DNA from: a virus
Taxonomy: Duplodnaviria; Heunggongvirae; Uroviricota; Caudoviricetes
Virus record (IMG/VR): IMGVR_UViG_2671180963_000005
Reading direction: 5' to 3' (one strand)
Length of the DNA stretch: 22,492 nt
In this document: in pieces, positions 1-22,492 of the stretch
How positions within the stretch are numbered: position 1 is the first letter of the stretch
How the letters are laid out: each line of letters opens with the position of its first letter
Notes under the pieces: generated by a model
What the model was told of the DNA's origin: nothing
Databases searched by the model: none
Seen by the model: only the letters and a program-made list of their open reading frames with translations
Made by a program: the position numbers and the translations under genes

Positions 1-1284
1 TTACTTCTTCGCCTCTGCAACCACTTTACTACCCACGCCGCGGTTATTGTATTCCCACATGCGGTTGTAGTTAGTGTCATTCAGATTGCGCTGTATTTCG
101 TCGTTATCATCTACGCTGCCGGTATTACCCGCAAACGGACGATTAGAGATCACCGCATCGGCCCACGGTTTAGCCGTGTTAAAACCTTCGTTGATGGCGC
201 TATCACGGATCACCACCTGACCGTTGGTATTGGCATCAACATCCAGCGAGCGGCCCAGTTGCGCCACACCATCACCGAAAGCATTGAAACGGCTGTTTAC
301 GGCGAGGAAACCGTAGTAAATGTTGGACAGCGTAGCCGGTGCAAACACATACGCTTCTTGCTGAGTACGTGAGTTCACCACGCGGAATTCGGTGTTATCG
401 AACACCACTGCGCCGCGACCAGAAACGATATCCACATCCCCTTCAATGTAGCTGTTGGTCACCAGCGTACGCGGCTGACGATTTGTTTCCAGACGGTTCT
501 GCACACCGCTGTTGGTGACAAAGAAGGTGTTCTGACGACCGAGAATGTTAACGTTGTTAATCTGTACCTGGTCACCATCAGTACGCAGTGCCACCGCCGG
601 ATGGTTACCTGCATCTACGCTATCGCCCAGCGTGTTTTCGATGGTCAGATTTTGCAGTTGCAGGCCATTGTTTTGTGACCAGAAGACCGCAGAGCAGAGA
701 ACACCGATACTGTCGCTGCGTTTGCTCTGGCAGCTATCGTACATATACCACGCTGGTTTACCTGGCATATATTTGCCGCGCGGGTTGACGTCGTGACGCC
801 AGTCGGCAGGGCTCATGCCACCATCAAGGGAAAGCCCAATCTTCACATCAATCGGTTTTTCACCTGTACCGTACAGAGTAATTCCACCCGGAGCGGCAGG
901 GACATATACCGTTCCCTGATACTCACCAGGCATCACGGCAATATACTGGCGCTTGTTGGTACGCTTGATAATTGCCGCATCTACCGCCGCCTGAATCGTG
1001 GTATGCGTTACACCTTGAGTGCCCGCCGGGCCGACAACAAAGTCAGGTTGCGCAGGCAGGGTAATCGGGGAAGGATTCCACGCTGCAGCACCTGGTGTCA
1101 GGGATGCAAAATAGTGTTGAGCATCGAAATTCTGCGCTTCTTTTGCCGACAGAATCGGGCGAGAAGAGGTACCAGGCGCGGTTTGATCAGAAGGACGTTG
1201 ATCGGGCGGGGTTGAGCTACAGGCGGTCAGCGTCACGCCAAAAGCCAATGCCAGCGCCAGACGGGAAACTGAAAATGTGTTCAC
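1..1284 (-). CDS. ybhC: YbhC, pectinesterase-family outer-membrane lipoprotein (host gene flanking lambda attB)
   Basis: Complete 427-aa ORF with stop at 1-3; N-terminal signal peptide with lipobox LTAC; sequence recognised from memory as E. coli YbhC; its start lies 47 bp from the att core, as at the K-12 attB locus. Confidence 0.85.
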   Translation of the reverse strand: MNTFSVSRLALALAFGVTLTACSSTPPDQRPSDQTAPGTSSRPILSAKEAQNFDAQHYFASLTPGAAAWNPSPITLPAQPDFVVGPAGTQGVTHTTIQAAVDAAIIKRTNKRQYIAVMPGEYQGTVYVPAAPGGITLYGTGEKPIDVKIGLSLDGGMSPADWRHDVNPRGKYMPGKPAWYMYDSCQSKRSDSIGVLCSAVFWSQNNGLQLQNLTIENTLGDSVDAGNHPAVALRTDGDQVQINNVNILGRQNTFFVTNSGVQNRLETNRQPRTLVTNSYIEGDVDIVSGRGAVVFDNTEFRVVNSRTQQEAYVFAPATLSNIYYGFLAVNSRFNAFGDGVAQLGRSLDVDANTNGQVVIRDSAINEGFNTAKPWADAVISNRPFAGNTGSVDDNDEIQRNLNDTNYNRMWEYNNRGVGSKVVAEAKK

Positions 1285-1309
1285 AGGTTGCTCCGGGCTA
1301 TGAAATAGA

Positions 1310-1422
1310 AAAATGAATCCGTTGAAGCCTGCTTTTTTATACTAAGTTGGCATTATAAAAAAGCATTGCTTATCAATTTGTTGCAACGAACAGGTCACTA
1401 TCAGTCAAAATAAAATCATTAT
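1310..1422. other. attL (B-O-P') of a lambda-att integrated prophage: core GCTTTTTTATACTAA at 1331-1345, P' arm-type Int sites at about 1392-1422
   Basis: Exact lambda 15-bp core seen in sequence, flanked on the left by the attB B-arm (tgaagcct) and on the right by lambda P' arm sequence gttggcattataaaaaagcattgcttatcaatttgttgcaacgaacaggtcactatcagtcaaaataaaatcatta. Confidence 0.92.
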
Positions 1423-2579
1423 TTGATTTCAATTTTGTCCCACTCCCTGCCTCTGTCATCACGATACTGTGATGCCATGGTGTCCGACTTATGCCCGAGA
1501 AGATGTTGAGCAAACTTATCGCTTATCTGCTTCTCATAGAGTCTTGCAGACAAACTGCGCAACTCGTGAAAGGTAGGCGGATCCCCTTCGAAGGAAAGAC
1601 CTGATGCTTTTCGTGCGCGCATAAAATACCTTGATACTGTGCCGGATGAAAGCGGTTCGCGACGAGTAGATGCAATTATGGTTTCTCCGCCAAGAATCTC
1701 TTTGCATTTATCAAGTGTTTCCTTCATTGATATTCCGAGAGCATCAACATGCAATGCTGTTGGGATGGCAATTTTTACGCCTGTTTTGCTTTGCTCGACA
1801 TAAAGATATCCATCTACGATATCAGACCACTTCATTTCGCATAAATCACCAACTCGTTGCCCGGTAACAACAGCCAGTTCCATTGCAAGTCTGAGCCAAC
1901 ATGGTGATGATTCTGCTGCTTGATAAATTTTCAGGTATTCGTCAGCCGTAAGTCTTGATCTCCTTACCTCTGATTTTGCTGCGCGAGTGGCAGCGACAGG
2001 GTTTGTTGTTATATGGCCTTCAGCTATTGCCTCTCGGAATGCATCGCTCAGTGTTGATCTGATTAACTTGGCTGACGCCGCCTTGCCCTCGTTTATGTAT
2101 CCATTGAGCATTGCCGCAATTTCTTTTGTGGTGATGTCTTCAAGTGGAGCATCAGGCAGACCCCTCCTTATTGCTTTAATTTTGCTCATGTAATTTATGA
2201 GTGTCTTCTGTTTGATTCCTCTGCTGGCCAGGATTTTTTCGTAGCGATCAAGCCATGAATGTAACGTAACGGAATTATCACTGTTGATTCTCGCTGTCAG
2301 AGGCTTGTGTTTGTGTCCTGAAAATAACTCAATGTTGGCCTGTATAGCTTCAGTGATTGCGATTCGCCTGTCTCTGCCTAATCCAAACTCTTTAATGGCT
2401 TTTTTGCTGGCCCCGTGGCGTTGCAAATGATCGATACATAGCGATTCAAACAGGTGCTGGGGCAGGCCTTTTTCCATGTCGTCTGCCAGTTCTGCCTCTT
2501 TCTCTTCACGGGCGATCTGCTGGTAGTGACGCGCCCAGCTCTGAGCCTCAAGACGATCCTGAATGTAATAAGCGTTCAT
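1419..2579 (-). CDS. int: Tyrosine integrase, lambda Int family; residues from [10 protein letters not shown] onward are lambda Int, the first ~62 residues are unrelated to the lambda arm-binding domain
   Basis: 386-aa ORF; C-terminal ~325 aa match lambda Int as remembered (…[28 protein letters not shown]); stop overlaps the P' arm as in lambda; own SD (caggag) 7 nt upstream of the ATG at 2579. Confidence 0.9.
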
Positions 2580-2654
2580 GGCTGAACTCCTGAAAATGGC
2601 TGTGAAAAAATCGCCCGCGGAATGCCAGGCTGATTCGGAAAACAGGAAAGGGGA

Positions 2655-2945
2655 TTAGTGATTCAGACCGTTGCCGCGTCCGTCGAGAAAAACTTCCACG
2701 AGCAAGTCACGGGTATAAGTGCGCTCAATGCCGCGATGCAGATAAAGTCGTCCGTGTAAATTAGCTGATGCAGTCCAGGTACCATCTTTGCGTTTGACCA
2801 GCATTCCTGGCATGACCGCACCGCGATTAACGGTCTGCGTTCCGTAATGTTGATGAACCATAAAAACTCCTGCCCGTAAGCTGGGCTGCTGAACATATAA
2901 AGACTTCTGCGCGTATTCAGGCGGTGGATGGCCGCCGGTTGTCAT
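2655..2945 (-). CDS. Hypothetical protein in the xis position directly upstream of int; no confident homology
   Basis: 96-aa ORF ending 75 bp upstream of int on the same strand; not lambda Xis; function not recognised. Confidence 0.3.
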   Translation of the reverse strand: MTTGGHPPPEYAQKSLYVQQPSLRAGVFMVHQHYGTQTVNRGAVMPGMLVKRKDGTWTASANLHGRLYLHRGIERTYTRDLLVEVFLDGRGNGLNH

Positions 2946-3140
2946 AACTAAGCCGCCTCGTTGAAGCGACTAAGGTATGAAATGTTGAGTTGATTTCAGC
3001 TGGTCACACCGACGTTCACGCGTCCGTTTCATCCCTCGCACTCCCCGAAGCCTGCTGAAATTCAAGCTGCGGATCTAAGCGGTCATCGCAACGGTGAATC
3101 AGGTGGTTGCCGTATCGTTGTGTTGTTGCGATATGGTGAT

Positions 3141-3181
3141 AATAGCTATTGCTATTGGTGATATCAATGCTTATTGCTATT
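3141..3181. promoter_or_regulatory. OL-like operator region: two TTGCTATT motifs 25 bp apart (3149-3156, 3174-3181) plus inverted repeat ATAGC-N4-GCTAT (3142-3155)
   Basis: The same motif pair with identical 25-bp spacing recurs in the cI/cro intergenic region (5729-5736, 5754-5761). Confidence 0.45.
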
Positions 3182-3308
3182 AGTTGATGTGTTTTGATAT
3201 TAAATGTTTGATAGCAAAAAGAATTAATTTTGTGACTTGCATCGCATAGCGATAACTGAAGTGAGGTCGTGGTGGTTTTTTGAACGGTTTGTGTGATGGG
3301 GGGAGGGC

Positions 3309-3335
3309 AAAAGAAAACCCGGCACGGTAGCCGGG
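3309..3335 (-). terminator. Rho-independent terminator at the end of the cI-TAC leftward operon
   Basis: On the minus strand: stem CCCGGC, loop taccgt, stem GCCGGG, followed by TTTTCTTTT, immediately after the stop of the SecB-like ORF. Confidence 0.7.
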
Positions 3336-3349
3336 AGTTATATTTGAAT

Positions 3350-3853
3350 TTAATCTAATGAAGGTATGTCTGATTTATTGAATTTAAAGAATGGTATAGC
3401 TATTGTAGTAATTCCCATTCTGGATGTGCTGTTTTGAACATACTCTCGCCAAAAAGGCCATACATTAAAACCTACATTTTGCTTAGCAAATTCTTCTAAC
3501 TCTTCTTTAGATAATTCTCTCTTTGAGCGATATATCGCCTCAAAAATTGCTTCTATAGAAAAAATTGTATCAACATCATTTTCGTCTTTAGATGTTTCTT
3601 CGGATTTTGCAATAAATCTAAGCCCAACTGAGTAGTGAAAAGAGTAATATAGCTCATTTTTTAATGAGTCATCGTCACTTACTAATTCAATAGCTTCGAT
3701 TTTTTTTATCTTACGAAATGATTGTGTTTGCTTATTTATGCTGTTGAAGTTAAAGCTATTATACCCTTCAGAAAAAGCAAAGTTAGATTCTCTGATATTG
3801 ATATGCATTATTGATAATGCGTCTATTGCTGATCTAAGAAGTTCATTCATCAT
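3350..3853 (-). CDS. SecB-like chaperone, third component of a toxin-antitoxin-chaperone (TAC) module
   Basis: 167-aa ORF; start ATG overlaps the antitoxin stop (ATGA coupling); by-eye similarity to E. coli SecB (IMHINIRESNFAF vs IQRIYTKDISFE; IFSIEAIFE vs IFSIAGIEG; VWPFWREYVQNSTSRMGITTIAIPFFKF vs [28 protein letters not shown]); AT-rich. Confidence 0.65.
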   Translation of the reverse strand: MMNELLRSAIDALSIMHINIRESNFAFSEGYNSFNFNSINKQTQSFRKIKKIEAIELVSDDDSLKNELYYSFHYSVGLRFIAKSEETSKDENDVDTIFSIEAIFEAIYRSKRELSKEELEEFAKQNVGFNVWPFWREYVQNSTSRMGITTIAIPFFKFNKSDIPSLD

Positions 3854-4458
3854 GCTACCCGCTTAGCAACAGTTTTTATCTTTATTGATGTTTGATTCAT
3901 TTTTGTTTGGGCTGGTGATTTGCTGTCAAATCCCTGATCATCGTTTTCAAATTGTGCTTTTGCTTCAGATTTCCATATAGGTAAAGATTTAGATGATGAG
4001 ACTGTTCTTTCAACTTTGATTTCGCCAGATAATTCCCGTAACCTTTTGAATGCATCAGGAACTTCTGCTGCTAAACGCATCAGTTTATCCATTGCTTCTG
4101 ATTGAATGACATCATCAGATTCATACTTGGAAAATGCCTTAGGCCCCCCACCAAATATAGAGGATGCCTTTTGCTGGGTTATCATCCATACTTCAGTTCT
4201 AATTTTTTTTAATTCTTTTCCTGTTAAAAGTCCATCGATAGACTTTTTGTATTCATTGAAAATTCGTTTGTTTTCTCGTAAATCGACTGGTGTGGCAGTT
4301 TCCGAACCACATTGATCACACACAGAAAACCTTATTGGGAGATTTTTTGTTTCCCCTTTATAAGTAACATCATCATACTCCATCTCCACGGTGAGATGAC
4401 CTACACCACAAACTGGACATATGTTGTTGTTTCTCATATAAAAATCCTCATTTATCAT
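3850..4458 (-). CDS. MqsA-like antitoxin (zinc-ribbon N-domain plus HTH-XRE domain) with ~65-aa C-terminal extension (putative chaperone-addiction tail)
   Basis: CPVCG…CDQCG zinc-binding motifs and HTH region ITQQKASSIFGGGPKAFSKYE matching MqsA LTQKEASEIFGGGVNAFSRYE; protein ~70 aa longer than the 131-aa MqsA; start taken as the ATG at 4456-4458 (a GTG at 4459-4461 is an alternative); abuts the toxin stop. Confidence 0.75.
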   Translation of the reverse strand: MINEDFYMRNNNICPVCGVGHLTVEMEYDDVTYKGETKNLPIRFSVCDQCGSETATPVDLRENKRIFNEYKKSIDGLLTGKELKKIRTEVWMITQQKASSIFGGGPKAFSKYESDDVIQSEAMDKLMRLAAEVPDAFKRLRELSGEIKVERTVSSSKSLPIWKSEAKAQFENDDQGFDSKSPAQTKMNQTSIKIKTVAKRVA

Positions 4459-4461
4459 CAC

Positions 4462-4872
4462 TCAATTAGAGAGATGAAGAGATACTGTAAGCACTACATT
4501 GCCAGTAATGTTTACAAAAAATTTAATGTAGAACTCGTTATTAAGTTCTTTATGCATAGCTTGGCACCAAAATGAGTGCTCAAAGCTATAAGCATCACAA
4601 GCTGCCCATACACCTGGTTTACTGCCTTGACACCATTCTGAACCTAGAAATCTCCCTTTAGTGACTGCTTTTATCACCATAGATTTGATGTCATCTGCAT
4701 CTAAAGAAAGCGATTGAACATCCCTGATACACCGTCTAGTCCAAGGCAGTGTGTCACATTCATCAATCAAATCAATGATATCTAAATAAAGCGGACCACC
4801 TTGAATCTTTCTGTCCTCGCCATCACGGGGAGGAGTTCCCACATATCTGCTAAGAATCATACTTGTTACCAT
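4462..4872 (-). CDS. MqsR-like (RelE-fold) toxin, first gene of the TAC module
   Basis: 136-aa ORF immediately upstream of the MqsA-like gene in toxin-first order as in mqsRA; C-terminal YIKFFVNITGNVVLTVSLH resembles MqsR YLKITVIHDVLIVSFKE; alternative start at ATG 4860. Confidence 0.6.
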   Translation of the reverse strand: MVTSMILSRYVGTPPRDGEDRKIQGGPLYLDIIDLIDECDTLPWTRRCIRDVQSLSLDADDIKSMVIKAVTKGRFLGSEWCQGSKPGVWAACDAYSFEHSFWCQAMHKELNNEFYIKFFVNITGNVVLTVSLHLSN

Positions 4873-4991
4873 TATGGTAAGTCTAGTCTAAAAGCACGTG
4901 CATATTGTTTTTTTGTGCTGTATGTAAGTTACTCGTCGATCTGCAACTGTGAGTCTGGATAGCTTACAAAATAGAGTTGACACGTCCTTCA

Positions 4992-5684
4992 CTACCCATG
5001 CTTCCTATACGTCTGCGGCATGCTTCCGATGACTTTCCCGAAGATGAATACCCGGTTCATCTCGTCTTTCTCGATCGGGTCCCACGGTGAGTAGCTCTTG
5101 TTATCAGAGATAACTAGCAGCTTATCCTTCATCATTTGCAGGCGCTTTACATGGGCTGTGTCGTCATACAGAAACGCATAGATACCATCACCGTCGAAAG
5201 ATTTAACCGTGATATCAACGAACAGAAGATCACCTGGTTCGATCGTTCCTGACATGCTGTCACCGCGTACGTTAATGATGCGGATATTTTCTGCCTTCCT
5301 ACCATCGAACATGTGACGAGCATCGTCAAACGAGTACTCAACCGAGCGTAGAACTTCTACAAACTCACGGTTGATGACTCCCGGCCCGGCACTGACTTCT
5401 ATATCAAGAACGTCAATTTTGAAGTATTTTGAATGGCTGACAGCAGGCTTCCCTGATTGTTGACCGTCATTTCTCATCGGGCCTATGCCTGATGAGAGCC
5501 ATTCTGTTCGAACACCCAATGCATTAGCTATTTCAACAATTTTTGTTGAGCCGCGAGCGTTGCCGCTTGTCAGTCTCCAGATTGTGGGTTGAGCTACGCC
5601 AGACGCCTTTGCAAGAGCGCCTTGAGACATTCCAGATTGTTCCATCGCTAGGTTTAAGCGATCAGCAAGAGTTTCTTTTTTCAT
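4992..5684 (-). CDS. CI-like prophage repressor (HTH-XRE N-domain plus LexA/S24 peptidase C-domain)
   Basis: HTH MSQGALAKASGVAQPTIWRL; S24 motifs GDSM and K-R; divergent to a Cro-like gene; first ATG at 5684 (ORF track extends to a TTG at 5720); likely a leaderless or short-leader mRNA as for lambda cI. Confidence 0.8.
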   Translation of the reverse strand: MKKETLADRLNLAMEQSGMSQGALAKASGVAQPTIWRLTSGNARGSTKIVEIANALGVRTEWLSSGIGPMRNDGQQSGKPAVSHSKYFKIDVLDIEVSAGPGVINREFVEVLRSVEYSFDDARHMFDGRKAENIRIINVRGDSMSGTIEPGDLLFVDITVKSFDGDGIYAFLYDDTAHVKRLQMMKDKLLVISDNKSYSPWDPIEKDEMNRVFIFGKVIGSMPQTYRKHG

Positions 5685-5794
5685 AAGTTTTAATTTATAC
5701 GCTTGCGTATTGATGGTCAAAACACGTTTTGCTATTGCTTGGATTAATACGCATTGCTATTATTCATTCATTGCAATACCAATAGGAATTGATA
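5685..5794. promoter_or_regulatory. Divergent cI/cro promoter-operator region (OR-like): inverted repeat ATACGC-tt-GCGTAT at 5697-5710; TTGCTATT motifs at 5729-5736 and 5754-5761
   Basis: Perfect 6-bp inverted repeat with 2-bp spacer; repeated motifs shared with the 3141-3181 region; lies between divergently transcribed repressor and Cro-like genes. Confidence 0.6.
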
Positions 5795-6022
5795 ATGACA
5801 AATCAAACCATTCAACTCGCAATCAGTATTACAGGTAGTCAAAAACGACTGGCAGATCTATGCGGTGTAGCCCAACCCACAGTTTGGCGTTGGCTACACG
5901 GTGGCGGAATTGATGCCCGCTATGTAATGAAAATTGTCTCAGCCACTGGTGGAAAGATTAAACCAGCAGATATTCGTCCCGACCTCGCACCATTGTTTAA
6001 CGCGAGTAATTCTGCCGCCTAA
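5795..6022 (+). CDS. Cro/YdaS-like HTH regulator
   Basis: 75-aa ORF with HTH (QKRLADLCGVAQPTVWRW); SD AGGAA 6 nt upstream of the ATG at 5795; divergent from the repressor. Confidence 0.7.
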   Translation: MTNQTIQLAISITGSQKRLADLCGVAQPTVWRWLHGGGIDARYVMKIVSATGGKIKPADIRPDLAPLFNASNSAA

Positions 6023-6046
6023 ACTGCGGCGTTAACTGATAAGGCA

Positions 6047-6592
6047 ATGACTATGCAACCACTTACATACCAACAGACTAGCGGATTTAGCCCGACTGCG
6101 GTGATAAATCGTTCTCAAACAAAACAGGCGCCAGGCCACGAAAAAATCCGTGATGCCGTTCGCGCCTGGTCGGCTGCAGATAATCAGGATGTTGTTGCCG
6201 CACTCATTGTGAATGAGTATCGGGAGCAGGGCGGCGGCACCATCGATTTCCCTGATGATGTCAGCCGTGCACGCCAGAAGCTGTTCCGCTTCCTCGATAA
6301 CAAATTCGATTCTGAAAAATACCGAAATAACGTGCGTGAACTGACCCCGGCAATTCTGGCGGTACTACCGCTGGAATATCGCGGCCACCTGGTTGAGCAG
6401 GATAGCTACATGGCTCGGCTGGCTGAAATGGAAAAGGAACTCAGTGAGGCAAAACAGGCTGTCATTCTCAACGCACCACGCCACCAGAAACTGAAGGAGA
6501 TGAGTGAAGGCATTGTGTCGATGTTTCGTGTGGACCCGGATTTGGCTGGTCCACTGATGGCGATGGTCACCACCATGCTGGGGGCAATATGA
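6047..6592 (+). CDS. YdaT-like protein (CII-position regulator of Rac-type immunity regions)
   Basis: Central region IVNEYREQGGG…ELTPAILAVLPLEYRGHLVEQDS resembles Rac YdaT as remembered; located in the cII position between cro-like and O. Confidence 0.55.
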   Translation: MTMQPLTYQQTSGFSPTAVINRSQTKQAPGHEKIRDAVRAWSAADNQDVVAALIVNEYREQGGGTIDFPDDVSRARQKLFRFLDNKFDSEKYRNNVRELTPAILAVLPLEYRGHLVEQDSYMARLAEMEKELSEAKQAVILNAPRHQKLKEMSEGIVSMFRVDPDLAGPLMAMVTTMLGAI

Positions 6593-6678
6593 CAGGTTCG
6601 GAAATGGCGAAAGCCGGTCTGCGCGAACAGAACCGACTTTCAGGTGCAAATCGTAACACACTCATTGCGGGAGGAATT

Positions 6679-7608
6679 ATGGCAAACACTGCTGAGATAT
6701 TCAATTTTCCAGTGCCGGATGTGGCACAAAAGGAGCGGCGCGTGGCAGATCTCGACGATGGTTATACGCGCATTGCAAATGAGTTGCTGGAAGCTGTGAT
6801 GCTGGCCGGATTAACACAGCACCAGCTTCTGGTCTTCCTGGCTGTCATGCGCAAAACATATGGCTTTAATAAAAGACTGGATTGGGTGAGCAACGAGCAA
6901 CTTTCCGAATTGACCGGGATATTGCCGCACAAGTGTTCTGCTGCAAAAAGCGTTCTGGTAAAGCGTGGGATTCTTATTCAGAGCGGGCGGAATATCGGCA
7001 TTAATAATGTGGTCAGTGAATGGTCAACATTACCCGAATCAGGTAAGAAAAATAAAGTTTACCTGAAAGAGGTAAATTTACCTGAATCAGGTAAAAAAAG
7101 TTTACCCAAATCAGGTAAAGGCGTTTACCCGAATCAGGTAAACACAAAAGACAAACTAACAAAAGACAATATAAAACCTTTTTCGTCCGAGAATTCTGGC
7201 GAATCCTCTGACCAACCAGAAAACGATCTTCCTGTGGTGAAACCGGATGCTGCAATTCAGAGCGGCAGCAAGTGGGGGACAGCAGAAGACCTGACCGCCG
7301 CAGAGTGGATGTTTGACATGGTGAAGACCATCGCGCCATCAGCCAGAAAACCGAATTTTGCAGGGTGGGCTAACGATATCCGCCTGATGCGTGAACGTGA
7401 CGGACGTAACCACCGCGACATGTGCGTGCTGTTCCGCTGGGCATGCCAGGACAACTTCTGGTCCGGTAACGTGCTAAGTCCGGCCAAACTCCGCGACAAG
7501 TGGACCCAGCTCGAAATCAACCGAAACAAGCAACAGGCTGGCGTGACAGCCGGCAAACCAAAACTCGACCTGACGAACACTGACTGGATTTACGGGGTGG
7601 AGCTATGA
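6679..7608 (+). CDS. O: Replication initiator O (hybrid: divergent iteron-binding N-domain, lambda-like P-interacting C-domain)
   Basis: N-terminus aligns with the lambda O start (…VADLDDGY…); C-terminal ~130 aa match lambda O; SD GGGAGG before the ATG at 6679 (an in-frame ATG at 6589 overlapping the upstream stop is an alternative start); iterons inside the gene. Confidence 0.85.
   Translation: MANTAEIFNFPVPDVAQKERRVADLDDGYTRIANELLEAVMLAGLTQHQLLVFLAVMRKTYGFNKRLDWVSNEQLSELTGILPHKCSAAKSVLVKRGILIQSGRNIGINNVVSEWSTLPESGKKNKVYLKEVNLPESGKKSLPKSGKGVYPNQVNTKDKLTKDNIKPFSSENSGESSDQPENDLPVVKPDAAIQSGSKWGTAEDLTAAEWMFDMVKTIAPSARKPNFAGWANDIRLMRERDGRNHRDMCVLFRWACQDNFWSGNVLSPAKLRDKWTQLEINRNKQQAGVTAGKPKLDLTNTDWIYGVEL
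7030..7141. repeat. Replication origin iterons: five copies of TTACC(C/T)(G/A)A(A)(T/A)(C/G)AGGTAA at 7030, 7059, 7078, 7102 and 7125, followed by an A-rich tract (7142-7195)
   Basis: Direct repeats seen in sequence, each internally palindromic (TTACC…GGTAA), inside the O gene and encoding the LPESGKK repeats; same architecture as ori-lambda. Confidence 0.85.
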
Positions 7609-8306
7609 AAAACATCGCCGCACAGATGGTTAACTTTGACTGTGAGCAGATGCGCCGGATCGCCAACAACATGCCGGAACAGTACGACGAAAAGCCACAG
7701 GTACAGCAGGTAGCGCAGATCATCAACGGTGTGTTCAGCCAGTTACTGGCAACTTTCCCGGCGAGCCTGGCTAACCGTGACCAGAATGAACTGAACGAAA
7801 TCCGCCGCCAGTGGGTGCTGGCTTTTCGGGAAAACGGGATCACCACAATGGAACAGGTTAACGCTGGAATGCGCGTAGCCCGTCGGCAGAATCGACCATT
7901 CCTGCCATCACCCGGGCAGTTTGTCGCCTGGTGCCGGGAAGAAGCATCTGTTAACGCCGGGCTGCCAAACGTCAGCGAGCTGGTTGATATGGTTTACGAG
8001 TATTGCCGGAAGCGTGGCCTGTATCCGGATGCAGAGTCTTATCCGTGGAAATCGAACGCGCATTACTGGTTGGTTACCAACTTGTACCAGAACATGCGGG
8101 CCAATGCGCTGACTGACGCGGAATTACGGCGCAAGGCTGCCGATGAACTGACCTGTATGACAGCGCGAATTAACCGTGGTGAGACGATACCTGAACCAGT
8201 AAAACAACTTCCTGTTATGGGCGGTAGACCTCTAAATCGTGCACAGGCTCTGGCGAAGATCGCAGAAATTAAAGCTAAGTTCGGACTGAAAGGAGCAAGT
8301 GTATGA
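7605..8306 (+). CDS. P: Replication protein P (DnaB helicase loader)
   Basis: 233 aa, near-identical to lambda P as remembered (MKNIAAQMVNFD…AKFGLKGASV); ATGA overlap with the O stop. Confidence 0.95.
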   Translation: MKNIAAQMVNFDCEQMRRIANNMPEQYDEKPQVQQVAQIINGVFSQLLATFPASLANRDQNELNEIRRQWVLAFRENGITTMEQVNAGMRVARRQNRPFLPSPGQFVAWCREEASVNAGLPNVSELVDMVYEYCRKRGLYPDAESYPWKSNAHYWLVTNLYQNMRANALTDAELRRKAADELTCMTARINRGETIPEPVKQLPVMGGRPLNRAQALAKIAEIKAKFGLKGASV

Positions 8307-8605
8307 CGGGCAAAGAGGCAATTATTCATTACCTGGGGACGCATAAGAGCTTCTGTGCACAGGACGTTGCCGCGGTAACAGGCGCAACCGTAACCAGCAT
8401 AAATCAGGCTGCGGCTAAAATGGCGCGGGCAGGAATCCTGGTCGTTGATGGTAAGGTCTGGCGAACGGTGTATTACCGGTTCGCTACCAGAGAAGAACGG
8501 GAAGGAAAGGTGAGCACGAATCTGATTTTTAAGGAGTGTCGCCAGAGTGCCGCGATGAAACGGGTATTGAGGGTATATAAAAGAACATCAATGGGAACAC
8601 AATGA
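8303..8605 (+). CDS. ren: Ren (Rex-exclusion relief protein)
   Basis: 100 aa, close match to lambda Ren (MTGKEAIIHYLGTH…ATREEREGK…); ATGA overlap with the P stop. Confidence 0.9.
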   Translation: MTGKEAIIHYLGTHKSFCAQDVAAVTGATVTSINQAAAKMARAGILVVDGKVWRTVYYRFATREEREGKVSTNLIFKECRQSAAMKRVLRVYKRTSMGTQ

Positions 8606-8672
8606 TGAAACAGGTGAGTTGAGTTCAAACTGTAGTACAATTCTCTCCAGTTTGAACAGGAAAGAATATGCT

Positions 8673-9005
8673 ATGAATCCTTATATTTATCTTGGTGGTG
8701 CAATACTTGCAGAGGTCATTGGTACAACCTTAATGAAGTTTTCAGAAGGTTTTACACGGTTATGGCCATCTGTTGGTACAATTATTTGTTATTGTGCATC
8801 ATTCTGGTTATTAGCTCAGACGCTGGCTTATATTCCTACAGGGATTGCTTATGCTATCTGGTCAGGAGTCGGTATTGTCCTGATTAGCTTACTATCATGG
8901 GGATTTTTCGGCCAACGGTTGGACCTGCCAGCCATTATAGGCATGATGTTGATTTGTGCCGGTGTGTTGGTTATTAATTTATTGTCACGAAGCACACCAC
9001 ATTAA
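8673..9005 (+). CDS. emrE: EmrE small multidrug resistance efflux transporter
   Basis: 110 aa from the ATG at 8673, recognised as E. coli EmrE (MNPYIYLGGAILAEVIGTTLMKFSEGF… with Glu14); four TM helices; the ORF-track start at 8619 is an upstream extension. Confidence 0.95.
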   Translation: MNPYIYLGGAILAEVIGTTLMKFSEGFTRLWPSVGTIICYCASFWLLAQTLAYIPTGIAYAIWSGVGIVLISLLSWGFFGQRLDLPAIIGMMLICAGVLVINLLSRSTPH

Positions 9006-9260
9006 AAATAATTTGTTTTTAAACGACTAAAATATGGAGGCTCGTATATTTATATGGGCCTCGTTTTATGCTTTTTGTTAATGTCTTTAGTTTTTATTCA
9101 TTCTTTTGTGCTTTCAAGATTATGGTGTAAGAAAATTGCAATACGATTATTGTTGTATATTCAAGATAATGTGACCTTAATTGTCTTTTTAAATAAAAAT
9201 TAAACAAAAATTATATCCCACCACTAAGGTTTATAAAAGCATACGTTAGCAGGTGTCACC

Positions 9261-10787
9261 ATGAAAAAAGCCATAGCATATATGCGATTTTCATCACCAG
9301 GTCAGATGTCTGGTGATTCATTAAACCGCCAGAGAAGGCTTATTACTGAATGGCTAAAGGTAAATAGTGATTATTACCTTGATACCGTAACGTATGAAGA
9401 TTTGGGGTTAAGCGCATTCAATGGAAAGCATGCACAATCAGGAGCTTTTTCGGAATTTTTAGATGCTATAGAACATGGTTATATATTGCCAGGGACTACA
9501 TTGTTAGTTGAAAGTCTGGACAGACTTTCAAGAGAAAAAGTCGGTGAGGCGATTGAGCGTCTGAAATTGATTTTGAATCACGGTATTGATGTTATAACTC
9601 TTTGCGATAATACAGTCTATAATATTGACTCATTGAATGAGCCATATTCATTAATAAAAGCCATACTTATAGCACAAAGGGCAAATGAAGAAAGCGAGAT
9701 AAAGTCAAGTCGGGTTAAATTATCATGGAAGAAAAAACGGCAGGATGCACTGGAGTCAGGCACGATTATGACGGCGTCTTGTCCGAGATGGCTCTCATTG
9801 GATGACAAAAGAACGGCTTTTGTTCCAGACCCCGACAGGGTGAAAACTATTGAGCTAATTTTTAAACTCAGGATGGAAAGGCGCTCATTGAATGCAATAG
9901 CCAAGTATTTAAATGATCATGCTGTAAAGAATTTCTCAGGAAAAGAAAGTGCATGGGGACCTTCTGTAATTGAAAAATTATTAGCGAATAAAGCTCTGAT
10001 AGGTATATGCGTACCTTCATATCGTGCAAGAGGTAAAGGAATAAGTGAAATCGCTGGCTATTATCCCAGAGTCATATCAGATGATTTGTTTTACGCTGTG
10101 CAGGAAATTCGGTTGGCACCTTTTGGTATTAGCAATAGTAGCAAAAATCCTATGTTGATAAATCTACTTCGAACAGTTATGAAGTGCGAGGCTTGTGGTA
10201 ATACCATGATTGTTCATGCGGTATCTGGAAGTTTGCATGGCTATTATGTTTGTCCGATGAGAAGACTGCATCGATGTGACAGGCCATCAATAAAGAGAGA
10301 TTTGGTTGATTATAATATCATTAATGAGTTGCTTTTTAATTGTAGTAAAATCCAACCAGTTGAAAACAAGAAAGATGCTAATGAAACTTTAGAGTTGAAA
10401 ATTATTGAGCTCCAGATGAAAATTAATAATTTAATTGCTGCATTATCTGTTGCGCCTGAAGTTACCGCTATAGCAGAAAAAATCAGAGTATTAGATAAGG
10501 AATTACGAAGGGCTTCTGTATCATTAAAAACTTTGAAGAGTAAAGCGGTGAGTTCACTTGGTGATTTTCATGCTATTGACTTAACCAGTAAAAATGGGCG
10601 AGAGCTATGTCGTACACTTGCCTATAAAACATTCGAAAAAATCATAATCAATACAGATAATAAAACCTGTGATATCTATTTTATGAATGGCATTGTTTTT
10701 AAACACTATCCTTTAATGAAAACAATATCCGCCCAGCAGGCGATAAGTACTCTCAAATATATGGTTGATGGTGAGGTTTATTTTTGA
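9261..10787 (+). CDS. ybcK: YbcK-like large serine recombinase
   Basis: 508 aa; N-terminal resolvase catalytic domain (YMRFSSPGQ); matches DLP12 YbcK as remembered; AT-rich; follows emrE as in DLP12. Confidence 0.9.
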   Translation: MKKAIAYMRFSSPGQMSGDSLNRQRRLITEWLKVNSDYYLDTVTYEDLGLSAFNGKHAQSGAFSEFLDAIEHGYILPGTTLLVESLDRLSREKVGEAIERLKLILNHGIDVITLCDNTVYNIDSLNEPYSLIKAILIAQRANEESEIKSSRVKLSWKKKRQDALESGTIMTASCPRWLSLDDKRTAFVPDPDRVKTIELIFKLRMERRSLNAIAKYLNDHAVKNFSGKESAWGPSVIEKLLANKALIGICVPSYRARGKGISEIAGYYPRVISDDLFYAVQEIRLAPFGISNSSKNPMLINLLRTVMKCEACGNTMIVHAVSGSLHGYYVCPMRRLHRCDRPSIKRDLVDYNIINELLFNCSKIQPVENKKDANETLELKIIELQMKINNLIAALSVAPEVTAIAEKIRVLDKELRRASVSLKTLKSKAVSSLGDFHAIDLTSKNGRELCRTLAYKTFEKIIINTDNKTCDIYFMNGIVFKHYPLMKTISAQQAISTLKYMVDGEVYF

Positions 10788-10898
10788 GTAATAATCACTT
10801 TTTCAACCGTGCTATAGTAAGAAAGTTAGGTAAGTACAATAAAATTATCTATCCTGAACGAAGCGTCCTGAGCTATGGTTTTACTATAGGGACTGCCA

Positions 10899-11198
10899 AT
10901 GGATGCTGGCGTTCTCGTTCTAGCAGTTCAACAATACCCAATCACAAAACAATTCACTGATAACAAACTTTGTGCACGTGCTTGGTTATGGCGAGCAGGT
11001 GATGTGATGTTAACTGCCTGCCAGAACGTTACTCCACTACTTCAGGTTGCGGAGCACCGCGAAGCCGGCCGCTTTACTTCTATCGAGCAAGAATATCCCC
11101 AGATACTCAACAGAGCGCGAGCAATCCTCGCCAGAGAAACGGCACATGTAAAATTCCAGCCGTGGCTGGATGATAAGTGGAGTCGAGTGTTACCATAA
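10899..11198 (+). CDS. Hypothetical protein (99 aa), unknown function
   Basis: ORF followed by a terminator hairpin; no recognised homology; start uncertain. Confidence 0.35.
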   Translation: MDAGVLVLAVQQYPITKQFTDNKLCARAWLWRAGDVMLTACQNVTPLLQVAEHREAGRFTSIEQEYPQILNRARAILARETAHVKFQPWLDDKWSRVLP

Positions 11199-11240
11199 TT
11201 CCGTCAGAATCTGTTCCAATAAAGTCACTAGTTAGAAATA

Positions 11241-11279
11241 CTGCCAGCATTCTACGATGACGGAAGTGCTGGCATTTTT
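11241..11279 (+). terminator. Rho-independent terminator
   Basis: Stem TGCCAGCA (11241-11248) / TGCTGGCA (11266-11273) followed by TTTTTT, just downstream of the 99-aa ORF. Confidence 0.6.
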
Positions 11280-11456
11280 TGGGTAATATGCGAGTCCATT
11301 TCATAAAATACGGGTGCTGTAAACTGGACGATATAATCTAAAATATACCATTACCAGTAGCGTTCAAATCGCTATGTGCCGATACGGATAAAATTATATT
11401 GATTGTGCACATACCTTATTGGATATTACTGAGGGGTATTTATATAAGGTGTAACG

Positions 11457-11966
11457 ATGATGTGGAACTTTGACAGTGCCGACTTAAGTGCAATAGCAGC
11501 AGGTATTTCTGCGTTTGGCACATTAGCCGCAGCGGGGTCGGCGCTTGCAAGTTGGTACACGTCAAAAAAAGCGCTGCAGCTACAAAATAGAGTTTACCTT
11601 TATGAGTCTTTAAAGGCTTGCGCTGAGAGAGCCAATTCATCAGCTAAAGATAAGCGCGGATCTGAATGGAGCGTTAATGATGCAGCGGATATCATCAGGT
11701 GCCTAGTACGGGCGATGGAGATCATCAAGCAGGATAGCCAGCAGAAAGAAGGTAATCAGGCATTAATGTTGAAACAGTACTTTGTTAATCTGCTAATAAT
11801 GGAACTGTACGAGGAAGTTCATAACGGTGATGCGGCTGATTCTGTTTTTAAAAGTACGGAACCTACACAAGTACTTGATAACTTATGGAGCAAATGGCAG
11901 GAGGCTATAGCTTTTTTTGATATTTGGAATTACCCAGTTGCGACTGAGGAAGACTTGGCAGACTAA
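11457..11966 (+). CDS. Hypothetical membrane-anchored protein (169 aa): N-terminal hydrophobic helix, helical acidic C-domain
   Basis: SD AAGGTG upstream of the ATG; predicted TM segment AIAAGISAFGTLAAAGSALASW; no homologue recognised; sits in the nin-region cargo position. Confidence 0.55.
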   Translation: MMWNFDSADLSAIAAGISAFGTLAAAGSALASWYTSKKALQLQNRVYLYESLKACAERANSSAKDKRGSEWSVNDAADIIRCLVRAMEIIKQDSQQKEGNQALMLKQYFVNLLIMELYEEVHNGDAADSVFKSTEPTQVLDNLWSKWQEAIAFFDIWNYPVATEEDLAD

Positions 11967-12160
11967 TTTTCAGCACATTTGATTTCCAATAATCAACCAG
12001 CCATAATCATGCCATTGGGGCCTGAACAACTCCGGTGACTTCTGCGCTAAACGGGGACGTTTATGCGCACATACAATCCAACCTCTCTTCTCCATTCACA
12101 GATGCAGAAATGCACCTGCGATATTTTGCATCCAGCGTTTGATCTCTGCGGAGGTGAAGC

Positions 12161-12378
12161 GTGAACCTCCCACAAGATGGTATCAAATTGCATCGCGGTA
12201 ACTTCACCGCTATCGGTCGGCAGATCCAGCCTTATCTGGAGGACGGCAAATGCTTTCGCATGGTGCTTAAACCGTGGCGCGAGAGACGCAGTCTTTCCCA
12301 GAATGCACTCAGCCACATGTGGTACAGCGAAATCAGTGAATACCTCATCAGCAAGGGTAAAACGTTCGCCACTCCAGC
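12161..12378 (+). pseudogene. NinB/YbcN-family protein, N-terminal fragment only (truncated at a deletion junction)
   Basis: GTG start with strong SD GGAGGTG; about 70 codons resembling the DLP12 YbcN/NinB N-terminus (…RSLSQNALSHMWYSEISEYL…), then the frame runs into J-derived sequence and stops. Confidence 0.5.
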
Positions 12379-12381
12379 TTG

Positions 12382-13228
12382 GGTATCCGCACCGGCGGGC
12401 GCGTGCTGGCGGTAAACAGCCAGACCCGGACGCTGACGCTCGACCGTGAAATCACGCTGCCATCTTCCGGCACCACGCTGATAAGCCTGGTTGACGGGCA
12501 GGGGAGTCCGGTCAGCGTGGAGGTTCAGTCCGTCACCGACGGCGTGAAGGTGAAAGTGAGCCGTGTTCCTGACGGCGTTGCTGAATACAGCGTATGGGGG
12601 CTGAAGCTGCCGACGTTGCGCCAGCGCCTGTTCCGCTGCGTGAGTATCCGTGAGAACGACGACGGCACGTATGCCATCACCGCCGTGCAGCATGTACCGG
12701 AAAAAGAGGCCATCGTGGATATTGAGAACACCCCTGACGGCATGCAGAGTCAGGTGCTGCTGGCGGCGGACAGGATTGCGATGGTTAATCCTGCGAATGG
12801 CAACACAAAACCGATGTTTGTTGGTCAGGGCGATCAGATATTCATGAACGACGTGTTCCTGAAACGCCTGACGGCCCCCACCATTACCAGCGGTGGAAAT
12901 CCACCGGCATTTTCCCTGACACCGGACGGAAAGCTGACCGCTAAAAATGCGGATATCAGTGGCAGTGTGAATGCGAACGCCGGGACGCTCAACAATGTCA
13001 CGGTAAATGAAAACTGTACGATTAAGGGCATGCTGGAGGCGACTCAGGTCAGAGGTGACTTCGTTAAAGCTGTATCCAAATCATTCCCGAAACAGGCTGG
13101 TACGTGGGGTAATACGGAAACACCAAACGGGACGGTTACAGTCACCATCAGCGATGATCATAACTTTGACCGTCAAATCATTATTCCGCCCATTATCTTT
13201 AACGGAATAGCGTATAGCGATCCGGGAA
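12382..13228 (+). pseudogene. J: Tail tip/host-specificity protein J, C-terminal remnant (N-terminal ~700 codons missing, internal gap, C-terminal end replaced)
   Basis: Translation matches lambda J segments [30 protein letters not shown]…[29 protein letters not shown] and …[54 protein letters not shown]…DDH.FDRQI; no start codon or upstream J sequence. Confidence 0.8.
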
Positions 13229-16078
13229 GTGGTAATAACCGATGCTGCAGGCTCAGCACGTGCCGCCAGCACGTCAGCCGGACAGGCCGCGTCGTCGGCT
13301 CAGTCAGCGTCTTCCAGCGCAGGAACGGCATCGACAAAGGCCCGTGAAGCAGCAAAAAGTGCTGCTGCAGAGTCCTCAAAAAGCGCGGCAGCTACCAGTG
13401 CCGGTGCGGCGAAAACGTCAGAAACGAATGCGGCAGCGTCACAACAATCAGCAGCCACTTCTGCATCCGCCGCGACCACGAAGGCGTCAGAAGCAGCCAC
13501 CTCAGCCCGGGATGCGGCGGCCTCAAAAGAGGCAGCGAAATCATCAGAAACGAACGCATCATCAAGCGCCAGTAGTGCCGCTTCCTCGGCAACGGCGGCA
13601 GGCAATTCCGCGAAGGCGGCAAAGACGTCTGAGACAAACGCCAGGTCTTCTGAAACGGCAGCGGGACAGAGCGCCTCGGCTGCGGCAGGCTCAAAAACAG
13701 CGGCTGCGTCGTCTGCCAGTGCCGCGTCAACAAGTGCCGGGCAGGCCTCAGCCAGTGCCACCGCCGCCGGAAAATCGGCAGAAAGCGCCGCATCGTCTGC
13801 TTCAACAGCCACAACGAAGGCTGGCGAAGCCGCTGAACAGGCCAGCGCAGCAGCGAGGTCTGCATCCGCAGCGAAGACATCCGAAACGAACGCGAAAGCC
13901 TCGGAAACCAGTGCAGAATCCTCAAAAATGGCAGCTGCATCGTCCGCCAGTTCGGCGGCGTCATCGGCATCATCTGCGTCTGCTTCAAAAGATGAGGCGA
14001 GCAGACAGGCATCAGCAGCGAAAGGCAGCGCCACGACAGCATCCACGAAGGCGACAGAGGCAGCTGGCAGTGCGACGGCGGCATCTCAGAGCAAAACTAC
14101 TGCTGAATCCGCTGCGACCCGTGCGGAAGCTGCTGCTGATCGTGCTGAAGAGATTGCCGGTGCAGTTGCGATGGAAGACGCAAGCCTTACAACTAAAGGT
14201 GTTGTGAAACTTAGCAGTGCTGTTGATAGCACCAGTGAATCGCTGGCCGCAACGCCAAAAGCAGTTAAAGCAGCCAATGACAATGCGAATAGCAGGGTGC
14301 CATCTAACCGAAAAGTTAACGGAAAAGCACTGACTGCGGATATAACATTAACGCCGAAAGATATTGGTACTTTAAATTCAGTAACGATGTCTTTCTCTGG
14401 CGGGGCTGGGTGGTTCAAACTGGCTACGGTTACCATGCCACAAGCGAGTTCCATCGTTTACATCGCATTGATTGGTGGCGCTGGTTACAACGTCGGTTCC
14501 CCACATCAGGCAGGCATTTCAGAACTGGTTCTACGAGCAGGCAATGGAAACCCCAAAGGAATTACCGGGGCTTTGTGGAAGCGTACAGCCGTCGGATTAA
14601 CGAATTTCGCCTGGATCAACACATCCGGCGATACATATGATATTTACGTTGAGATTGGCAATTATGCGACGAGTGTAAATATCCATTGGGATTGTACTGC
14701 AAATGCGTCAGTTTCTGTTTATACCTCGCCAACATATTCAGCGAGTAAGCCTTCCAGCGTTACCTATGGTGTTGTTTATACGATGTATAGCTCACATCAG
14801 AAACCTACACCATCAGATATTGGAGCACTGCCAACAACCGGAGGAACAGTTTCAGGTCCGTTGTCTGTTACAGGTGGATTAACTGGTTCATTGAATGGTA
14901 ATGCAAGTACAGCCACGAAATTGCAGACGGCAAGATCTATCGGTGGAGTTGTTTTCGACGGTTCTGCAAATATTAACCTTCCAGGTGTAAACACTACGGG
15001 TAATCAGAACACCACTGGTAATGCTGCAACTGCTACAAAACTCCAGACTGCAAGAAAAATATCCGGTGTTCCATTTGATGGTTCCAAAGATATTACTTTA
15101 ACCGCCGCGCATGTGGCTGCTTTTGCCAGAAGGGCAACGGATACATATGCCGATGCGGATGGTGGCGTTCCCTGGAATGCCGAATCAGGCGCTTACAATG
15201 TCACCCGCTCTGGCGACAGCTATATTCTGGTTAACTTCTATACCGGAGTCGGAAGTTGCCGGACCCTGCAGATGAAGGCGCATTACAGAAATGGTGGTCT
15301 GTTCTACCGTTCTTCAAGAGACGGTTATGGTTTTGAGGAAGGCTGGGCAGAAGTTTATACCTCGAAAAATCTTCCACCAGAAAGCTACCCAGTCGGCGCA
15401 CCAATCCCGTGGCCATCAGATACCGTTCCGTCTGGTTATGCCCTGATGCAGGGGCAGACTTTTGACAAATCTGCTTACCCGAAACTTGCAGCCGCTTATC
15501 CGTCAGGCGTGATCCCTGATATGCGTGGCTGGACGATTAAGGGCAAACCTGCCAGTGGTCGGGCCGTATTGTCTCAGGAACAGGACGGCATTAAATCGCA
15601 CACCCACAGCGCCAGCGCATCCAGTACGGATTTGGGGACGAAAACCACATCGTCGTTTGATTACGGAACCAAATCCACGAATAACACCGGGGCGCATACC
15701 CATAGTATTAGCGGGACCGCAAATAGTGCCGGTGCGCACCAACACAAGAGTTCCGGTGCATTTGGTGGCACGAACACGAGCATTTTCCCTAATGGTTATA
15801 CCGCGATTTCAAATCTAAGCGCGGGGATTATGAGCACAACAAGCGGTAGTGGCCAGACTCGTAATGCAGGGAAGACATCATCAGATGGTGCTCATACCCA
15901 CTCGCTGTCCGGCACTGCTGCAAGCGCAGGCGCACATGCACATACTGTCGGTATTGGTGCTCATACGCACTCCGTTGCGATTGGCTCACATGGACACACC
16001 ATCACCGTTAACGCTGCTGGTAACGCGGAAAACACCGTCAAAAACATCGCATTTAACTACATTGTGAGGCTTGCATAA
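13229..16078 (+). CDS. stf: Side tail fibre protein Stf, 5'-truncated relative to lambda Stf (possibly non-functional)
   Basis: 949-aa ORF from a GTG; homology to lambda Stf begins at its residue ~128 (VTDA…[17 protein letters not shown]); Ala/Ser/Thr-rich repeats (AKTSETNA); C-terminus with His-rich GAH(T/A)HS repeats and …[25 protein letters not shown] as in lambda. Confidence 0.8.
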
Positions 16079-16662
16079 TGGCATTCAGAATGAGTGAACA
16101 ACCACGGACCATAAAAATTTATAATCTGCTGGCCGGAACTAATGAATTTATTGGTGAAGGTGACGCATATATTCCGCCTCATACAGGTCTGCCAGCAAAC
16201 AGTACCTATATTGCACCGCCAGATATTCCGGTAGGCTTCGTGGCTGTTTTCAACAGTGATGAGGCATCGTGGCATCTCGTTGAAGATCATCGGGGAAAAA
16301 CCGTCTATGACGTGGCTTCCGGCGACTCGTTATTTATTTCTGAACTCGGACCTCTACCGGAAAATATCACCTGGTTATCCCCGGAAGGGGAGTTTCAGAA
16401 GTGGAACGGCACAGCCTGGGTGAAGGATACGGAAGCAGAAAAACTGTTCCGGATCCGGGAGGCGGAAGAAACAAAAAACAGCCTGATGCAGGTAGCCAGT
16501 GAGCATATTGCCCCGCTTCAGGATGCTGCAGATCTGGAAATCGCAACGGAGGAAGAAACCTCGTTGCTTGAAGCCTGGAAGAAGTATCGGGTGTTGCTGA
16601 ATCGTGTTGATACATCAACTGCACCTGATATTGAGTGGCCTGCAATCCCTGTTATGGAATAA
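16078..16662 (+). CDS. tfa: Tail fibre assembly protein Tfa
   Basis: 194 aa, near-identical to lambda Tfa ([24 protein letters not shown]…); start overlaps the stf stop (TAATG). Confidence 0.95.
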
Positions 16663-17022
16663 TAGTTTTGTGATATGCCGCAGAAACGTTATATGCAATA
16701 ACGTGCTGCGGTTGGCTGATGTACTTTCGAGAGTGTATTGAATAATTTCCAACCGTCATTAATTTTATTTATTTTTTGTATGAGAGGATTTGAACCTCCG
16801 AGCCTCGACACCTTATGACAACGCGATATTGCCTTGATGACCGCCATGTGCCAAAATAACCAATTGATAAATAAGTTGATTTTAATTGGTTGGAAGCAAG
16901 TCAGGTCAAATTCAGCATTCCGCTCTCTGTATCGGATAGTTAAATTTTTCTATAACTGATAGTAATATGTTAAAACTCACACAGATAAATTATCATTGCT
17001 CAACAAGTATAATGGAGTTCCC

Positions 17023-18978
17023 GTGGATACAGCAGAACATGATGGCAAGTTTGCTTGGGCTAGTTTTTATGAGGCTTTTGCCAACGCGTTACTGACTTGG
17101 CGAAATCGTAGAGATGAATTAGTCAAAGGTATTCATCTAATTGCCTCGGGTGTGGAAGGAATGTCCCATCTGCAGGACAAATCTATTATGGGAGAGATCT
17201 TTCCCTTAAAAGACATTTGTCCGTTTACTACTATGGGCTTGTTCAATCGTAACTTGACCGACAGCAATCGCAAAATTATTGCTGCCAAGCTAGCGAATTT
17301 GTTGGGCGTGAACGAACCGATTCCTGACTCCTTTGCCGGAATCCCTCTGTTGAATAACCAAAAATCTTGGTTCTTTGGTTATGAAAAGTCACGCGACCCT
17401 AATGACATTGAATGCTTGTGGGAAATGTTCTCACAGGCAATGATCTTTGCGGATAACCAGAATACTAACTCTGCAGACTTCACTGCCGCATATGACATCG
17501 CTTCTACAGTAATGAATGTCGGTTGGAATCTCACCATGGGGTTGTACTGGACCCGTCCTTGGTTCTACCCCACTTTAGATAGCCAGTCGCAGTATTACAT
17601 TCAGACAGTGTTAAACATTAAGATCATTAAAAACGGGGCAAAAGGTCGCTGTAGTGGACAAAGTTACCTGAGTCTTATGCGGGCGCTGAACGAGGTCTTT
17701 ACCCAACCAAACTATCCGGTTCATTCTTTCCCAGAACTTTCCTTATCAGCGTGGAATACAGATCTTAGCCAGTCTAAAGATGAGGTGGCAAATAGAACGT
17801 GGAAAGCCTCTTTACTGAATAAAATTAAGGCGTTATGCCTGAAAAAAAATGGCCCTTATTTCACTGCTTCGGAGTTGGAAGAAAACTACTTGGACGTATT
17901 CAAGGTAGAGCATCCTGAGAGCAAAACTGTTACAAGCTCAATCTACTTTTATCTACAGAAACTATGCAATGATGATGAGTTAAAGTCCCTCGAGTCCGGA
18001 AATTATGAATACCTGAATTTTGAGAAAAACGAATCCCAGACGATAACTGAGGAAACTGTCGAAGAGAGTGCGCTGTTGCCAAAACTCACCCACGTTCCTT
18101 ATGACATCAGTCATCTGGTGCAGGATGGCTGTTTCTTGGAAGAGGCTAAGATCCAACTCACACTTCAGCGCCTGATCGACAAGAAAAACCTGATATTACA
18201 AGGACCACCCGGAACTGGAAAAACTTGGTTAGCGCGACGTCTGGCGTACTGCTTGATGGGAGAAAAAGCACCTGAGCGTATTAGCGCGGTGCAATTTCAC
18301 CCGAACCTCTCTTACGAAGACTTTATTCGAGGCTGGCGTCCAGGTAAAGAAGGGCAATTGACGCTAATTGATGGACCTTTTGTAAATGCAATCAAAACTG
18401 CAGTCAATAATCCTACCTCGAAATATGTGGTGATAATTGAAGAGATTAATCGTGGCAATCCGGCGCAAATCTTCGGTGAAACACTCACGTTGATGGAAGC
18501 AGATAAACGCACGCCGACTGAGGCATTATCTCTTTCCTATCCTAAAAATGCTGATGAAAAAATATACATTCCTGAGAATCTATATATCATCGGTACGATG
18601 AATATTGCAGACCGCTCACTCGCACTACTTGACCTAGCGCTGCGCCGTCGTTTCGCGTTTATCGATCTAAAGCCAGCTTTTAATGACGCGTGGAGAAACT
18701 GGGTAAATTATAATTACGCAATTGATTTTGACATGTTAGCATTCATCAAATCTCGACTGACGGTATTAAACGATATGCTGGCAAAAGATGTTACCTTAGG
18801 ACCACAGTTTTGTATCGGTCACAGCTATGTCACCCCAGCTATCGGCCAAAAAATCAACGATGCCCAGGCTTGGTATGAACAAGTCGTTGATACAGAGATC
18901 TGCCCTTTGCTCGCCGAATATTGGTTCGATGCTCCAAATAAAGTCGATGAAGCCAGAAAAGTGTTATTAGCAAAATGA
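17023..18978 (+). CDS. McrB-like AAA+ GTPase subunit of a type IV (modification-dependent) restriction system, with a long unrecognised N-terminal domain (~380 aa)
   Basis: C-terminal half aligns with E. coli McrB GTPase motifs: GPPGTGKT (Walker A), VVIIEEINRGN, NIADRS, LRRRF; start taken as the GTG at 17023 after SD GGAG (ORF track begins at a TTG at 16996); N-terminal region unlike K-12 McrB-N. Confidence 0.85.
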   Translation: MDTAEHDGKFAWASFYEAFANALLTWRNRRDELVKGIHLIASGVEGMSHLQDKSIMGEIFPLKDICPFTTMGLFNRNLTDSNRKIIAAKLANLLGVNEPIPDSFAGIPLLNNQKSWFFGYEKSRDPNDIECLWEMFSQAMIFADNQNTNSADFTAAYDIASTVMNVGWNLTMGLYWTRPWFYPTLDSQSQYYIQTVLNIKIIKNGAKGRCSGQSYLSLMRALNEVFTQPNYPVHSFPELSLSAWNTDLSQSKDEVANRTWKASLLNKIKALCLKKNGPYFTASELEENYLDVFKVEHPESKTVTSSIYFYLQKLCNDDELKSLESGNYEYLNFEKNESQTITEETVEESALLPKLTHVPYDISHLVQDGCFLEEAKIQLTLQRLIDKKNLILQGPPGTGKTWLARRLAYCLMGEKAPERISAVQFHPNLSYEDFIRGWRPGKEGQLTLIDGPFVNAIKTAVNNPTSKYVVIIEEINRGNPAQIFGETLTLMEADKRTPTEALSLSYPKNADEKIYIPENLYIIGTMNIADRSLALLDLALRRRFAFIDLKPAFNDAWRNWVNYNYAIDFDMLAFIKSRLTVLNDMLAKDVTLGPQFCIGHSYVTPAIGQKINDAQAWYEQVVDTEICPLLAEYWFDAPNKVDEARKVLLAK

Positions 18979-20096
18979 CGACAATAACCGGGAGTGAGCA
19001 ACATACAGCATCACGTATTCCCATGCGAAATATCTGGATGCTGATGCTGTACGCTTCAGATCTGTTTCGCCAGTTAGGACGCAATCAGATCGCAGTAGAA
19101 GATAACCCAGCAGAAATCCCCGACCTGGTGGCGACAATCCTCCTTCATGAGATTACGCTGCGCCGACGTCGCAATTTAAATATGGGATACCAAACTTGTC
19201 ATGCGGCCCTGAACCGGGTGAGAGGGCGCATTGACATACTGTATACTGCCAGTCATCAACTGCTGGAACGGGGACAGGTTGCCTGCCATTTTCAAGACAT
19301 AACCCTCAACACCCCCCGAAATCGCTATGTTCGCTGTGCGTTAGAACGTCTGGCCTCAATCATAGTGAAACCGTCTTTGGCGGCAGATTGCCATTTTATG
19401 GCAATATCACTTCGCCGTGAGGGGATAAATGGAGGATATCCTGCCCCCCGCGAATTACCCTCAGTGTGGCGTTTTGGACGCCATGATGCCGCAGATAAAC
19501 CGATGGTCGATGCCGCACGATTAGCTTTTGAACTGCTGATGCCGACCGAAGATCAAGGCCAATATCTTTTACCTGCGCCCTCAAATAACCTTTACTGGAT
19601 GAGAAGACTATTTGAAAAAGGTATCGCTGGCTTATATCGTGTACACCTTGCCAAAACAACTTGGCAGGTCTCTGCAGGGAAAGAGCTGAAATGGGCGTTG
19701 AGCGATCAAAGTGCAGGTAGTGCAGAGATTTTCCCGACAATGAAGTCAGACATTATTCTGGAACACAAGACTGCCCAGCGGCGTATTATTATCGATACCA
19801 AATTTAATTCGATTCTGACAAAGGGTTGGCATCGGGAGCAATCACTACGTAATGGCTATATTTATCAGCTATATACCTACCTTAGAACACAGGAGAACAA
19901 GACGGATCCGCTTTCGCTCAATGCCGCTGGTCTTCTACTTCATCCAGCTGTTGGCTATATGCTTAATGAGTATGTTGTCACTCAGGGACATAAGATCCAT
20001 TTTGCTACAGTAGATATGACGGTAGATGCTAAAGCAATTAAAAAACAATTGCTGGCAATAGCCCATGATTGTGCAGGAGTCGCGGTTGATGACTAA
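18975..20096 (+). CDS. McrC-like nuclease subunit (PD-(D/E)xK) of the type IV restriction system
   Basis: 373 aa; ATGA overlap with the mcrB-like stop; N-terminal IPMRNIWMLMLYA resembles McrC IPVRNIYYMLTYA; C-terminal PD…D-x-K candidates (KSDIILEH…IIIDTKF). Confidence 0.8.
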   Translation: MTTITGSEQHTASRIPMRNIWMLMLYASDLFRQLGRNQIAVEDNPAEIPDLVATILLHEITLRRRRNLNMGYQTCHAALNRVRGRIDILYTASHQLLERGQVACHFQDITLNTPRNRYVRCALERLASIIVKPSLAADCHFMAISLRREGINGGYPAPRELPSVWRFGRHDAADKPMVDAARLAFELLMPTEDQGQYLLPAPSNNLYWMRRLFEKGIAGLYRVHLAKTTWQVSAGKELKWALSDQSAGSAEIFPTMKSDIILEHKTAQRRIIIDTKFNSILTKGWHREQSLRNGYIYQLYTYLRTQENKTDPLSLNAAGLLLHPAVGYMLNEYVVTQGHKIHFATVDMTVDAKAIKKQLLAIAHDCAGVAVDD

Positions 20097-20796
20097 CCAT
20101 CCTATAAGGCACTGGCTGTAATATAATCAATAGTTTCAATTAAGTAGCTGTTATCCGTGCTTAGTCATCATATGACGCACCACGGTCTAATTTTCCTGCT
20201 CATACATTGATATATCCTTGTCGTGCCCGGAAAGTCGCAGTCCACTATGAGGTATACCGATTGCCAGCACCAAAAGCTTCTTTGTGATTATTATATCGGG
20301 GAATGCCTATTTTTTTAGTGACAATATCAGATAGCAATTAATAAGCGGTGCCGGTAATGGATGTTATGTTTAATGTATAGACACAGCCATCATAAACTAA
20401 ACGTCTGTTGTTCGCTCATAACCGACATTTATCTCAGTTATGGAGGATAATTATGTATGCAGATAATGGGGCAGACAGTCGTGGAGTAAACAAGGTTTTG
20501 CACTGCTTGGCGGCATCGTTATCTTATTTTTAATTATGTGCCTCTTAACATAAGTTGGGACAAAACAGAGACACATAAGGTCTCACAAAGGTCTGCAAGG
20601 CCTCACATGTATTGAGATGTTAATAAAATGTAGACTTGTAATTTGGATATAAATGGTAGAGAAAACCTTTCCCCAAAATAAAAACGAACGTCAATGAAAT
20701 CAAACGGTTGAATAAAGTTTATTTTGGCTAATAAAAAGACAATAAAATAATTTTTATCGTTAAATATCAATGACTTGAATTCATGGTTTTTATATA

Positions 20797-20961
20797 CTGC
20801 TGCGCCATATGGGTTGGACTGAAGCGGCTGACCTGATTGTTAAAGGTATGGAAGGCGCAATCAATGCCAAGACCGTAACTTATGACTTCGAACGTCTGAT
20901 GGAAGGCGCTAAGCTGCTGAAATGTTCAGAGTTTGGTGAAGCGATCATCGAAAACATGTAA
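20797..20961 (+). pseudogene. icd: 3'-terminal fragment of icd (isocitrate dehydrogenase; last ~52 codons plus stop), phage-borne attP-type copy as in e14/phage 21
   Basis: Translates to [54 protein letters not shown], matching the Icd C-terminus with D-to-E substitutions; no upstream icd sequence. Confidence 0.85.
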
Positions 20962-20983
20962 TCTCTCCATGTGTTAAATATTG

Positions 20984-21016
20984 AAACGGGCGTATAACAC
21001 GCCCGTTGTTTTATTT
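20984..21016 (+). terminator. icd-type rho-independent terminator
   Basis: Perfect 9-bp stem AACGGGCGT / ACGCCCGTT with a 5-nt loop followed by GTTTTATTT, 23 bp after the icd-fragment stop. Confidence 0.8.
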
Positions 21017-21063
21017 ATGTGGATATTATTAATAGCATATCGAGCATATTTATATGAAGCCCA

Positions 21064-21387
21064 TTACTTGAGCCCATATGGGCATATTTTTATAATGCAA
21101 CTATTATGTAAACATTTATTTGTTATTTTGCTTTCTCCTGGAGGACACTCTTGACTGCTTTTGAGTAAACTCCATAAATCCTTGTTGAATGGTGCGATGT
21201 GATAAATAGTAATAGGATATTCTTTATCCTTAAGGATAATACCAGACTTAACCGGTGTAAATATACTGCCAGGAGGGAGAAATATAGTAGATTGATACCA
21301 GATGATCATTTTCATATTACCCCATATGGCTGAAAAAGATATACCACATGTAGGTTGAATTACCGTGTCAATTACTATCCACTTCAT
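21064..21387 (-). CDS. Hypothetical protein (107 aa), AT-rich, unknown function
   Basis: ORF only; no clear SD; no recognised homology. Confidence 0.25.
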
Positions 21388-22087
21388 TTGTTATGTCTTA
21401 TCCCACGGTATTTAATATGGTTCATTAGGATGTTTATTTCTTGATTTTGCATATGAGTATATTACCCCCCCCCTCAAAAAAATAAATTAATTAAAATGAT
21501 GGCTTATATAAAATAAAATTTAAAGCAAGGAATCTCAATGGATGTTAAACAAAATGAGATTTTGTGAAAGCAATAAATTATTGACTTCGTTTTAGATTTG
21601 TTTAGCTATAATGTTATACATTCAAATGACTGAACATCCTGTAATTAAAACATAGCCTTTATGCTACTTTGTGCCAATTTGCTAAACATTATGGTTGCCT
21701 TTTTATATAACGATAATAATGAATATAAGCATGACATGAGAATAAGGTTTCAATTTTTGAGTTATATAGGAATGATTTAACCTGTTCCTGGCTAAAATAC
21801 ATATAACCGGATGATGACTAAACCAAAATACATGTGCGTTAAGTATTGAAACGGACGTGTGGCACGGCCGTTGTTTTTATAAATATGTTAACCGTTATAA
21901 AATAACGTATCAAAAGTCAAGTGATCACATTTCAAATATCAAGTTGATAGTATTAGTCTGGTGATTATTTATGGGTGACAATAAAAAGACAGTATTAATC
22001 ATCCATAGAGATAGTCTCTGCACTTTTATTTCCATTATGCTAATGCCTTACTGAATTATGAAGCATTTCTTAAGTATCCAACTTTAG

Positions 22088-22492
22088 CTAGATTAATGGT
22101 TTATTATTTTCTACATCTTCAATATATAAAAGCGTATTATCAATGGCGTAGTAACTGCGTTTGTTATGATTAACATCAGTAACCCACCGGAAAACGCCCG
22201 CACCTGCCAGTGTTGAACAGTATTCCCGAAGTGTAGATTTTCCGCAAATATGAAGCAATGCGGCCTCTTTTATTTTAGCAGGGTTCTTGGTCGTACTAAC
22301 TTTTAACAGGTTCCTGGTTCCTCTTAATAACAAAACCGTATCATCGTGAGTAATAATTCTGATGTTATCCGTAGCCAGATAATAAATGTAATGTGCAATA
22401 CGGTGATGTTTTAATTCTGAATAAAACCAGGAGAAGTTTTGCTCTTTTCTCACTTGCTCAAACATCTTTTGAAAAACAACGACCTGATCCAT
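22088..22492 (-). CDS. Hypothetical protein (at least 134 aa); start codon at the window edge, may extend beyond it
   Basis: ORF with Met at the last window codon; no recognised homology. Confidence 0.3.
   Translation of the reverse strand: MDQVVVFQKMFEQVRKEQNFSWFYSELKHHRIAHYIYYLATDNIRIITHDDTVLLLRGTRNLLKVSTTKNPAKIKEAALLHICGKSTLREYCSTLAGAGVFRWVTDVNHNKRSYYAIDNTLLYIEDVENNKPLI

Follow-up and report, generated by a model that had tools for sequence, protein, structure and literature searches.

The 386-residue protein encoded beside ybhC in this lambdoid element reads as a chimera in which the beginning of gam runs in frame into most of int. We are confident that it is a decay product (a pseudogene) of a deleted lambdoid prophage, and that it locks the element in the chromosome. 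The gene lies in a stretch of 22,492 nt, hereafter the window, whose features near the fusion are listed in Table 1. Such deletions are a familiar phenomenon, and RefSeq already marks the locus as two partial genes; in the literature we found no specific prior description of a gam-int fusion or of cryptic prophages at the ybhC site.

Table 1. Features of the window around the gam-int fusion
Feature	Position in window	Strand	Basis or detail
ybhC, chromosomal gene left of the lambda attachment site	1..1284	-	Annotated in E2 and 55989 (collinear); Pfam Pectinesterase
att core (O) of attL, GCTTTTTTATACTAA	1331..1345	+	Exact match, sole copy in window
P' arm of lambda attP	1346..1418	+	Arm-type repeats CAGGTCACTAT / CAGTCAAAAT / AAAATCATTAT from about 1391
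Fusion ORF	1419-2579	-	386 aa
int-derived part: Int codons 33-356 and stop	1419..2392	-	blastn, Pfam and PDB matches
Deletion junction, TA on coding strand, common to gam and int parents	2393..2394	-	Overlap of blastn blocks
gam-derived part; with junction TA, GamS codons 1-62; ATG at 2577-2579	2395..2579	-	Pfam, PHROG, lambda alignment
Shine-Dalgarno CAGGAG of gam, now heading the fusion ORF	2587-2592	-	7 nt upstream of ATG
Kil/KilR-like cell-division (FtsZ) inhibitor gene, 68 aa	2655..2861	-	Directly upstream, same leftward operon
Candidate pL-type promoter, TTGATA-17-TATTAT at 3167-3139	3133..3182	-	Top promoter-like site of region, 10/12 matches
Terminator-like hairpin ending the repressor-MqsRAC unit, upstream of candidate pL	3318..3335	-	Consensus scan only
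Prophage repressor, HTH and S24 peptidase	4992..5720	-	Pfam Peptidase_S24 and HTH_3; PGAP XRE family regulator

Composition of the fusion and the deletion junction

The larger part of the fusion protein, residues 63-386, corresponds to lambda Int 33-356, with 321 of 324 residues identical from K33 on and three substitutions (D133N, H164P, I248V). The catalytic set (R212, K235, H308, R311, H333, Y342) is complete and stands at the lambda positions. Pfam detects Phage_integrase (E=2e-40) together with Phage_int_SAM_1 and Phage_int_M, and the core-binding domain (Int 75-175) is present, matching PDB 2OXO across all 103 of its residues. The full-length Int structures 1z1b and 5j0n are matched over chain residues 31-356. 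Of the arm-binding domain, only the second half is detected: Arm-DNA-bind_1 falls on fusion residues 63-99 with profile positions 38-74 of 74, and the match to PDB 1KJK, the isolated Int N-domain, is limited to residues 30-64 of that structure. A complete arm-binding domain (Int 1-63) is absent, the DNA having lost Int codons 1-31 along with two bases of codon 32, and what is kept from int consists of the C-terminal half of this domain followed by the core-binding and catalytic domains. Modelling of the chimera from its sequence alone (AlphaFold2) gave an unusable result (mean pLDDT 39.9, pTM 0.21).

The smaller, N-terminal part has a different source. Pfam assigns fusion residues 1-64 to Gam (PF06064, E=1.8e-38, profile positions 1-64 of 98), and PHROGs places the gam-like phrog_259 over the same residues, with the split falling as in Pfam. 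By direct translation of lambda, fusion residues 1-62 are identical to GamS at 60 of 62 positions, and the GamS entries 5MBV and 2UUZ match the N-terminus. The long-helix region at the N-terminus of Gam, within PF06064 profile positions 1-64, is present; profile positions 65-98 are absent, the sequence turning to Int after residue 62. BLASTP gave no alignment between fusion residues 1-62 and lambda Int 1-64, even at E<=100. An origin of the N-terminus from lambda orf63 was also considered and ruled out by Pfam, PHROGs and the direct translation of lambda, which give Gam. Judging from these matches, residues 1-62 are the first 62 residues of the 98-aa host-nuclease (RecBCD) inhibitor Gam and are not a DNA-binding domain of any integrase. 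GamS comprises residues 41-138 of Gam and is active as a dimer of the 98-aa chain; its long N-terminal helix enters the RecB channel (PMC5218532).

The start signals of the fusion are likewise those of gam. The sequence CAGGAGTTCAGCCATG, which contains the Shine-Dalgarno motif, is also found upstream of the GamS start in lambda. No in-frame upstream start of the GamL type exists at the locus, a stop lying 25 codons upstream with no start codon between it and the ATG. Other E. coli prophages have annotated 98-aa gam genes with the same in-frame stop upstream, and the locus of the fusion, like most E. coli prophages, has the 98-aa GamS-type gene only. In comparison with GamS (PDB 2UUZ, 2UV1, 5MBV), the fusion has its start codon, its Shine-Dalgarno and nearly all of its residues 1-62, while the last 36 of the 98 residues are replaced by Int. 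The comparison with lambda Int (PDB 1Z1B, 1Z1G, 5J0N) gives the complementary picture: Int 33-356, with the core-binding and catalytic domains and the catalytic set, is shared, as are the location at the lambda attachment site and a P' arm identical to that of lambda, whereas Int 1-32, xis and the pI promoter region are missing and a Gam-derived N-terminus stands instead. In lambda, pI is carried by the DNA that is deleted here.

At the nucleotide level, two blocks of the window match lambda (blastn). Window 1331-2394 corresponds to lambda 27724-28787 with 99.6% identity (4 mismatches), and window 2393-2661 corresponds to lambda 32926-33193 with 96.3% identity. The blocks overlap by 2 nt, a microhomology TA, and in a three-line alignment the join reads on the coding strand as gam ...AAAAAAGCCAT-TA-AAGAGTTTGG... 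int. The lambda interval between the blocks measures 4138 bp and holds the first 95 nt of int, xis, ea8.5, ea22, orf61, orf63, orf60a, exo, bet and the 3' third of gam.

An undeleted relative occupies the ybhC site in E. coli 55989 (NC_011748 821226-835959), where the order is ybhC-int(356 aa)-xis-...-exo-bet-gam(98 aa)-kil-like-repressor. The window matches this prophage at 99.8% up to position 2394, int and attL included, and resumes 4086 bp further on with an identical 2-nt overlap. The two elements also share a kil-like gene, a repressor-type region, O, P, ren, emrE and ybcK in the same order. They differ in that 55989 retains int (356 aa), xis, the genes between exo and xis, exo, bet and a full gam, all of which the element in the window has lost in whole or in part; conversely, 55989 is without the MqsRAC-like insert described below, and its repressor allele differs from that of the window (about 90% identity). 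The halves of the fusion are separate genes in this intact relative at the same site, and the DNA missing from the window is what lies between them.

We attribute the fusion to a single illegitimate deletion, because its two blocks are collinear with gam and int of 55989 and overlap by 2 nt at the join. The ancestor would have been a lambdoid prophage similar to that of 55989, integrated at the lambda attachment site beside ybhC, with the order attL-int-xis-...-exo-bet-gam-kil-...-repressor. One deletion of about 4.1 kb, between the TA in gam codons 62/63 and the TA in int codons 32/33, would have taken away the 5' end of int (codons 1-31 with two bases of codon 32), the pI promoter region, xis, the genes lying between exo and xis, exo, bet, and codons 63-98 of gam. 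The two genes were joined in frame by luck, with a prior chance of 1 in 3, and the start codon and Shine-Dalgarno of gam now head a 386-aa chimera, Gam(1-62)-Int(33-356).

Much of what the earlier note had read from this locus agrees with these results. The breakpoint that it expected near 2400 is placed at window 2393/2394, the protein is lambda Int from residue 63 on, the first 62 or so residues are indeed unlike the lambda arm-binding domain, and the gene has a Shine-Dalgarno (caggag) of its own, which belongs to gam. Its description of core-binding and catalytic domains fused to an unrelated segment holds for these two domains and has to be amended for the segment between, as Int 33-63 (the last beta-strand region and the helix of the arm-binding domain) is kept too. 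Of the two origins it offered, creation by deletion is the one borne out by the collinearity of the halves with gam and int, about 4.1 kb apart in both 55989 and lambda.

Attachment site, expression and predicted activity

The att core of the window corresponds to lambda 27724-27738, annotated there as misc_recomb, and core and P' arm together (window 1331-1418) are identical to lambda 27724-27811 at 88 of 88 positions. We take the repeats in the P' arm to be arm-type sites, naming them after lambda attP. Neither a second att core nor a P arm or a lambda-type attR was found within the 22,492 nt of the window. In genome E2 the element ends near ybhB, with an attR that has 14 of the 15 core positions and a P arm 85.8% identical to that of lambda. 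The xis gene falls inside the deleted interval, and no excisionase gene is annotated in the carrier genomes. The N-terminal domain of Int (residues 1-63) contacts arm DNA by way of its flexible N-terminal tail together with a three-stranded sheet, which a helix buttresses (PMC2831311); the tail and most of the arm-contacting beta-sheet are missing from the fusion. Because only half of the arm-binding domain remains and xis is lost, the element is predicted to be unable to excise by itself. Excision with the aid of a helper phage might conceivably occur in E2, where attR remains. The earlier note had seen a lambda P' arm in attL and had put arm recognition and excision in doubt, as would suit a locked-in cryptic prophage. 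Both points stand, the first through the 88 identical positions and the second through the lost tail and sheet; the deletion of xis and of the late genes and the lack of a second att core in the window agree with the locked-in reading.

Directly upstream of the fusion lies a gene for a Kil-like protein, identified by PHROG 294 (Kil, E=4.8e-36) and PF27398 (KilR) and called 'cell division inhibitor protein' by PGAP; the NCBIfam FtsZ inhibitor model scores 58.1 bits, under its curated cut-off of 92. A 50-nt repeat with 72% identity links the candidate pL to window 5713-5762, the intergenic region of repressor and cro, and an operator-like ATAGCAAT occurs at 3148, 3173 and 5753. The region upstream of kil looks like a pL/OL arrangement. 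No lambda N gene or nut site was hit between the candidate pL and kil, where there is no room for them. Because of the pL/OL-like arrangement, we infer that the repressor would silence the leftward operon, including the fusion, in the lysogen and that SOS induction would free its expression. The chimera would then be made only upon repressor inactivation, from the pL-like promoter upstream of kil.

If made, the chimera should not bind P or P' sites nor assemble an integrative or excisive intasome, because only residues 33-63 of the arm-binding domain are kept. Laboratory N-terminal truncations of Int resemble the fusion, and these are reported (Sarkar et al. 2001) to keep core-site activities and not att recombination. 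By analogy, the chimera may at most keep arm-independent core binding and cleavage. The Gam piece, for its part, is unlikely to act as a normal dimeric RecBCD inhibitor, since the C-terminal third (the last 36 residues) is missing. The chimera thus fails on both counts: it lacks the complete arm-binding domain and the xis of a lambda-type integrase, and it lacks the C-terminal third of Gam.

The remainder of the element

Set against complete genomes of the same lineage, the window combines two prophages. Positions 1 to ~8600 are collinear with the ybhC-site prophage of E2, and positions ~8678 to 22492 with its icd-site prophage, which lies 585 kb away in that genome. The switch, at ~8597-8677, falls inside a P-ren-emrE-ybcK repeat shared by the two prophages (window 7371-10796, ~97% identity). 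This hybrid join of two prophages is present in none of the 5426 complete genomes and in one other draft contig (GCA_958309015.1, L008), with 22 mismatches. Rearrangement may have brought the two prophages together, or the join may be an assembly artefact; inversions or misassembly would account for it, because a direct-repeat product would delete essential genes. The gam-int junction is unaffected by it.

Just downstream of the repressor, on the minus strand, is a three-gene module (window 3350-4872) with a 136-aa ORF, an MqsA-family antitoxin carrying a C-terminal extension of ~60 aa, and a SecB-like chaperone. The 136-aa ORF has no match in Pfam, NCBIfam, PHROGs or PADLOC. The module looks like a toxin-antitoxin-chaperone system of the MqsRAC type. 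The corresponding position after the repressor is held by rexAB in lambda. An MqsRAC of E. coli defends against T2 (PMC9519451).

Further to the right, a truncated ninB/ybcN gene runs into a tail-tip J-like fragment (window 12161-13239), with the junction at about 12382-12385. This ybcN'-J' junction represents a second large deletion, with loss of Q, the lysis and head genes and most tail genes. The loss of all late genes at this junction and the presence of partial tail genes are further signs of decay in the element. In the 949-aa tail-fibre ORF, the N-terminal third consists of a low-complexity repeat rich in Ala, Ser, Thr and Lys (window 13229-14300, plus strand), which leaves long spurious ORFs in the other frames of both strands. 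Rfam has a single hit in the window, IS009 (214 bits), at 16421-16619 on the plus strand, inside tfa; neither the Rfam nor the tRNA scan of the window returned anything relevant to the gam-int locus.

At the right end, window 16996-20096 encodes on the plus strand a 660-aa AAA ATPase (McrB-like) and a 373-aa McrC homologue. The pair lies between a tail-fibre assembly gene and an icd' remnant, as type IV restriction-like cargo at the prophage end. The remnant, at about 20794-21014, is a partial duplicate of the 3' end of icd (92.6% identical to icd), and iraM, ymgK, ymgL and ycgX follow. Because of this icd' duplicate, we regard the right boundary as an e14-type attachment site and not as lambda attR. 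In the icd-site prophage of E2 (L006), positions 8881-9771 hold another deletion junction, where a truncated lambda-exonuclease gene abuts a partial O on the opposite strand.

Carriers, alleles and rival readings

The gam-int junction was found in 12 of 5426 complete E. coli genomes, 100% identical in 11 of them, with the twelfth holding a variant allele. The carriers are mostly from chickens (Korea, Japan, USA). In a large collection the exact 386-aa protein occurs on 311 contigs, always beside ybhC. Its naming depends on the source: GenBank and UniRef call the fusion protein plain 'integrase', and the PGAP/RefSeq annotation of the carriers gives two pseudogenes, 'tyrosine-type recombinase/integrase, missing N-terminus' and 'Gam family protein, missing C-terminus'. 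Since the carriers seem to belong to one clonal lineage or a few, the identity between contigs tells us little about selection.

The variant allele, in Z1323CEC0014 (L002, NZ_CP148426.1, 5170-6330), is intact, its ORF differing at 22 nucleotides and 3 residues. One change, G for T at window 2395, is next to the junction (I62S). Up to the base next to the junction, the int segment shows 100% identity with the O103-type int allele, which is common in other E. coli. The SNPs are confined to the window-equivalent intervals 1363-2662 and 7181-8678, and the remainder is almost identical. Such a mosaic suggests that lambdoid elements, co-resident or incoming, have recombined. As the int part matches a common allele and the SNPs are local, we consider that the variation was imported by homologous exchange and not selected; a reading of the 22 nucleotide against 3 amino-acid differences as purifying selection on the fusion was rejected, the int segment being a widespread ordinary allele. 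An origin of the two alleles in independent deletions is very unlikely, given that they share the frame and that their breakpoints agree to within 1 nt on either side, and we prefer one fusion event followed by recombination or a point change.

Other deletions have removed the same part of int. EC01 (L018, NZ_CM169500.1, 5071-6083) carries an independent gam-int deletion at the ybhC site, which joins Gam 1-28 to int out of frame, with a 5-nt overlap and 4231 bp lost. In O103:H2 12009 (L019, NC_013353.1, 9071-10153), int is cut at ~codon 14 and joined to a Dam-methylase/nin-region fragment; PGAP still calls the product a 360-aa integrase. As in the window, the 5' end of int and xis were lost by deletion in both, with breakpoints that differ, and only the window's type is in frame with gam. 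These two cases indicate that the loss recurs without the reading frame being kept. A 122-aa truncated derivative of the fusion itself also exists (P0013). The out-of-frame deletion of EC01, the cut int of O103:H2 12009 and the truncated derivative argue against upkeep of the chimera, and the variant allele is accounted for by recombination; the frame is probably not maintained by selection.

[quoted passage not shown] Such a use would suit an ORF that is intact, with its own Shine-Dalgarno and all catalytic residues, set in an operon behind a candidate repressor-controlled promoter, found as the exact same protein on 311 contigs and in a second intact allele. The long N-terminal helix of GamS, moreover, is the part that enters the RecB channel (PMC5218532). 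Against it, the independent gam-int deletion of EC01 is out of frame, one derivative is truncated to 122 aa, recombination with ordinary int alleles accounts for the allelic variation, the apparent clonality of the carriers makes contig identity uninformative on selection, and the C-terminal third of Gam is gone. We give this reading only a slim chance, and a shade less to its fuller form, in which an SOS-inducible chimera is expressed, is useful in a core-site role (disturbing the integration or excision of incoming lambda-type phages at attB) or a RecBCD role, and has been retained in a poultry-associated E. coli lineage; what speaks for this form is the intact frame.

Far less probable still is the other origin suggested in the earlier note, in which the arm-binding domain was exchanged for another DNA-binding module with new arm-site specificity. 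An intact ORF of which only the N-terminus is unlike lambda Int could have looked this way. The residues in question have turned out to be Gam, however, and not the functional arm-binding domain of another integrase, with the 60 of 62 identities to lambda GamS given above; Gam mimics DNA and does not bind it, the lambda arm-binding domain still has its second half in place, the attL arm is 100% lambda P', and the flanks of the junction are collinear with the gam and int genes of a single prophage, where these lie 4.1 kb from each other. A chimeric join of reads or contigs, conceivable in a window that joins two prophages 585 kb apart in genomes of the same lineage, is just as improbable, since 11 complete genomes, produced by several laboratories, share the junction with 100% identity and the protein lies beside ybhC on all 311 contigs.

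We therefore retain the reading of the chimera as a decay product, and its import is mainly for annotation: the 'integrase' of GenBank and UniRef is a gam'-'int deletion chimera, and typing of prophages or att sites that is based on integrases would wrongly count it as a functional integrase. Were the chimera active after all, it would be a natural analogue of the laboratory N-terminally truncated Int. More broadly, prophages at the lambda site repeatedly lose the 5' end of int together with xis, with at least three breakpoints, which fits the general picture of prophage domestication by deletion.

Follow-up and report, generated by a model that had tools for sequence, protein, structure and literature searches.

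The window (the whole stretch of DNA analysed here, 22,492 nucleotides) holds a defective prophage in which xis and recombination genes have been lost and gam is fused to int. In its immunity region, a leftward gene block that begins with a cI repressor gene and ends with a toxin-antitoxin-chaperone (TAC) cassette has predicted operators and promoters at both ends. The following features lie between positions 3139 and 6022.

3139-3167, minus strand (leftward): promoter PL, from a promoter scan (10/12 matches); -35 TTGATA at 3167-3162, -10 TATTAT at 3144-3139
3142-3155: predicted operator OL1, ATAGCTATTGCTAT (ATAGC-N4-GCTAT), in the PL spacer and overlapping the PL -10; from matrix and alignment with relatives
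3167-3180: predicted operator OL2, ATGCTTATTGCTAT, centred 25 bp from OL1 and abutting the PL -35; from matrix and alignment
3187-3200: weak candidate operator OL3, ATGTGTTTTGATAT, centred 20 bp from OL2; left half poorly conserved
3213-3201, minus strand: exact match to the core consensus of integration host factor (IHF), TATCAAACATTTA, within a module at 3201-3233
3318-3335, both strands: bidirectional intrinsic terminator, predicted to end the cI-cargo transcription unit
3350-3853, minus strand: candidate SecB-like chaperone gene (Pfam SecB, E=0.0084, short of the curated threshold; PADLOC PD-T4-9_C, E=7e-4; RefSeq name SecB)
3850-4437, minus strand: MqsA-family antitoxin gene (TIGR03830, 113 bits, cut-off 61.8; Pfam MqsA_antitoxin over residues 7-134 of 195)
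4462-4872, minus strand: presumed toxin gene, assigned from gene position only; alternative start codon at 4860
4992-5684, minus strand: cI repressor gene, N-terminal helix-turn-helix (HTH) and S24 autopeptidase (Pfam Peptidase_S24, 1.3e-18, and HTH_3)
5692-5720, minus strand: promoter PRM, from a promoter scan; -35 TTGACC at 5720-5715, -10 TAAATT at 5697-5692
5697-5710: predicted operator OR3, ATACGCTTGCGTAT (ATACGC-N2-GCGTAT), within the PRM spacer
5722-5735: predicted operator OR2, ACACGTTTTGCTAT, 2 bp from the PRM -35, its last base in the PR -35
5735-5763, plus strand: promoter PR, read from the sequence; -35 TTGCTT at 5735-5740, -10 TATTAT at 5758-5763
5747-5760: predicted operator OR1, ATACGCATTGCTAT, in the PR spacer and overlapping the PR -10
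5795-6022, plus strand: cro-like gene of the YdaS family (Pfam YdaS_toxin, 9.6e-15)

By Pfam, the cI product combines an HTH with a self-cleaving S24 domain, as lambdoid repressors do, and its translation contains the Ala-Gly, GDSM and VKRL motifs (cleavage site, Ser/Lys). The recognition helices of the repressor (VAQPTIWR) and of the cro-like product (VAQPTVWR) are nearly equal; both proteins should therefore bind the same 14-bp pseudo-palindromes. Among solved structures, the closest to the N-terminal domain of cI is the 434 repressor (E about 1e-5, HTH domain only), whose operators are also 14 bp long. The inner, GC-containing halves of the window's operators are of two kinds, ATAGCAA or ATACGC. 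The two are not obviously equivalent, and the preferred sites of CI and Cro might differ.

The TAC cassette sits in a known cargo slot of the rexAB type. The slot extends from the cI stop codon to the terminator beside OL, and PRM thus probably drives cargo expression in lysogens, as it does for rexAB in lambda. The antitoxin continues for about 60 residues past residue 134, a C-terminal extension like that of TAC antitoxins and a possible chaperone-addiction element, and its stop overlaps the chaperone start (ATGA). The presumed toxin has no match in Pfam, NCBIfam, PADLOC or PDB sequences, and so falls in none of the recognised families (MqsR, HigB, HicA, CmdT). Its single-sequence AlphaFold model (pLDDT 45) is unusable; a remote MqsR-like fold is conceivable. 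A promoter-like site at 4885-4856 was rejected as the cassette promoter because transcription from it would begin downstream of both candidate toxin starts.

A preliminary description of this DNA had drawn attention to the word TTGCTATT, starting at 3149, 3174, 5729 and 5754. A word search confirms these positions: the four copies in 22.5 kb all lie on the plus strand, as two same-strand pairs, each 25 bp apart, and a scan of both strands of the whole window reveals no others. The raw count is weak by itself (4 against 1.39 expected, with at least 4 in 5 of 100 shuffles), and both regions that bear the word are AT-rich (31-40% GC). The arrangement is another matter. Every 8-mer was checked for two far-apart pairs with an equal spacing of 9-40 bp, a procedure that corrects for the word having been picked post hoc. 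TTGCTATT is the sole 8-mer in the real window to pass. None of 1000 first-order Markov simulations produced such an arrangement, and one of 1000 did so when the base composition was set to that of the AT-rich stretch 3100-5800. The density of the word is 19.6 per kb within the 204 bp of OL and OR and zero in the remaining 22.2 kb of the window, which disposes of the proviso in the preliminary description that it might be a common AT-rich word of similar frequency throughout the genome. In heteroimmune phage DNA it occurs once in 91 kb (0.011 per kb). Given these figures, and the conservation of the sites across six genera described below, the explanation that a common AT-rich word simply recurred by chance in AT-rich intergenic DNA is barely credible, the modest excess in raw count and the base composition notwithstanding.

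Judged from the sequence, TTGCTATT is not itself the functional unit but the right half of a 14-bp pseudo-palindromic operator, ATA-N8-TAT. Its same-strand orientation is not conserved: in a relative from O157:H7, both OL words point the other way, still 25 bp apart. The two palindromes said to accompany the word, at 3142-3155 and 5697-5710, are exact and have perfect arms; they are not separate features, since they are OL1 and OR3 themselves, in the same register as the other operators. Likewise, the claim of one architecture at both ends holds for the 25-bp pair present at each, but OR comprises three sites with centre-to-centre spacings of 25 and 25 bp, whereas OL has two at 25 bp and a weak third at 20 bp.

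At the right end, the three related sites lie between cI and cro, all within the top four matches to an independent matrix (below), and they overlap the divergent predicted promoters PR and PRM, as in a lambdoid OR. Both PRM hexamers are invariant in nine loci, and the 7-nt gap between the PRM -10 and the cI ATG is constant in length and variable in sequence. So short a gap implies that the cI mRNA is leaderless. PR falls below the threshold of the promoter scan, and its -35 matches the consensus at 3/6 positions; its TTGC and TATTAT are conserved across genera, and the -10 hexamer is the same as that of PL. The spacer is 17 bp in PL, PR and PRM.

At the left end, OL1 and OL2 are operators of the OR type that overlap a leftward promoter beyond the cI transcription unit, as in a lambdoid OL, and the terminator at 3318-3335, whose sequence is common to relatives with other cargo, separates PL from the cI-cargo unit. 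Across the six genera, the mean pairwise identity of the PL hexamers is 0.94 (-35) and 0.96 (-10). The third base of OL2 is G here (ATG for ATA) and A in 67 of 70 automatically parsed relatives, a substitution that could lower affinity. At the position of OL3, Klebsiella phage ST11-VIM1phi8.2 has a clear third site, ATAGCAATGGCTAT, and one IMG/VR relative has ATGTGTTTTGCTAT. Further upstream, the IHF match overlaps a half-site, ATAGCAA (3211-3217), followed by a conserved AT-rich box (3218-3233); the module lies approximately 70-100 bp upstream of the PL start, and its half-site and box have a mean pairwise identity of 0.89-0.90. The IHF scan recovered the known att H' site at 1371-1383 as a positive control and returned 7 matches in the window against 1.7 expected. 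A role for this IHF-consensus site is presumed.

A phylogenetic footprint (nine loci at OR, from six enterobacterial genera) shows that the sites are conserved. Promoter hexamers and operators are near-invariant while the spacers drift: mean pairwise identity is 1.00 for OR3, 0.98 for OR2, 0.97 for OR1, 0.90 for OL2 and 0.84 for OL1, and about 0.5 for the inter-site spacers. To avoid circularity, a matrix was derived from operators in Salmonella, Klebsiella, Kluyvera, Citrobacter and Raoultella alone. Its four best matches among about 45,000 positions in the window are, in order, OR1, OL1, OR3 and OR2; OL2 ranks seventh. The OL pair is present in 74 of the 80 viral (IMG/VR) contigs that encode an identical cI; five more end too soon on the OL side to show it, and one with sufficient flank lacks it. 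Nor are the sites tied to the cargo: in the 70 parsed relatives, OL1 and OR1 lie between 1565 and 2777 bp apart, with 25 distinct distances.

Heteroimmune phages also point to these sites. Identity between PhiR5_1 and the window is 95-100% over 2900-3119 and 85-95% over 3220-3259, but only 50-65% across 3140-3219, where OL lies; PhiR5_1 diverges again at 5549-6051, which comprises the cI N-terminal domain, OR and cro. Each of four immunity types has its own half-site at both ends, those of the other three being AACAACC (PhiR5_1), ATAACC (HK639) and TGAAC (HK022), and the recognition helices of cI and cro change in step with the half-site. An assignment to HK022 immunity, suggested by the annotation of ST104 (cI HK022-like), was rejected, as the cI of HK022 shares only 40% identity with that of the window and HK022 has operators of the TGAAC type.

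These observations bear on a second explanation, namely that the sites are operators of the HTH-bearing MqsA-like antitoxin, which would thereby autoregulate its own TAC cassette on either side. Antitoxins of the MqsA family do bind DNA and regulate their own expression, and the sites do flank the cassette. Yet identical OL and OR occur in relatives with unrelated cargo (ASCH-domain, SIR2, kinase/phosphatase and ImmA/DUF4411 genes), while in Klebsiella phage 2b the same TAC cassette lies between OL and OR of the HK022 type. Further, the sites co-vary with the recognition helices of cI and cro. Control by the antitoxin is therefore very unlikely. Conservation, the co-variation of half-site and helix, and the occurrence of TAC under HK022-type operators elsewhere indicate that the sites belong to CI and Cro.

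The preliminary description also stated that no N-like gene survives to the left. There is indeed no N-like ORF between PL and kil in the window, nor a nutL; the implied loss is not borne out, because the intact relatives PhiR70_1 and 4A7, in which the order is PL, leader, kil, gam, bet, exo, lack N as well. The absence of N is thus not a product of decay. Downstream of PL comes a conserved untranslated leader, about 270 nt long, and terminator-like hairpins lie inside kil and just downstream of it, ahead of gam. A put-type antiterminator RNA in this leader was considered and rejected: MAFFT aligns HK022 putL with the annotated HK639 putL-like RNA, not with the window. Searches of the leader by blastn with 7-nt words gave nothing above noise against put RNAs and no second copy of the leader in the window, and it folds no better than shuffled sequences (z = -1.36). 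The sole match in an Rfam scan of 2400-6800 (E up to 1) is a chance isrJ hit on the terminator. In a lineage without an N gene, nut site or recognisable put RNA, the leader, or the module of IHF site, half-operator and AT-box upstream of PL, could control read-through. That either encodes such an undescribed control of early-left transcription is an improbable idea; if it were true, the function of the OL region would go beyond repression of PL.

The preliminary description had suggested that OL- and OR-type sites for a CI-like repressor bracket the cI-cargo block. The suggestion is supported by the sites themselves and the way they are spaced, by the promoter-like hexamers that they overlap, and by the fact that they are conserved and change along with repressor specificity. 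We propose, with a probability of roughly 0.88, that the TTGCTATT words are operator halves of a lambda-type switch in a defective prophage at the E. coli lambda attachment site. In such a switch, OR1 and OR2 would cover PR, which would drive cro, the cII-like gene, O and P; OR2 would abut the PRM -35 and OR3 would lie inside PRM. OL1 and OL2, 2.6 kb from OR, would cover PL, and with it the expression of kil and the remaining recombination genes. Binding by CI and Cro, cooperativity, PRM activation, looping and co-transcription of TAC with cI we infer by analogy with lambda and with prophage CP-933P. CI dimers would bind cooperatively at sites 1 and 2 and thereby silence PR and PL, and CI at OR2 would stimulate PRM. 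OR3 would provide negative autoregulation, possibly aided by OL-OR looping, and Cro would occupy the same operators in reverse order. The PRM transcript, predicted to be leaderless, would continue past cI and across the cargo until it reached the terminator at 3318-3335.

The most serious rival to this lambda-type switch is that the sites are true operators by descent that persist as relics, or that they are used mainly by the Cro-like protein, such that a mechanism centred on CI is inoperative here. The prophage is defective, as the missing xis and recombination genes and the gam-int fusion attest, and present-day function in this strain is accordingly not guaranteed. OL2 also departs from nearly all parsed relatives at its third base, and the comparative data fit use of the sites by CI and by Cro alike, so that they do not separate the two. 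On the other hand, cI, cro, the three OR sites and the promoters are intact, essentially as in the plaque-forming phage PhiR70_1 (99.9% identical over 2900-6100), and cI is 100% conserved in the 80 viral contigs. Because a kil-type FtsZ inhibitor remains under PL, and O and P remain under PR, derepression should be harmful. We consider it quite unlikely that the CI-centred mechanism is inoperative.

Of 5426 complete E. coli genomes, 719 (about 13%) carry this immunity type, O157:H7 strains included, and it also occurs in phages of Salmonella, Klebsiella, Kluyvera, Citrobacter and Raoultella. The practical value of the analysis is therefore one of annotation: it provides an operator sequence, a site map and a promoter map for a common E. 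coli immunity type. The layout is that of the classic lambda switch and is conceptually nothing new; the operator sequence is previously undescribed, and our literature search yielded no searchable paper that prints it.

The likeness to lambda extends to gene order, three operators between divergent cI and cro, PL operators approximately 2.6 kb away past the cargo that follows cI, the placement of site 1 in the promoter spacer and -10 and of site 2 at the -35 and beside PRM, a leaderless cI, and an IHF-consensus site upstream of PL. Centre spacings are 25/25 (OR) and 25/20 (OL) here and 24/23 and 24/20 in lambda. Unlike those of lambda, the operators measure 14 bp rather than 17 bp and have unrelated sequences, Cro belongs to the YdaS type and the cII analogue to the YdaT type, PL is followed by neither an N gene nor a nut site, and TAC cargo replaces rexAB. 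With phage 434 the window shares 14-bp operators that have conserved outer bases and a variable centre, as well as the closest solved cI N-terminal domain. Their outer bases differ (ACAA/TTGT in 434, ATA/TAT here), and the protein similarity is weak and confined to the HTH.

An operon that joins a repressor to a toxin-antitoxin pair, with OL and OR, is already known from experiments on CP-933P of E. coli O157:H7, the paaR2-paaA2-parE2/ydaS-ydaT immunity region (PMC8630535). There, the repressor gene of a repressor-toxin-antitoxin operon is leaderless, and operators at OR and OL/PL are bound by PaaR2 and YdaS, with binding and repression demonstrated experimentally (PMC8630535). In both systems, a CI-like repressor gene, leaderless, is followed by a toxin-antitoxin module in one transcription unit (predicted in the window), Cro is YdaS-type and the CII analogue YdaT-type, OR lies between PRM and PR, and a distant PL has OL operators (three in CP-933P; two and a weak candidate third in the window) and PR-like hexamers. 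In contrast, the CP-933P operators are four 18-bp palindromes with the consensus GTTTAGTAA, its cargo is ParE-type and has no chaperone, and the window's YdaT-like protein is only distantly related (E=2e-4). Identity with the PaaR2 system was rejected on this last ground, and because an O157:H7 prophage with the window's cI carries SIR2 cargo rather than paaA2-parE2. The CP-933P YdaT operator, TTGATT-N6-AATCAA, has one copy with one mismatch over the cro start, and its total count is not above chance. By sequence comparison, then, the window's system is an analogue of that of CP-933P, not the same system.

A variable defence-gene slot downstream of cI, at the rexAB position, has been described for HigBAC of E. 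coli NT1F31 (bioRxiv 10.1101/2024.02.24.581848) and for MqsRAC (PMC9519451). Although the presumed toxin of the window, unlike theirs, matches no known family, its predicted SecB-type TAC likewise lies directly downstream of cI, and relatives with an identical cI carry many different cargos there. The map given here delimits the slot in which these phages swap anti-phage cargo.

We found that the left (OL) and right (OR) predicted operator clusters around the cI-cargo block are real and ordinary, a conclusion that is well supported by the comparisons detailed here. The genes surrounding them are as follows.

Genes and landmarks of the window
1-1284, minus: YbhC, at the left end of the window
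1419-2579: lambda-type integrase ORF with its N-terminus swapped for that of Gam (an in-frame gam-int fusion)
2655-2861 or 2945, minus: kil-type FtsZ inhibitor
right of kil, left of the left TTGCTATT pair: untranslated stretch
3318-3335: bidirectional terminator
3350-4872, minus: three cargo genes
4992-5684, minus: cI, with HTH and S24 domains
between cI and cro: 110-bp intergenic region containing the right TTGCTATT pair
5795-6022: cro, YdaS-family
right of cro: YdaT-family cII analogue, then O, P, ren and emrE

Because YbhC adjoins the gam-int fusion integrase, the window is a lambdoid prophage at the lambda attachment site. A deletion took the gam C-terminus, bet, exo, xis and the int N-terminus; the prophage is unable to excise and is locked next to ybhC. 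In the RefSeq annotation of E. coli Z1323CEC0003, this locus appears as a partial int and a partial gam. Adjoining the fusion ORF, at 1371-1383, is the lambda att H' IHF site, TATCAATTTGTTG. Over 2900-6100 the window is 99.9% identical to PhiR70_1, a plaque-forming phage.

On rechecking, all four copies of TTGCTATT and both palindromes lie where the preliminary description had placed them. The count of the word is by itself weak evidence (four against 1.39 expected, with four reached in 5 of 100 shuffles). Its arrangement, by contrast, is not weak. When every 8-mer was scored for two distant pairs sharing one spacing of 9-40 bp, TTGCTATT was the only one in the real window to qualify, and such an arrangement arose in none of 1000 first-order Markov simulations and in one of 1000 with AT-rich composition. 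The word is absent from the remaining 22.2 kb of the window, and 91 kb of DNA from heteroimmune phages contains a single copy. Its same-strand orientation holds in the window but not as a conserved trait: an O157:H7 prophage sharing this cI has the word inverted at each of its two OL sites (ATAGCAATGGCTAT and ATAGCAATTAGTAT), with the 25-bp spacing retained.

Leftward extension of each TTGCTATT yields 14-bp pseudo-palindromes with the ends fixed as ATA and TAT. The palindromes that had been described as accompanying the words exist, but they are not additional elements: ATAGC-N4-GCTAT is OL1, and ATACGC-N2-GCGTAT is a third OR operator, OR3. The latter lies exactly 25 bp from OR2; OR therefore comprises three sites with spacings of 25 and 25 bp.

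Predicted operators and promoters
3142-3155: OL1, ATAGCTATTGCTAT, centre 3148.5
3167-3180: OL2, ATGCTTATTGCTAT, centre 3173.5
3187-3200: weak candidate for a third OL site, ATGTGTTTTGATAT, 20 bp past OL2
5697-5710: OR3, ATACGCTTGCGTAT, centre 5703.5
5722-5735: OR2, ACACGTTTTGCTAT, centre 5728.5
5747-5760: OR1, ATACGCATTGCTAT, centre 5753.5
3167-3139, minus: PL, TTGATA-17-TATTAT, from promoter scan
5720-5692, minus: PRM, TTGACC-17-TAAATT, from promoter scan
5735-5763, plus: PR, TTGCTT-17-TATTAT, read from the sequence

All three predicted promoters have a 17-bp spacer, and PR and PL have a common -10 hexamer. OL1 lies within the PL spacer and -10, and OL2 abuts the PL -35; OR1 is similarly placed within the PR spacer and -10, the PR -35 taking in the final base of OR2. 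OR3 lies within the PRM spacer, with OR2 2 bp away from the PRM -35. Only 7 nt separate the predicted PRM -10 from the cI ATG, a gap whose length is constant in nine relatives while its sequence varies. So short a gap implies that the cI mRNA is leaderless, like that of lambda. The repressor mRNA of CP-933P is also leaderless (PMC8630535).

Three further observations concern individual sites. OL2 reads ATGCTT in the window, whereas its first three bases are ATA in 67 of the 70 IMG/VR relatives that encode an identical cI and were parsed automatically; this change, at an otherwise invariant outer base, might weaken OL2. At 5776-5789, ATACCAATAGGAAT has the fifth-highest score in the window against the operator matrix. 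Lying 29 bp from the OR1 centre and overlapping the ribosome-binding site of cro, it keeps ATAC and GGAAT across genera and could be either a fourth weak site or just a 5' untranslated region that is conserved. The start codon of cro is covered by TTGATAATGACAAATCAA (5789-5806), which is one mismatch from TTGATT-N6-AATCAA, the repeat recognised by CP-933P YdaT; the window total of such repeats is not above chance, and its YdaT is only distantly related to that of CP-933P.

The sites co-vary with immunity type. The heteroimmune phage PhiR5_1 matches the window in the C-terminal domain of cI and throughout the region from cII onward, but diverges over 5549-6051, a stretch that takes in OR, cro and the N-terminal domain of cI. 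At the left end, identity between the two is 95-100% in the PL leader (2900-3119) and 85-95% over 3220-3259, but drops to 50-65% over 3140-3219. Both ends carry the same site type in each heteroimmune phage: AACAACC in PhiR5_1, ATAACC in HK639, and TGAAC in HK022 and two Klebsiella phages. Further, the cI and Cro recognition helices are similar within each phage and shift together with immunity type (VAQPTIWR and VAQPTVWR in the window type, SQPAIQK and SQPAVHK in HK639, SQAAIQK and SQQAVYK in PhiR5_1, cI being given first).

Conservation was assessed by aligning OL and OR from E. coli phage 4A7, Salmonella phage ST104, Klebsiella phage ST11-VIM1phi8.2, and prophages of three Kluyvera species, Citrobacter pasteurii and Raoultella. 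Mean pairwise identity was 1.00, 0.98 and 0.97 for OR3, OR2 and OR1, 1.00 for both the PRM -35 and -10, 0.84 and 0.90 for OL1 and OL2, and 0.96 and 0.94 for the PL -10 and -35, against about 0.5 for spacers and flanks. In an independent motif test, a position matrix built from non-E. coli sites only was scored over the whole window; its top four positions were OR1, OL1, OR3 and OR2, with OL2 seventh. The segment comprising the cI N-terminal domain and OR was found in 719 of 5426 complete E. coli genomes.

Sequence comparison indicates that the predicted OL/OR sites are not a property of the cargo. In relatives that share this cI, the same slot is filled by unrelated genes (ASCH-domain genes; SIR2; a kinase and phosphatase; ImmA and DUF4411). 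Among 80 IMG/VR contigs encoding an identical cI, the OL pair was found in 70 by automatic pattern and in 4 by eye; 5 others are too short on the OL side, and 1 with sufficient flank had no OL pair. The OL1-OR1 distance takes 25 distinct values (1565-2777 bp) across the 70. Conversely, Klebsiella phage 2b carries the cassette of the window (74% nucleotide identity over 3304-4924) between HK022-type operators. The cargo site is a variable defence slot downstream of cI, one occupied in lambda by rexAB. A HigBAC system is known from this slot (bioRxiv 10.1101/2024.02.24.581848).

The antitoxin of the cassette clearly belongs to the MqsA family and has a tail of ~60 residues at its C-terminus. The chaperone is only weakly SecB-like, and the presumed toxin (4462-4872, minus, 132-136 aa) had no match in Pfam, NCBIfam, PADLOC or PDB sequences; a toxin-antitoxin-chaperone (TAC) identity is therefore plausible. 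A single-sequence AlphaFold model of the toxin was unusable (pLDDT 45). No terminator-like site was found between cI and the cargo, and the arrangement fits co-transcription of the two, for which the lambda cI-rexAB unit and the paaR2-paaA2-parE2 operon are precedents. The cI-toxin intergenic region (4923-4968) contains a 9-bp inverted repeat, TGTAAGTTA / TAGCTTACA, with arms 28 nt apart; the segment common to phage 2b extends to 4924 and does not include the right arm.

An N gene is missing from the early-left operon, and this had been described as N failing to survive. Decay is not the explanation, as the intact relatives PhiR70_1 and 4A7 likewise lack N, with the order PL, leader, kil, gam, bet, exo. 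In the window, ~190-270 nt of untranslated leader (2862-3131, minus) separate PL from kil, and terminator-like hairpins at 2712-2696 and 2630-2613 lie inside and just past kil, before gam; the intact relatives have this layout too. Searches of the leader found no nut site, no put-like element and no match to an Rfam family. Some 70-100 bp upstream of the PL start, a module at 3201-3233 includes TATCAAACATTTA on the minus strand, a sequence that fits the IHF core consensus exactly and overlaps an immunity-specific half-operator, ATAGCAA (3211-3217), next to a conserved AT-rich box. By eye, the IHF core is retained in 7 of 9 aligned relatives, and heteroimmune phages have their own half-site at this position beside the same AT box. 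In ST104, ST11-VIM1phi8.2 and HK639, the stretch from OL to the terminator encodes a small rightward gene (1990-2215, 1851-2054 and 6762-6998 in comparison loci L004, L005 and L010); the corresponding stretch of the window, 3226-3317, has only a remnant of it, an 11-codon GTG ORF.

Given the anatomy of the region and the analogy with lambda and CP-933P, the mechanism is most likely the standard lambdoid one. CI dimers would cooperatively fill sites 1 and 2, turning off PR and PL, and CI on OR2 would aid PRM. OR3 would serve autorepression, possibly with OL-OR looping across 2.6 kb, while Cro, acting on the same sites, would turn off PRM first. What is new is the operator specificity, and the operator sequences are printed in no searchable paper; the architecture is very well known. 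Spacings in lambda are 24/23 bp in OR and 24/20 bp in OL. Among solved structures, the 434 repressor is nearest to the cI N-terminal domain, and its operators, like those predicted here, are 14 bp long.

Follow-up and report, generated by a model that had tools for sequence, protein, structure and literature searches.

MqsR/MqsA/MqsC as cargo in the rexAB position of a DLP12-like prophage, with a candidate operator over the toxin start codon

The three minus-strand genes in the first quarter of the window (by which we mean the whole 22,492-nt stretch of DNA analysed here) are, with a probability that we put at about 0.9, the published E. coli MqsR/MqsA/MqsC (MqsRAC) toxin–antitoxin–chaperone (TAC) anti-phage system, carried as cargo of a DLP12-like prophage. 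Positions 4960-4582 match the "MsqRAC gene fragment" of E. coli C496_10 over 379/379 nt compared, as far as the sequence is given in the available part of the source (PMC9519451), and all five mqsR, mqsRA and mqsC primers found there (Vassallo et al. 2022) agree with the ORF ends base for base, pBAD-mqsRA-R falling at 3850-3867. The identity covers these 379 nt and five primer sites out of a cassette of 1.65 kb; the C496_10 system agrees in its three genes, in their order and in the native upstream region from window position 4960, and no difference is detectable over the comparable sequence. An earlier note on this DNA, made from the letters alone, had stated correctly that an MqsRA-type TAC is reported to be anti-phage, without realising that the window holds that very system. 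Its interpretation stands in all its elements, and just two details, where the antitoxin starts and how long the toxin is extended at its N-terminus, have to be amended. A literature search on the RefSeq protein accessions returned nothing relevant.

In the accessible text of the C496_10 studies, cells with the cloned operon are protected from phage T2 (Vassallo et al. 2022 Nat Microbiol, PMC9519451), 10^3-10^5-fold when it is expressed from the native promoter (PMC9519451, PMC10783111), and additional MqsC abolishes this protection. MqsR is toxic and is rescued only by MqsA and MqsC together, and the functional fragment, in a promoterless vector, begins at what is position 4960 in the window (PMC9519451). 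Fernandez-Garcia et al. 2023 argue, in the portion available, for persistence and restriction and not for abortive death (PMC10783111). The core finding is thus a rediscovery of a known system whose genetics are published, so that on its own it raises no new question. What the window adds is the native context of the module and a palindrome over its toxin start codon, neither of which is described in the parts of the C496_10 papers available to us (PMC9519451, PMC10783111).

The three genes and their products

As had been noted, three tightly linked ORFs (3350-3853, 3850-4461 and 4462-4872) lie on the minus strand, giving a co-oriented toxin, antitoxin and chaperone in the order found in TAC systems, an order that recurs, with a recognisable chaperone, in 35/72 homologous loci. 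The toxin gene mqsR (4462..4872, minus strand) encodes a long-form MqsR-fold protein of 136 aa from ATG 4872. ATG 4860, which gives 132 aa, is used instead by PGAP in the RefSeq record examined and, as far as those are accessible, in the published C496_10 constructs. The longer start, proposed before, is supported by 40 homologues in which M1 and V2 are nearly invariant, which is evidence for a true toxin start four codons before that of the published constructs.

MqsR of the window has the MqsR/RelE-like alpha-beta RNase fold, which bears out the earlier assignment of the 136-aa protein as MqsR-like. At the sequence level the toxin lies below the Pfam threshold of the family: PF15723 (MqsR_toxin) gives no match for the window protein, and 6/40 homologues match it at E 0.01 or better, the best of them with 25.4 bits (cut-off 26.2). 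In the PDB neither sequence nor profile searches with the toxin gave a match, PDB MqsR included, and hhalign of the toxin family profile against a single MqsR sequence reached E 0.059 over a partial stretch. In a crude alignment Y81, K83 and S94 of MqsR pair with Y115, K117 and S131 of the window toxin, K117 and S131 being invariant, and by eye as well as in the crude pairwise alignment the active-site K96 of MqsR pairs with the invariant H133; outside the C-terminal strands such simple pairwise alignment cannot be relied on. In overall length the toxin exceeds K-12 MqsR by 38 aa, close to the approximately 40 aa claimed originally, but only about 22-25 aa of this sit at the N-terminus, where all of it had been placed, and the remainder comes from longer beta-strands.

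The antitoxin gene mqsA (3850..4437, minus strand; 195 aa) probably starts at ATG 4437, 24 nt past the toxin stop; this codon is preceded at 7 nt by a GAGGA Shine-Dalgarno sequence (4449-4445) and is also the start called by PGAP. The view that the toxin stop abuts the antitoxin start holds only for the maximal ORF (3850-4461), which begins at GTG 4461 and would give 203 aa. Judged by its sequence, the antitoxin is a full member of the MqsA family with a predicted zinc ribbon (motifs CPVC and CDQC in the translation) and C-terminal HTH. It passes the TIGR03830 cut-off (113.2 bits against 61.8, E 6.9e-33), matches Pfam MqsA_antitoxin at E 2.1e-17, and aligns over residues 6-133 of its 195 with PDB MqsA 3gn5_A (E 4.6e-7), a match that covers full-length E. 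coli MqsA. It is followed, as previously seen, by a tail absent from MqsA, which comprises 62 aa (residues 134-195; 3853..4038, minus strand) and is a candidate chaperone-addiction (ChAD) element. Among homologues the tails vary, apart from a conserved Trp (LPIW) and a hydrophobic patch (IKIKTV / LRVVSS) that are common to them. The antitoxin is in this respect what a TAC has: a homologue of a canonical antitoxin with a C-terminal extension.

The third gene, mqsC (3350..3853, minus strand; 167 aa), encodes a SecB-like TAC chaperone and its start overlaps the mqsA stop in a real ATGA (3853-3850), just as had been read from the letters. MqsC has the SecB-TA fold, so that its original description as SecB-like stands.

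The slot between cI and OL/PL

Phage lambda carries in its rexAB position, between cI and the terminator upstream of OL/PL, abortive-type defence genes that are expressed in the lysogen. The module of the window sits in the equivalent slot, where the earlier note had placed it. Directly upstream of the cassette lies a cI-like repressor gene (4992..5684, or to 5720, minus strand), with HTH and S24 peptidase domains (Pfam HTH_3 E 1.5e-6, Peptidase_S24 E 1.5e-18), which is annotated as cI in phage PhiR70_1. Directly after mqsC, the terminator scan places an intrinsic terminator (3318..3335, minus strand; CCCGGCTACCGTGCCGGG then TTTTCTTTT) which would close the immunity operon and which, by sequence comparison, is conserved phage backbone and not part of the cassette. 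A permissive Rfam scan of 2500-6100 yielded nothing credible, the isrJ match overlying this terminator (E 0.65) included. Beyond it is an OL/PL-like region (3139..3181, minus strand), consisting of a PL-like promoter TTGATA-17-TATTAT (3167-3139, minus strand) and two operator-like repeats TTGCTATT. This 8-mer has only four copies in the window, arranged in pairs 25 bp apart, one at 3149/3174 and the other at 5729/5754, between cI and cro (OR). By the pairs at OL and OR the module is therefore placed within the immunity region, with cI on one side and OL/PL on the other.

The cassette can be delimited rather precisely. It spans 3337-4990 and has 35.5% GC against 46-47.5% in the flanks, confirming the suspicion of an AT-rich block in a GC-richer backbone. 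Homology to TAC-less relatives ends at 4991/4996 on the cI side and, with TAC-less PhiR68_2 and Lambda_4C10, reaches 3335/3336 on the terminator side, the phages compared at these boundaries being 95-99% identical outside the cassette. Different cargo stands between the cI stop and the terminator in near-identical phages, and in Lambda_4C10 this slot holds the PADLOC candidate system PDC-M11; the cargo of PhiR68_2 comprises two genes. In 10 loci, phage or prophage, the TAC itself immediately follows a repressor gene, and four different such genes are represented. Since the cassette exactly fills the slot and sister phages hold different defence-type cargo there, the idea gains support that, in the phage lineage of the window, the rexAB position is where defence cargo is exchanged, and the native context of the module is now precise.

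The element that hosts the cassette is a decayed, cryptic DLP12-like lambdoid prophage at att-lambda, with an int'-'gam fusion and without xis, exo and bet, lysis or structural genes; cI and the TAC are intact. The same TAC cassette is present in PhiR70_1, which is inducible and plaque-forming. A search of the literature on the PhiR phages found only their use in a panel.

A palindrome over the toxin start codon

The start codon of mqsR (ATG 4872-4870) lies within a palindrome, TTACCATAATGGTAA (4866..4880, minus strand), of the form TTACCAT-N-ATGGTAA, which extends to the 19-bp AnTTACCAT-n-ATGGTAAnT at 4864-4882. It was confirmed by pattern search and is not among the repeats reported by the repeat search; the pattern TTACC-N5-GGTAA has a single match in the window against 0.03 expected. 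The palindrome, toxin start codon included, is near-invariant in 67 unique homologous loci, where information content is 1.7-2.0 bits at positions -10, -8 to -3 and 0 to +6 and about 0-0.3 further upstream. Published MqsA operators share its ACC-N5-GGT geometry (PMC4894380, PMC5422877), which makes TTACCATAATGGTAA a candidate MqsA operator. A literature search on the palindrome sequence gave nothing relevant, and the element looks undescribed. That the 19-bp palindrome, with a right half-site made of the toxin start and Val codons, is a distinctive mark, new to the literature, of the long-form MqsR clade we propose only tentatively, and we would not be surprised to see this view fail. Many members of this clade are chaperone-linked.

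The palindrome is preceded by a cassette-borne upstream region running from the cI stop to mqsR (4873..4990, minus strand), within which the native promoter lies. It contains a block, CAGCACAAAAAAACAA, that is conserved among enteric cassettes behind different repressors; no terminator is predicted in 4873..4990, and the sigma-70 scan gave no credible promoter for the cassette. One sigma-70 site, at 4885-4856, was rejected as the cassette promoter because transcription from it would start downstream of the start codon.

If the palindrome is the MqsA operator, the antitoxin would bind right on top of the toxin initiation codon, the mRNA for the toxin would be leaderless or lack a Shine-Dalgarno sequence, and MqsA could act as a roadblock shielding the cassette from cI read-through. 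Such a roadblock on the start codon would make a toxin-first operon safe behind any repressor gene. The palindrome thus gives a testable model of toxin control. Could the element act instead as RNA, in a small hairpin that masks the AUG and throttles toxin translation? We consider this unlikely, while recognising that an element that includes the start codon and is near-invariant in 67 loci suits such a role, as does the impossibility of an upstream Shine-Dalgarno sequence, since its position is taken by the left half-site. However, the 7-bp stem would have a 1-nt loop and is sterically impossible, and the alternative of 5 bp, mostly A-U, around a 5-nt loop is weak. Nor does covariation support the pairing, as the positions are fixed and the outer ones do not change together, and the spacing equals that of the experimentally defined MqsA operators (PMC4894380, PMC5422877). 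The operator reading is the one that we prefer; an RNA-level role and an operator role could coexist.

Proposed mechanism and comparison with known systems

In the lysogen the operon's own promoter would drive its transcription, to which read-through from cI may contribute, and MqsA would repress the operon at the palindrome containing the mqsR start codon. Since mqsR lacks a Shine-Dalgarno sequence and mqsA has a strong one, the antitoxin would stay in excess, and MqsC would hold the MqsA tail, which would be prone to aggregation and proteolysis. When T2 infects, MqsC would be titrated by a phage protein; the analogy with HigBAC and CmdTAC makes a structural one probable. MqsA would then be degraded and free MqsR would cleave mRNA and halt the infected cell.

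Is the chaperone needed for this at all? The module might be a two-component MqsRA followed by an unrelated or dispensable gene, with an incidental likeness to SecB and a tail that has no role in chaperone addiction. Such a reading can draw on the similarity of MqsC to SecB, which is weak at the sequence level and does not reach the curated thresholds (16.5 bits in Pfam, threshold 26; 15.3 in NCBIfam, threshold 143). It can also draw on the loci elsewhere: roughly half of those with a long-form mqsR have a third ORF without detectable likeness to SecB. The third ORF of about 140 aa in mostly betaproteobacterial loci shows no link to SecB by Pfam, local hhalign or PDB profile search, nor to MqsC by hhalign (E 0.21). 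We nevertheless hold this reading to be very improbable. A more serious contender, still rather improbable in our opinion, is that the module serves mainly in addiction to, or stabilisation of, the prophage, and that phage defence is a side effect which shows only with the cloned operon; if the cryptic prophage were lost, MqsR would then be set free and the cured cell would die or be arrested. Classical type II toxin–antitoxin systems stabilise mobile elements, which speaks for such a role, and the decayed prophage nevertheless keeps cI and the TAC intact. Against it, the same cassette resides in the inducible, plaque-forming PhiR70_1, sister phages have defence-type cargo of other kinds in the slot, and direct experiments, in the available text, give the 10^3-10^5-fold T2 protection from the native promoter (PMC9519451, PMC10783111). 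We therefore favour defence in the lysogen as the main role; addiction and defence are not mutually exclusive.

The defence reading can be set beside lambda RexAB, which has the same position and logic as the window module. Homology is not involved, as none of the three proteins has a Rex-family match in Pfam, NCBIfam or PADLOC, and the means differ: Rex is a membrane-depolarising pair, while the window module is proposed to act through an RNase toxin released by antitoxin loss. E. coli K-12 MqsR/MqsA (PDB 3hi2, 3gn5), in contrast to the window module, is a two-component type II system without chaperone or antitoxin tail. Its MqsA half-site is TAACCT, against TTACCA in the window, and its operator sits in the upstream promoter, whereas the candidate operator of the window includes the start codon. 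HigBAC and CmdTAC (PD-T4-9) of E. coli are likewise prophage-borne TAC defence systems, in which the SecB-like chaperone is the phage sensor and the triggers are known, that of HigBAC being lambda gpV (Mets et al. 2024), but their toxin–antitoxin warheads differ from that of MqsRAC. MqsC gives a weak PADLOC match to CmdC. HigBA1-SecB(TA) of Mycobacterium tuberculosis (Rv1955-Rv1957) has a toxin and an antitoxin of the HigBA family, not of MqsRA, and its chaperone is 16% identical to MqsC. Vcho-TAC of Vibrio cholerae RC385 differs in host and genomic context, but it likewise combines an MqsR-like toxin, an MqsA with C-terminal ChAD and a SecB-like chaperone (PMC5105189). Its toxin also appears to be longer than the 98-aa MqsR, judging from the 981-nt toxin–antitoxin region and the 176-aa antitoxin, and its ChAD comprises residues 136-176, with chaperone dependence shown experimentally (Bordes et al. 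2016, PMC5105189).

Identity of the cassette and its host prophage

On sequence identity, the three minus-strand genes between window positions 3337 and 4990, encoding a toxin, an antitoxin and a SecB-like chaperone, are the published MqsRAC system of E. coli C496_10, already known at the nucleotide level. Table S8 of Vassallo et al. (PMC9519451) contains a synthetic 'MsqRAC gene fragment' with primers; over the 379 bases compared this fragment shows zero mismatches to window 4960-4582 (minus strand), and the gene-specific part of each of the five published primers has an exact match at an ORF end (mqsR-F at 4860-4840, mqsR-R at 4462-4485, mqsRA-R at 3850-3867, mqsC-F at 3853-3831 and mqsC-R at 3350-3372). 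The identity thus covers 379 bases and five primer sites of the 1.65-kb cassette, and since the module also varies little within E. coli (99.6–100% identity between copies), we equate the two systems. The published fragment, mapped to the window, indicates that the cassette is functional from its own upstream 88 bp.

In the passages of Vassallo et al. dealing with this system (PMC9519451), cells escape MqsR toxicity only when MqsA and MqsC are both supplied, the operon, cloned with its native promoter into a vector that lacks one, protects robustly against T2 but not T4, and surplus MqsC abolishes the T2 protection. The corresponding part of Fernandez-Garcia et al., 2023 (PMC10783111) confirms T2 inhibition and argues that cells survive as persisters and that MqsRAC works in concert with McrBC. 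The earlier note had read these genes as an MqsR/MqsA/SecB-like operon in the rexAB position; the observation is confirmed, and its interpretation is supported by the identity with this chaperone-dependent, T2-blocking system.

The window covers, in full, a cryptic DLP12-like prophage that occupies att-lambda, with ybhC on one side and ybhB/bioA on the other. It contains a gam'-'int fusion ORF (1419-2579, 386 aa), in which the Gam N-terminus is joined to an integrase lacking its own N-terminus, a consequence of the deletion of xis, exo and bet; in other assemblies the same cassette occurs with an intact gam-bet-exo-xis region. The remaining genes are kil, the cassette, cI, cro, a YdaT-like gene, O, P, ren, emrE, ybcK to ybcO, rusA and quuD, followed at the prophage end by an ompC-like porin, IS1, an AraC regulator and transposase fragments, with no lysis or structural genes in the prophage.

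A cargo slot in the immunity region

Upstream of the cassette and on the same strand lies the cI repressor (4992-5684/5720, HTH and S24 peptidase domain matches), from which a cro-like gene diverges at 5789. Directly after mqsC the terminator scan places an intrinsic terminator (3335-3318, minus strand), followed by a strong left-facing, PL-like sigma-70-type promoter (TTGATA-17-TATTAT, 3167-3139). The 8-mer TTGCTATT occurs just four times in the 22.5-kb window, as two same-strand pairs, each with a spacing of exactly 25 bp: the PL-like promoter has one pair (3149, 3174) and the cI-cro interval has the other (5729, 5754). As a count this is only mildly unusual (1.39 expected; 5 of 100 shuffles reach four), and it is the arrangement, with pairs at both expected operator sites, that identifies OL and OR. 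The three genes therefore fall within the immunity region, with cI on one side and OL/PL on the other. Phage lambda carries rexAB in this very slot, so the proposed rexAB-equivalent position holds. No terminator is predicted between 4992 and 4872, which makes co-transcription with cI plausible. Between the PL-like promoter and kil (2946-3139, minus strand) there is no N-like ORF of at least 40 aa; the leader of ~190 nt here matches no known RNA in Rfam.

The boundaries of the cargo are defined by phages PhiR68_2 and Lambda_4C10, which share 95–99% identity with the window as far as 3335/3336, where the terminator hairpin has its upstream edge, carry different genes beyond this point, and resume identity at 4991/4996, the cI stop codon; the cargo is therefore 3337-4990. 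This block was also claimed to be AT-rich, and indeed has 35.5% GC against 46–47.5% in the flanks. In Lambda_4C10 the slot (L087:4338-5754) holds the PADLOC candidate defence system PDC-M11 A+B (E 3e-133 and 7e-52), and in PhiR68_2 (L086:4335-5790) two co-oriented proteins of 341 and 149 aa, without a Pfam or PADLOC match, which may be an uncharacterised defence pair. By these alignments, cargo is exchanged in the slot bounded by the cI stop and the terminator. Diverged copies of the cassette (70–75% identity) lie directly downstream of three other repressor genes, encoding a 127-aa HTH protein, a 229-aa S24 repressor and the 240-aa C2 of Klebsiella phage 2b, so the cassette moves between immunity regions, always into this slot. 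Of 5426 complete E. coli genomes, 18 carry the cassette of the window, as does the plaque-forming phage PhiR70_1 (99.9% identity). The assembly collection indexes the exact MqsC protein in 2414 blocks, with the cI-TAC-kil arrangement in all ten contexts among the matches listed.

Gene starts and a palindrome over the toxin start codon

ORF translation gives mqsR as 136 aa from ATG 4872 (4462-4872), mqsA as 203 aa in its maximal form from GTG 4461 (3850-4461) and mqsC as 167 aa (3350-3853), all on the minus strand. The mqsA stop and mqsC start share an ATGA, as the earlier note had described, whereas its abutting toxin stop and antitoxin start hold for GTG 4461 only: ATG 4437, which has GAGGA 7 nt upstream and is also PGAP's call, gives a 195-aa antitoxin after a 24-nt spacer. 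In one assembly (GCA_974490485.1, L096:3418-4004) mqsA is called as two ORFs (84 and 111 aa) between seemingly intact mqsR and mqsC; the split comes from a frameshift in sequencing or from decay of the antitoxin, which would then need a compensating change. For mqsR, gene callers are divided between 132 and 136 aa in other assemblies, and the RefSeq record examined (PGAP) and the published expression constructs start at ATG 4860 (132 aa). The near-invariance of Met1 and Val2 in 40 homologues supports ATG 4872, to which the palindrome described here also points.

This palindrome, TTACCATAATGGTAA (4880-4866), is perfect and encloses the mqsR ATG; its extended form, AnTTACCAT-n-ATGGTAAnT (4864-4882, minus strand), is near-invariant among homologous long-form mqsR loci. 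We gathered 72 of these (L003-L074) from Gamma- and Betaproteobacteria; their flanks have diverged, as have the proteins (33–47% identity). TTACC-N5-GGTAA has one match in the window, at the palindrome, with 0.03 expected. Across the 67 unique sequences anchored on the ATG, positions -10, -8 to -3 and 0 to +6 carry 1.7–2.0 bits, including the third position of the Val codon, and further upstream there are about 0–0.3 bits everywhere. Selection therefore acts on the nucleotides, which explains the conserved N-terminal Met-Val-(Asn/Thr/Ser) of the toxin. Experimentally determined MqsA operators, AACCT-N3-AGGTT in E. coli and TTAACCT GGA AGGTTAA over the mqsR RBS in P. putida (PMC4894380, PMC5422877), have the same ACC-N5-GGT spacing. 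We infer that repression by MqsA takes place on the start codon of the toxin, with the palindrome as candidate operator, an element of which we found no mention in the searchable literature. Since the left half-site occupies its position, a Shine-Dalgarno is impossible upstream of the mqsR ATG, unlike in mqsA, where it is strong; mqsR translation is thus probably intrinsically weak or leaderless. A sigma-70 scan could not place the cassette promoter.

The antitoxin tail and relation to other chaperone-addicted systems

The antitoxin scores 113 bits against TIGR03830 (MqsA family, cut-off 61.8) and E 2e-17 against Pfam MqsA_antitoxin, and its residues 6-133 align to full-length E. coli MqsA (3gn5_A residues 4-132, E 4.6e-7), leaving a C-terminal tail of 62 aa, close to the ~65 aa claimed. 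The antitoxin still has a long tail in the roughly half of long-form mqsR-mqsA loci, for the most part betaproteobacterial, where Pfam, PDB profile search and hhalign detect no SecB in the overlapping third ORF of ~140 aa (L042, L045, L047-L050, L052, L054-L056, L058-L070, L072, L074; e.g. L050:7012-7434). The sole resemblance of this ORF to the SecB-TA C-terminus is a short FRRE..Q..MG motif (E 0.21).

Direct results of our analysis are the protein folds, the MqsA tail, the location and limits of the cassette, and the candidate operator. Because MqsRAC is already known to the nucleotide level, the interest is low, and the genomic context and the start-codon palindrome are modest additions to a known system. 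In HigBAC and CmdTAC a phage structural protein and the chaperone-addiction element (ChAD) of the antitoxin compete for binding to the SecB-like chaperone (Mets et al., 2024). By analogy, a T2 protein would titrate MqsC, MqsA would then be degraded and MqsR would cleave mRNA. The MqsA tail, our candidate ChAD, is variable across homologues, but a Trp (LPIW) and a short hydrophobic patch are retained, in line with the aromatic patterns described for the ChAD of HigBAC.

What the first reader, a model, noticed from the sequence alone, without database searches (positions are those of the whole stretch)
10899..11966. Two uncharacterised cargo ORFs between ybcK and the nin-like fragment, including a membrane-anchored 169-aa protein
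Where DLP12 carries ybcL-ybcM-ylcH, this element has a 99-aa ORF followed by a terminator and a separately transcribed 169-aa ORF with a strong SD, one N-terminal TM helix and an acidic helical C-domain. I recognise neither. Lambdoid cargo slots often hold superinfection-exclusion or abortive-infection genes.
Basis: inference. Interest (0 to 1): 0.5.

Follow-up and report, generated by a model that had tools for sequence, protein, structure and literature searches.

The report
Gene remnant plus orphan phage membrane protein
Of the two reading frames, the first is a decaying leftover of a known phage regulator gene, and the second is a real, well-conserved prophage accessory gene for a small membrane-anchored protein whose function nobody has tested.

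Summary
Both ORFs exist at the stated coordinates. ORF1 (10899-11198, 99 aa) is not an unknown cargo gene. It is the C-terminal half (Pfam P22AR_C) of a 202-249 aa Bro-N/P22AR_C antirepressor-like gene that is intact in sister phages. Here the emrE-ybcK module cuts it off. It has also lost its last 8 codons, and 7 of 17 sister loci carry an internal stop. ORF2 (11457-11966, 169 aa; phrog_1779, RefSeq WP_000990013.1) is a genuine gene. It is full length in 47 of 48 viral contigs and occurs in 181 of 5,426 complete E. coli genomes. It belongs to a tiny enterobacterial phage family (35 clusters at 50% identity among 1.84 billion proteins). It matches nothing in Pfam, NCBIfam or PADLOC, and no solved or viral structure. 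Its predicted architecture is a short acidic N-tail, an Ala/Gly/Ser-rich hydrophobic helix (N-out, C-in), a cytoplasmic all-helical acidic domain and a conserved TDEDLxD tail. A promoter-like site flanked by an inverted repeat lies upstream. An intrinsic terminator ends the remnant. Close relatives always sit directly before ninB or DUF1367. Sister phages carry the validated defence gene PD-lambda-1 in the same slot. The function is untested. My best guess is a non-enzymatic accessory protein acting at the inner membrane in phage exclusion or abortive infection.

The parts
10827..10911 (+). Junction segment between the end of K-12 DLP12-type homology (ybcK module) and the start of homology to the Bro-type gene of sister phages. 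It supplies the ATG of ORF1.
   Evidence: blastn: K-12 homology covers window 8392-10826 and phage homology starts at 10912.
10899..11198 (+). ORF1, 99 aa: 3' remnant (P22AR_C domain only) of a Bro-N/P22AR_C antirepressor-like gene; probable pseudogene.
   Evidence: Pfam PF10548 E 9e-13 with no Bro-N domain. 86% identical to residues 100-194 of the 202-aa PhiR26_1 protein, which has Bro-N plus P22AR_C. Stop at codon 100 where sister loci read on for 8 more codons. Internal nonsense in 7 of 17 ybcK-linked loci. Annotated as a pseudogene in O104:H4.
11242..11280 (+). Intrinsic-terminator-like hairpin (stem 11242-11274) plus U6, preceded by an A-rich tract. It ends the Bro-type gene.
   Evidence: RNAfold -20.3 kcal/mol, z = -2.64. 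The spacer it lies in (11199-11456) is 94-96% identical in the sister-phage loci L003, L004 and L009.
11399..11427 (+). Conserved sigma-70-like promoter candidate for ORF2: -35 TTGATT (11399-11404), 17-nt spacer, -10 GATATT (11422-11427). The inverted repeat ATACC (11411-11415) / GGTAT (11435-11439) brackets the -10 element and may be an operator.
   Evidence: Alignments A3 and A6: TTG and GATATTA are invariant in 7 loci with 50-79% protein identity, and the ATACCC...GGGTAT arms recur. The match is 8 of 12, below the scan threshold.
11447..11451 (+). Shine-Dalgarno sequence AGGUG, 5 nt upstream of the ORF2 ATG.
   Evidence: Sequence read directly. GAGGT or AAGGA at the same place in homologues.
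11457..11966 (+). ORF2, 169 aa: orphan phage accessory protein (phrog_1779; WP_000990013.1). Predicted parts: acidic N-tail (aa 1-11), small-residue-rich hydrophobic helix (aa 12-32), basic juxtamembrane stretch, cytoplasmic helical bundle (aa 40-155), acidic C-terminal tail TEEDLAD.
   Evidence: dN 0.24-0.39 with saturated dS against L005 and L006. Full length in 47 of 48 viral loci.
11490..11552 (+). Codons 12-32 of ORF2: predicted membrane helix. Conserved small residues are S18, A19, G/A21, A24-26, A28, A29 and invariant S32. Bulky residues at 13, 16/17, 20, 23, 27 and 30 vary.
   Evidence: Hydropathy and charge bias. Conservation periodicity peaks at 100 degrees per residue.

Best explanation
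The interval holds one dead gene and one live gene.

ORF1 is a non-functional leftover. A Bro-N/P22AR_C (Rha/Roi/Ant-like) early gene lost its DNA-binding N-terminal half when the emrE-ylcJ-ybcK module was recombined in. The remainder is now accumulating nonsense mutations. (Shown.)

ORF2 is a selectively maintained, self-contained accessory gene of DLP12-type lambdoid phages. Its close relatives always occupy the last position of the variable slot, directly before the first nin-region gene (ninB or DUF1367). It has its own conserved promoter-like site, bracketed by an operator-like inverted repeat. A terminator insulates it from the upstream gene. Its G+C content is lower than that of its neighbours. 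(Shown at the sequence level; transcription itself is inferred.)

Its product is predicted to insert in the inner membrane with a short acidic N-tail outside. The membrane helix is Ala/Gly/Ser-rich, and its conserved small-residue surface suggests tight helix-helix packing, either self-association or docking on a partner membrane protein. About 130 residues form an acidic helical bundle in the cytoplasm, ending in a TDEDLxD tail. No catalytic-looking conserved residues are present. (Predicted.)

The mechanism I consider most likely is inferred, not shown. The protein would act non-enzymatically at the cytoplasmic face of the inner membrane in conflict between phages. It would either block the entry or establishment of superinfecting phages, or disturb the membrane once its cytoplasmic domain is triggered. 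The stated confidence refers to this mechanistic part. The ORF1 verdict alone is about 0.85.
For: ORF1:
- Domain content and truncation point.
- Three allelic states, including internal stops, in 17 ybcK-linked loci.
- Pseudogene annotation in O104:H4.

ORF2 is a real gene:
- The family is conserved from 22 to 98% identity at constant length.
- dS is saturated with dN 0.24-0.39.
- It is full length in 47 of 48 viral loci, even where ORF1 is broken and ninB is truncated.
- It is 98.4-100% identical among E. coli copies, while the flanks are 87-96% identical.

Autonomy:
- Upstream terminator.
- Conserved promoter-like element with inverted repeat.
- G+C below that of the flanks in 9 of 9 contexts.
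- Canonical intrinsic terminators about 20 nt (17-23 nt) after the stop in 4 of 4 distant contexts.

Membrane topology:
- Hydropathy and charge bias across 32 members, and the three-TM N-terminal extension in P0042.
- Helical periodicity of conservation.
- AlphaFold2 model with a long helix 8-63 followed by a helical bundle, pLDDT 82.

Non-enzymatic: the conserved positions are mostly Ala, Leu, Ile, Phe and Trp, plus S32, Q43 and N60.

Defence-type neighbourhood:
- PD-lambda-1 lies in the same ren-ninB slot of sister phages.
- An RT plus SLATT pair lies about 2 kb from a distant member.
Against: - There is no functional or expression data of any kind, and no paper mentions the protein.
- There is no similarity to any known exclusion, abortive-infection or defence family in PADLOC, PHROGs, Pfam or NCBIfam.
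- The gene is always co-oriented with the early operon. Distant members sit inside pL operons after 59-102 nt spacers, and one overlaps the upstream gene. This fits an early lytic gene as well as it fits a lysogen-expressed one.
- Validated defence genes in this slot, such as PD-lambda-1, are on the opposite strand.
- The promoter match is only 8 of 12.
- The hydrophobic helix of this copy is marginal for membrane insertion (KD 1.59; summed Hessa +2.7).
- Many of the E. coli loci are probably clonal, so counts of intact copies are not independent events.
Confidence: 0.4

Rival explanations
1. ORF2 is a delayed-early lytic-cycle accessory protein. It would be transcribed mainly by antiterminated read-through from pR (or pL for distant members). 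It would act on a host membrane-associated process or on a membrane-based host defence, in the way the neighbouring ren gene counters Rex exclusion, rather than protecting the lysogen.
For: - It is co-oriented with the early operon in every context examined.
- Close relatives lie between the replication genes and the nin region (ninB or DUF1367).
- Distant members lie between recombination or Ead/Ea22 genes and xis-int in pL operons.
- Spacers are short, and one start codon overlaps the preceding gene.
- No promoter-like site appears upstream in the pL-type contexts.
Against: - A conserved promoter-like element with a possible operator lies directly upstream in the nin-slot subfamily.
- A terminator lies immediately upstream in the window.
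- ORF2 is retained intact in defective prophages that have lost Q, lysis and head genes and have a truncated ninB.
Confidence: 0.3
2. ORF2 is a distant analogue or homologue of the HeLo/HeLL/Bell/MLKL-4HB class of membrane-targeting cell-death domains. In that class a helical bundle holds a small-residue-rich N-terminal helix that oligomerises in the membrane and kills the cell when released. Here the acidic C-terminal tail would be the latch or trigger.
For: - UniRef names the Hafnia alvei member 'Fungal N-terminal domain-containing protein'. That label matches the Pfam HeLo-like family PF17111, per preprint 10.1101/2020.01.06.895854.
- The architecture is similar: a hydrophobic N-terminal helix rich in small residues followed by a 4-5 helix bundle.
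- The enterobacterial Bell-type protein Bab is a proven abortive-infection effector, per preprint 10.1101/2024.11.07.622273.
Against: - The current Pfam gives no hit for that member even at E <= 10, and none is consistent across 32 members.
- hhalign of the family profile against the HET-S HeLo domain gives probability 0.1%.
- A profile search of all PDB sequences finds nothing.
- The hydrophobic helix starts at residue ~12, not 2-4. AlphaFold2 models it as a protruding extension of helix 1, not cupped by the bundle.
- No adjacent NLR or amyloid-motif partner gene is present.
Confidence: 0.1
3. ORF1 is a functional stand-alone P22AR_C-domain protein, for example a dominant-negative or partner-binding fragment, and not a pseudogene.
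For: - The 99/107-aa form has its own PHROG (phrog_7640, E 4e-62).
- The exact 99-aa sequence is seen on at least 1,000 contigs.
- omega is 0.16-0.24 against full-length alleles.
Against: - The low omega reflects divergence between full-length alleles before truncation.
- The start codon comes from junction DNA.
- Two different nonsense mutations segregate among nearly identical loci, while ORF2 next door is untouched.
- The wide occurrence is explained by clonal spread of the ybcK junction.
Confidence: 0.1
4. The N-terminal hydrophobic stretch of ORF2 is a cleaved Sec signal peptide (ALA|S at residues 29-32), and the helical domain is periplasmic.
For: An A-x-A-like motif (A29-L30-A31) precedes the invariant S32 in the window copy.
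Against: - The segment before the hydrophobic stretch is net negative with no Lys or Arg in nearly all members.
- Positive charges follow the helix (mean -1.0 before, +2.1 after).
- The -1 position is not small in most members (A, L or Q).
- AlphaFold2 models a continuous helix 8-63.
- The topology of P0042, with three extra TM segments, puts the domain in the cytoplasm.
Confidence: 0.05

Closest known systems
Bro-N / P22AR_C antirepressor-like early proteins of lambdoid phages (annotated 'Rha protein' in PhiR26_1 and PhiR5_1; same class as P22 Ant C-domain proteins and, from my own knowledge, HK022 Roi)
   Same: ORF1 carries the P22AR_C domain and is 86% identical to the C-terminal half of the PhiR26_1 protein. 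It also occupies the same position, directly upstream of ORF2.
   Different: The Bro-N domain (about 99 residues) and the last 8 residues are missing. The start codon is junction-derived. Sister loci carry internal stops.
Morons of lambdoid phages (Hendrix/Juhala concept: promoter-gene-terminator cassettes of deviant G+C inserted between conserved genes; recalled from knowledge)
   Same: ORF2 has lower G+C than its flanks in 9 of 9 contexts and a conserved promoter-like site upstream. Distant members have intrinsic terminators directly downstream. The upstream neighbours vary.
   Different: The window copy has no terminator downstream. Expression in the lysogen is untested. The gene is co-oriented with the early operon, so it is also transcribed by read-through.
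Small inner-membrane superinfection-exclusion or abortive-infection proteins of temperate phages (P22 SieA/SieB, HK97 gp15, T4 Imm, lambda RexB; recalled from knowledge)
   Same: A small, single-gene, membrane-anchored, non-enzymatic accessory product of a temperate phage, in a slot that holds the validated defence gene PD-lambda-1 in sister phages.
   Different: No sequence or profile similarity to any annotated PHROG, PADLOC, Pfam or NCBIfam family. The bulk of the protein is predicted to be cytoplasmic. No phenotype is known.
HeLo / HeLL / Bell (Babybell) membrane-targeting cell-death domains
   Same: [quoted passage not shown] One member once carried a HeLo-like label in UniRef.
   Different: No profile or structural match was found here. 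The helix begins at about residue 12, and there is no MEPIS-type motif, amyloid motif or NLR partner.

Membership tests
Bro-N/P22AR_C antirepressor-like proteins (ORF1) | P22AR C-terminal domain (PF10548) | tested here: met
   E 9e-13, residues 15-85 cover profile positions 3-73 of 73.
Bro-N/P22AR_C antirepressor-like proteins (ORF1) | N-terminal Bro-N (or Rha/KilA-N type) DNA-binding domain | tested here: not met
   No Bro-N hit in ORF1. Full-length sister proteins have it at residues 17-100. DNA homology starts at window 10912, inside the sister gene.
Bro-N/P22AR_C antirepressor-like proteins (ORF1) | Intact reading frame maintained by selection | tested here: not met
   Premature TAA at codon 100 in the window. 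Internal nonsense in 7 of 17 ybcK-linked loci. RefSeq marks it a pseudogene in O104:H4.
phrog_1779 (ORF2) | Full-length match to the PHROG profile | tested here: met
   E 1.2e-102, residues 1-169 over profile 1-169; category 'unknown function'.
Moron (autonomous accessory cassette) | Own promoter | tested here: inconclusive
   TTGATT-N17-GATATT is conserved in 7 divergent loci, but it matches only 8 of 12 and no transcript data exist.
Moron (autonomous accessory cassette) | Factor-independent terminator after the gene | tested here: inconclusive
   None found after ORF2 in the window. Present 17-23 nt after the stop in 4 of 4 distant contexts.
Moron (autonomous accessory cassette) | Base composition deviating from neighbouring phage genes | tested here: met
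   Gene G+C 37-46% against flanks 46-54% in 9 of 9 contexts; window 43.9% against 47.8%.
Moron (autonomous accessory cassette) | Expression from the repressed prophage | not testable with these tools
   Needs RNA-seq or 5'-RACE of a lysogen.
Known anti-phage defence or superinfection-exclusion families | Profile similarity to a catalogued defence or exclusion protein | tested here: not met
   PADLOC gives 0 hits at E <= 1. The only other PHROG hit has E 0.29. Pfam and NCBIfam give none.
Known anti-phage defence or superinfection-exclusion families | Protection of the host against phage infection | not testable with these tools
   Needs plating assays.
HeLo/HeLL/Bell membrane-targeting domains | Sequence or profile similarity (PF14479, PF17111, Bell) | tested here: not met
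   No Pfam hit for any of 32 members, including the Hafnia protein once so named. hhalign against the HET-S HeLo domain gives probability 0.1%. A PDB profile search finds nothing.
HeLo/HeLL/Bell membrane-targeting domains | Hydrophobic N-terminal helix starting at residues 2-4, with an acidic residue at position 2-3 | tested here: inconclusive
   A small-residue-rich hydrophobic helix is present but starts at about residue 12. Position 2 is Asp in only 4 of 31 members and Ser in 15.
HeLo/HeLL/Bell membrane-targeting domains | Helical bundle that cups helix 1; structural match to HeLo, Bell or MLKL | tested here: inconclusive
HeLo/HeLL/Bell membrane-targeting domains | Linked activator (NLR or TGP partner sharing an amyloid motif) | tested here: not met
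   The flanking genes are phage early genes, and no NLR or TPR partner is present. The C-terminal tail is acidic, not amyloid-like.
Sec-secreted periplasmic protein | Positively charged n-region before the hydrophobic core | tested here: not met
   Mean net charge is -1.0 before and +2.1 after the hydrophobic segment across 32 members.

The most novel reading that the evidence does not exclude
ORF2 may found a new class of phage-borne, single-gene membrane executors. In this reading an oligomerising small-residue helix is held in check by a cytoplasmic helical bundle and an acidic C-terminal latch. It would be functionally analogous to HeLo/Bell/MLKL death domains but unrelated in sequence. 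Expression would come from a repressor-controlled promoter at the entrance of the nin region, and the protein would kill or depolarise the cell when a superinfecting phage is sensed.
Probability: 0.1. Interest if true: 0.7.

Novelty: new variant of a known kind. Interest (0 to 1): 0.35.

Why it matters
ORF2 is found in about 3% of complete E. coli genomes, including O104:H4 outbreak-lineage strains. It is kept intact in prophages that are otherwise decaying, yet it belongs to no characterised family. It sits in a slot of lambdoid phages that also carries the experimentally validated defence gene PD-lambda-1. It is small and single-gene, and K-12 lacks it (K-12 has ybcL-ybcM there instead). It is therefore a cheap and clean candidate to test for phage exclusion, abortive infection or counter-defence.

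If it does act through its small-residue membrane helix, it would add a new fold to the set of membrane-acting phage-conflict proteins. The correction for ORF1 matters for annotation: the 'P22AR C-terminal domain-containing protein' in these loci is a gene fragment.

Tried and rejected
- Pfam, NCBIfam, PADLOC and PHROGs scans of ORF2 gave only the uninformative phrog_1779.
- A Pfam scan of all 32 family members gave scattered single hits (Amj, T7_gp14, DUF1828), judged noise from the Ala-rich helix.
- An exhaustive profile search of 1.84 billion representatives and two word-indexed searches found only the small family and no larger or annotated relative.
- A profile search of PDB sequences found nothing.
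- AFDB Foldseek was not available.
- I followed the HeLo-like lead from a UniRef name and could not substantiate it.
- Rfam found nothing in 10700-12500.
- Literature searches for the accessions, the PHROG and the PhiR phages found no paper. Searches for a described ren-ninB hotspot found nothing specific.
- I looked for similarity between the ORF2 promoter inverted repeat and the prophage's own cI/cro operator region. No convincing match appeared, so I make no claim.
- A genome-contig scan with the wide alignment failed for lack of conserved stretches. The narrower one gave only three loci, in Scandinavium, Enterobacter cloacae and Phytobacter.
Full report
OBSERVATION

The interval matches many E. 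coli chromosomes at 100% identity. RefSeq annotates the two products as 'P22AR C-terminal domain-containing protein' (WP_029785662.1) and 'hypothetical protein' (WP_000990013.1).

Compared with K-12 DLP12, homology runs through ybcK to window 10826 and resumes at 11978. So window 10827-11977 replaces ybcL-ybcM. The ylcH homologue (12063-12164) and the first 75 codons of ninB/ybcN (12161-12385) are retained.

ORF1 IS A GENE REMNANT

- ORF1 has a significant P22AR_C domain (PF10548, E 9e-13) and nothing else.
- Two inducible lambdoid phages (PhiR26_1, PhiR5_1) and many prophages have, at the same place, a 202-249 aa gene with Bro-N plus P22AR_C domains, followed by the ORF2 homologue.
- DNA homology between the window and those phages begins at window 10912, inside that gene. 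ORF1 residues 5-99 are 86% identical to residues 100-194 of the 202-aa protein.
- The ATG of ORF1 lies in the 85-bp junction segment that matches neither K-12 nor the phages.
- The remnant comes from a diverged allele: dS is 0.32-0.45 and omega 0.16-0.24 against the full-length genes. That low omega reflects selection before truncation.
- Among 17 ybcK-linked loci I found three states. The window-type 99-aa form has TAT changed to TAA at codon 100. A 107-aa form reads to the ancestral stop. A third form has an internal Glu-to-stop change, in 7 loci including O104:H4, where RefSeq flags a pseudogene. ORF2 is untouched in all 17.

I conclude that ORF1 is a decaying 3' fragment, not a cargo gene (confidence about 0.85).

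THE SPACER BETWEEN THE TWO ORFS

After ORF1 comes a strong hairpin (11242-11274) plus U6. Its fold energy is -20.3 kcal/mol, with z = -2.64. The simple scan missed it because of loop length.

The remaining spacer is AT-rich (37% G+C). About 30-60 nt before the ORF2 start lies TTGATT-N17-GATATT (11399-11427).

I aligned the 70 nt upstream of seven homologues whose proteins are only 50-79% identical to ORF2:
- Mean column identity is 73%.
- The TTG of the -35 element and GATATTA of the -10 element are invariant.
- An inverted repeat (ATACCC ... GGGTAT, 17-18 nt apart) brackets the -10 element in most of them.
- Two further homologues (Enterobacter cloacae, Phytobacter) have a perfect TATAAT there, followed by a CCCCTC-N8-GAGGGG repeat.

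The repeat arms are conserved rather than covarying. A protein-binding operator is therefore more likely than an RNA stem. This is inference. AGGUG lies 5 nt before the ATG.

ORF2 IS A REAL GENE OF A TINY FAMILY

ORF2 equals phrog_1779 ('unknown function', E 1e-102). It has no hit in Pfam, NCBIfam or PADLOC.

How rare it is:
- The word-indexed search of 5.8 billion proteins found 15 clusters.
- The exhaustive profile search of 1.84 billion 50%-identity representatives found 35 proteins at E <= 0.001, nearly all 150-180 aa.
- A wider profile found nothing further.
- Named members come from Escherichia, Scandinavium, Enterobacter, Phytobacter, Hafnia and Cronobacter.

Evidence for selection:
- Against the 64% and 50% identical homologues, dS is saturated while dN is 0.24-0.39.
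- In E. coli it occurs in 181 of 5,426 complete genomes.
- It is 98.4-100% identical among copies although the flanks are 87-96% identical.
- It is full length in 47 of 48 IMG/VR loci.

PREDICTED PROTEIN

- With a 32-sequence alignment, AlphaFold2 gives mean pLDDT 82 and pTM 0.69. The model has one continuous helix over residues 8-63, then helices 73-94, 100-112, 115-123 and 138-153, and a short terminal helix 164-168.
- Residues 12-32 form the only hydrophobic stretch. It is borderline here (Kyte-Doolittle 1.59) and clearer across the family (median 1.87). About 63% of it is Ala, Gly, Ser or Thr. The preceding tail is net negative and the following 15 residues are net positive, which fits an N-out, C-in orientation.
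- One homologue (P0042, 288 aa) has three additional, strongly hydrophobic segments fused in front. This argues that the family works in the membrane, and its topology agrees with that orientation.
- Conservation along the helix has a sharp 100-degree periodicity. The conserved positions are small: S18, A19, G/A21, A24-26, A28, A29 and invariant S32. The variable positions are bulky and spaced 3-4 residues apart. This is the pattern of a helix packed against other helices with a lipid-facing stripe.
- Beyond the helix, Q43 is invariant, and L52, A56, N60, W71, A86, I90, F109, L113 and W147 are nearly invariant. Most members end in T-D-E-D-L-x-D, and about a quarter lack this tail.
- Nothing resembles a catalytic site. 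The domain is acidic (pI 4.75).

FOLD AND PROFILE COMPARISONS

- Foldseek against PDB and against BFVD gave nothing with E < 0.09 or TM > 0.41.
- hmmsearch of PDB sequences gave nothing.
- AFDB was unavailable.

GENOMIC POSITION

- In the subfamily at or above about 50% identity, the gene is always the last one before the first nin-region gene. That gene is NinB or its positional analogue DUF1367.
- The upstream neighbour varies: Bro-type, DUF551, HNH or unknown.
- More distant members lie in pL-type operons, between recombination or Ead/Ea22 genes and xis-int. One lies in a small integrative element with its start overlapping a DNA_pol3_theta-like gene; an RT-plus-SLATT gene pair lies about 2 kb away.
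- In those distant contexts a canonical intrinsic terminator follows the stop codon within 17-23 nt in 4 of 4 cases.
- The gene is poorer in G+C than its flanks in 9 of 9 contexts.
- It is always on the early-operon strand.
- Sister E. coli phages carry PD-lambda-1 on the opposite strand between ren and the Bro-ORF2 pair (PADLOC E 2e-198).

INTERPRETATION

Shown:
- ORF1 is a remnant.
- ORF2 is a conserved coding gene of an orphan family.
- It has a conserved upstream element and a characteristic position.

Predicted: a bitopic inner-membrane protein with a cytoplasmic helical domain.

Inferred: ORF2 is an accessory (moron-type) gene acting non-enzymatically at the membrane.

I rate a role in phage exclusion or abortive infection as most likely (0.4). 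An early-lytic or counter-defence role is close behind (0.3), because orientation and operon context fit it equally well.

A HeLo/Bell-like death-domain reading was prompted by a UniRef label on the Hafnia member and by the published properties of Bell domains. It failed every sequence test I could run. No fold search I ran turned up a HeLo- or MLKL-type match among its top hits. It remains the most novel reading not excluded (about 0.1).

A cleaved signal peptide is unlikely because of the charge distribution.

NOVELTY AND SCORE

- No paper in the library mentions the protein, its accessions or its PHROG.
- The general kind, a small membrane-anchored prophage accessory protein, is familiar. 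The family and fold are uncharacterised.
- It is a reasonable but not surprising candidate for experiment. Interest is 0.35.

Noticed in passing
window 11979-12070: Immediately after ORF2, where K-12 DLP12 homology resumes, lies a conserved TTGATT-N17-CATAAT promoter-like site (11979-12007) followed by two hairpins. Hairpin 1 has stems at 12013-12020 and 12030-12037 and a conserved 9-nt loop CCUGAACAA. Hairpin 2 spans 12043-12067 with a GGGA tetraloop. Both stems covary across window, K-12, Scandinavium, Enterobacter, Phytobacter and a metagenomic locus; RNAalifold finds compensatory changes in 5 of 11 pairs of hairpin 2. There is no Rfam match. It may be a structured leader of the ylcH-ninB operon, reminiscent of nut or put elements, but this is untested.
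   Followed up: partly
L003 5653-5750 versus window 12043-12140: In PhiR26_1 and strain GN02270, a second copy (90.8% identity, 98 nt) of the nin leader from hairpin 2 onward lies upstream of the Bro-type gene. The Bro-ORF2 cassette is therefore bracketed by direct repeats of the leader. This suggests the cassette was inserted, or can be exchanged, by recombination within that leader.
   Followed up: partly
window 11411-11439: An inverted repeat, ATACC(C) ... (G)GGTAT, is centred on the -10-like element of the ORF2 promoter candidate. The arms are conserved in sequence in most homologues, like an operator. I found no convincing similarity to the prophage's own cI/cro operator region at 5700-5800.
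   Followed up: partly
window 12161-13347: ninB is cut after codon 75 and fused to a tail-tip gene fragment (12379-13347), followed by tail-fibre and assembly genes. The element has therefore lost Q, lysis, head and most tail genes. No complete E. coli genome in the collection holds more than 67% of the window in one piece; the best matches cover 7371-22492. The left part (int, cI, cII/YdaT, O) is joined differently elsewhere.
   Followed up: partly
window 16996-20096: A McrB-family (660 aa) and McrC pair sits at the right end of the element, next to the icd remnant and iraM. The McrB-like protein gives only weak PADLOC hits (REase_II, E 4e-17), and McrC gives none.
   Followed up: no
L013 2031-6519 (GCA_051307055.1): A distant ORF2-family member (P0027) lies in a small integrative element (Ogr/Delta, HTH_17, integrase). 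Its start overlaps a DNA_pol3_theta-like gene. A reverse transcriptase plus SLATT_5 pair, which looks like a defence system, lies about 2 kb away.
   Followed up: no
P0019 (Hafnia alvei), cluster listing: UniRef names this family member 'Fungal N-terminal domain-containing protein'. The label corresponds to the Pfam HeLo-like family, but the current Pfam does not reproduce any hit.
   Followed up: yes
window 11225-11285: The terminator hairpin after ORF1 is flanked by an A-rich tract upstream and a U-tract downstream, and the two pair in the fold. It could therefore terminate transcription in both directions.
   Followed up: no

Follow-up and report, generated by a model that had tools for sequence, protein, structure and literature searches.

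A prophage-borne McrBC-family pair at the Escherichia coli icd locus with DUF8425 and a DpnI-type winged helix as candidate readers of modified DNA

Introduction

McrBC is the standard example of a type IV restriction enzyme. In K-12 the EcoKMcrBC genes sit in the immigration control region, and 5-methylcytosine is read by a DUF3578 domain of about 160 aa. Other McrB readers are the YTH domain of Thermococcus gammatolerans McrB, the PUA-like domain of Staphylothermus marinus McrB, and the B3-like domain of LlaJI.R1, and to our knowledge only a handful of alternative McrBC reader domains have been characterised. These homologues share a constant GTPase motor behind an exchangeable N-terminal reader, as does the protein described here. 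While each of their readers is one small, beta-rich domain whose fold is known, the present protein has two domains, the larger of which is all-helical. EcoKMcrA of e14 is also a type IV restriction protein, and, as the last cargo gene of a prophage integrated at icd, it lies next to the icd duplicate at that prophage's right end. It shares this position with the present pair but is an unrelated single-chain protein with an NEco reader and an HNH nuclease.

Several more recently described groups are relevant for comparison. An 'NTD-wH-NTPase' architecture paired with McrC was named in 2024, bioinformatically only (Helbrecht et al. 2024, PMC11037411). In DpnI (PF17726; PDB 4esj/4kyw) the winged helix is attached to a PD-(D/E)xK domain, whereas here it is attached to a GTPase, and its pocket residues are E228, K229, R231, Q232, and Q235 (PMC3424567). 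A 2025 preprint describes an inactivated EndoIII/Ogg sensor of hypermodified bases, which is also found fused to McrB-like GTPases (PMC12191111). CoCoNuT systems, an RNA-targeting McrBC subclass, carry an NxD GTPase signature as well as coiled-coil and CSD domains (PMC11090510).

Results

The window, i.e., the whole 22,492-nt stretch that was analyzed (IMG/VR record IMGVR_UViG_2671180963_000005), holds a degraded lambdoid prophage remnant of E. coli integrated at icd. An mcrB-like gene and mcrC are its final genes ahead of attR, and all features given below lie on the plus strand. The pair is flanked by tfa (16078..16662), an ORF annotated in RefSeq as 'tail fiber assembly protein' and the last structural phage gene upstream, and by the icd' ORF (20809..20961). 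By blastn to K-12, the prophage's right junction with the duplicate of the icd 3' end was placed at 20795..20961. K-12 homology restarts at 20795, the exact right end of e14, where the K-12 gene order is tfaE-stfE-pinE-mcrA-icdC-iraM. The pair is prophage cargo at icd, unlike EcoKMcrBC, and the initial annotation was right to compare its slot to that of mcrA in e14. The surrounding prophage is strongly decayed, with IS insertions, a truncated integrase, and truncated tail genes. All three genomes inspected have the pair in the identical slot, and strain BA92 retains it, though most of the prophage is deleted there. No methyltransferase adjoins the pair in the annotated neighborhood of the window, and none was seen in two homologue contexts, which comprise three loci (two on the same Leclercia-type contig). 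A GGTTCAAATCC-like stretch had suggested a tRNA gene upstream of the pair, but ARAGORN and Rfam detected none.

The mcrB-like gene (17023..18978, 651 aa) encodes DUF8425, a DpnI_C winged helix, an AAA_5 GTPase, and the McrB lid. Its mechanical ORF spans 16996..18978 and gives 660 aa from a TTG at 16996. The likely start is the GTG at 17023, giving 651 aa, which has a Shine-Dalgarno GGAG (17013..17016) 6 nt upstream and agrees with the N-termini of the homologues P0001 and P0002 and of RefSeq WP_000379040.1. The downstream mcrC (18975..20096, 373 aa) was assigned by Pfam McrBC, NCBIfam McrC, and alignment to K-12 McrC (6hz4_M). Its start overlaps the stop of the mcrB-like gene in an ATGA (18975..18978), and the identical 4-nt overlap in the homologous loci L085-L087 agrees with the translational coupling of the two genes proposed earlier. 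The RefSeq start of mcrC varies by genome, being 19023 in some and the overlapping ATG in others.

The C-terminal ~290 aa of the McrB-like protein form a canonical McrB GTPase. The AAA+ GTPase and lid (18100..18951) are supported by Pfam, NCBIfam, PDB sequence matches, and motif location. Residues 369-652 (660-aa numbering) align to K-12 McrB AAA+ structures, 6hz4_A giving an E of 5.6e-76 over residues 378-652, and the Pfam AAA_5 match has an E of 8e-27. As had been claimed for this half of the protein, McrB GTPase motifs were located: Walker A GPPGTGKT (18202-18225), Walker B IIEEINR (18427-18453), the NxxD signature MNIADRS (18598-18618), and RRRF (18637-18654). Walker A, Walker B, NxxD, and arginine fingers are shared with EcoKMcrBC, as are a downstream mcrC with overlapping start and stop, its PD-(D/E)xK motif, and the absence of a cognate methyltransferase. 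The McrB-like protein scores below the cut-off of the NCBIfam McrB equivalog NF008457 (262.5 vs 637 bits) and covers profile positions 176-452 only. McrC lies above the cut-off of its own NCBIfam equivalog (356 vs 338 bits) and matches Pfam McrBC (E 5e-21). Its similarity to K-12 McrC is distant (E 2.6e-15), and its motif D259...D274-T-K276 (19743-19805) aligns to that of 6hz4_M. Both ORFs are full length, and all catalytic motifs are intact. Membership in the CoCoNuT subclass was considered and rejected: the signature here is N-I-A-D (NxxD), Pfam detected neither coiled-coil nor CSD domains, and the N-terminal model has no long coiled-coil-type helix.

Of 5,426 complete E. coli genomes, 305 (5.6%, about 1 in 18) carry copies with at least 99% identity, all of them chromosomal. 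Together with the shared slot in three genomes and the retention in BA92, the pair looks maintained. Beyond this prophage, the two-gene module recurs on plasmids and in about 30 viral contigs that are unrelated. Among 40 IMG/VR viral contigs with DUF8425, 39 encode the GTPase in the same ORF and an adjoining McrC. In isolated phages of INPHARED no DUF8425 was detected, and relatives there were restricted to the GTPase part. A search of the window proteins against PADLOC-DB v2 and PHROGs did not recognize the pair as a defense system.

The first ~360 aa of the McrB-like protein gave no match at E<=0.001 in the Pfam-A copy, NCBIfam, or PDB sequences, including full-length K-12 McrB, and no N-terminal alignment to full-length McrB 6ut6 was obtained. 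Re-scans of segments at E<=10 returned DpnI_C as the sole match, below threshold (E 0.042, 14.5 bits, gathering score 23). The region is thus unlike the K-12 reader and more than twice its size (~360 vs about 160 aa), as first described, and it aligns full length to no characterised McrB sensor. By structure prediction, these ~360 aa fold confidently into two domains. Domain search and structure prediction, the check suggested by the initial annotation, assign them as DUF8425 (aa 1-250) and a winged helix (aa 252-330). The view that the N-terminus is unassignable does not hold for its second part, a DpnI-type winged helix; the first part belongs to an uncharacterised Pfam family and is no orphan.

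DUF8425 (17023..17772) was delimited from the AlphaFold model and from PF28527/DUF8425 recorded on homologues. The model has about ten helices and a small hairpin (pLDDT 93, pTM 0.91). The most conserved block, aa 66-130 (17218..17412), reads CPFTTMGLFNR...NRK.IA..LA...P.SF.GIP...R..D128 in the conservation table. Highly conserved residues across the domain are R30, D64, N75, R83, R124, D128, R178, and D186, where D128 reaches 85% and D186 92%, with Glu in another 6%. The family comprises 1,949 cluster representatives (phmmer) and is almost always fused to McrB GTPases, with AAA_5 present in 54 of 60 sampled members. The linker to the GTPase is shorter than 40 aa in 147 of 182 fusions, which leaves no further domain between the two in those proteins. 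The profile envelope begins within 30 residues of the N-terminus in 121 of 258 full-length copies; this envelope includes part of some N-terminal extensions. Many members have extra N-terminal or inserted domains, and those co-occurring with DUF8425 include Mrr_N, HTH_24, DUF4357, and N-terminal extensions of some 100-160 aa that have no assignment. With HMMER, DUF8425 had no match in Pfam (window protein and 26 diverse members, E<=10), in NCBIfam (window protein and nine full-length relatives), or, as a family profile, in PDB sequences. One relative, P0244, matches Pfam DUF6308, for which no mention was found in the literature searched.

A resemblance of DUF8425 to HhH-GPD glycosylases (Ogg, MutY, EndoIII) is weak but coherent and not statistically secure. 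Foldseek gave no significant match of the model to solved folds. Glycosylases of the Ogg, OGG1, or MutY type make up 44 of its 46 top matches, led by SsOgg 3fhg, which is below significance (E 0.28, prob 0.63). With hhalign, EndoIII-type profiles built from 3 and later from 83 sequences gave suggestive results below significance, at probabilities of just 2-13%. The larger profile is shallow because the GTDB scan behind it yielded only Nth orthologues at >=67% identity. The score against the EndoIII family profile was 23.7, compared with 11.9 for the reversed profile and 16-17 for unrelated real pairs; none of 150 column shuffles reached it, column shuffling being a lenient control for helical proteins. 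Residues 60-135 against the Nth family gave a P of 0.002. The conserved block at aa 66-130 provides the best, though weak, alignment to the EndoIII region with the helix-hairpin-helix and catalytic Asp, and the motif equivalences within it are putative. D128 and D186 each lie about 22 residues past a hairpin-like G-x-x motif. The register is ambiguous between two possibilities, and in neither is a Lys aligned with the catalytic Lys of EndoIII/OGG1. The DUF8425 profile found nothing with hhalign against single Nth, MutY, and AlkA sequences, and Pfam HhH-GPD PF00730 and OGG-like PF21790 were unmatched with HMMER by the window protein and 26 diverse members at E<=10.

The winged helix (17776..18012) is homologous in fold to the DpnI C-terminal domain, and with its profile, genuine members of the DpnI family are recovered at E 1e-9 to 1e-12. 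Its recognition helix YFYLQKL (17944..17964), identified by alignment and column counts, is the counterpart of RQQLQIL in DpnI. Of the five DpnI residues that form the methyl pockets and contact GATC, only Q235 is kept; E228, K229, R231, and Q232 have given way to S, S, Y, and F, respectively. Dam sites are unlikely targets because of these replacements. Among 120 winged-helix relatives, 112-117 retain K-I-R-Q-Q, or 112-120 if the columns of K229, R231, Q232, and the invariant Q235 are counted; the E228 column is occupied mostly by D (72) or A (30) and by E in only 6. The aromatic Y-F-Y helix is shared, among the 120 relatives compared, by only the three closest fragments, one of them named E. 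coli. DUF8425 and the winged helix each have a slightly negative net charge, and the equivalents of three basic residues, K229, R231, and R241, are absent from the recognition helix. Given this charge and these losses, the winged helix may no longer bind DNA.

Discussion

From its sequence, the pair probably constitutes a type IV (modification-dependent) McrBC-family restriction enzyme carried by a prophage, and it would select its targets through DUF8425 and the winged helix. By homology with K-12 McrBC, the McrB-like subunit would form hexameric rings with GTP, McrC would insert into these rings and stimulate GTP hydrolysis, and the PD-(D/E)xK site of McrC would cut DNA after translocation from bound sites. 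The principal difference to EcoKMcrBC is the exchange of DUF3578 for ~360 aa comprising two domains in series, which would alter target choice. DUF8425 is proposed as the main reader of foreign DNA modification, since most family members have no other domain besides the GTPase; it could do so through a diverged HhH-GPD (EndoIII/Ogg-like) base-inspection fold. A constant DUF8425 scaffold, with specificity supplied by the extra N-terminal or inserted domains of many members, would also fit. The DpnI-type winged helix would be an additional second reader or the remnant of one. With its recognition helix remodelled, the enzyme should leave the Dam-methylated GATC of its own host unbound. A lysogen would then be protected against phages and plasmids with modified DNA that are invisible to K-12-type McrBC, McrA, and Mrr.

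Alternatively, the winged helix could be the true specificity module, recognizing N6-methyladenine or a related adenine modification outside GATC, while DUF8425 serves structure, oligomerization, or regulation and does not read DNA. All characterised DpnI-type winged helices sense 6mApT (PMC11037411), and the domain in the window is clearly homologous to that of DpnI, down to the Q235 that none of 120 relatives has lost; moreover, DUF8425 is often accompanied by other candidate readers. Such a division of labor is nevertheless unlikely, as most DUF8425-McrB proteins have no inserted domain before the GTPase, and none is detectable there with the window winged-helix profile (HMMER), which would leave those proteins without any reader. 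The winged helix itself reaches just 14.5 bits against DpnI_C and has lost three basic positions, and the 6mA/GATC motif is kept in only about 10% of winged-helix fusions. DUF8425 acting as a DNA glycosylase, which excises a modified phage base and leaves abasic sites to be processed or sensed by the McrBC motor-nuclease, is a distinctly improbable variant. The glycosylase-like similarity, the acidic residues conserved at both candidate catalytic-Asp positions (D128, D186), and the established anti-phage role of DNA glycosylases (Brig1, cited in PMC12191111) speak for it. However, the fold itself is putative, the catalytic Lys has no counterpart in either register, the END sensors related to it are devoid of catalytic residues and reported to be inactive (PMC12191111), and an Asp conserved at the start of a helix can have a purely structural role. 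More improbable still is a relic of the decaying prophage that is non-functional or re-purposed, e.g., as an addiction or abortive-infection module with a trigger other than modification, and that leaves modified DNA unrestricted. The heavy degradation of the prophage and the failure of PADLOC-DB v2 and PHROGs to recognize the pair would suit a relic, but the full-length ORFs with intact catalytic motifs, the near-identical copies in 305 genomes, the persistence of the pair where neighboring phage genes were lost, and the recurrence of the module in unrelated viral contigs and plasmids all argue against one.

Within the preferred reading as a type IV enzyme, a more specific proposal is possible but doubtful: DUF8425 may be a highly diverged HhH-GPD base-inspection domain that reads or even excises hypermodified phage bases, and may represent the most frequent McrB-GTPase reader among those still uncharacterised (about 2,000 clusters). 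Combined here with a re-specified winged helix of the adenine-methylation type, it would yield a type IV enzyme with two readers, whose target range would be unlike those of McrBC, McrA, Mrr, and GmrSD. The END nucleases and iEndoIII sensors, compared by description, are similar in their all-helical sensor, glycosylase-like features, and anti-phage nuclease, but the END enzymes are single-chain PLD or NucS-like nucleases (PMC12191111). The novelty of the pair is lower than assumed in the initial annotation because the architecture is already in the literature as 'NTD-wH-NTPase paired with McrC' (PMC11037411), and the pair is a new member of this group. It differs as an E. coli member in a Dam+ host with an aromatic Y-F-Y recognition helix, and the protein is not among the entries in the supplements of that paper.

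DUF8425 appears to be among the most widespread uncharacterised McrBC readers and occurs here in a genetically tractable host. Should it prove to be a sensor derived from a glycosylase, it would connect the newly described END nucleases with McrBC, a much larger family, and offer a natural test case of a lysogen that avoids self-restriction of its own Dam-methylated DNA. The target of the pair would explain a share of the strain-to-strain differences in phage and plasmid susceptibility, which is relevant to host range in phage therapy and to the transformability of wild isolates.

Gene structure of the pair

Both open reading frames of the putative restriction pair were found where the initial annotation had placed them, at 16996..18978 (+, 660 aa counted from TTG) for the McrB-like gene and at 18975..20096 (+, 373 aa) for the McrC gene. 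The start of the McrB-like gene is most likely the GTG at 17023, giving a product of 651 aa, as this codon is preceded by GGAG at six bases, agrees with how the closest homologues begin (MDAAEKDGRFAW...), and is the start of WP_000379040.1 in RefSeq. The two genes overlap by ATGA, which combines the TGA of the McrB-like gene with the ATG of the McrC gene. RefSeq uses both the 18975-type start and 19023 for mcrC depending on the genome, with products of 373 and 357 aa, respectively, and both annotations occur among the RM10410 and BA92 genomes. The start at 18975 is favored since Leclercia-type and metagenomic homologue loci keep the identical 4-nt overlap.

Conserved GTPase and nuclease

The GTPase motifs claimed for the C-terminal half of the McrB-like protein were all recovered. 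Structures of the K-12 McrB AAA+ GTPase match residues 369-652 (660-aa numbering) with an E-value of 5.6e-76, and Walker A (GPPGTGKT), Walker B (IIEEINR), the McrB-specific NxxD signature (MNIADRS), and the arginines (RRRF) are present. The NxxD signature differs from the NxD of CoCoNuT, the RNA-directed branch. The protein scores 262 bits against the EcoKMcrB equivalog cut-off of 637 and is thus not an EcoKMcrB orthologue. The proposed coupling to a McrC-like nuclease was borne out by the ATGA overlap, by a Pfam McrBC match (E 5e-21), and by the NCBIfam McrC equivalog, for which 356 bits were scored against a cut-off of 338. Overall similarity to K-12 McrC is modest (E 2.6e-15), but the alignment keeps the D...D-x-K nuclease motif. 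By its sequence, the pair therefore qualifies structurally as a McrBC system. PADLOC-DB v2 returned only partial “REase_II” matches on the ATPase and zero matches on McrC.

N-terminal region and winged helix

The N-terminal 360 residues gave no significant match in the local Pfam copy, NCBIfam, or PDB sequences. A confident AlphaFold model of the region, built from a 62-sequence input with a pLDDT of 89, divides into a first domain (aa 1-246) that is largely helical, a second (aa 252-330) with the order helix-strand-helix-helix-strand-strand, and a disordered linker (aa about 340-360). Domain search and structure prediction resolved the part left unassigned by the initial annotation into Pfam DUF8425 (PF28527), a name taken from homologue loci, followed by a winged helix of the DpnI type. 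The suggested “two stacked sensor domains” are matched by two domains in the model, with putative sensor functions.

The second domain is assigned to the DpnI-type winged helices by sequence comparison through its homologues. Pfam DpnI_C scores 14.5 bits on the window protein, rising to 36 and 47 in the homologues P0002 and P0057, whose N-terminal regions are 56 and 42% identical to it. The DpnI winged helix aligns directly with P0057 (E 1.8e-6), and a nine-domain winged-helix profile finds genuine DpnI-family proteins (PF06044 and PF17726) with E-values of 1e-9 to 1e-12.

In the recognition helix of DpnI, E228, K229, R231, Q232, and Q235 read both methyl groups of G6mATC (PMC3424567). The last four of these pocket positions are K, R, Q, and Q (motif K-I-R-Q-Q-L-Q) in 112-120 of 120 relatives. 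The helix of the window protein reads S-I-Y-F-Y-L-Q, which recurs among the 120 relatives in just three fragments that are nearly the same (79-98% identical) and include one named E. coli. Non-enteric relatives with the NTD-wH-NTPase architecture show a third pattern, T-[ILV]-x-R-[QNH]-[LFM]-Q. This demonstration, at sequence level, that the methyl-pocket residues have been lost from the E. coli winged helix is counted as new here. The DpnI motif survives in no more than about 10% of winged-helix fusions (PMC11037411). The remodeled, less basic helix may recognize another target, or DNA reading may have been lost altogether. E. coli is Dam+, and given this, the stable carriage of the pair, and its replaced DpnI motif, we infer that the pair does not read G6mATC.

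Distribution and proposed role of DUF8425

Scanning 1.84 billion representatives in full, phmmer identified 1,949 DUF8425 members at E<=1e-3. AAA_5 was also present on 54 of 60 sampled full-length members. The linker between DUF8425 and the GTPase is shorter than 40 aa in 147 of 182 fusions, and about 30 of the 182 carry an insert of at least 80 aa, the arrangement of the window protein. Of 258 full-length copies, 121 have a profile envelope that begins no more than 30 residues from the N-terminus, an approximate count as the envelope takes in some columns of N-terminal extensions. Other architectures include tandem copies, additions of Mrr_N or HTH_24, fusions to TPR repeats, and a fusion to a KAP/QatA-like NTPase (P0223). 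In IMG/VR, DUF8425 was found on 40 viral contigs, 39 of which have the McrB GTPase in the same ORF followed by McrC, and the winged helix was confined to the nine E. coli contigs.

Tandem DUF8425 proteins occur with or without the GTPase, the protein P0123 has DUF8425 behind TPR arrays, and an “FRG domain” protein with DUF8425 is found on Bacteroides plasmids (H60, H62). The tandem protein P0244 exceeds the gathering score of Pfam DUF6308, which suggests that DUF8425 and DUF6308 are related families.

To our knowledge, the non-GTPase domain is a DNA reader in every characterized McrB. As most DUF8425 proteins have no other such domain, a DNA or modification reader would be the most economical role for DUF8425 by analogy. 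Nine residues (R30, D64, N75, R76, R83, R124, D128, R178, and D186) are each conserved at 85% or more, a polar pattern that would fit a binding or active site, not a passive spacer.

Possible glycosylase fold of DUF8425

HhH-GPD glycosylases made up 44 of the 46 top Foldseek matches to the DUF8425 model, all weak yet coherent, and included SsOgg 3fhg (E 0.28, prob 0.63), MjOgg, TmOgg, OGG1, and MutY. An EndoIII-type (Nth family) profile of E. coli Nth, MutY, and AlkA with 80 Nth orthologues was aligned to DUF8425 by hhalign with a score of 23.7 (P 0.01, probability 4%), and residues 60-135 alone scored 23.2 (P 0.002). None of 150 column-shuffled DUF8425 profiles reached 23.7 (mean 13.6, sd 2.4, max 22.5), although for helical proteins this kind of shuffling is a lenient test. 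The reversed profile scored 11.9 and unrelated real profile pairs 16-17. HMMER detected no relationship between DUF8425 and HhH-GPD in Pfam or PDB sequences.

The best register sets CPFTxxGxFNR..NR..IA..LA...P of DUF8425 against IKTIGLYNSKAENIIKTCRILL...VP of EndoIII, with G106-I-P on the G-V-G hairpin and D128 on the catalytic D138, the Asp lying 22 residues past the first Gly in both. A second register, with the hairpin at 165-168 and D186 as the Asp, better suits the helix-hairpin-helix-loop-helix pattern of the model but scores lower. The plausibility of the relationship is raised by END nucleases, which sense diverse hypermodified phage bases via an inactivated EndoIII/Ogg domain that, according to a 2025 preprint, occurs in fusions with McrB-like GTPases as well (PMC12191111). 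We rate kinship with HhH-GPD at slightly better than even, as a lead and not a result.

Genomic setting and prevalence

The window derives from E. coli. Among 5,426 complete E. coli genomes, 305 (5.6%) carry the 3.3-kb segment at >=99% identity, 289 of them essentially at full length. It was chromosomal in all cases and, with 307 places in 305 genomes, single-copy with one exception. The gene order in RM10410, NCTC9100, and BA92 is tail fibre, tfa, McrB-like, McrC, icd' fragment, and iraM, while the same junction in K-12 reads tfaE-stfE-pinE-mcrA-icdC-iraM. As homology between the window and K-12 restarts at 20795, the exact right end of e14, the likening of the position to the mcrA slot holds. 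The G+C content is 43-47% in the pair, 36% in the flanking spacers, and 52% in the tail-fibre genes, a contrast typical of prophage cargo. No methyltransferase was found near the pair in the annotated neighborhood here or in the homologue loci. The BA92 prophage has shrunk to fused fragments of replication P and tail genes, with tfa and the intact pair remaining, which argues for retention of the pair by selection.

The decay stage of the icd prophage varies widely between strains, with tfa and the McrBC pair intact throughout (RM10410, BA92). The RM10410 prophage carries IS2, IS3, and ISVsa5 insertions, and the fusion of replication P to a tail-gene fragment in BA92 lies at 1223-2263 of that locus.

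Other features of the window

The window joins an attB-lambda flank (1-8000), with a ybhC-like pectinesterase gene (1..1284, -) and a lambda-type integrase, to an icd flank (7371-22492). In complete E. coli genomes, these parts belong to different prophages, oppositely oriented and separated by about 1.4 Mb. Both prophages share the replication O/P region (~7371-8000), and the largest single-piece share of the window in any complete genome is <=67%. The join looks as if two lambdoid prophages had recombined to give an inversion, or as if the assembly were chimeric.

The integrase ORF (1419-2579, -) opens with 64 residues that match Gam, the phage inhibitor of host nucleases (PF06064, E 1.8e-38), and runs on as lambda-type Int; it seems to have arisen by a deletion that fused gam' to 'int and took out xis, exo, and bet. 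A low-G+C island (3350-4872, -; 34-36%) holds three small ORFs, of which 3850..4461 matches the MqsA antitoxin family; the island may represent further cargo or a toxin-antitoxin module beside the CI-like repressor (4992..5720). A 508-aa ybcK-like large serine recombinase (9261-10787, +) with Resolvase, Recombinase, and zinc-ribbon domains lies mid-prophage within a stretch of 35-37% G+C (8500-11000) that looks like another acquired block; in the related genome RM10410, the annotation places emrE and ren immediately upstream of the same recombinase. Rfam IS009 strongly matches 16421-16619 (+), a stretch within the tail-fibre assembly gene at its 3' end, with 214 bits against a gathering score of 117. 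At about 16775-16850 (-), in the spacer that precedes the McrB-like gene, a stretch resembles a tRNA 3' half (...GGAGGTTCAAATCCTCT..., minus strand), where neither ARAGORN nor Rfam called a tRNA. It may be an attachment-site remnant or a tRNA fragment at the edge of the cargo cassette.

Proposed mechanism and significance

By homology to EcoKMcrBC, the GTPase would assemble into GTP-dependent hexamers that McrC activates, cutting DNA following translocation. DUF8425 would handle target recognition, and the winged helix would either serve as a second reader or be vestigial. The modification read would be one not found on E. coli's own DNA, and hence neither Dam nor Dcm methylation. The RmC sites of K-12 McrBC are probably not targeted, since the K-12 reader is missing. 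Candidates would include hypermodified pyrimidines or purines and adenine modifications outside GATC. What the analysis itself establishes is the architecture of the pair, its intact motifs, its conservation, and its location.

The pair falls into a group that Helbrecht et al. 2024 called “NTD-wH-NTPase plus McrC” and left uncharacterized after one failed purification (PMC11037411). Added here are the identification of its NTD as DUF8425, a very widely distributed and McrB-specific domain, the glycosylase-like lead, the prophage “mcrA slot” context, and the presence of the pair in 5.6% of complete E. coli genomes. Another reader swap in McrB would not surprise a specialist. The system is common, intact, and overlooked by the PADLOC-DB v2 models, and its target is directly testable in E. 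coli.

Follow-up and report, generated by a model that had tools for sequence, protein, structure and literature searches.

An icd 3' fragment beside McrBC-like genes in a viral contig is very probably the host half of a phage-21-type attR

Background

The closest described counterpart of the locus studied here is the right end of the e14 element in Escherichia coli K-12, where the gene order in MG1655 is icd, e14, icdC, iraM, ymgK, ymgL, ycgX and bluR. The e14 element supplies the 3' end of icd, and its excision restores the gene with the replacement of Asp by Glu (PMC6379469, citing Hill et al. 1989). Also close is the attP of phage 21 (OL657228), shared with the phages 4A7, 1W, 3W, ev017, ev207 and Perceval, in which a P arm carrying the arm-type integrase site CTTTCCCCAAAA is followed by the core TGCTGCGCCA and by a phage copy of the icd end with its terminator. 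An attR at icd, with an icdC-type displaced end, and a phage-21-type arm have both long been known. At ybhC, the integration site of lambda, the corresponding signature is the lambda core lying between the host gene and a lambda-type integrase frame. Lambda is also the classical case of aberrant excision, in which flanking host DNA is picked up, as in the gal and bio transducing phages.

If phage 21, e14 and lambda are a guide, the recombination at icd would proceed as follows. Beside int, the phage would carry a terminator preceded by a copy of the final ~53 codons of icd. The integrase would recombine attP with attB at TGCTGCGCCA, joining the phage icd copy to the body of the host gene as attL, so that icd would stay functional by means of the phage-supplied end while the original end of the host gene and its terminator would lie silent at attR. 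Excision by Int and Xis would be expected to rejoin that silent fragment to icd.

Here we analyse a stretch of 22,492 nucleotides of tailed-phage DNA (IMG/VR record IMGVR_UViG_2671180963_000005), referred to below as the window, in which a 3' fragment of icd lies near the right end and a lambda attachment core near the left. An earlier note made from the sequence had taken the fragment for the substitute icd end of a second, unused attachment region of the e14 or phage 21 type, preserved inside a hybrid prophage. We find that the fragment is the native host end, that the window leaves the prophage at this point and enters the chromosome, and that the two ends of the window correspond to two different prophages of a single complete genome.

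Results

An open frame spans window positions 20797-20961, and homology to icd begins at T20798, giving a fragment at 20798-20961 on the plus strand whose orthologue in K-12 is the pseudogene icdC. It comprises 53 icd codons and the stop, not the last 52 as the earlier note had counted, and has neither a start codon nor a ribosome binding site of its own; RefSeq labels it in matching genomes as an incomplete isocitrate dehydrogenase pseudogene. The native intrinsic terminator of icd follows at 20985-21016 (+), with a hairpin (20985-21007) made up of a perfect 9-bp stem with 6 G-C pairs and a 5-nt loop, and then a T-run, GTTTTATTTA. The arrangement lies after a pair of McrBC-like genes, as the earlier note had observed, with about 700 bp between the end of McrC (20096) and the fragment. 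The terminator probably stops rightward transcription that leaves the McrBC and prophage region before it reaches the convergent gene iraM.

Compared with K-12 icdC, terminator and flank included, window positions 20798-21016 are identical at 219/219 positions, and the same count is obtained against the intact icd 3' end of the e14-cured K-12 strain AG100. On sequence grounds a match of this extent to icd is far beyond chance. In contrast, 28 of 217 positions differ between the fragment and the icd end that K-12 has from e14, and 16 of 217 between the fragment and the prophage-derived icd end in the lysogen L003. The encoded protein ends agree with this division: the native end and the present fragment carry Glu at both of the diagnostic positions (E...E), the e14-derived K-12 end carries Asp (D...D), and the prophage-derived end reads E...D...IIKNM. 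Two Glu residues thus do distinguish the fragment from the C-terminus of K-12 Icd, as had been noticed, but they are not substitutions. Because native ends are E...E and excision of e14 gives Asp-to-Glu (PMC6379469), the Glu form is the native state and the Asp codons of the K-12 reference gene are e14-derived; the native allele looks substituted because the reference Icd C-terminus is itself a phage-derived variant. When the icd body was joined to the fragment and iraM as a synthetic empty site, 3,016 of the 5,426 complete E. coli genomes had the whole in one uninterrupted piece.

The alignment of the region to icd, e14 and the phage 21 attP, which the earlier note had proposed as a check, resolves it into a phage-21-type P arm, a core and the native icd end. 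The P arm of attR extends over 20543-20797 (+) and aligns with the phage 21 attP; it contains one copy of the arm-type integrase site CTTTCCCCAAAA, at 20667-20678, the consensus for which was taken from the phage 21 record. The common core, TGCTGCGCCA, occupies 20798-20807 (+) and is the point at which the phage arm gives way to host sequence. This 10-bp block is the only one common to the attR of the window, the attL of L003, the attP of phage 21 and the attB of e14-cured K-12 at which the flanks change partner. To its left the window aligns with the phage 21 attP and with neither the icd body nor the arm of the e14 attR; to its right the window is the host allele. Against phage 21, 4A7, 1W, 3W, ev017, ev207 and Perceval, all free phages, positions 20543-21014 are 91-94.5% identical, and nothing further left matches. 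The earlier assignment of the fragment to the integration system of icd-integrating phages, of the phage 21 and e14 type, is upheld.

What follows the terminator separates the window from these phages. The phage 21 attP and the attL of L003 share a common phage allele of the icd end, after whose terminator come three tandem P' arm sites, YYTTCCCCAAAA, and then int and xis; the attL of the lysogen accordingly consists of the icd body, the core, the phage-type end, the three P' sites, and int (380 aa) with xis. After the terminator of the window, which follows a host allele, neither the three YYTTCCCCAAAA sites nor int and xis are found, and iraM stands there instead. That gene, the nearest one of the host on the right side of icd, lies at 21064-21387 (-) and is annotated in matching genomes. 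It is followed on the same strand by the small host genes ymgK (21645-21689) and ymgL (21925-22035), whose coordinates were transferred from L003 with an offset of 7630, and by ycgX (22088-22492), at whose start codon the window ends. The four genes take up the remaining 1.5 kb of the window in the order of K-12, and in e14-cured K-12 they come directly after icd; a matching right flank is also present in ML35, Z1323CEC0003 and Z1323HEC0011. The expectation that lit- or int-like genes would begin just to the right of the fragment is therefore contradicted within the window itself. An attR predicts host genes at this place rather than an integrase, and the result is in the main a correction.

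Just inside the P arm lie a McrB-like AAA ATPase gene (17023-18978) and a McrC gene (19023-20096), both on the plus strand, a putative defence cargo in the "b-region" position beside att. Precomputed Pfam hits are to DUF8425, AAA_5 and McrB_lid in the 651-aa protein and to McrBC (PF10117) in the 357-aa protein, while in PADLOC the McrB-like protein had only weak REase_II matches and McrC had none. Comparison with the free phages identifies the pair as cargo, since the match to those phages stops at 20543 without any McrBC and phage 21 has sitAB in that position. The proximity of putative restriction genes to the icd fragment, likened by the earlier note to mcrA in e14, is borne out, with McrB and McrC in place of mcrA.

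The module formed by McrBC, the P arm, the displaced icd end and iraM is contiguous in 288 of the 5,426 complete E. coli genomes, and 496 genomes of that set have the attR junction itself. Every copy of the module whose context was inspected sits at icd, and icd stands at the left end wherever the left end of the prophage was reached. In complete genomes the prophage starts with icd, int (380 aa), xis, DUF4222 and TraR, which is the order of phage 21, and runs through exo, O', P, ren, emrE and ybcK to a nin::J fusion, a tail fibre gene, tfa, the McrB-like gene, McrC, the P arm, the icd fragment and iraM; some copies are reduced further, in the extreme to icd, tfa, McrBC and the displaced icd end. 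The nin::J fusion is seen in the window at ~12385-13347, where the nin region runs straight into the C-terminal portion of a J-like tail-tip gene; the deletion removes Q, lysis, head and tail genes and is common to all the icd-locus copies examined. Two further features belong to this part of the window. A 244-aa ORF at 13300-14034 (-), antisense in the tail-fibre region and matching no Pfam family, is consistently called as a gene elsewhere, and a full-length match to the Rfam family IS009 (RF02111; 214 bits) lies at 16421-16619 (+) in the region of the tail-fibre-assembly gene.

The left end of the window (1-2579, minus strand) is that of another prophage. It holds ybhC (1-1284), the lambda attL core GCTTTTTTATACTAA, an exact 15-bp match at 1331-1345 and the only one in the window, and a reading frame at 1419-2579. 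The earlier identification of this end as a lambda attL at ybhC is confirmed. Its likeness to a lambda-type attL lies in the exact core between ybhC and a lambda-type integrase frame; it differs in that the integrase is replaced N-terminally and that the window has no lambda attR core and no ybhB. The 386-aa "integrase" consists of the N-terminus of Gam and the C-terminal part of a lambda-type Int, an internal deletion having removed xis, exo and bet, and the same fusion is found at ybhC in several complete genomes. Owing to that deletion the Gam::Int arm is unable to excise alone. Between kilR and the repressor, at 3350-4872 (-), are genes for a SecB-like chaperone (167 aa; 3350-3853), an antitoxin of the MqsA family (195 aa) and a 136-aa ORF with no Pfam match, which together look like a toxin-antitoxin-chaperone module; PADLOC had no model for the SecB/MqsA-like cargo and gave nothing informative.

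A cognate attL, with icd body, phage-type end, P' sites, int and xis, is not present at the other end of the window, where ybhC, the lambda core and Gam::Int stand instead. The complete genomes examined do have it, wherever the region retrieved extended to the left end of the prophage. We attribute this mismatch to a join inside a shared lambdoid module, O'-P-ren-emrE-ylcJ-ybcK, at 7371-10796 (+), which was delimited by mismatch maps and an allele table. The module, with emrE, is found at many integration sites and is the substrate of the join. Its emrE gene, for a multidrug efflux protein of the SMR type, lies at 8673-9005 (+) beside ren and ybcK, a grouping also found in DLP12 of K-12.

The two parents are both represented in the complete genome Z1323HEC0011, by a prophage at ybhC with lambda att sites (A) and a prophage at icd (B). 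Window positions 1-7735 show 0 mismatches to A, and positions 15952-22492 show 2 mismatches to B, while the two prophages are ~96% identical to one another over the 3.4-kb module. The passage from A to B takes place between 7655 and 9317 in five switches, with alleles of A at 7383-7655, B at 7736-7826, A at 7949-8596, B at 8678-9126, A at 9212-9300 and B from 9317 onward. There are no private alleles in the module: at each of its ~130 variable sites the window agrees with A or with B. The last switch, from 9300 to 9317, takes place over a run of just 16 identical bases. This is not what a simple path switch in a de Bruijn graph would give; a per-site consensus called over a collapsed repeat would account for it, and so, just as well, would mismatch repair in a real heteroduplex.

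The join is found in 0 of the 5,426 complete genomes, none of which has at least 80% of the window in one place, and a search for a natural identical allele returned no complete genome with the module sequence at more than 99.3% identity. Look-ups of exact proteins (YbcK, the SecB-like protein, McrC, P and the 244-aa ORF) found the proteins widespread and no contig with the join of the window; the sole related contig that they yielded is the draft contig CATRGV010000019.1 (GCA_958309015.1), whose left arm is alike and whose right end is different. A 40-mer across the 9300/9317 switch, sought in IMG/VR, occurs also in 23 contigs with other ybcK alleles at 96-99%, and was dropped as a marker of the hybrid, the allele combination being natural in those alleles. 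A scan of IMG/VR for the attR junction returned two short contigs.

The draft contig is near-clonal with the window, having 0 differences in 1-7735 and 1 in 10708-15396. Within the module, by contrast, 22 sites differ, against 1 in about 10.9 kb outside it. Its module is a seven-switch patchwork of its own, a further switch occurs at 15397 inside the tail-fibre/tfa repeat, and the contig exits through pin, a ynaE-like gene, ydfJ, ydfI, ydfZ, ydfH, ydfG and dcp, which is the flank of the Qin site. It is either a second chimera or the outcome of prophage-mediated inversions in the lineage.

Discussion

We conclude that the icd fragment is very probably the B' half of the attR (P-O-B') of a defective lambdoid prophage of the phage 21 type integrated in icd, because it is identical to the native end, host genes lie to its right, a phage-21-like P arm lies to its left, and P' sites and int are absent. 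There is essentially no counter-evidence, the sole unmet expectation being the cognate attL at the other end of the window. The earlier note read the same fragment as the phage-borne substitute end of an unused attP of the e14 or phage 21 type in a lambda-att prophage, with int or lit genes further right. In its favour, free phages do have a P arm, an icd copy and a terminator in that order, and the arm to the left of the fragment does come from a phage. The fragment, however, has the native and not the phage allele at 219/219 positions, and in place of P' sites, int and xis the genes iraM, ymgK, ymgL and ycgX follow in host order. We give this reading practically no credence, and regard it as already refuted by the right-hand 1.5 kb of the window. 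What survives of the idea of a hybrid with a second, unused attachment region is that the window, as given, is indeed a hybrid; the supposed second region is an attR at the boundary of prophage and chromosome. As the parent element e14 was rejected, since the arm beside the core is phage-21-like and the cargo is McrB/McrC rather than mcrA. The likeness to K-12 at the e14 attR is nevertheless close on the host side (219/219 positions with the terminator, the core position in icd, and iraM-ymgK-ymgL-ycgX) and extends to the genes immediately within the end of the prophage, the type IV restriction gene mcrA in e14 and the putative McrBC-like counterpart here, whereas the phage arm is unrelated, the cargo has two genes and the backbone resembles phage 21 and lambda. 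The phage 21 group differs in its turn by the phage allele followed by three P' sites and int, where the window has the host allele followed by iraM, and by cargo such as sitAB, McrBC being absent from the free phages.

How the left end at ybhC with its lambda attL came to be joined to the right end of the icd-locus prophage is a separate question, and here we consider an assembly chimera through the O-P-ren-emrE-ybcK repeat the probable answer. The grounds for this view include the match of the two arms to separate loci of one genome, the lack of private alleles in the module, and the near-clonal pair of window and draft contig, in which unique sequence is identical, the mosaics differ exactly in the repeats and each follows a separate "impossible" path; a mosaic of this kind is what a collapsed-repeat consensus with wrong repeat resolution produces, but it is not proof. 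A real join, by homologous recombination between the att-lambda and icd prophages within a multi-step rearrangement, would give a hybrid with a lambda attL and a phage-21 attR, by way of two prophage-mediated inversions or of excision and reinsertion of the ybhB...icd segment, and the fragment would still be the native icd end. The switch inside a 3.4-kb module ~96% identical between the prophages speaks for such an event, the patchy tracts, including the 16-bp switch, are compatible with conversion by heteroduplex repair, and the near-clonal draft also links the same left arm to foreign prophage right ends, one of these junctions, from ybhC to the Qin flank, being laid out as an inversion between inverted prophages would leave it. 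In Z1323HEC0011, however, the two loci form direct repeats separated by about 0.46 Mb (their positions in K-12 coordinates being 0.807 and 1.196 Mb), so that a single crossover would delete about 0.39-0.46 Mb with infA, ftsK, lolA, serS, rpsA, msbA, lpxK and kdsB, all reportedly essential in the Keio collection; a simple real deletion was rejected for this reason, as essential genes would go. The absence of the join from all 5,426 complete genomes tells in the same direction, and differences between near-clonal assemblies at 22 sites in the repeat, against 1 in about 10.9 kb outside, would be unexpected for a shared inherited event. A real join is on balance unlikely, though it deserves to be kept in view, and slightly less likely again is its specific form, a relocation of the ~0.4-Mb ybhB-icd segment in one E. 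coli lineage by a series of recombinations among the defective lambdoid prophages resident at att-lambda, icd and Qin. Far less probable still is that an aberrantly excised icd prophage took icd'-iraM-ycgX with it and re-established itself at att-lambda, which would make the host genes a second, phage-borne copy. Capture of flanking DNA is established for lambda, and the window stops before any right-hand junction would be visible, but the prophage is heavily deleted (the Gam::Int and nin::J fusions, no head genes), the window has no second lambda core, and the arrangement is not found a second time at ybhC in any complete genome.

The window and its near-clonal draft contig run between prophage loci by way of shared lambdoid modules, and prophage "hybrids" defined from drafts need confirmation at the level of reads before they are given a biological meaning. 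If the join is real, it documents prophage-mediated relocation of ~0.4 Mb of chromosome, and the attR, for which the window offers neither a partner attL nor a cognate int, would be unusable there; the element would be a cryptic hybrid of a lambda attL and an orphan phage-21 attR with McrBC, which neither integrase could excise. In lying beside att the McrBC cargo resembles mcrA of e14, and such a placement is common, as its occurrence in 288 complete genomes indicates.

Two minor observations concern the icd end itself. In AG100 (NZ_LN832404.1, ~1238750-1238840) an 84-bp tandem duplication lies inside icd, starting at the att core, and the gene is annotated at 1,335 bp rather than 1,251 bp; the duplication may be a scar of imprecise excision or an assembly error. 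In the window, a second copy of the icd terminator is found at 21835-21877 (+), between ymgK and ymgL and ~850 bp downstream of the first, matching it at 36 of 43 nt. A decayed older icd fragment in the ymgK-ymgL region was considered and rejected, coding similarity to icd being absent and the terminator alone duplicated, and the changes on both sides of the stem keep the pairing.
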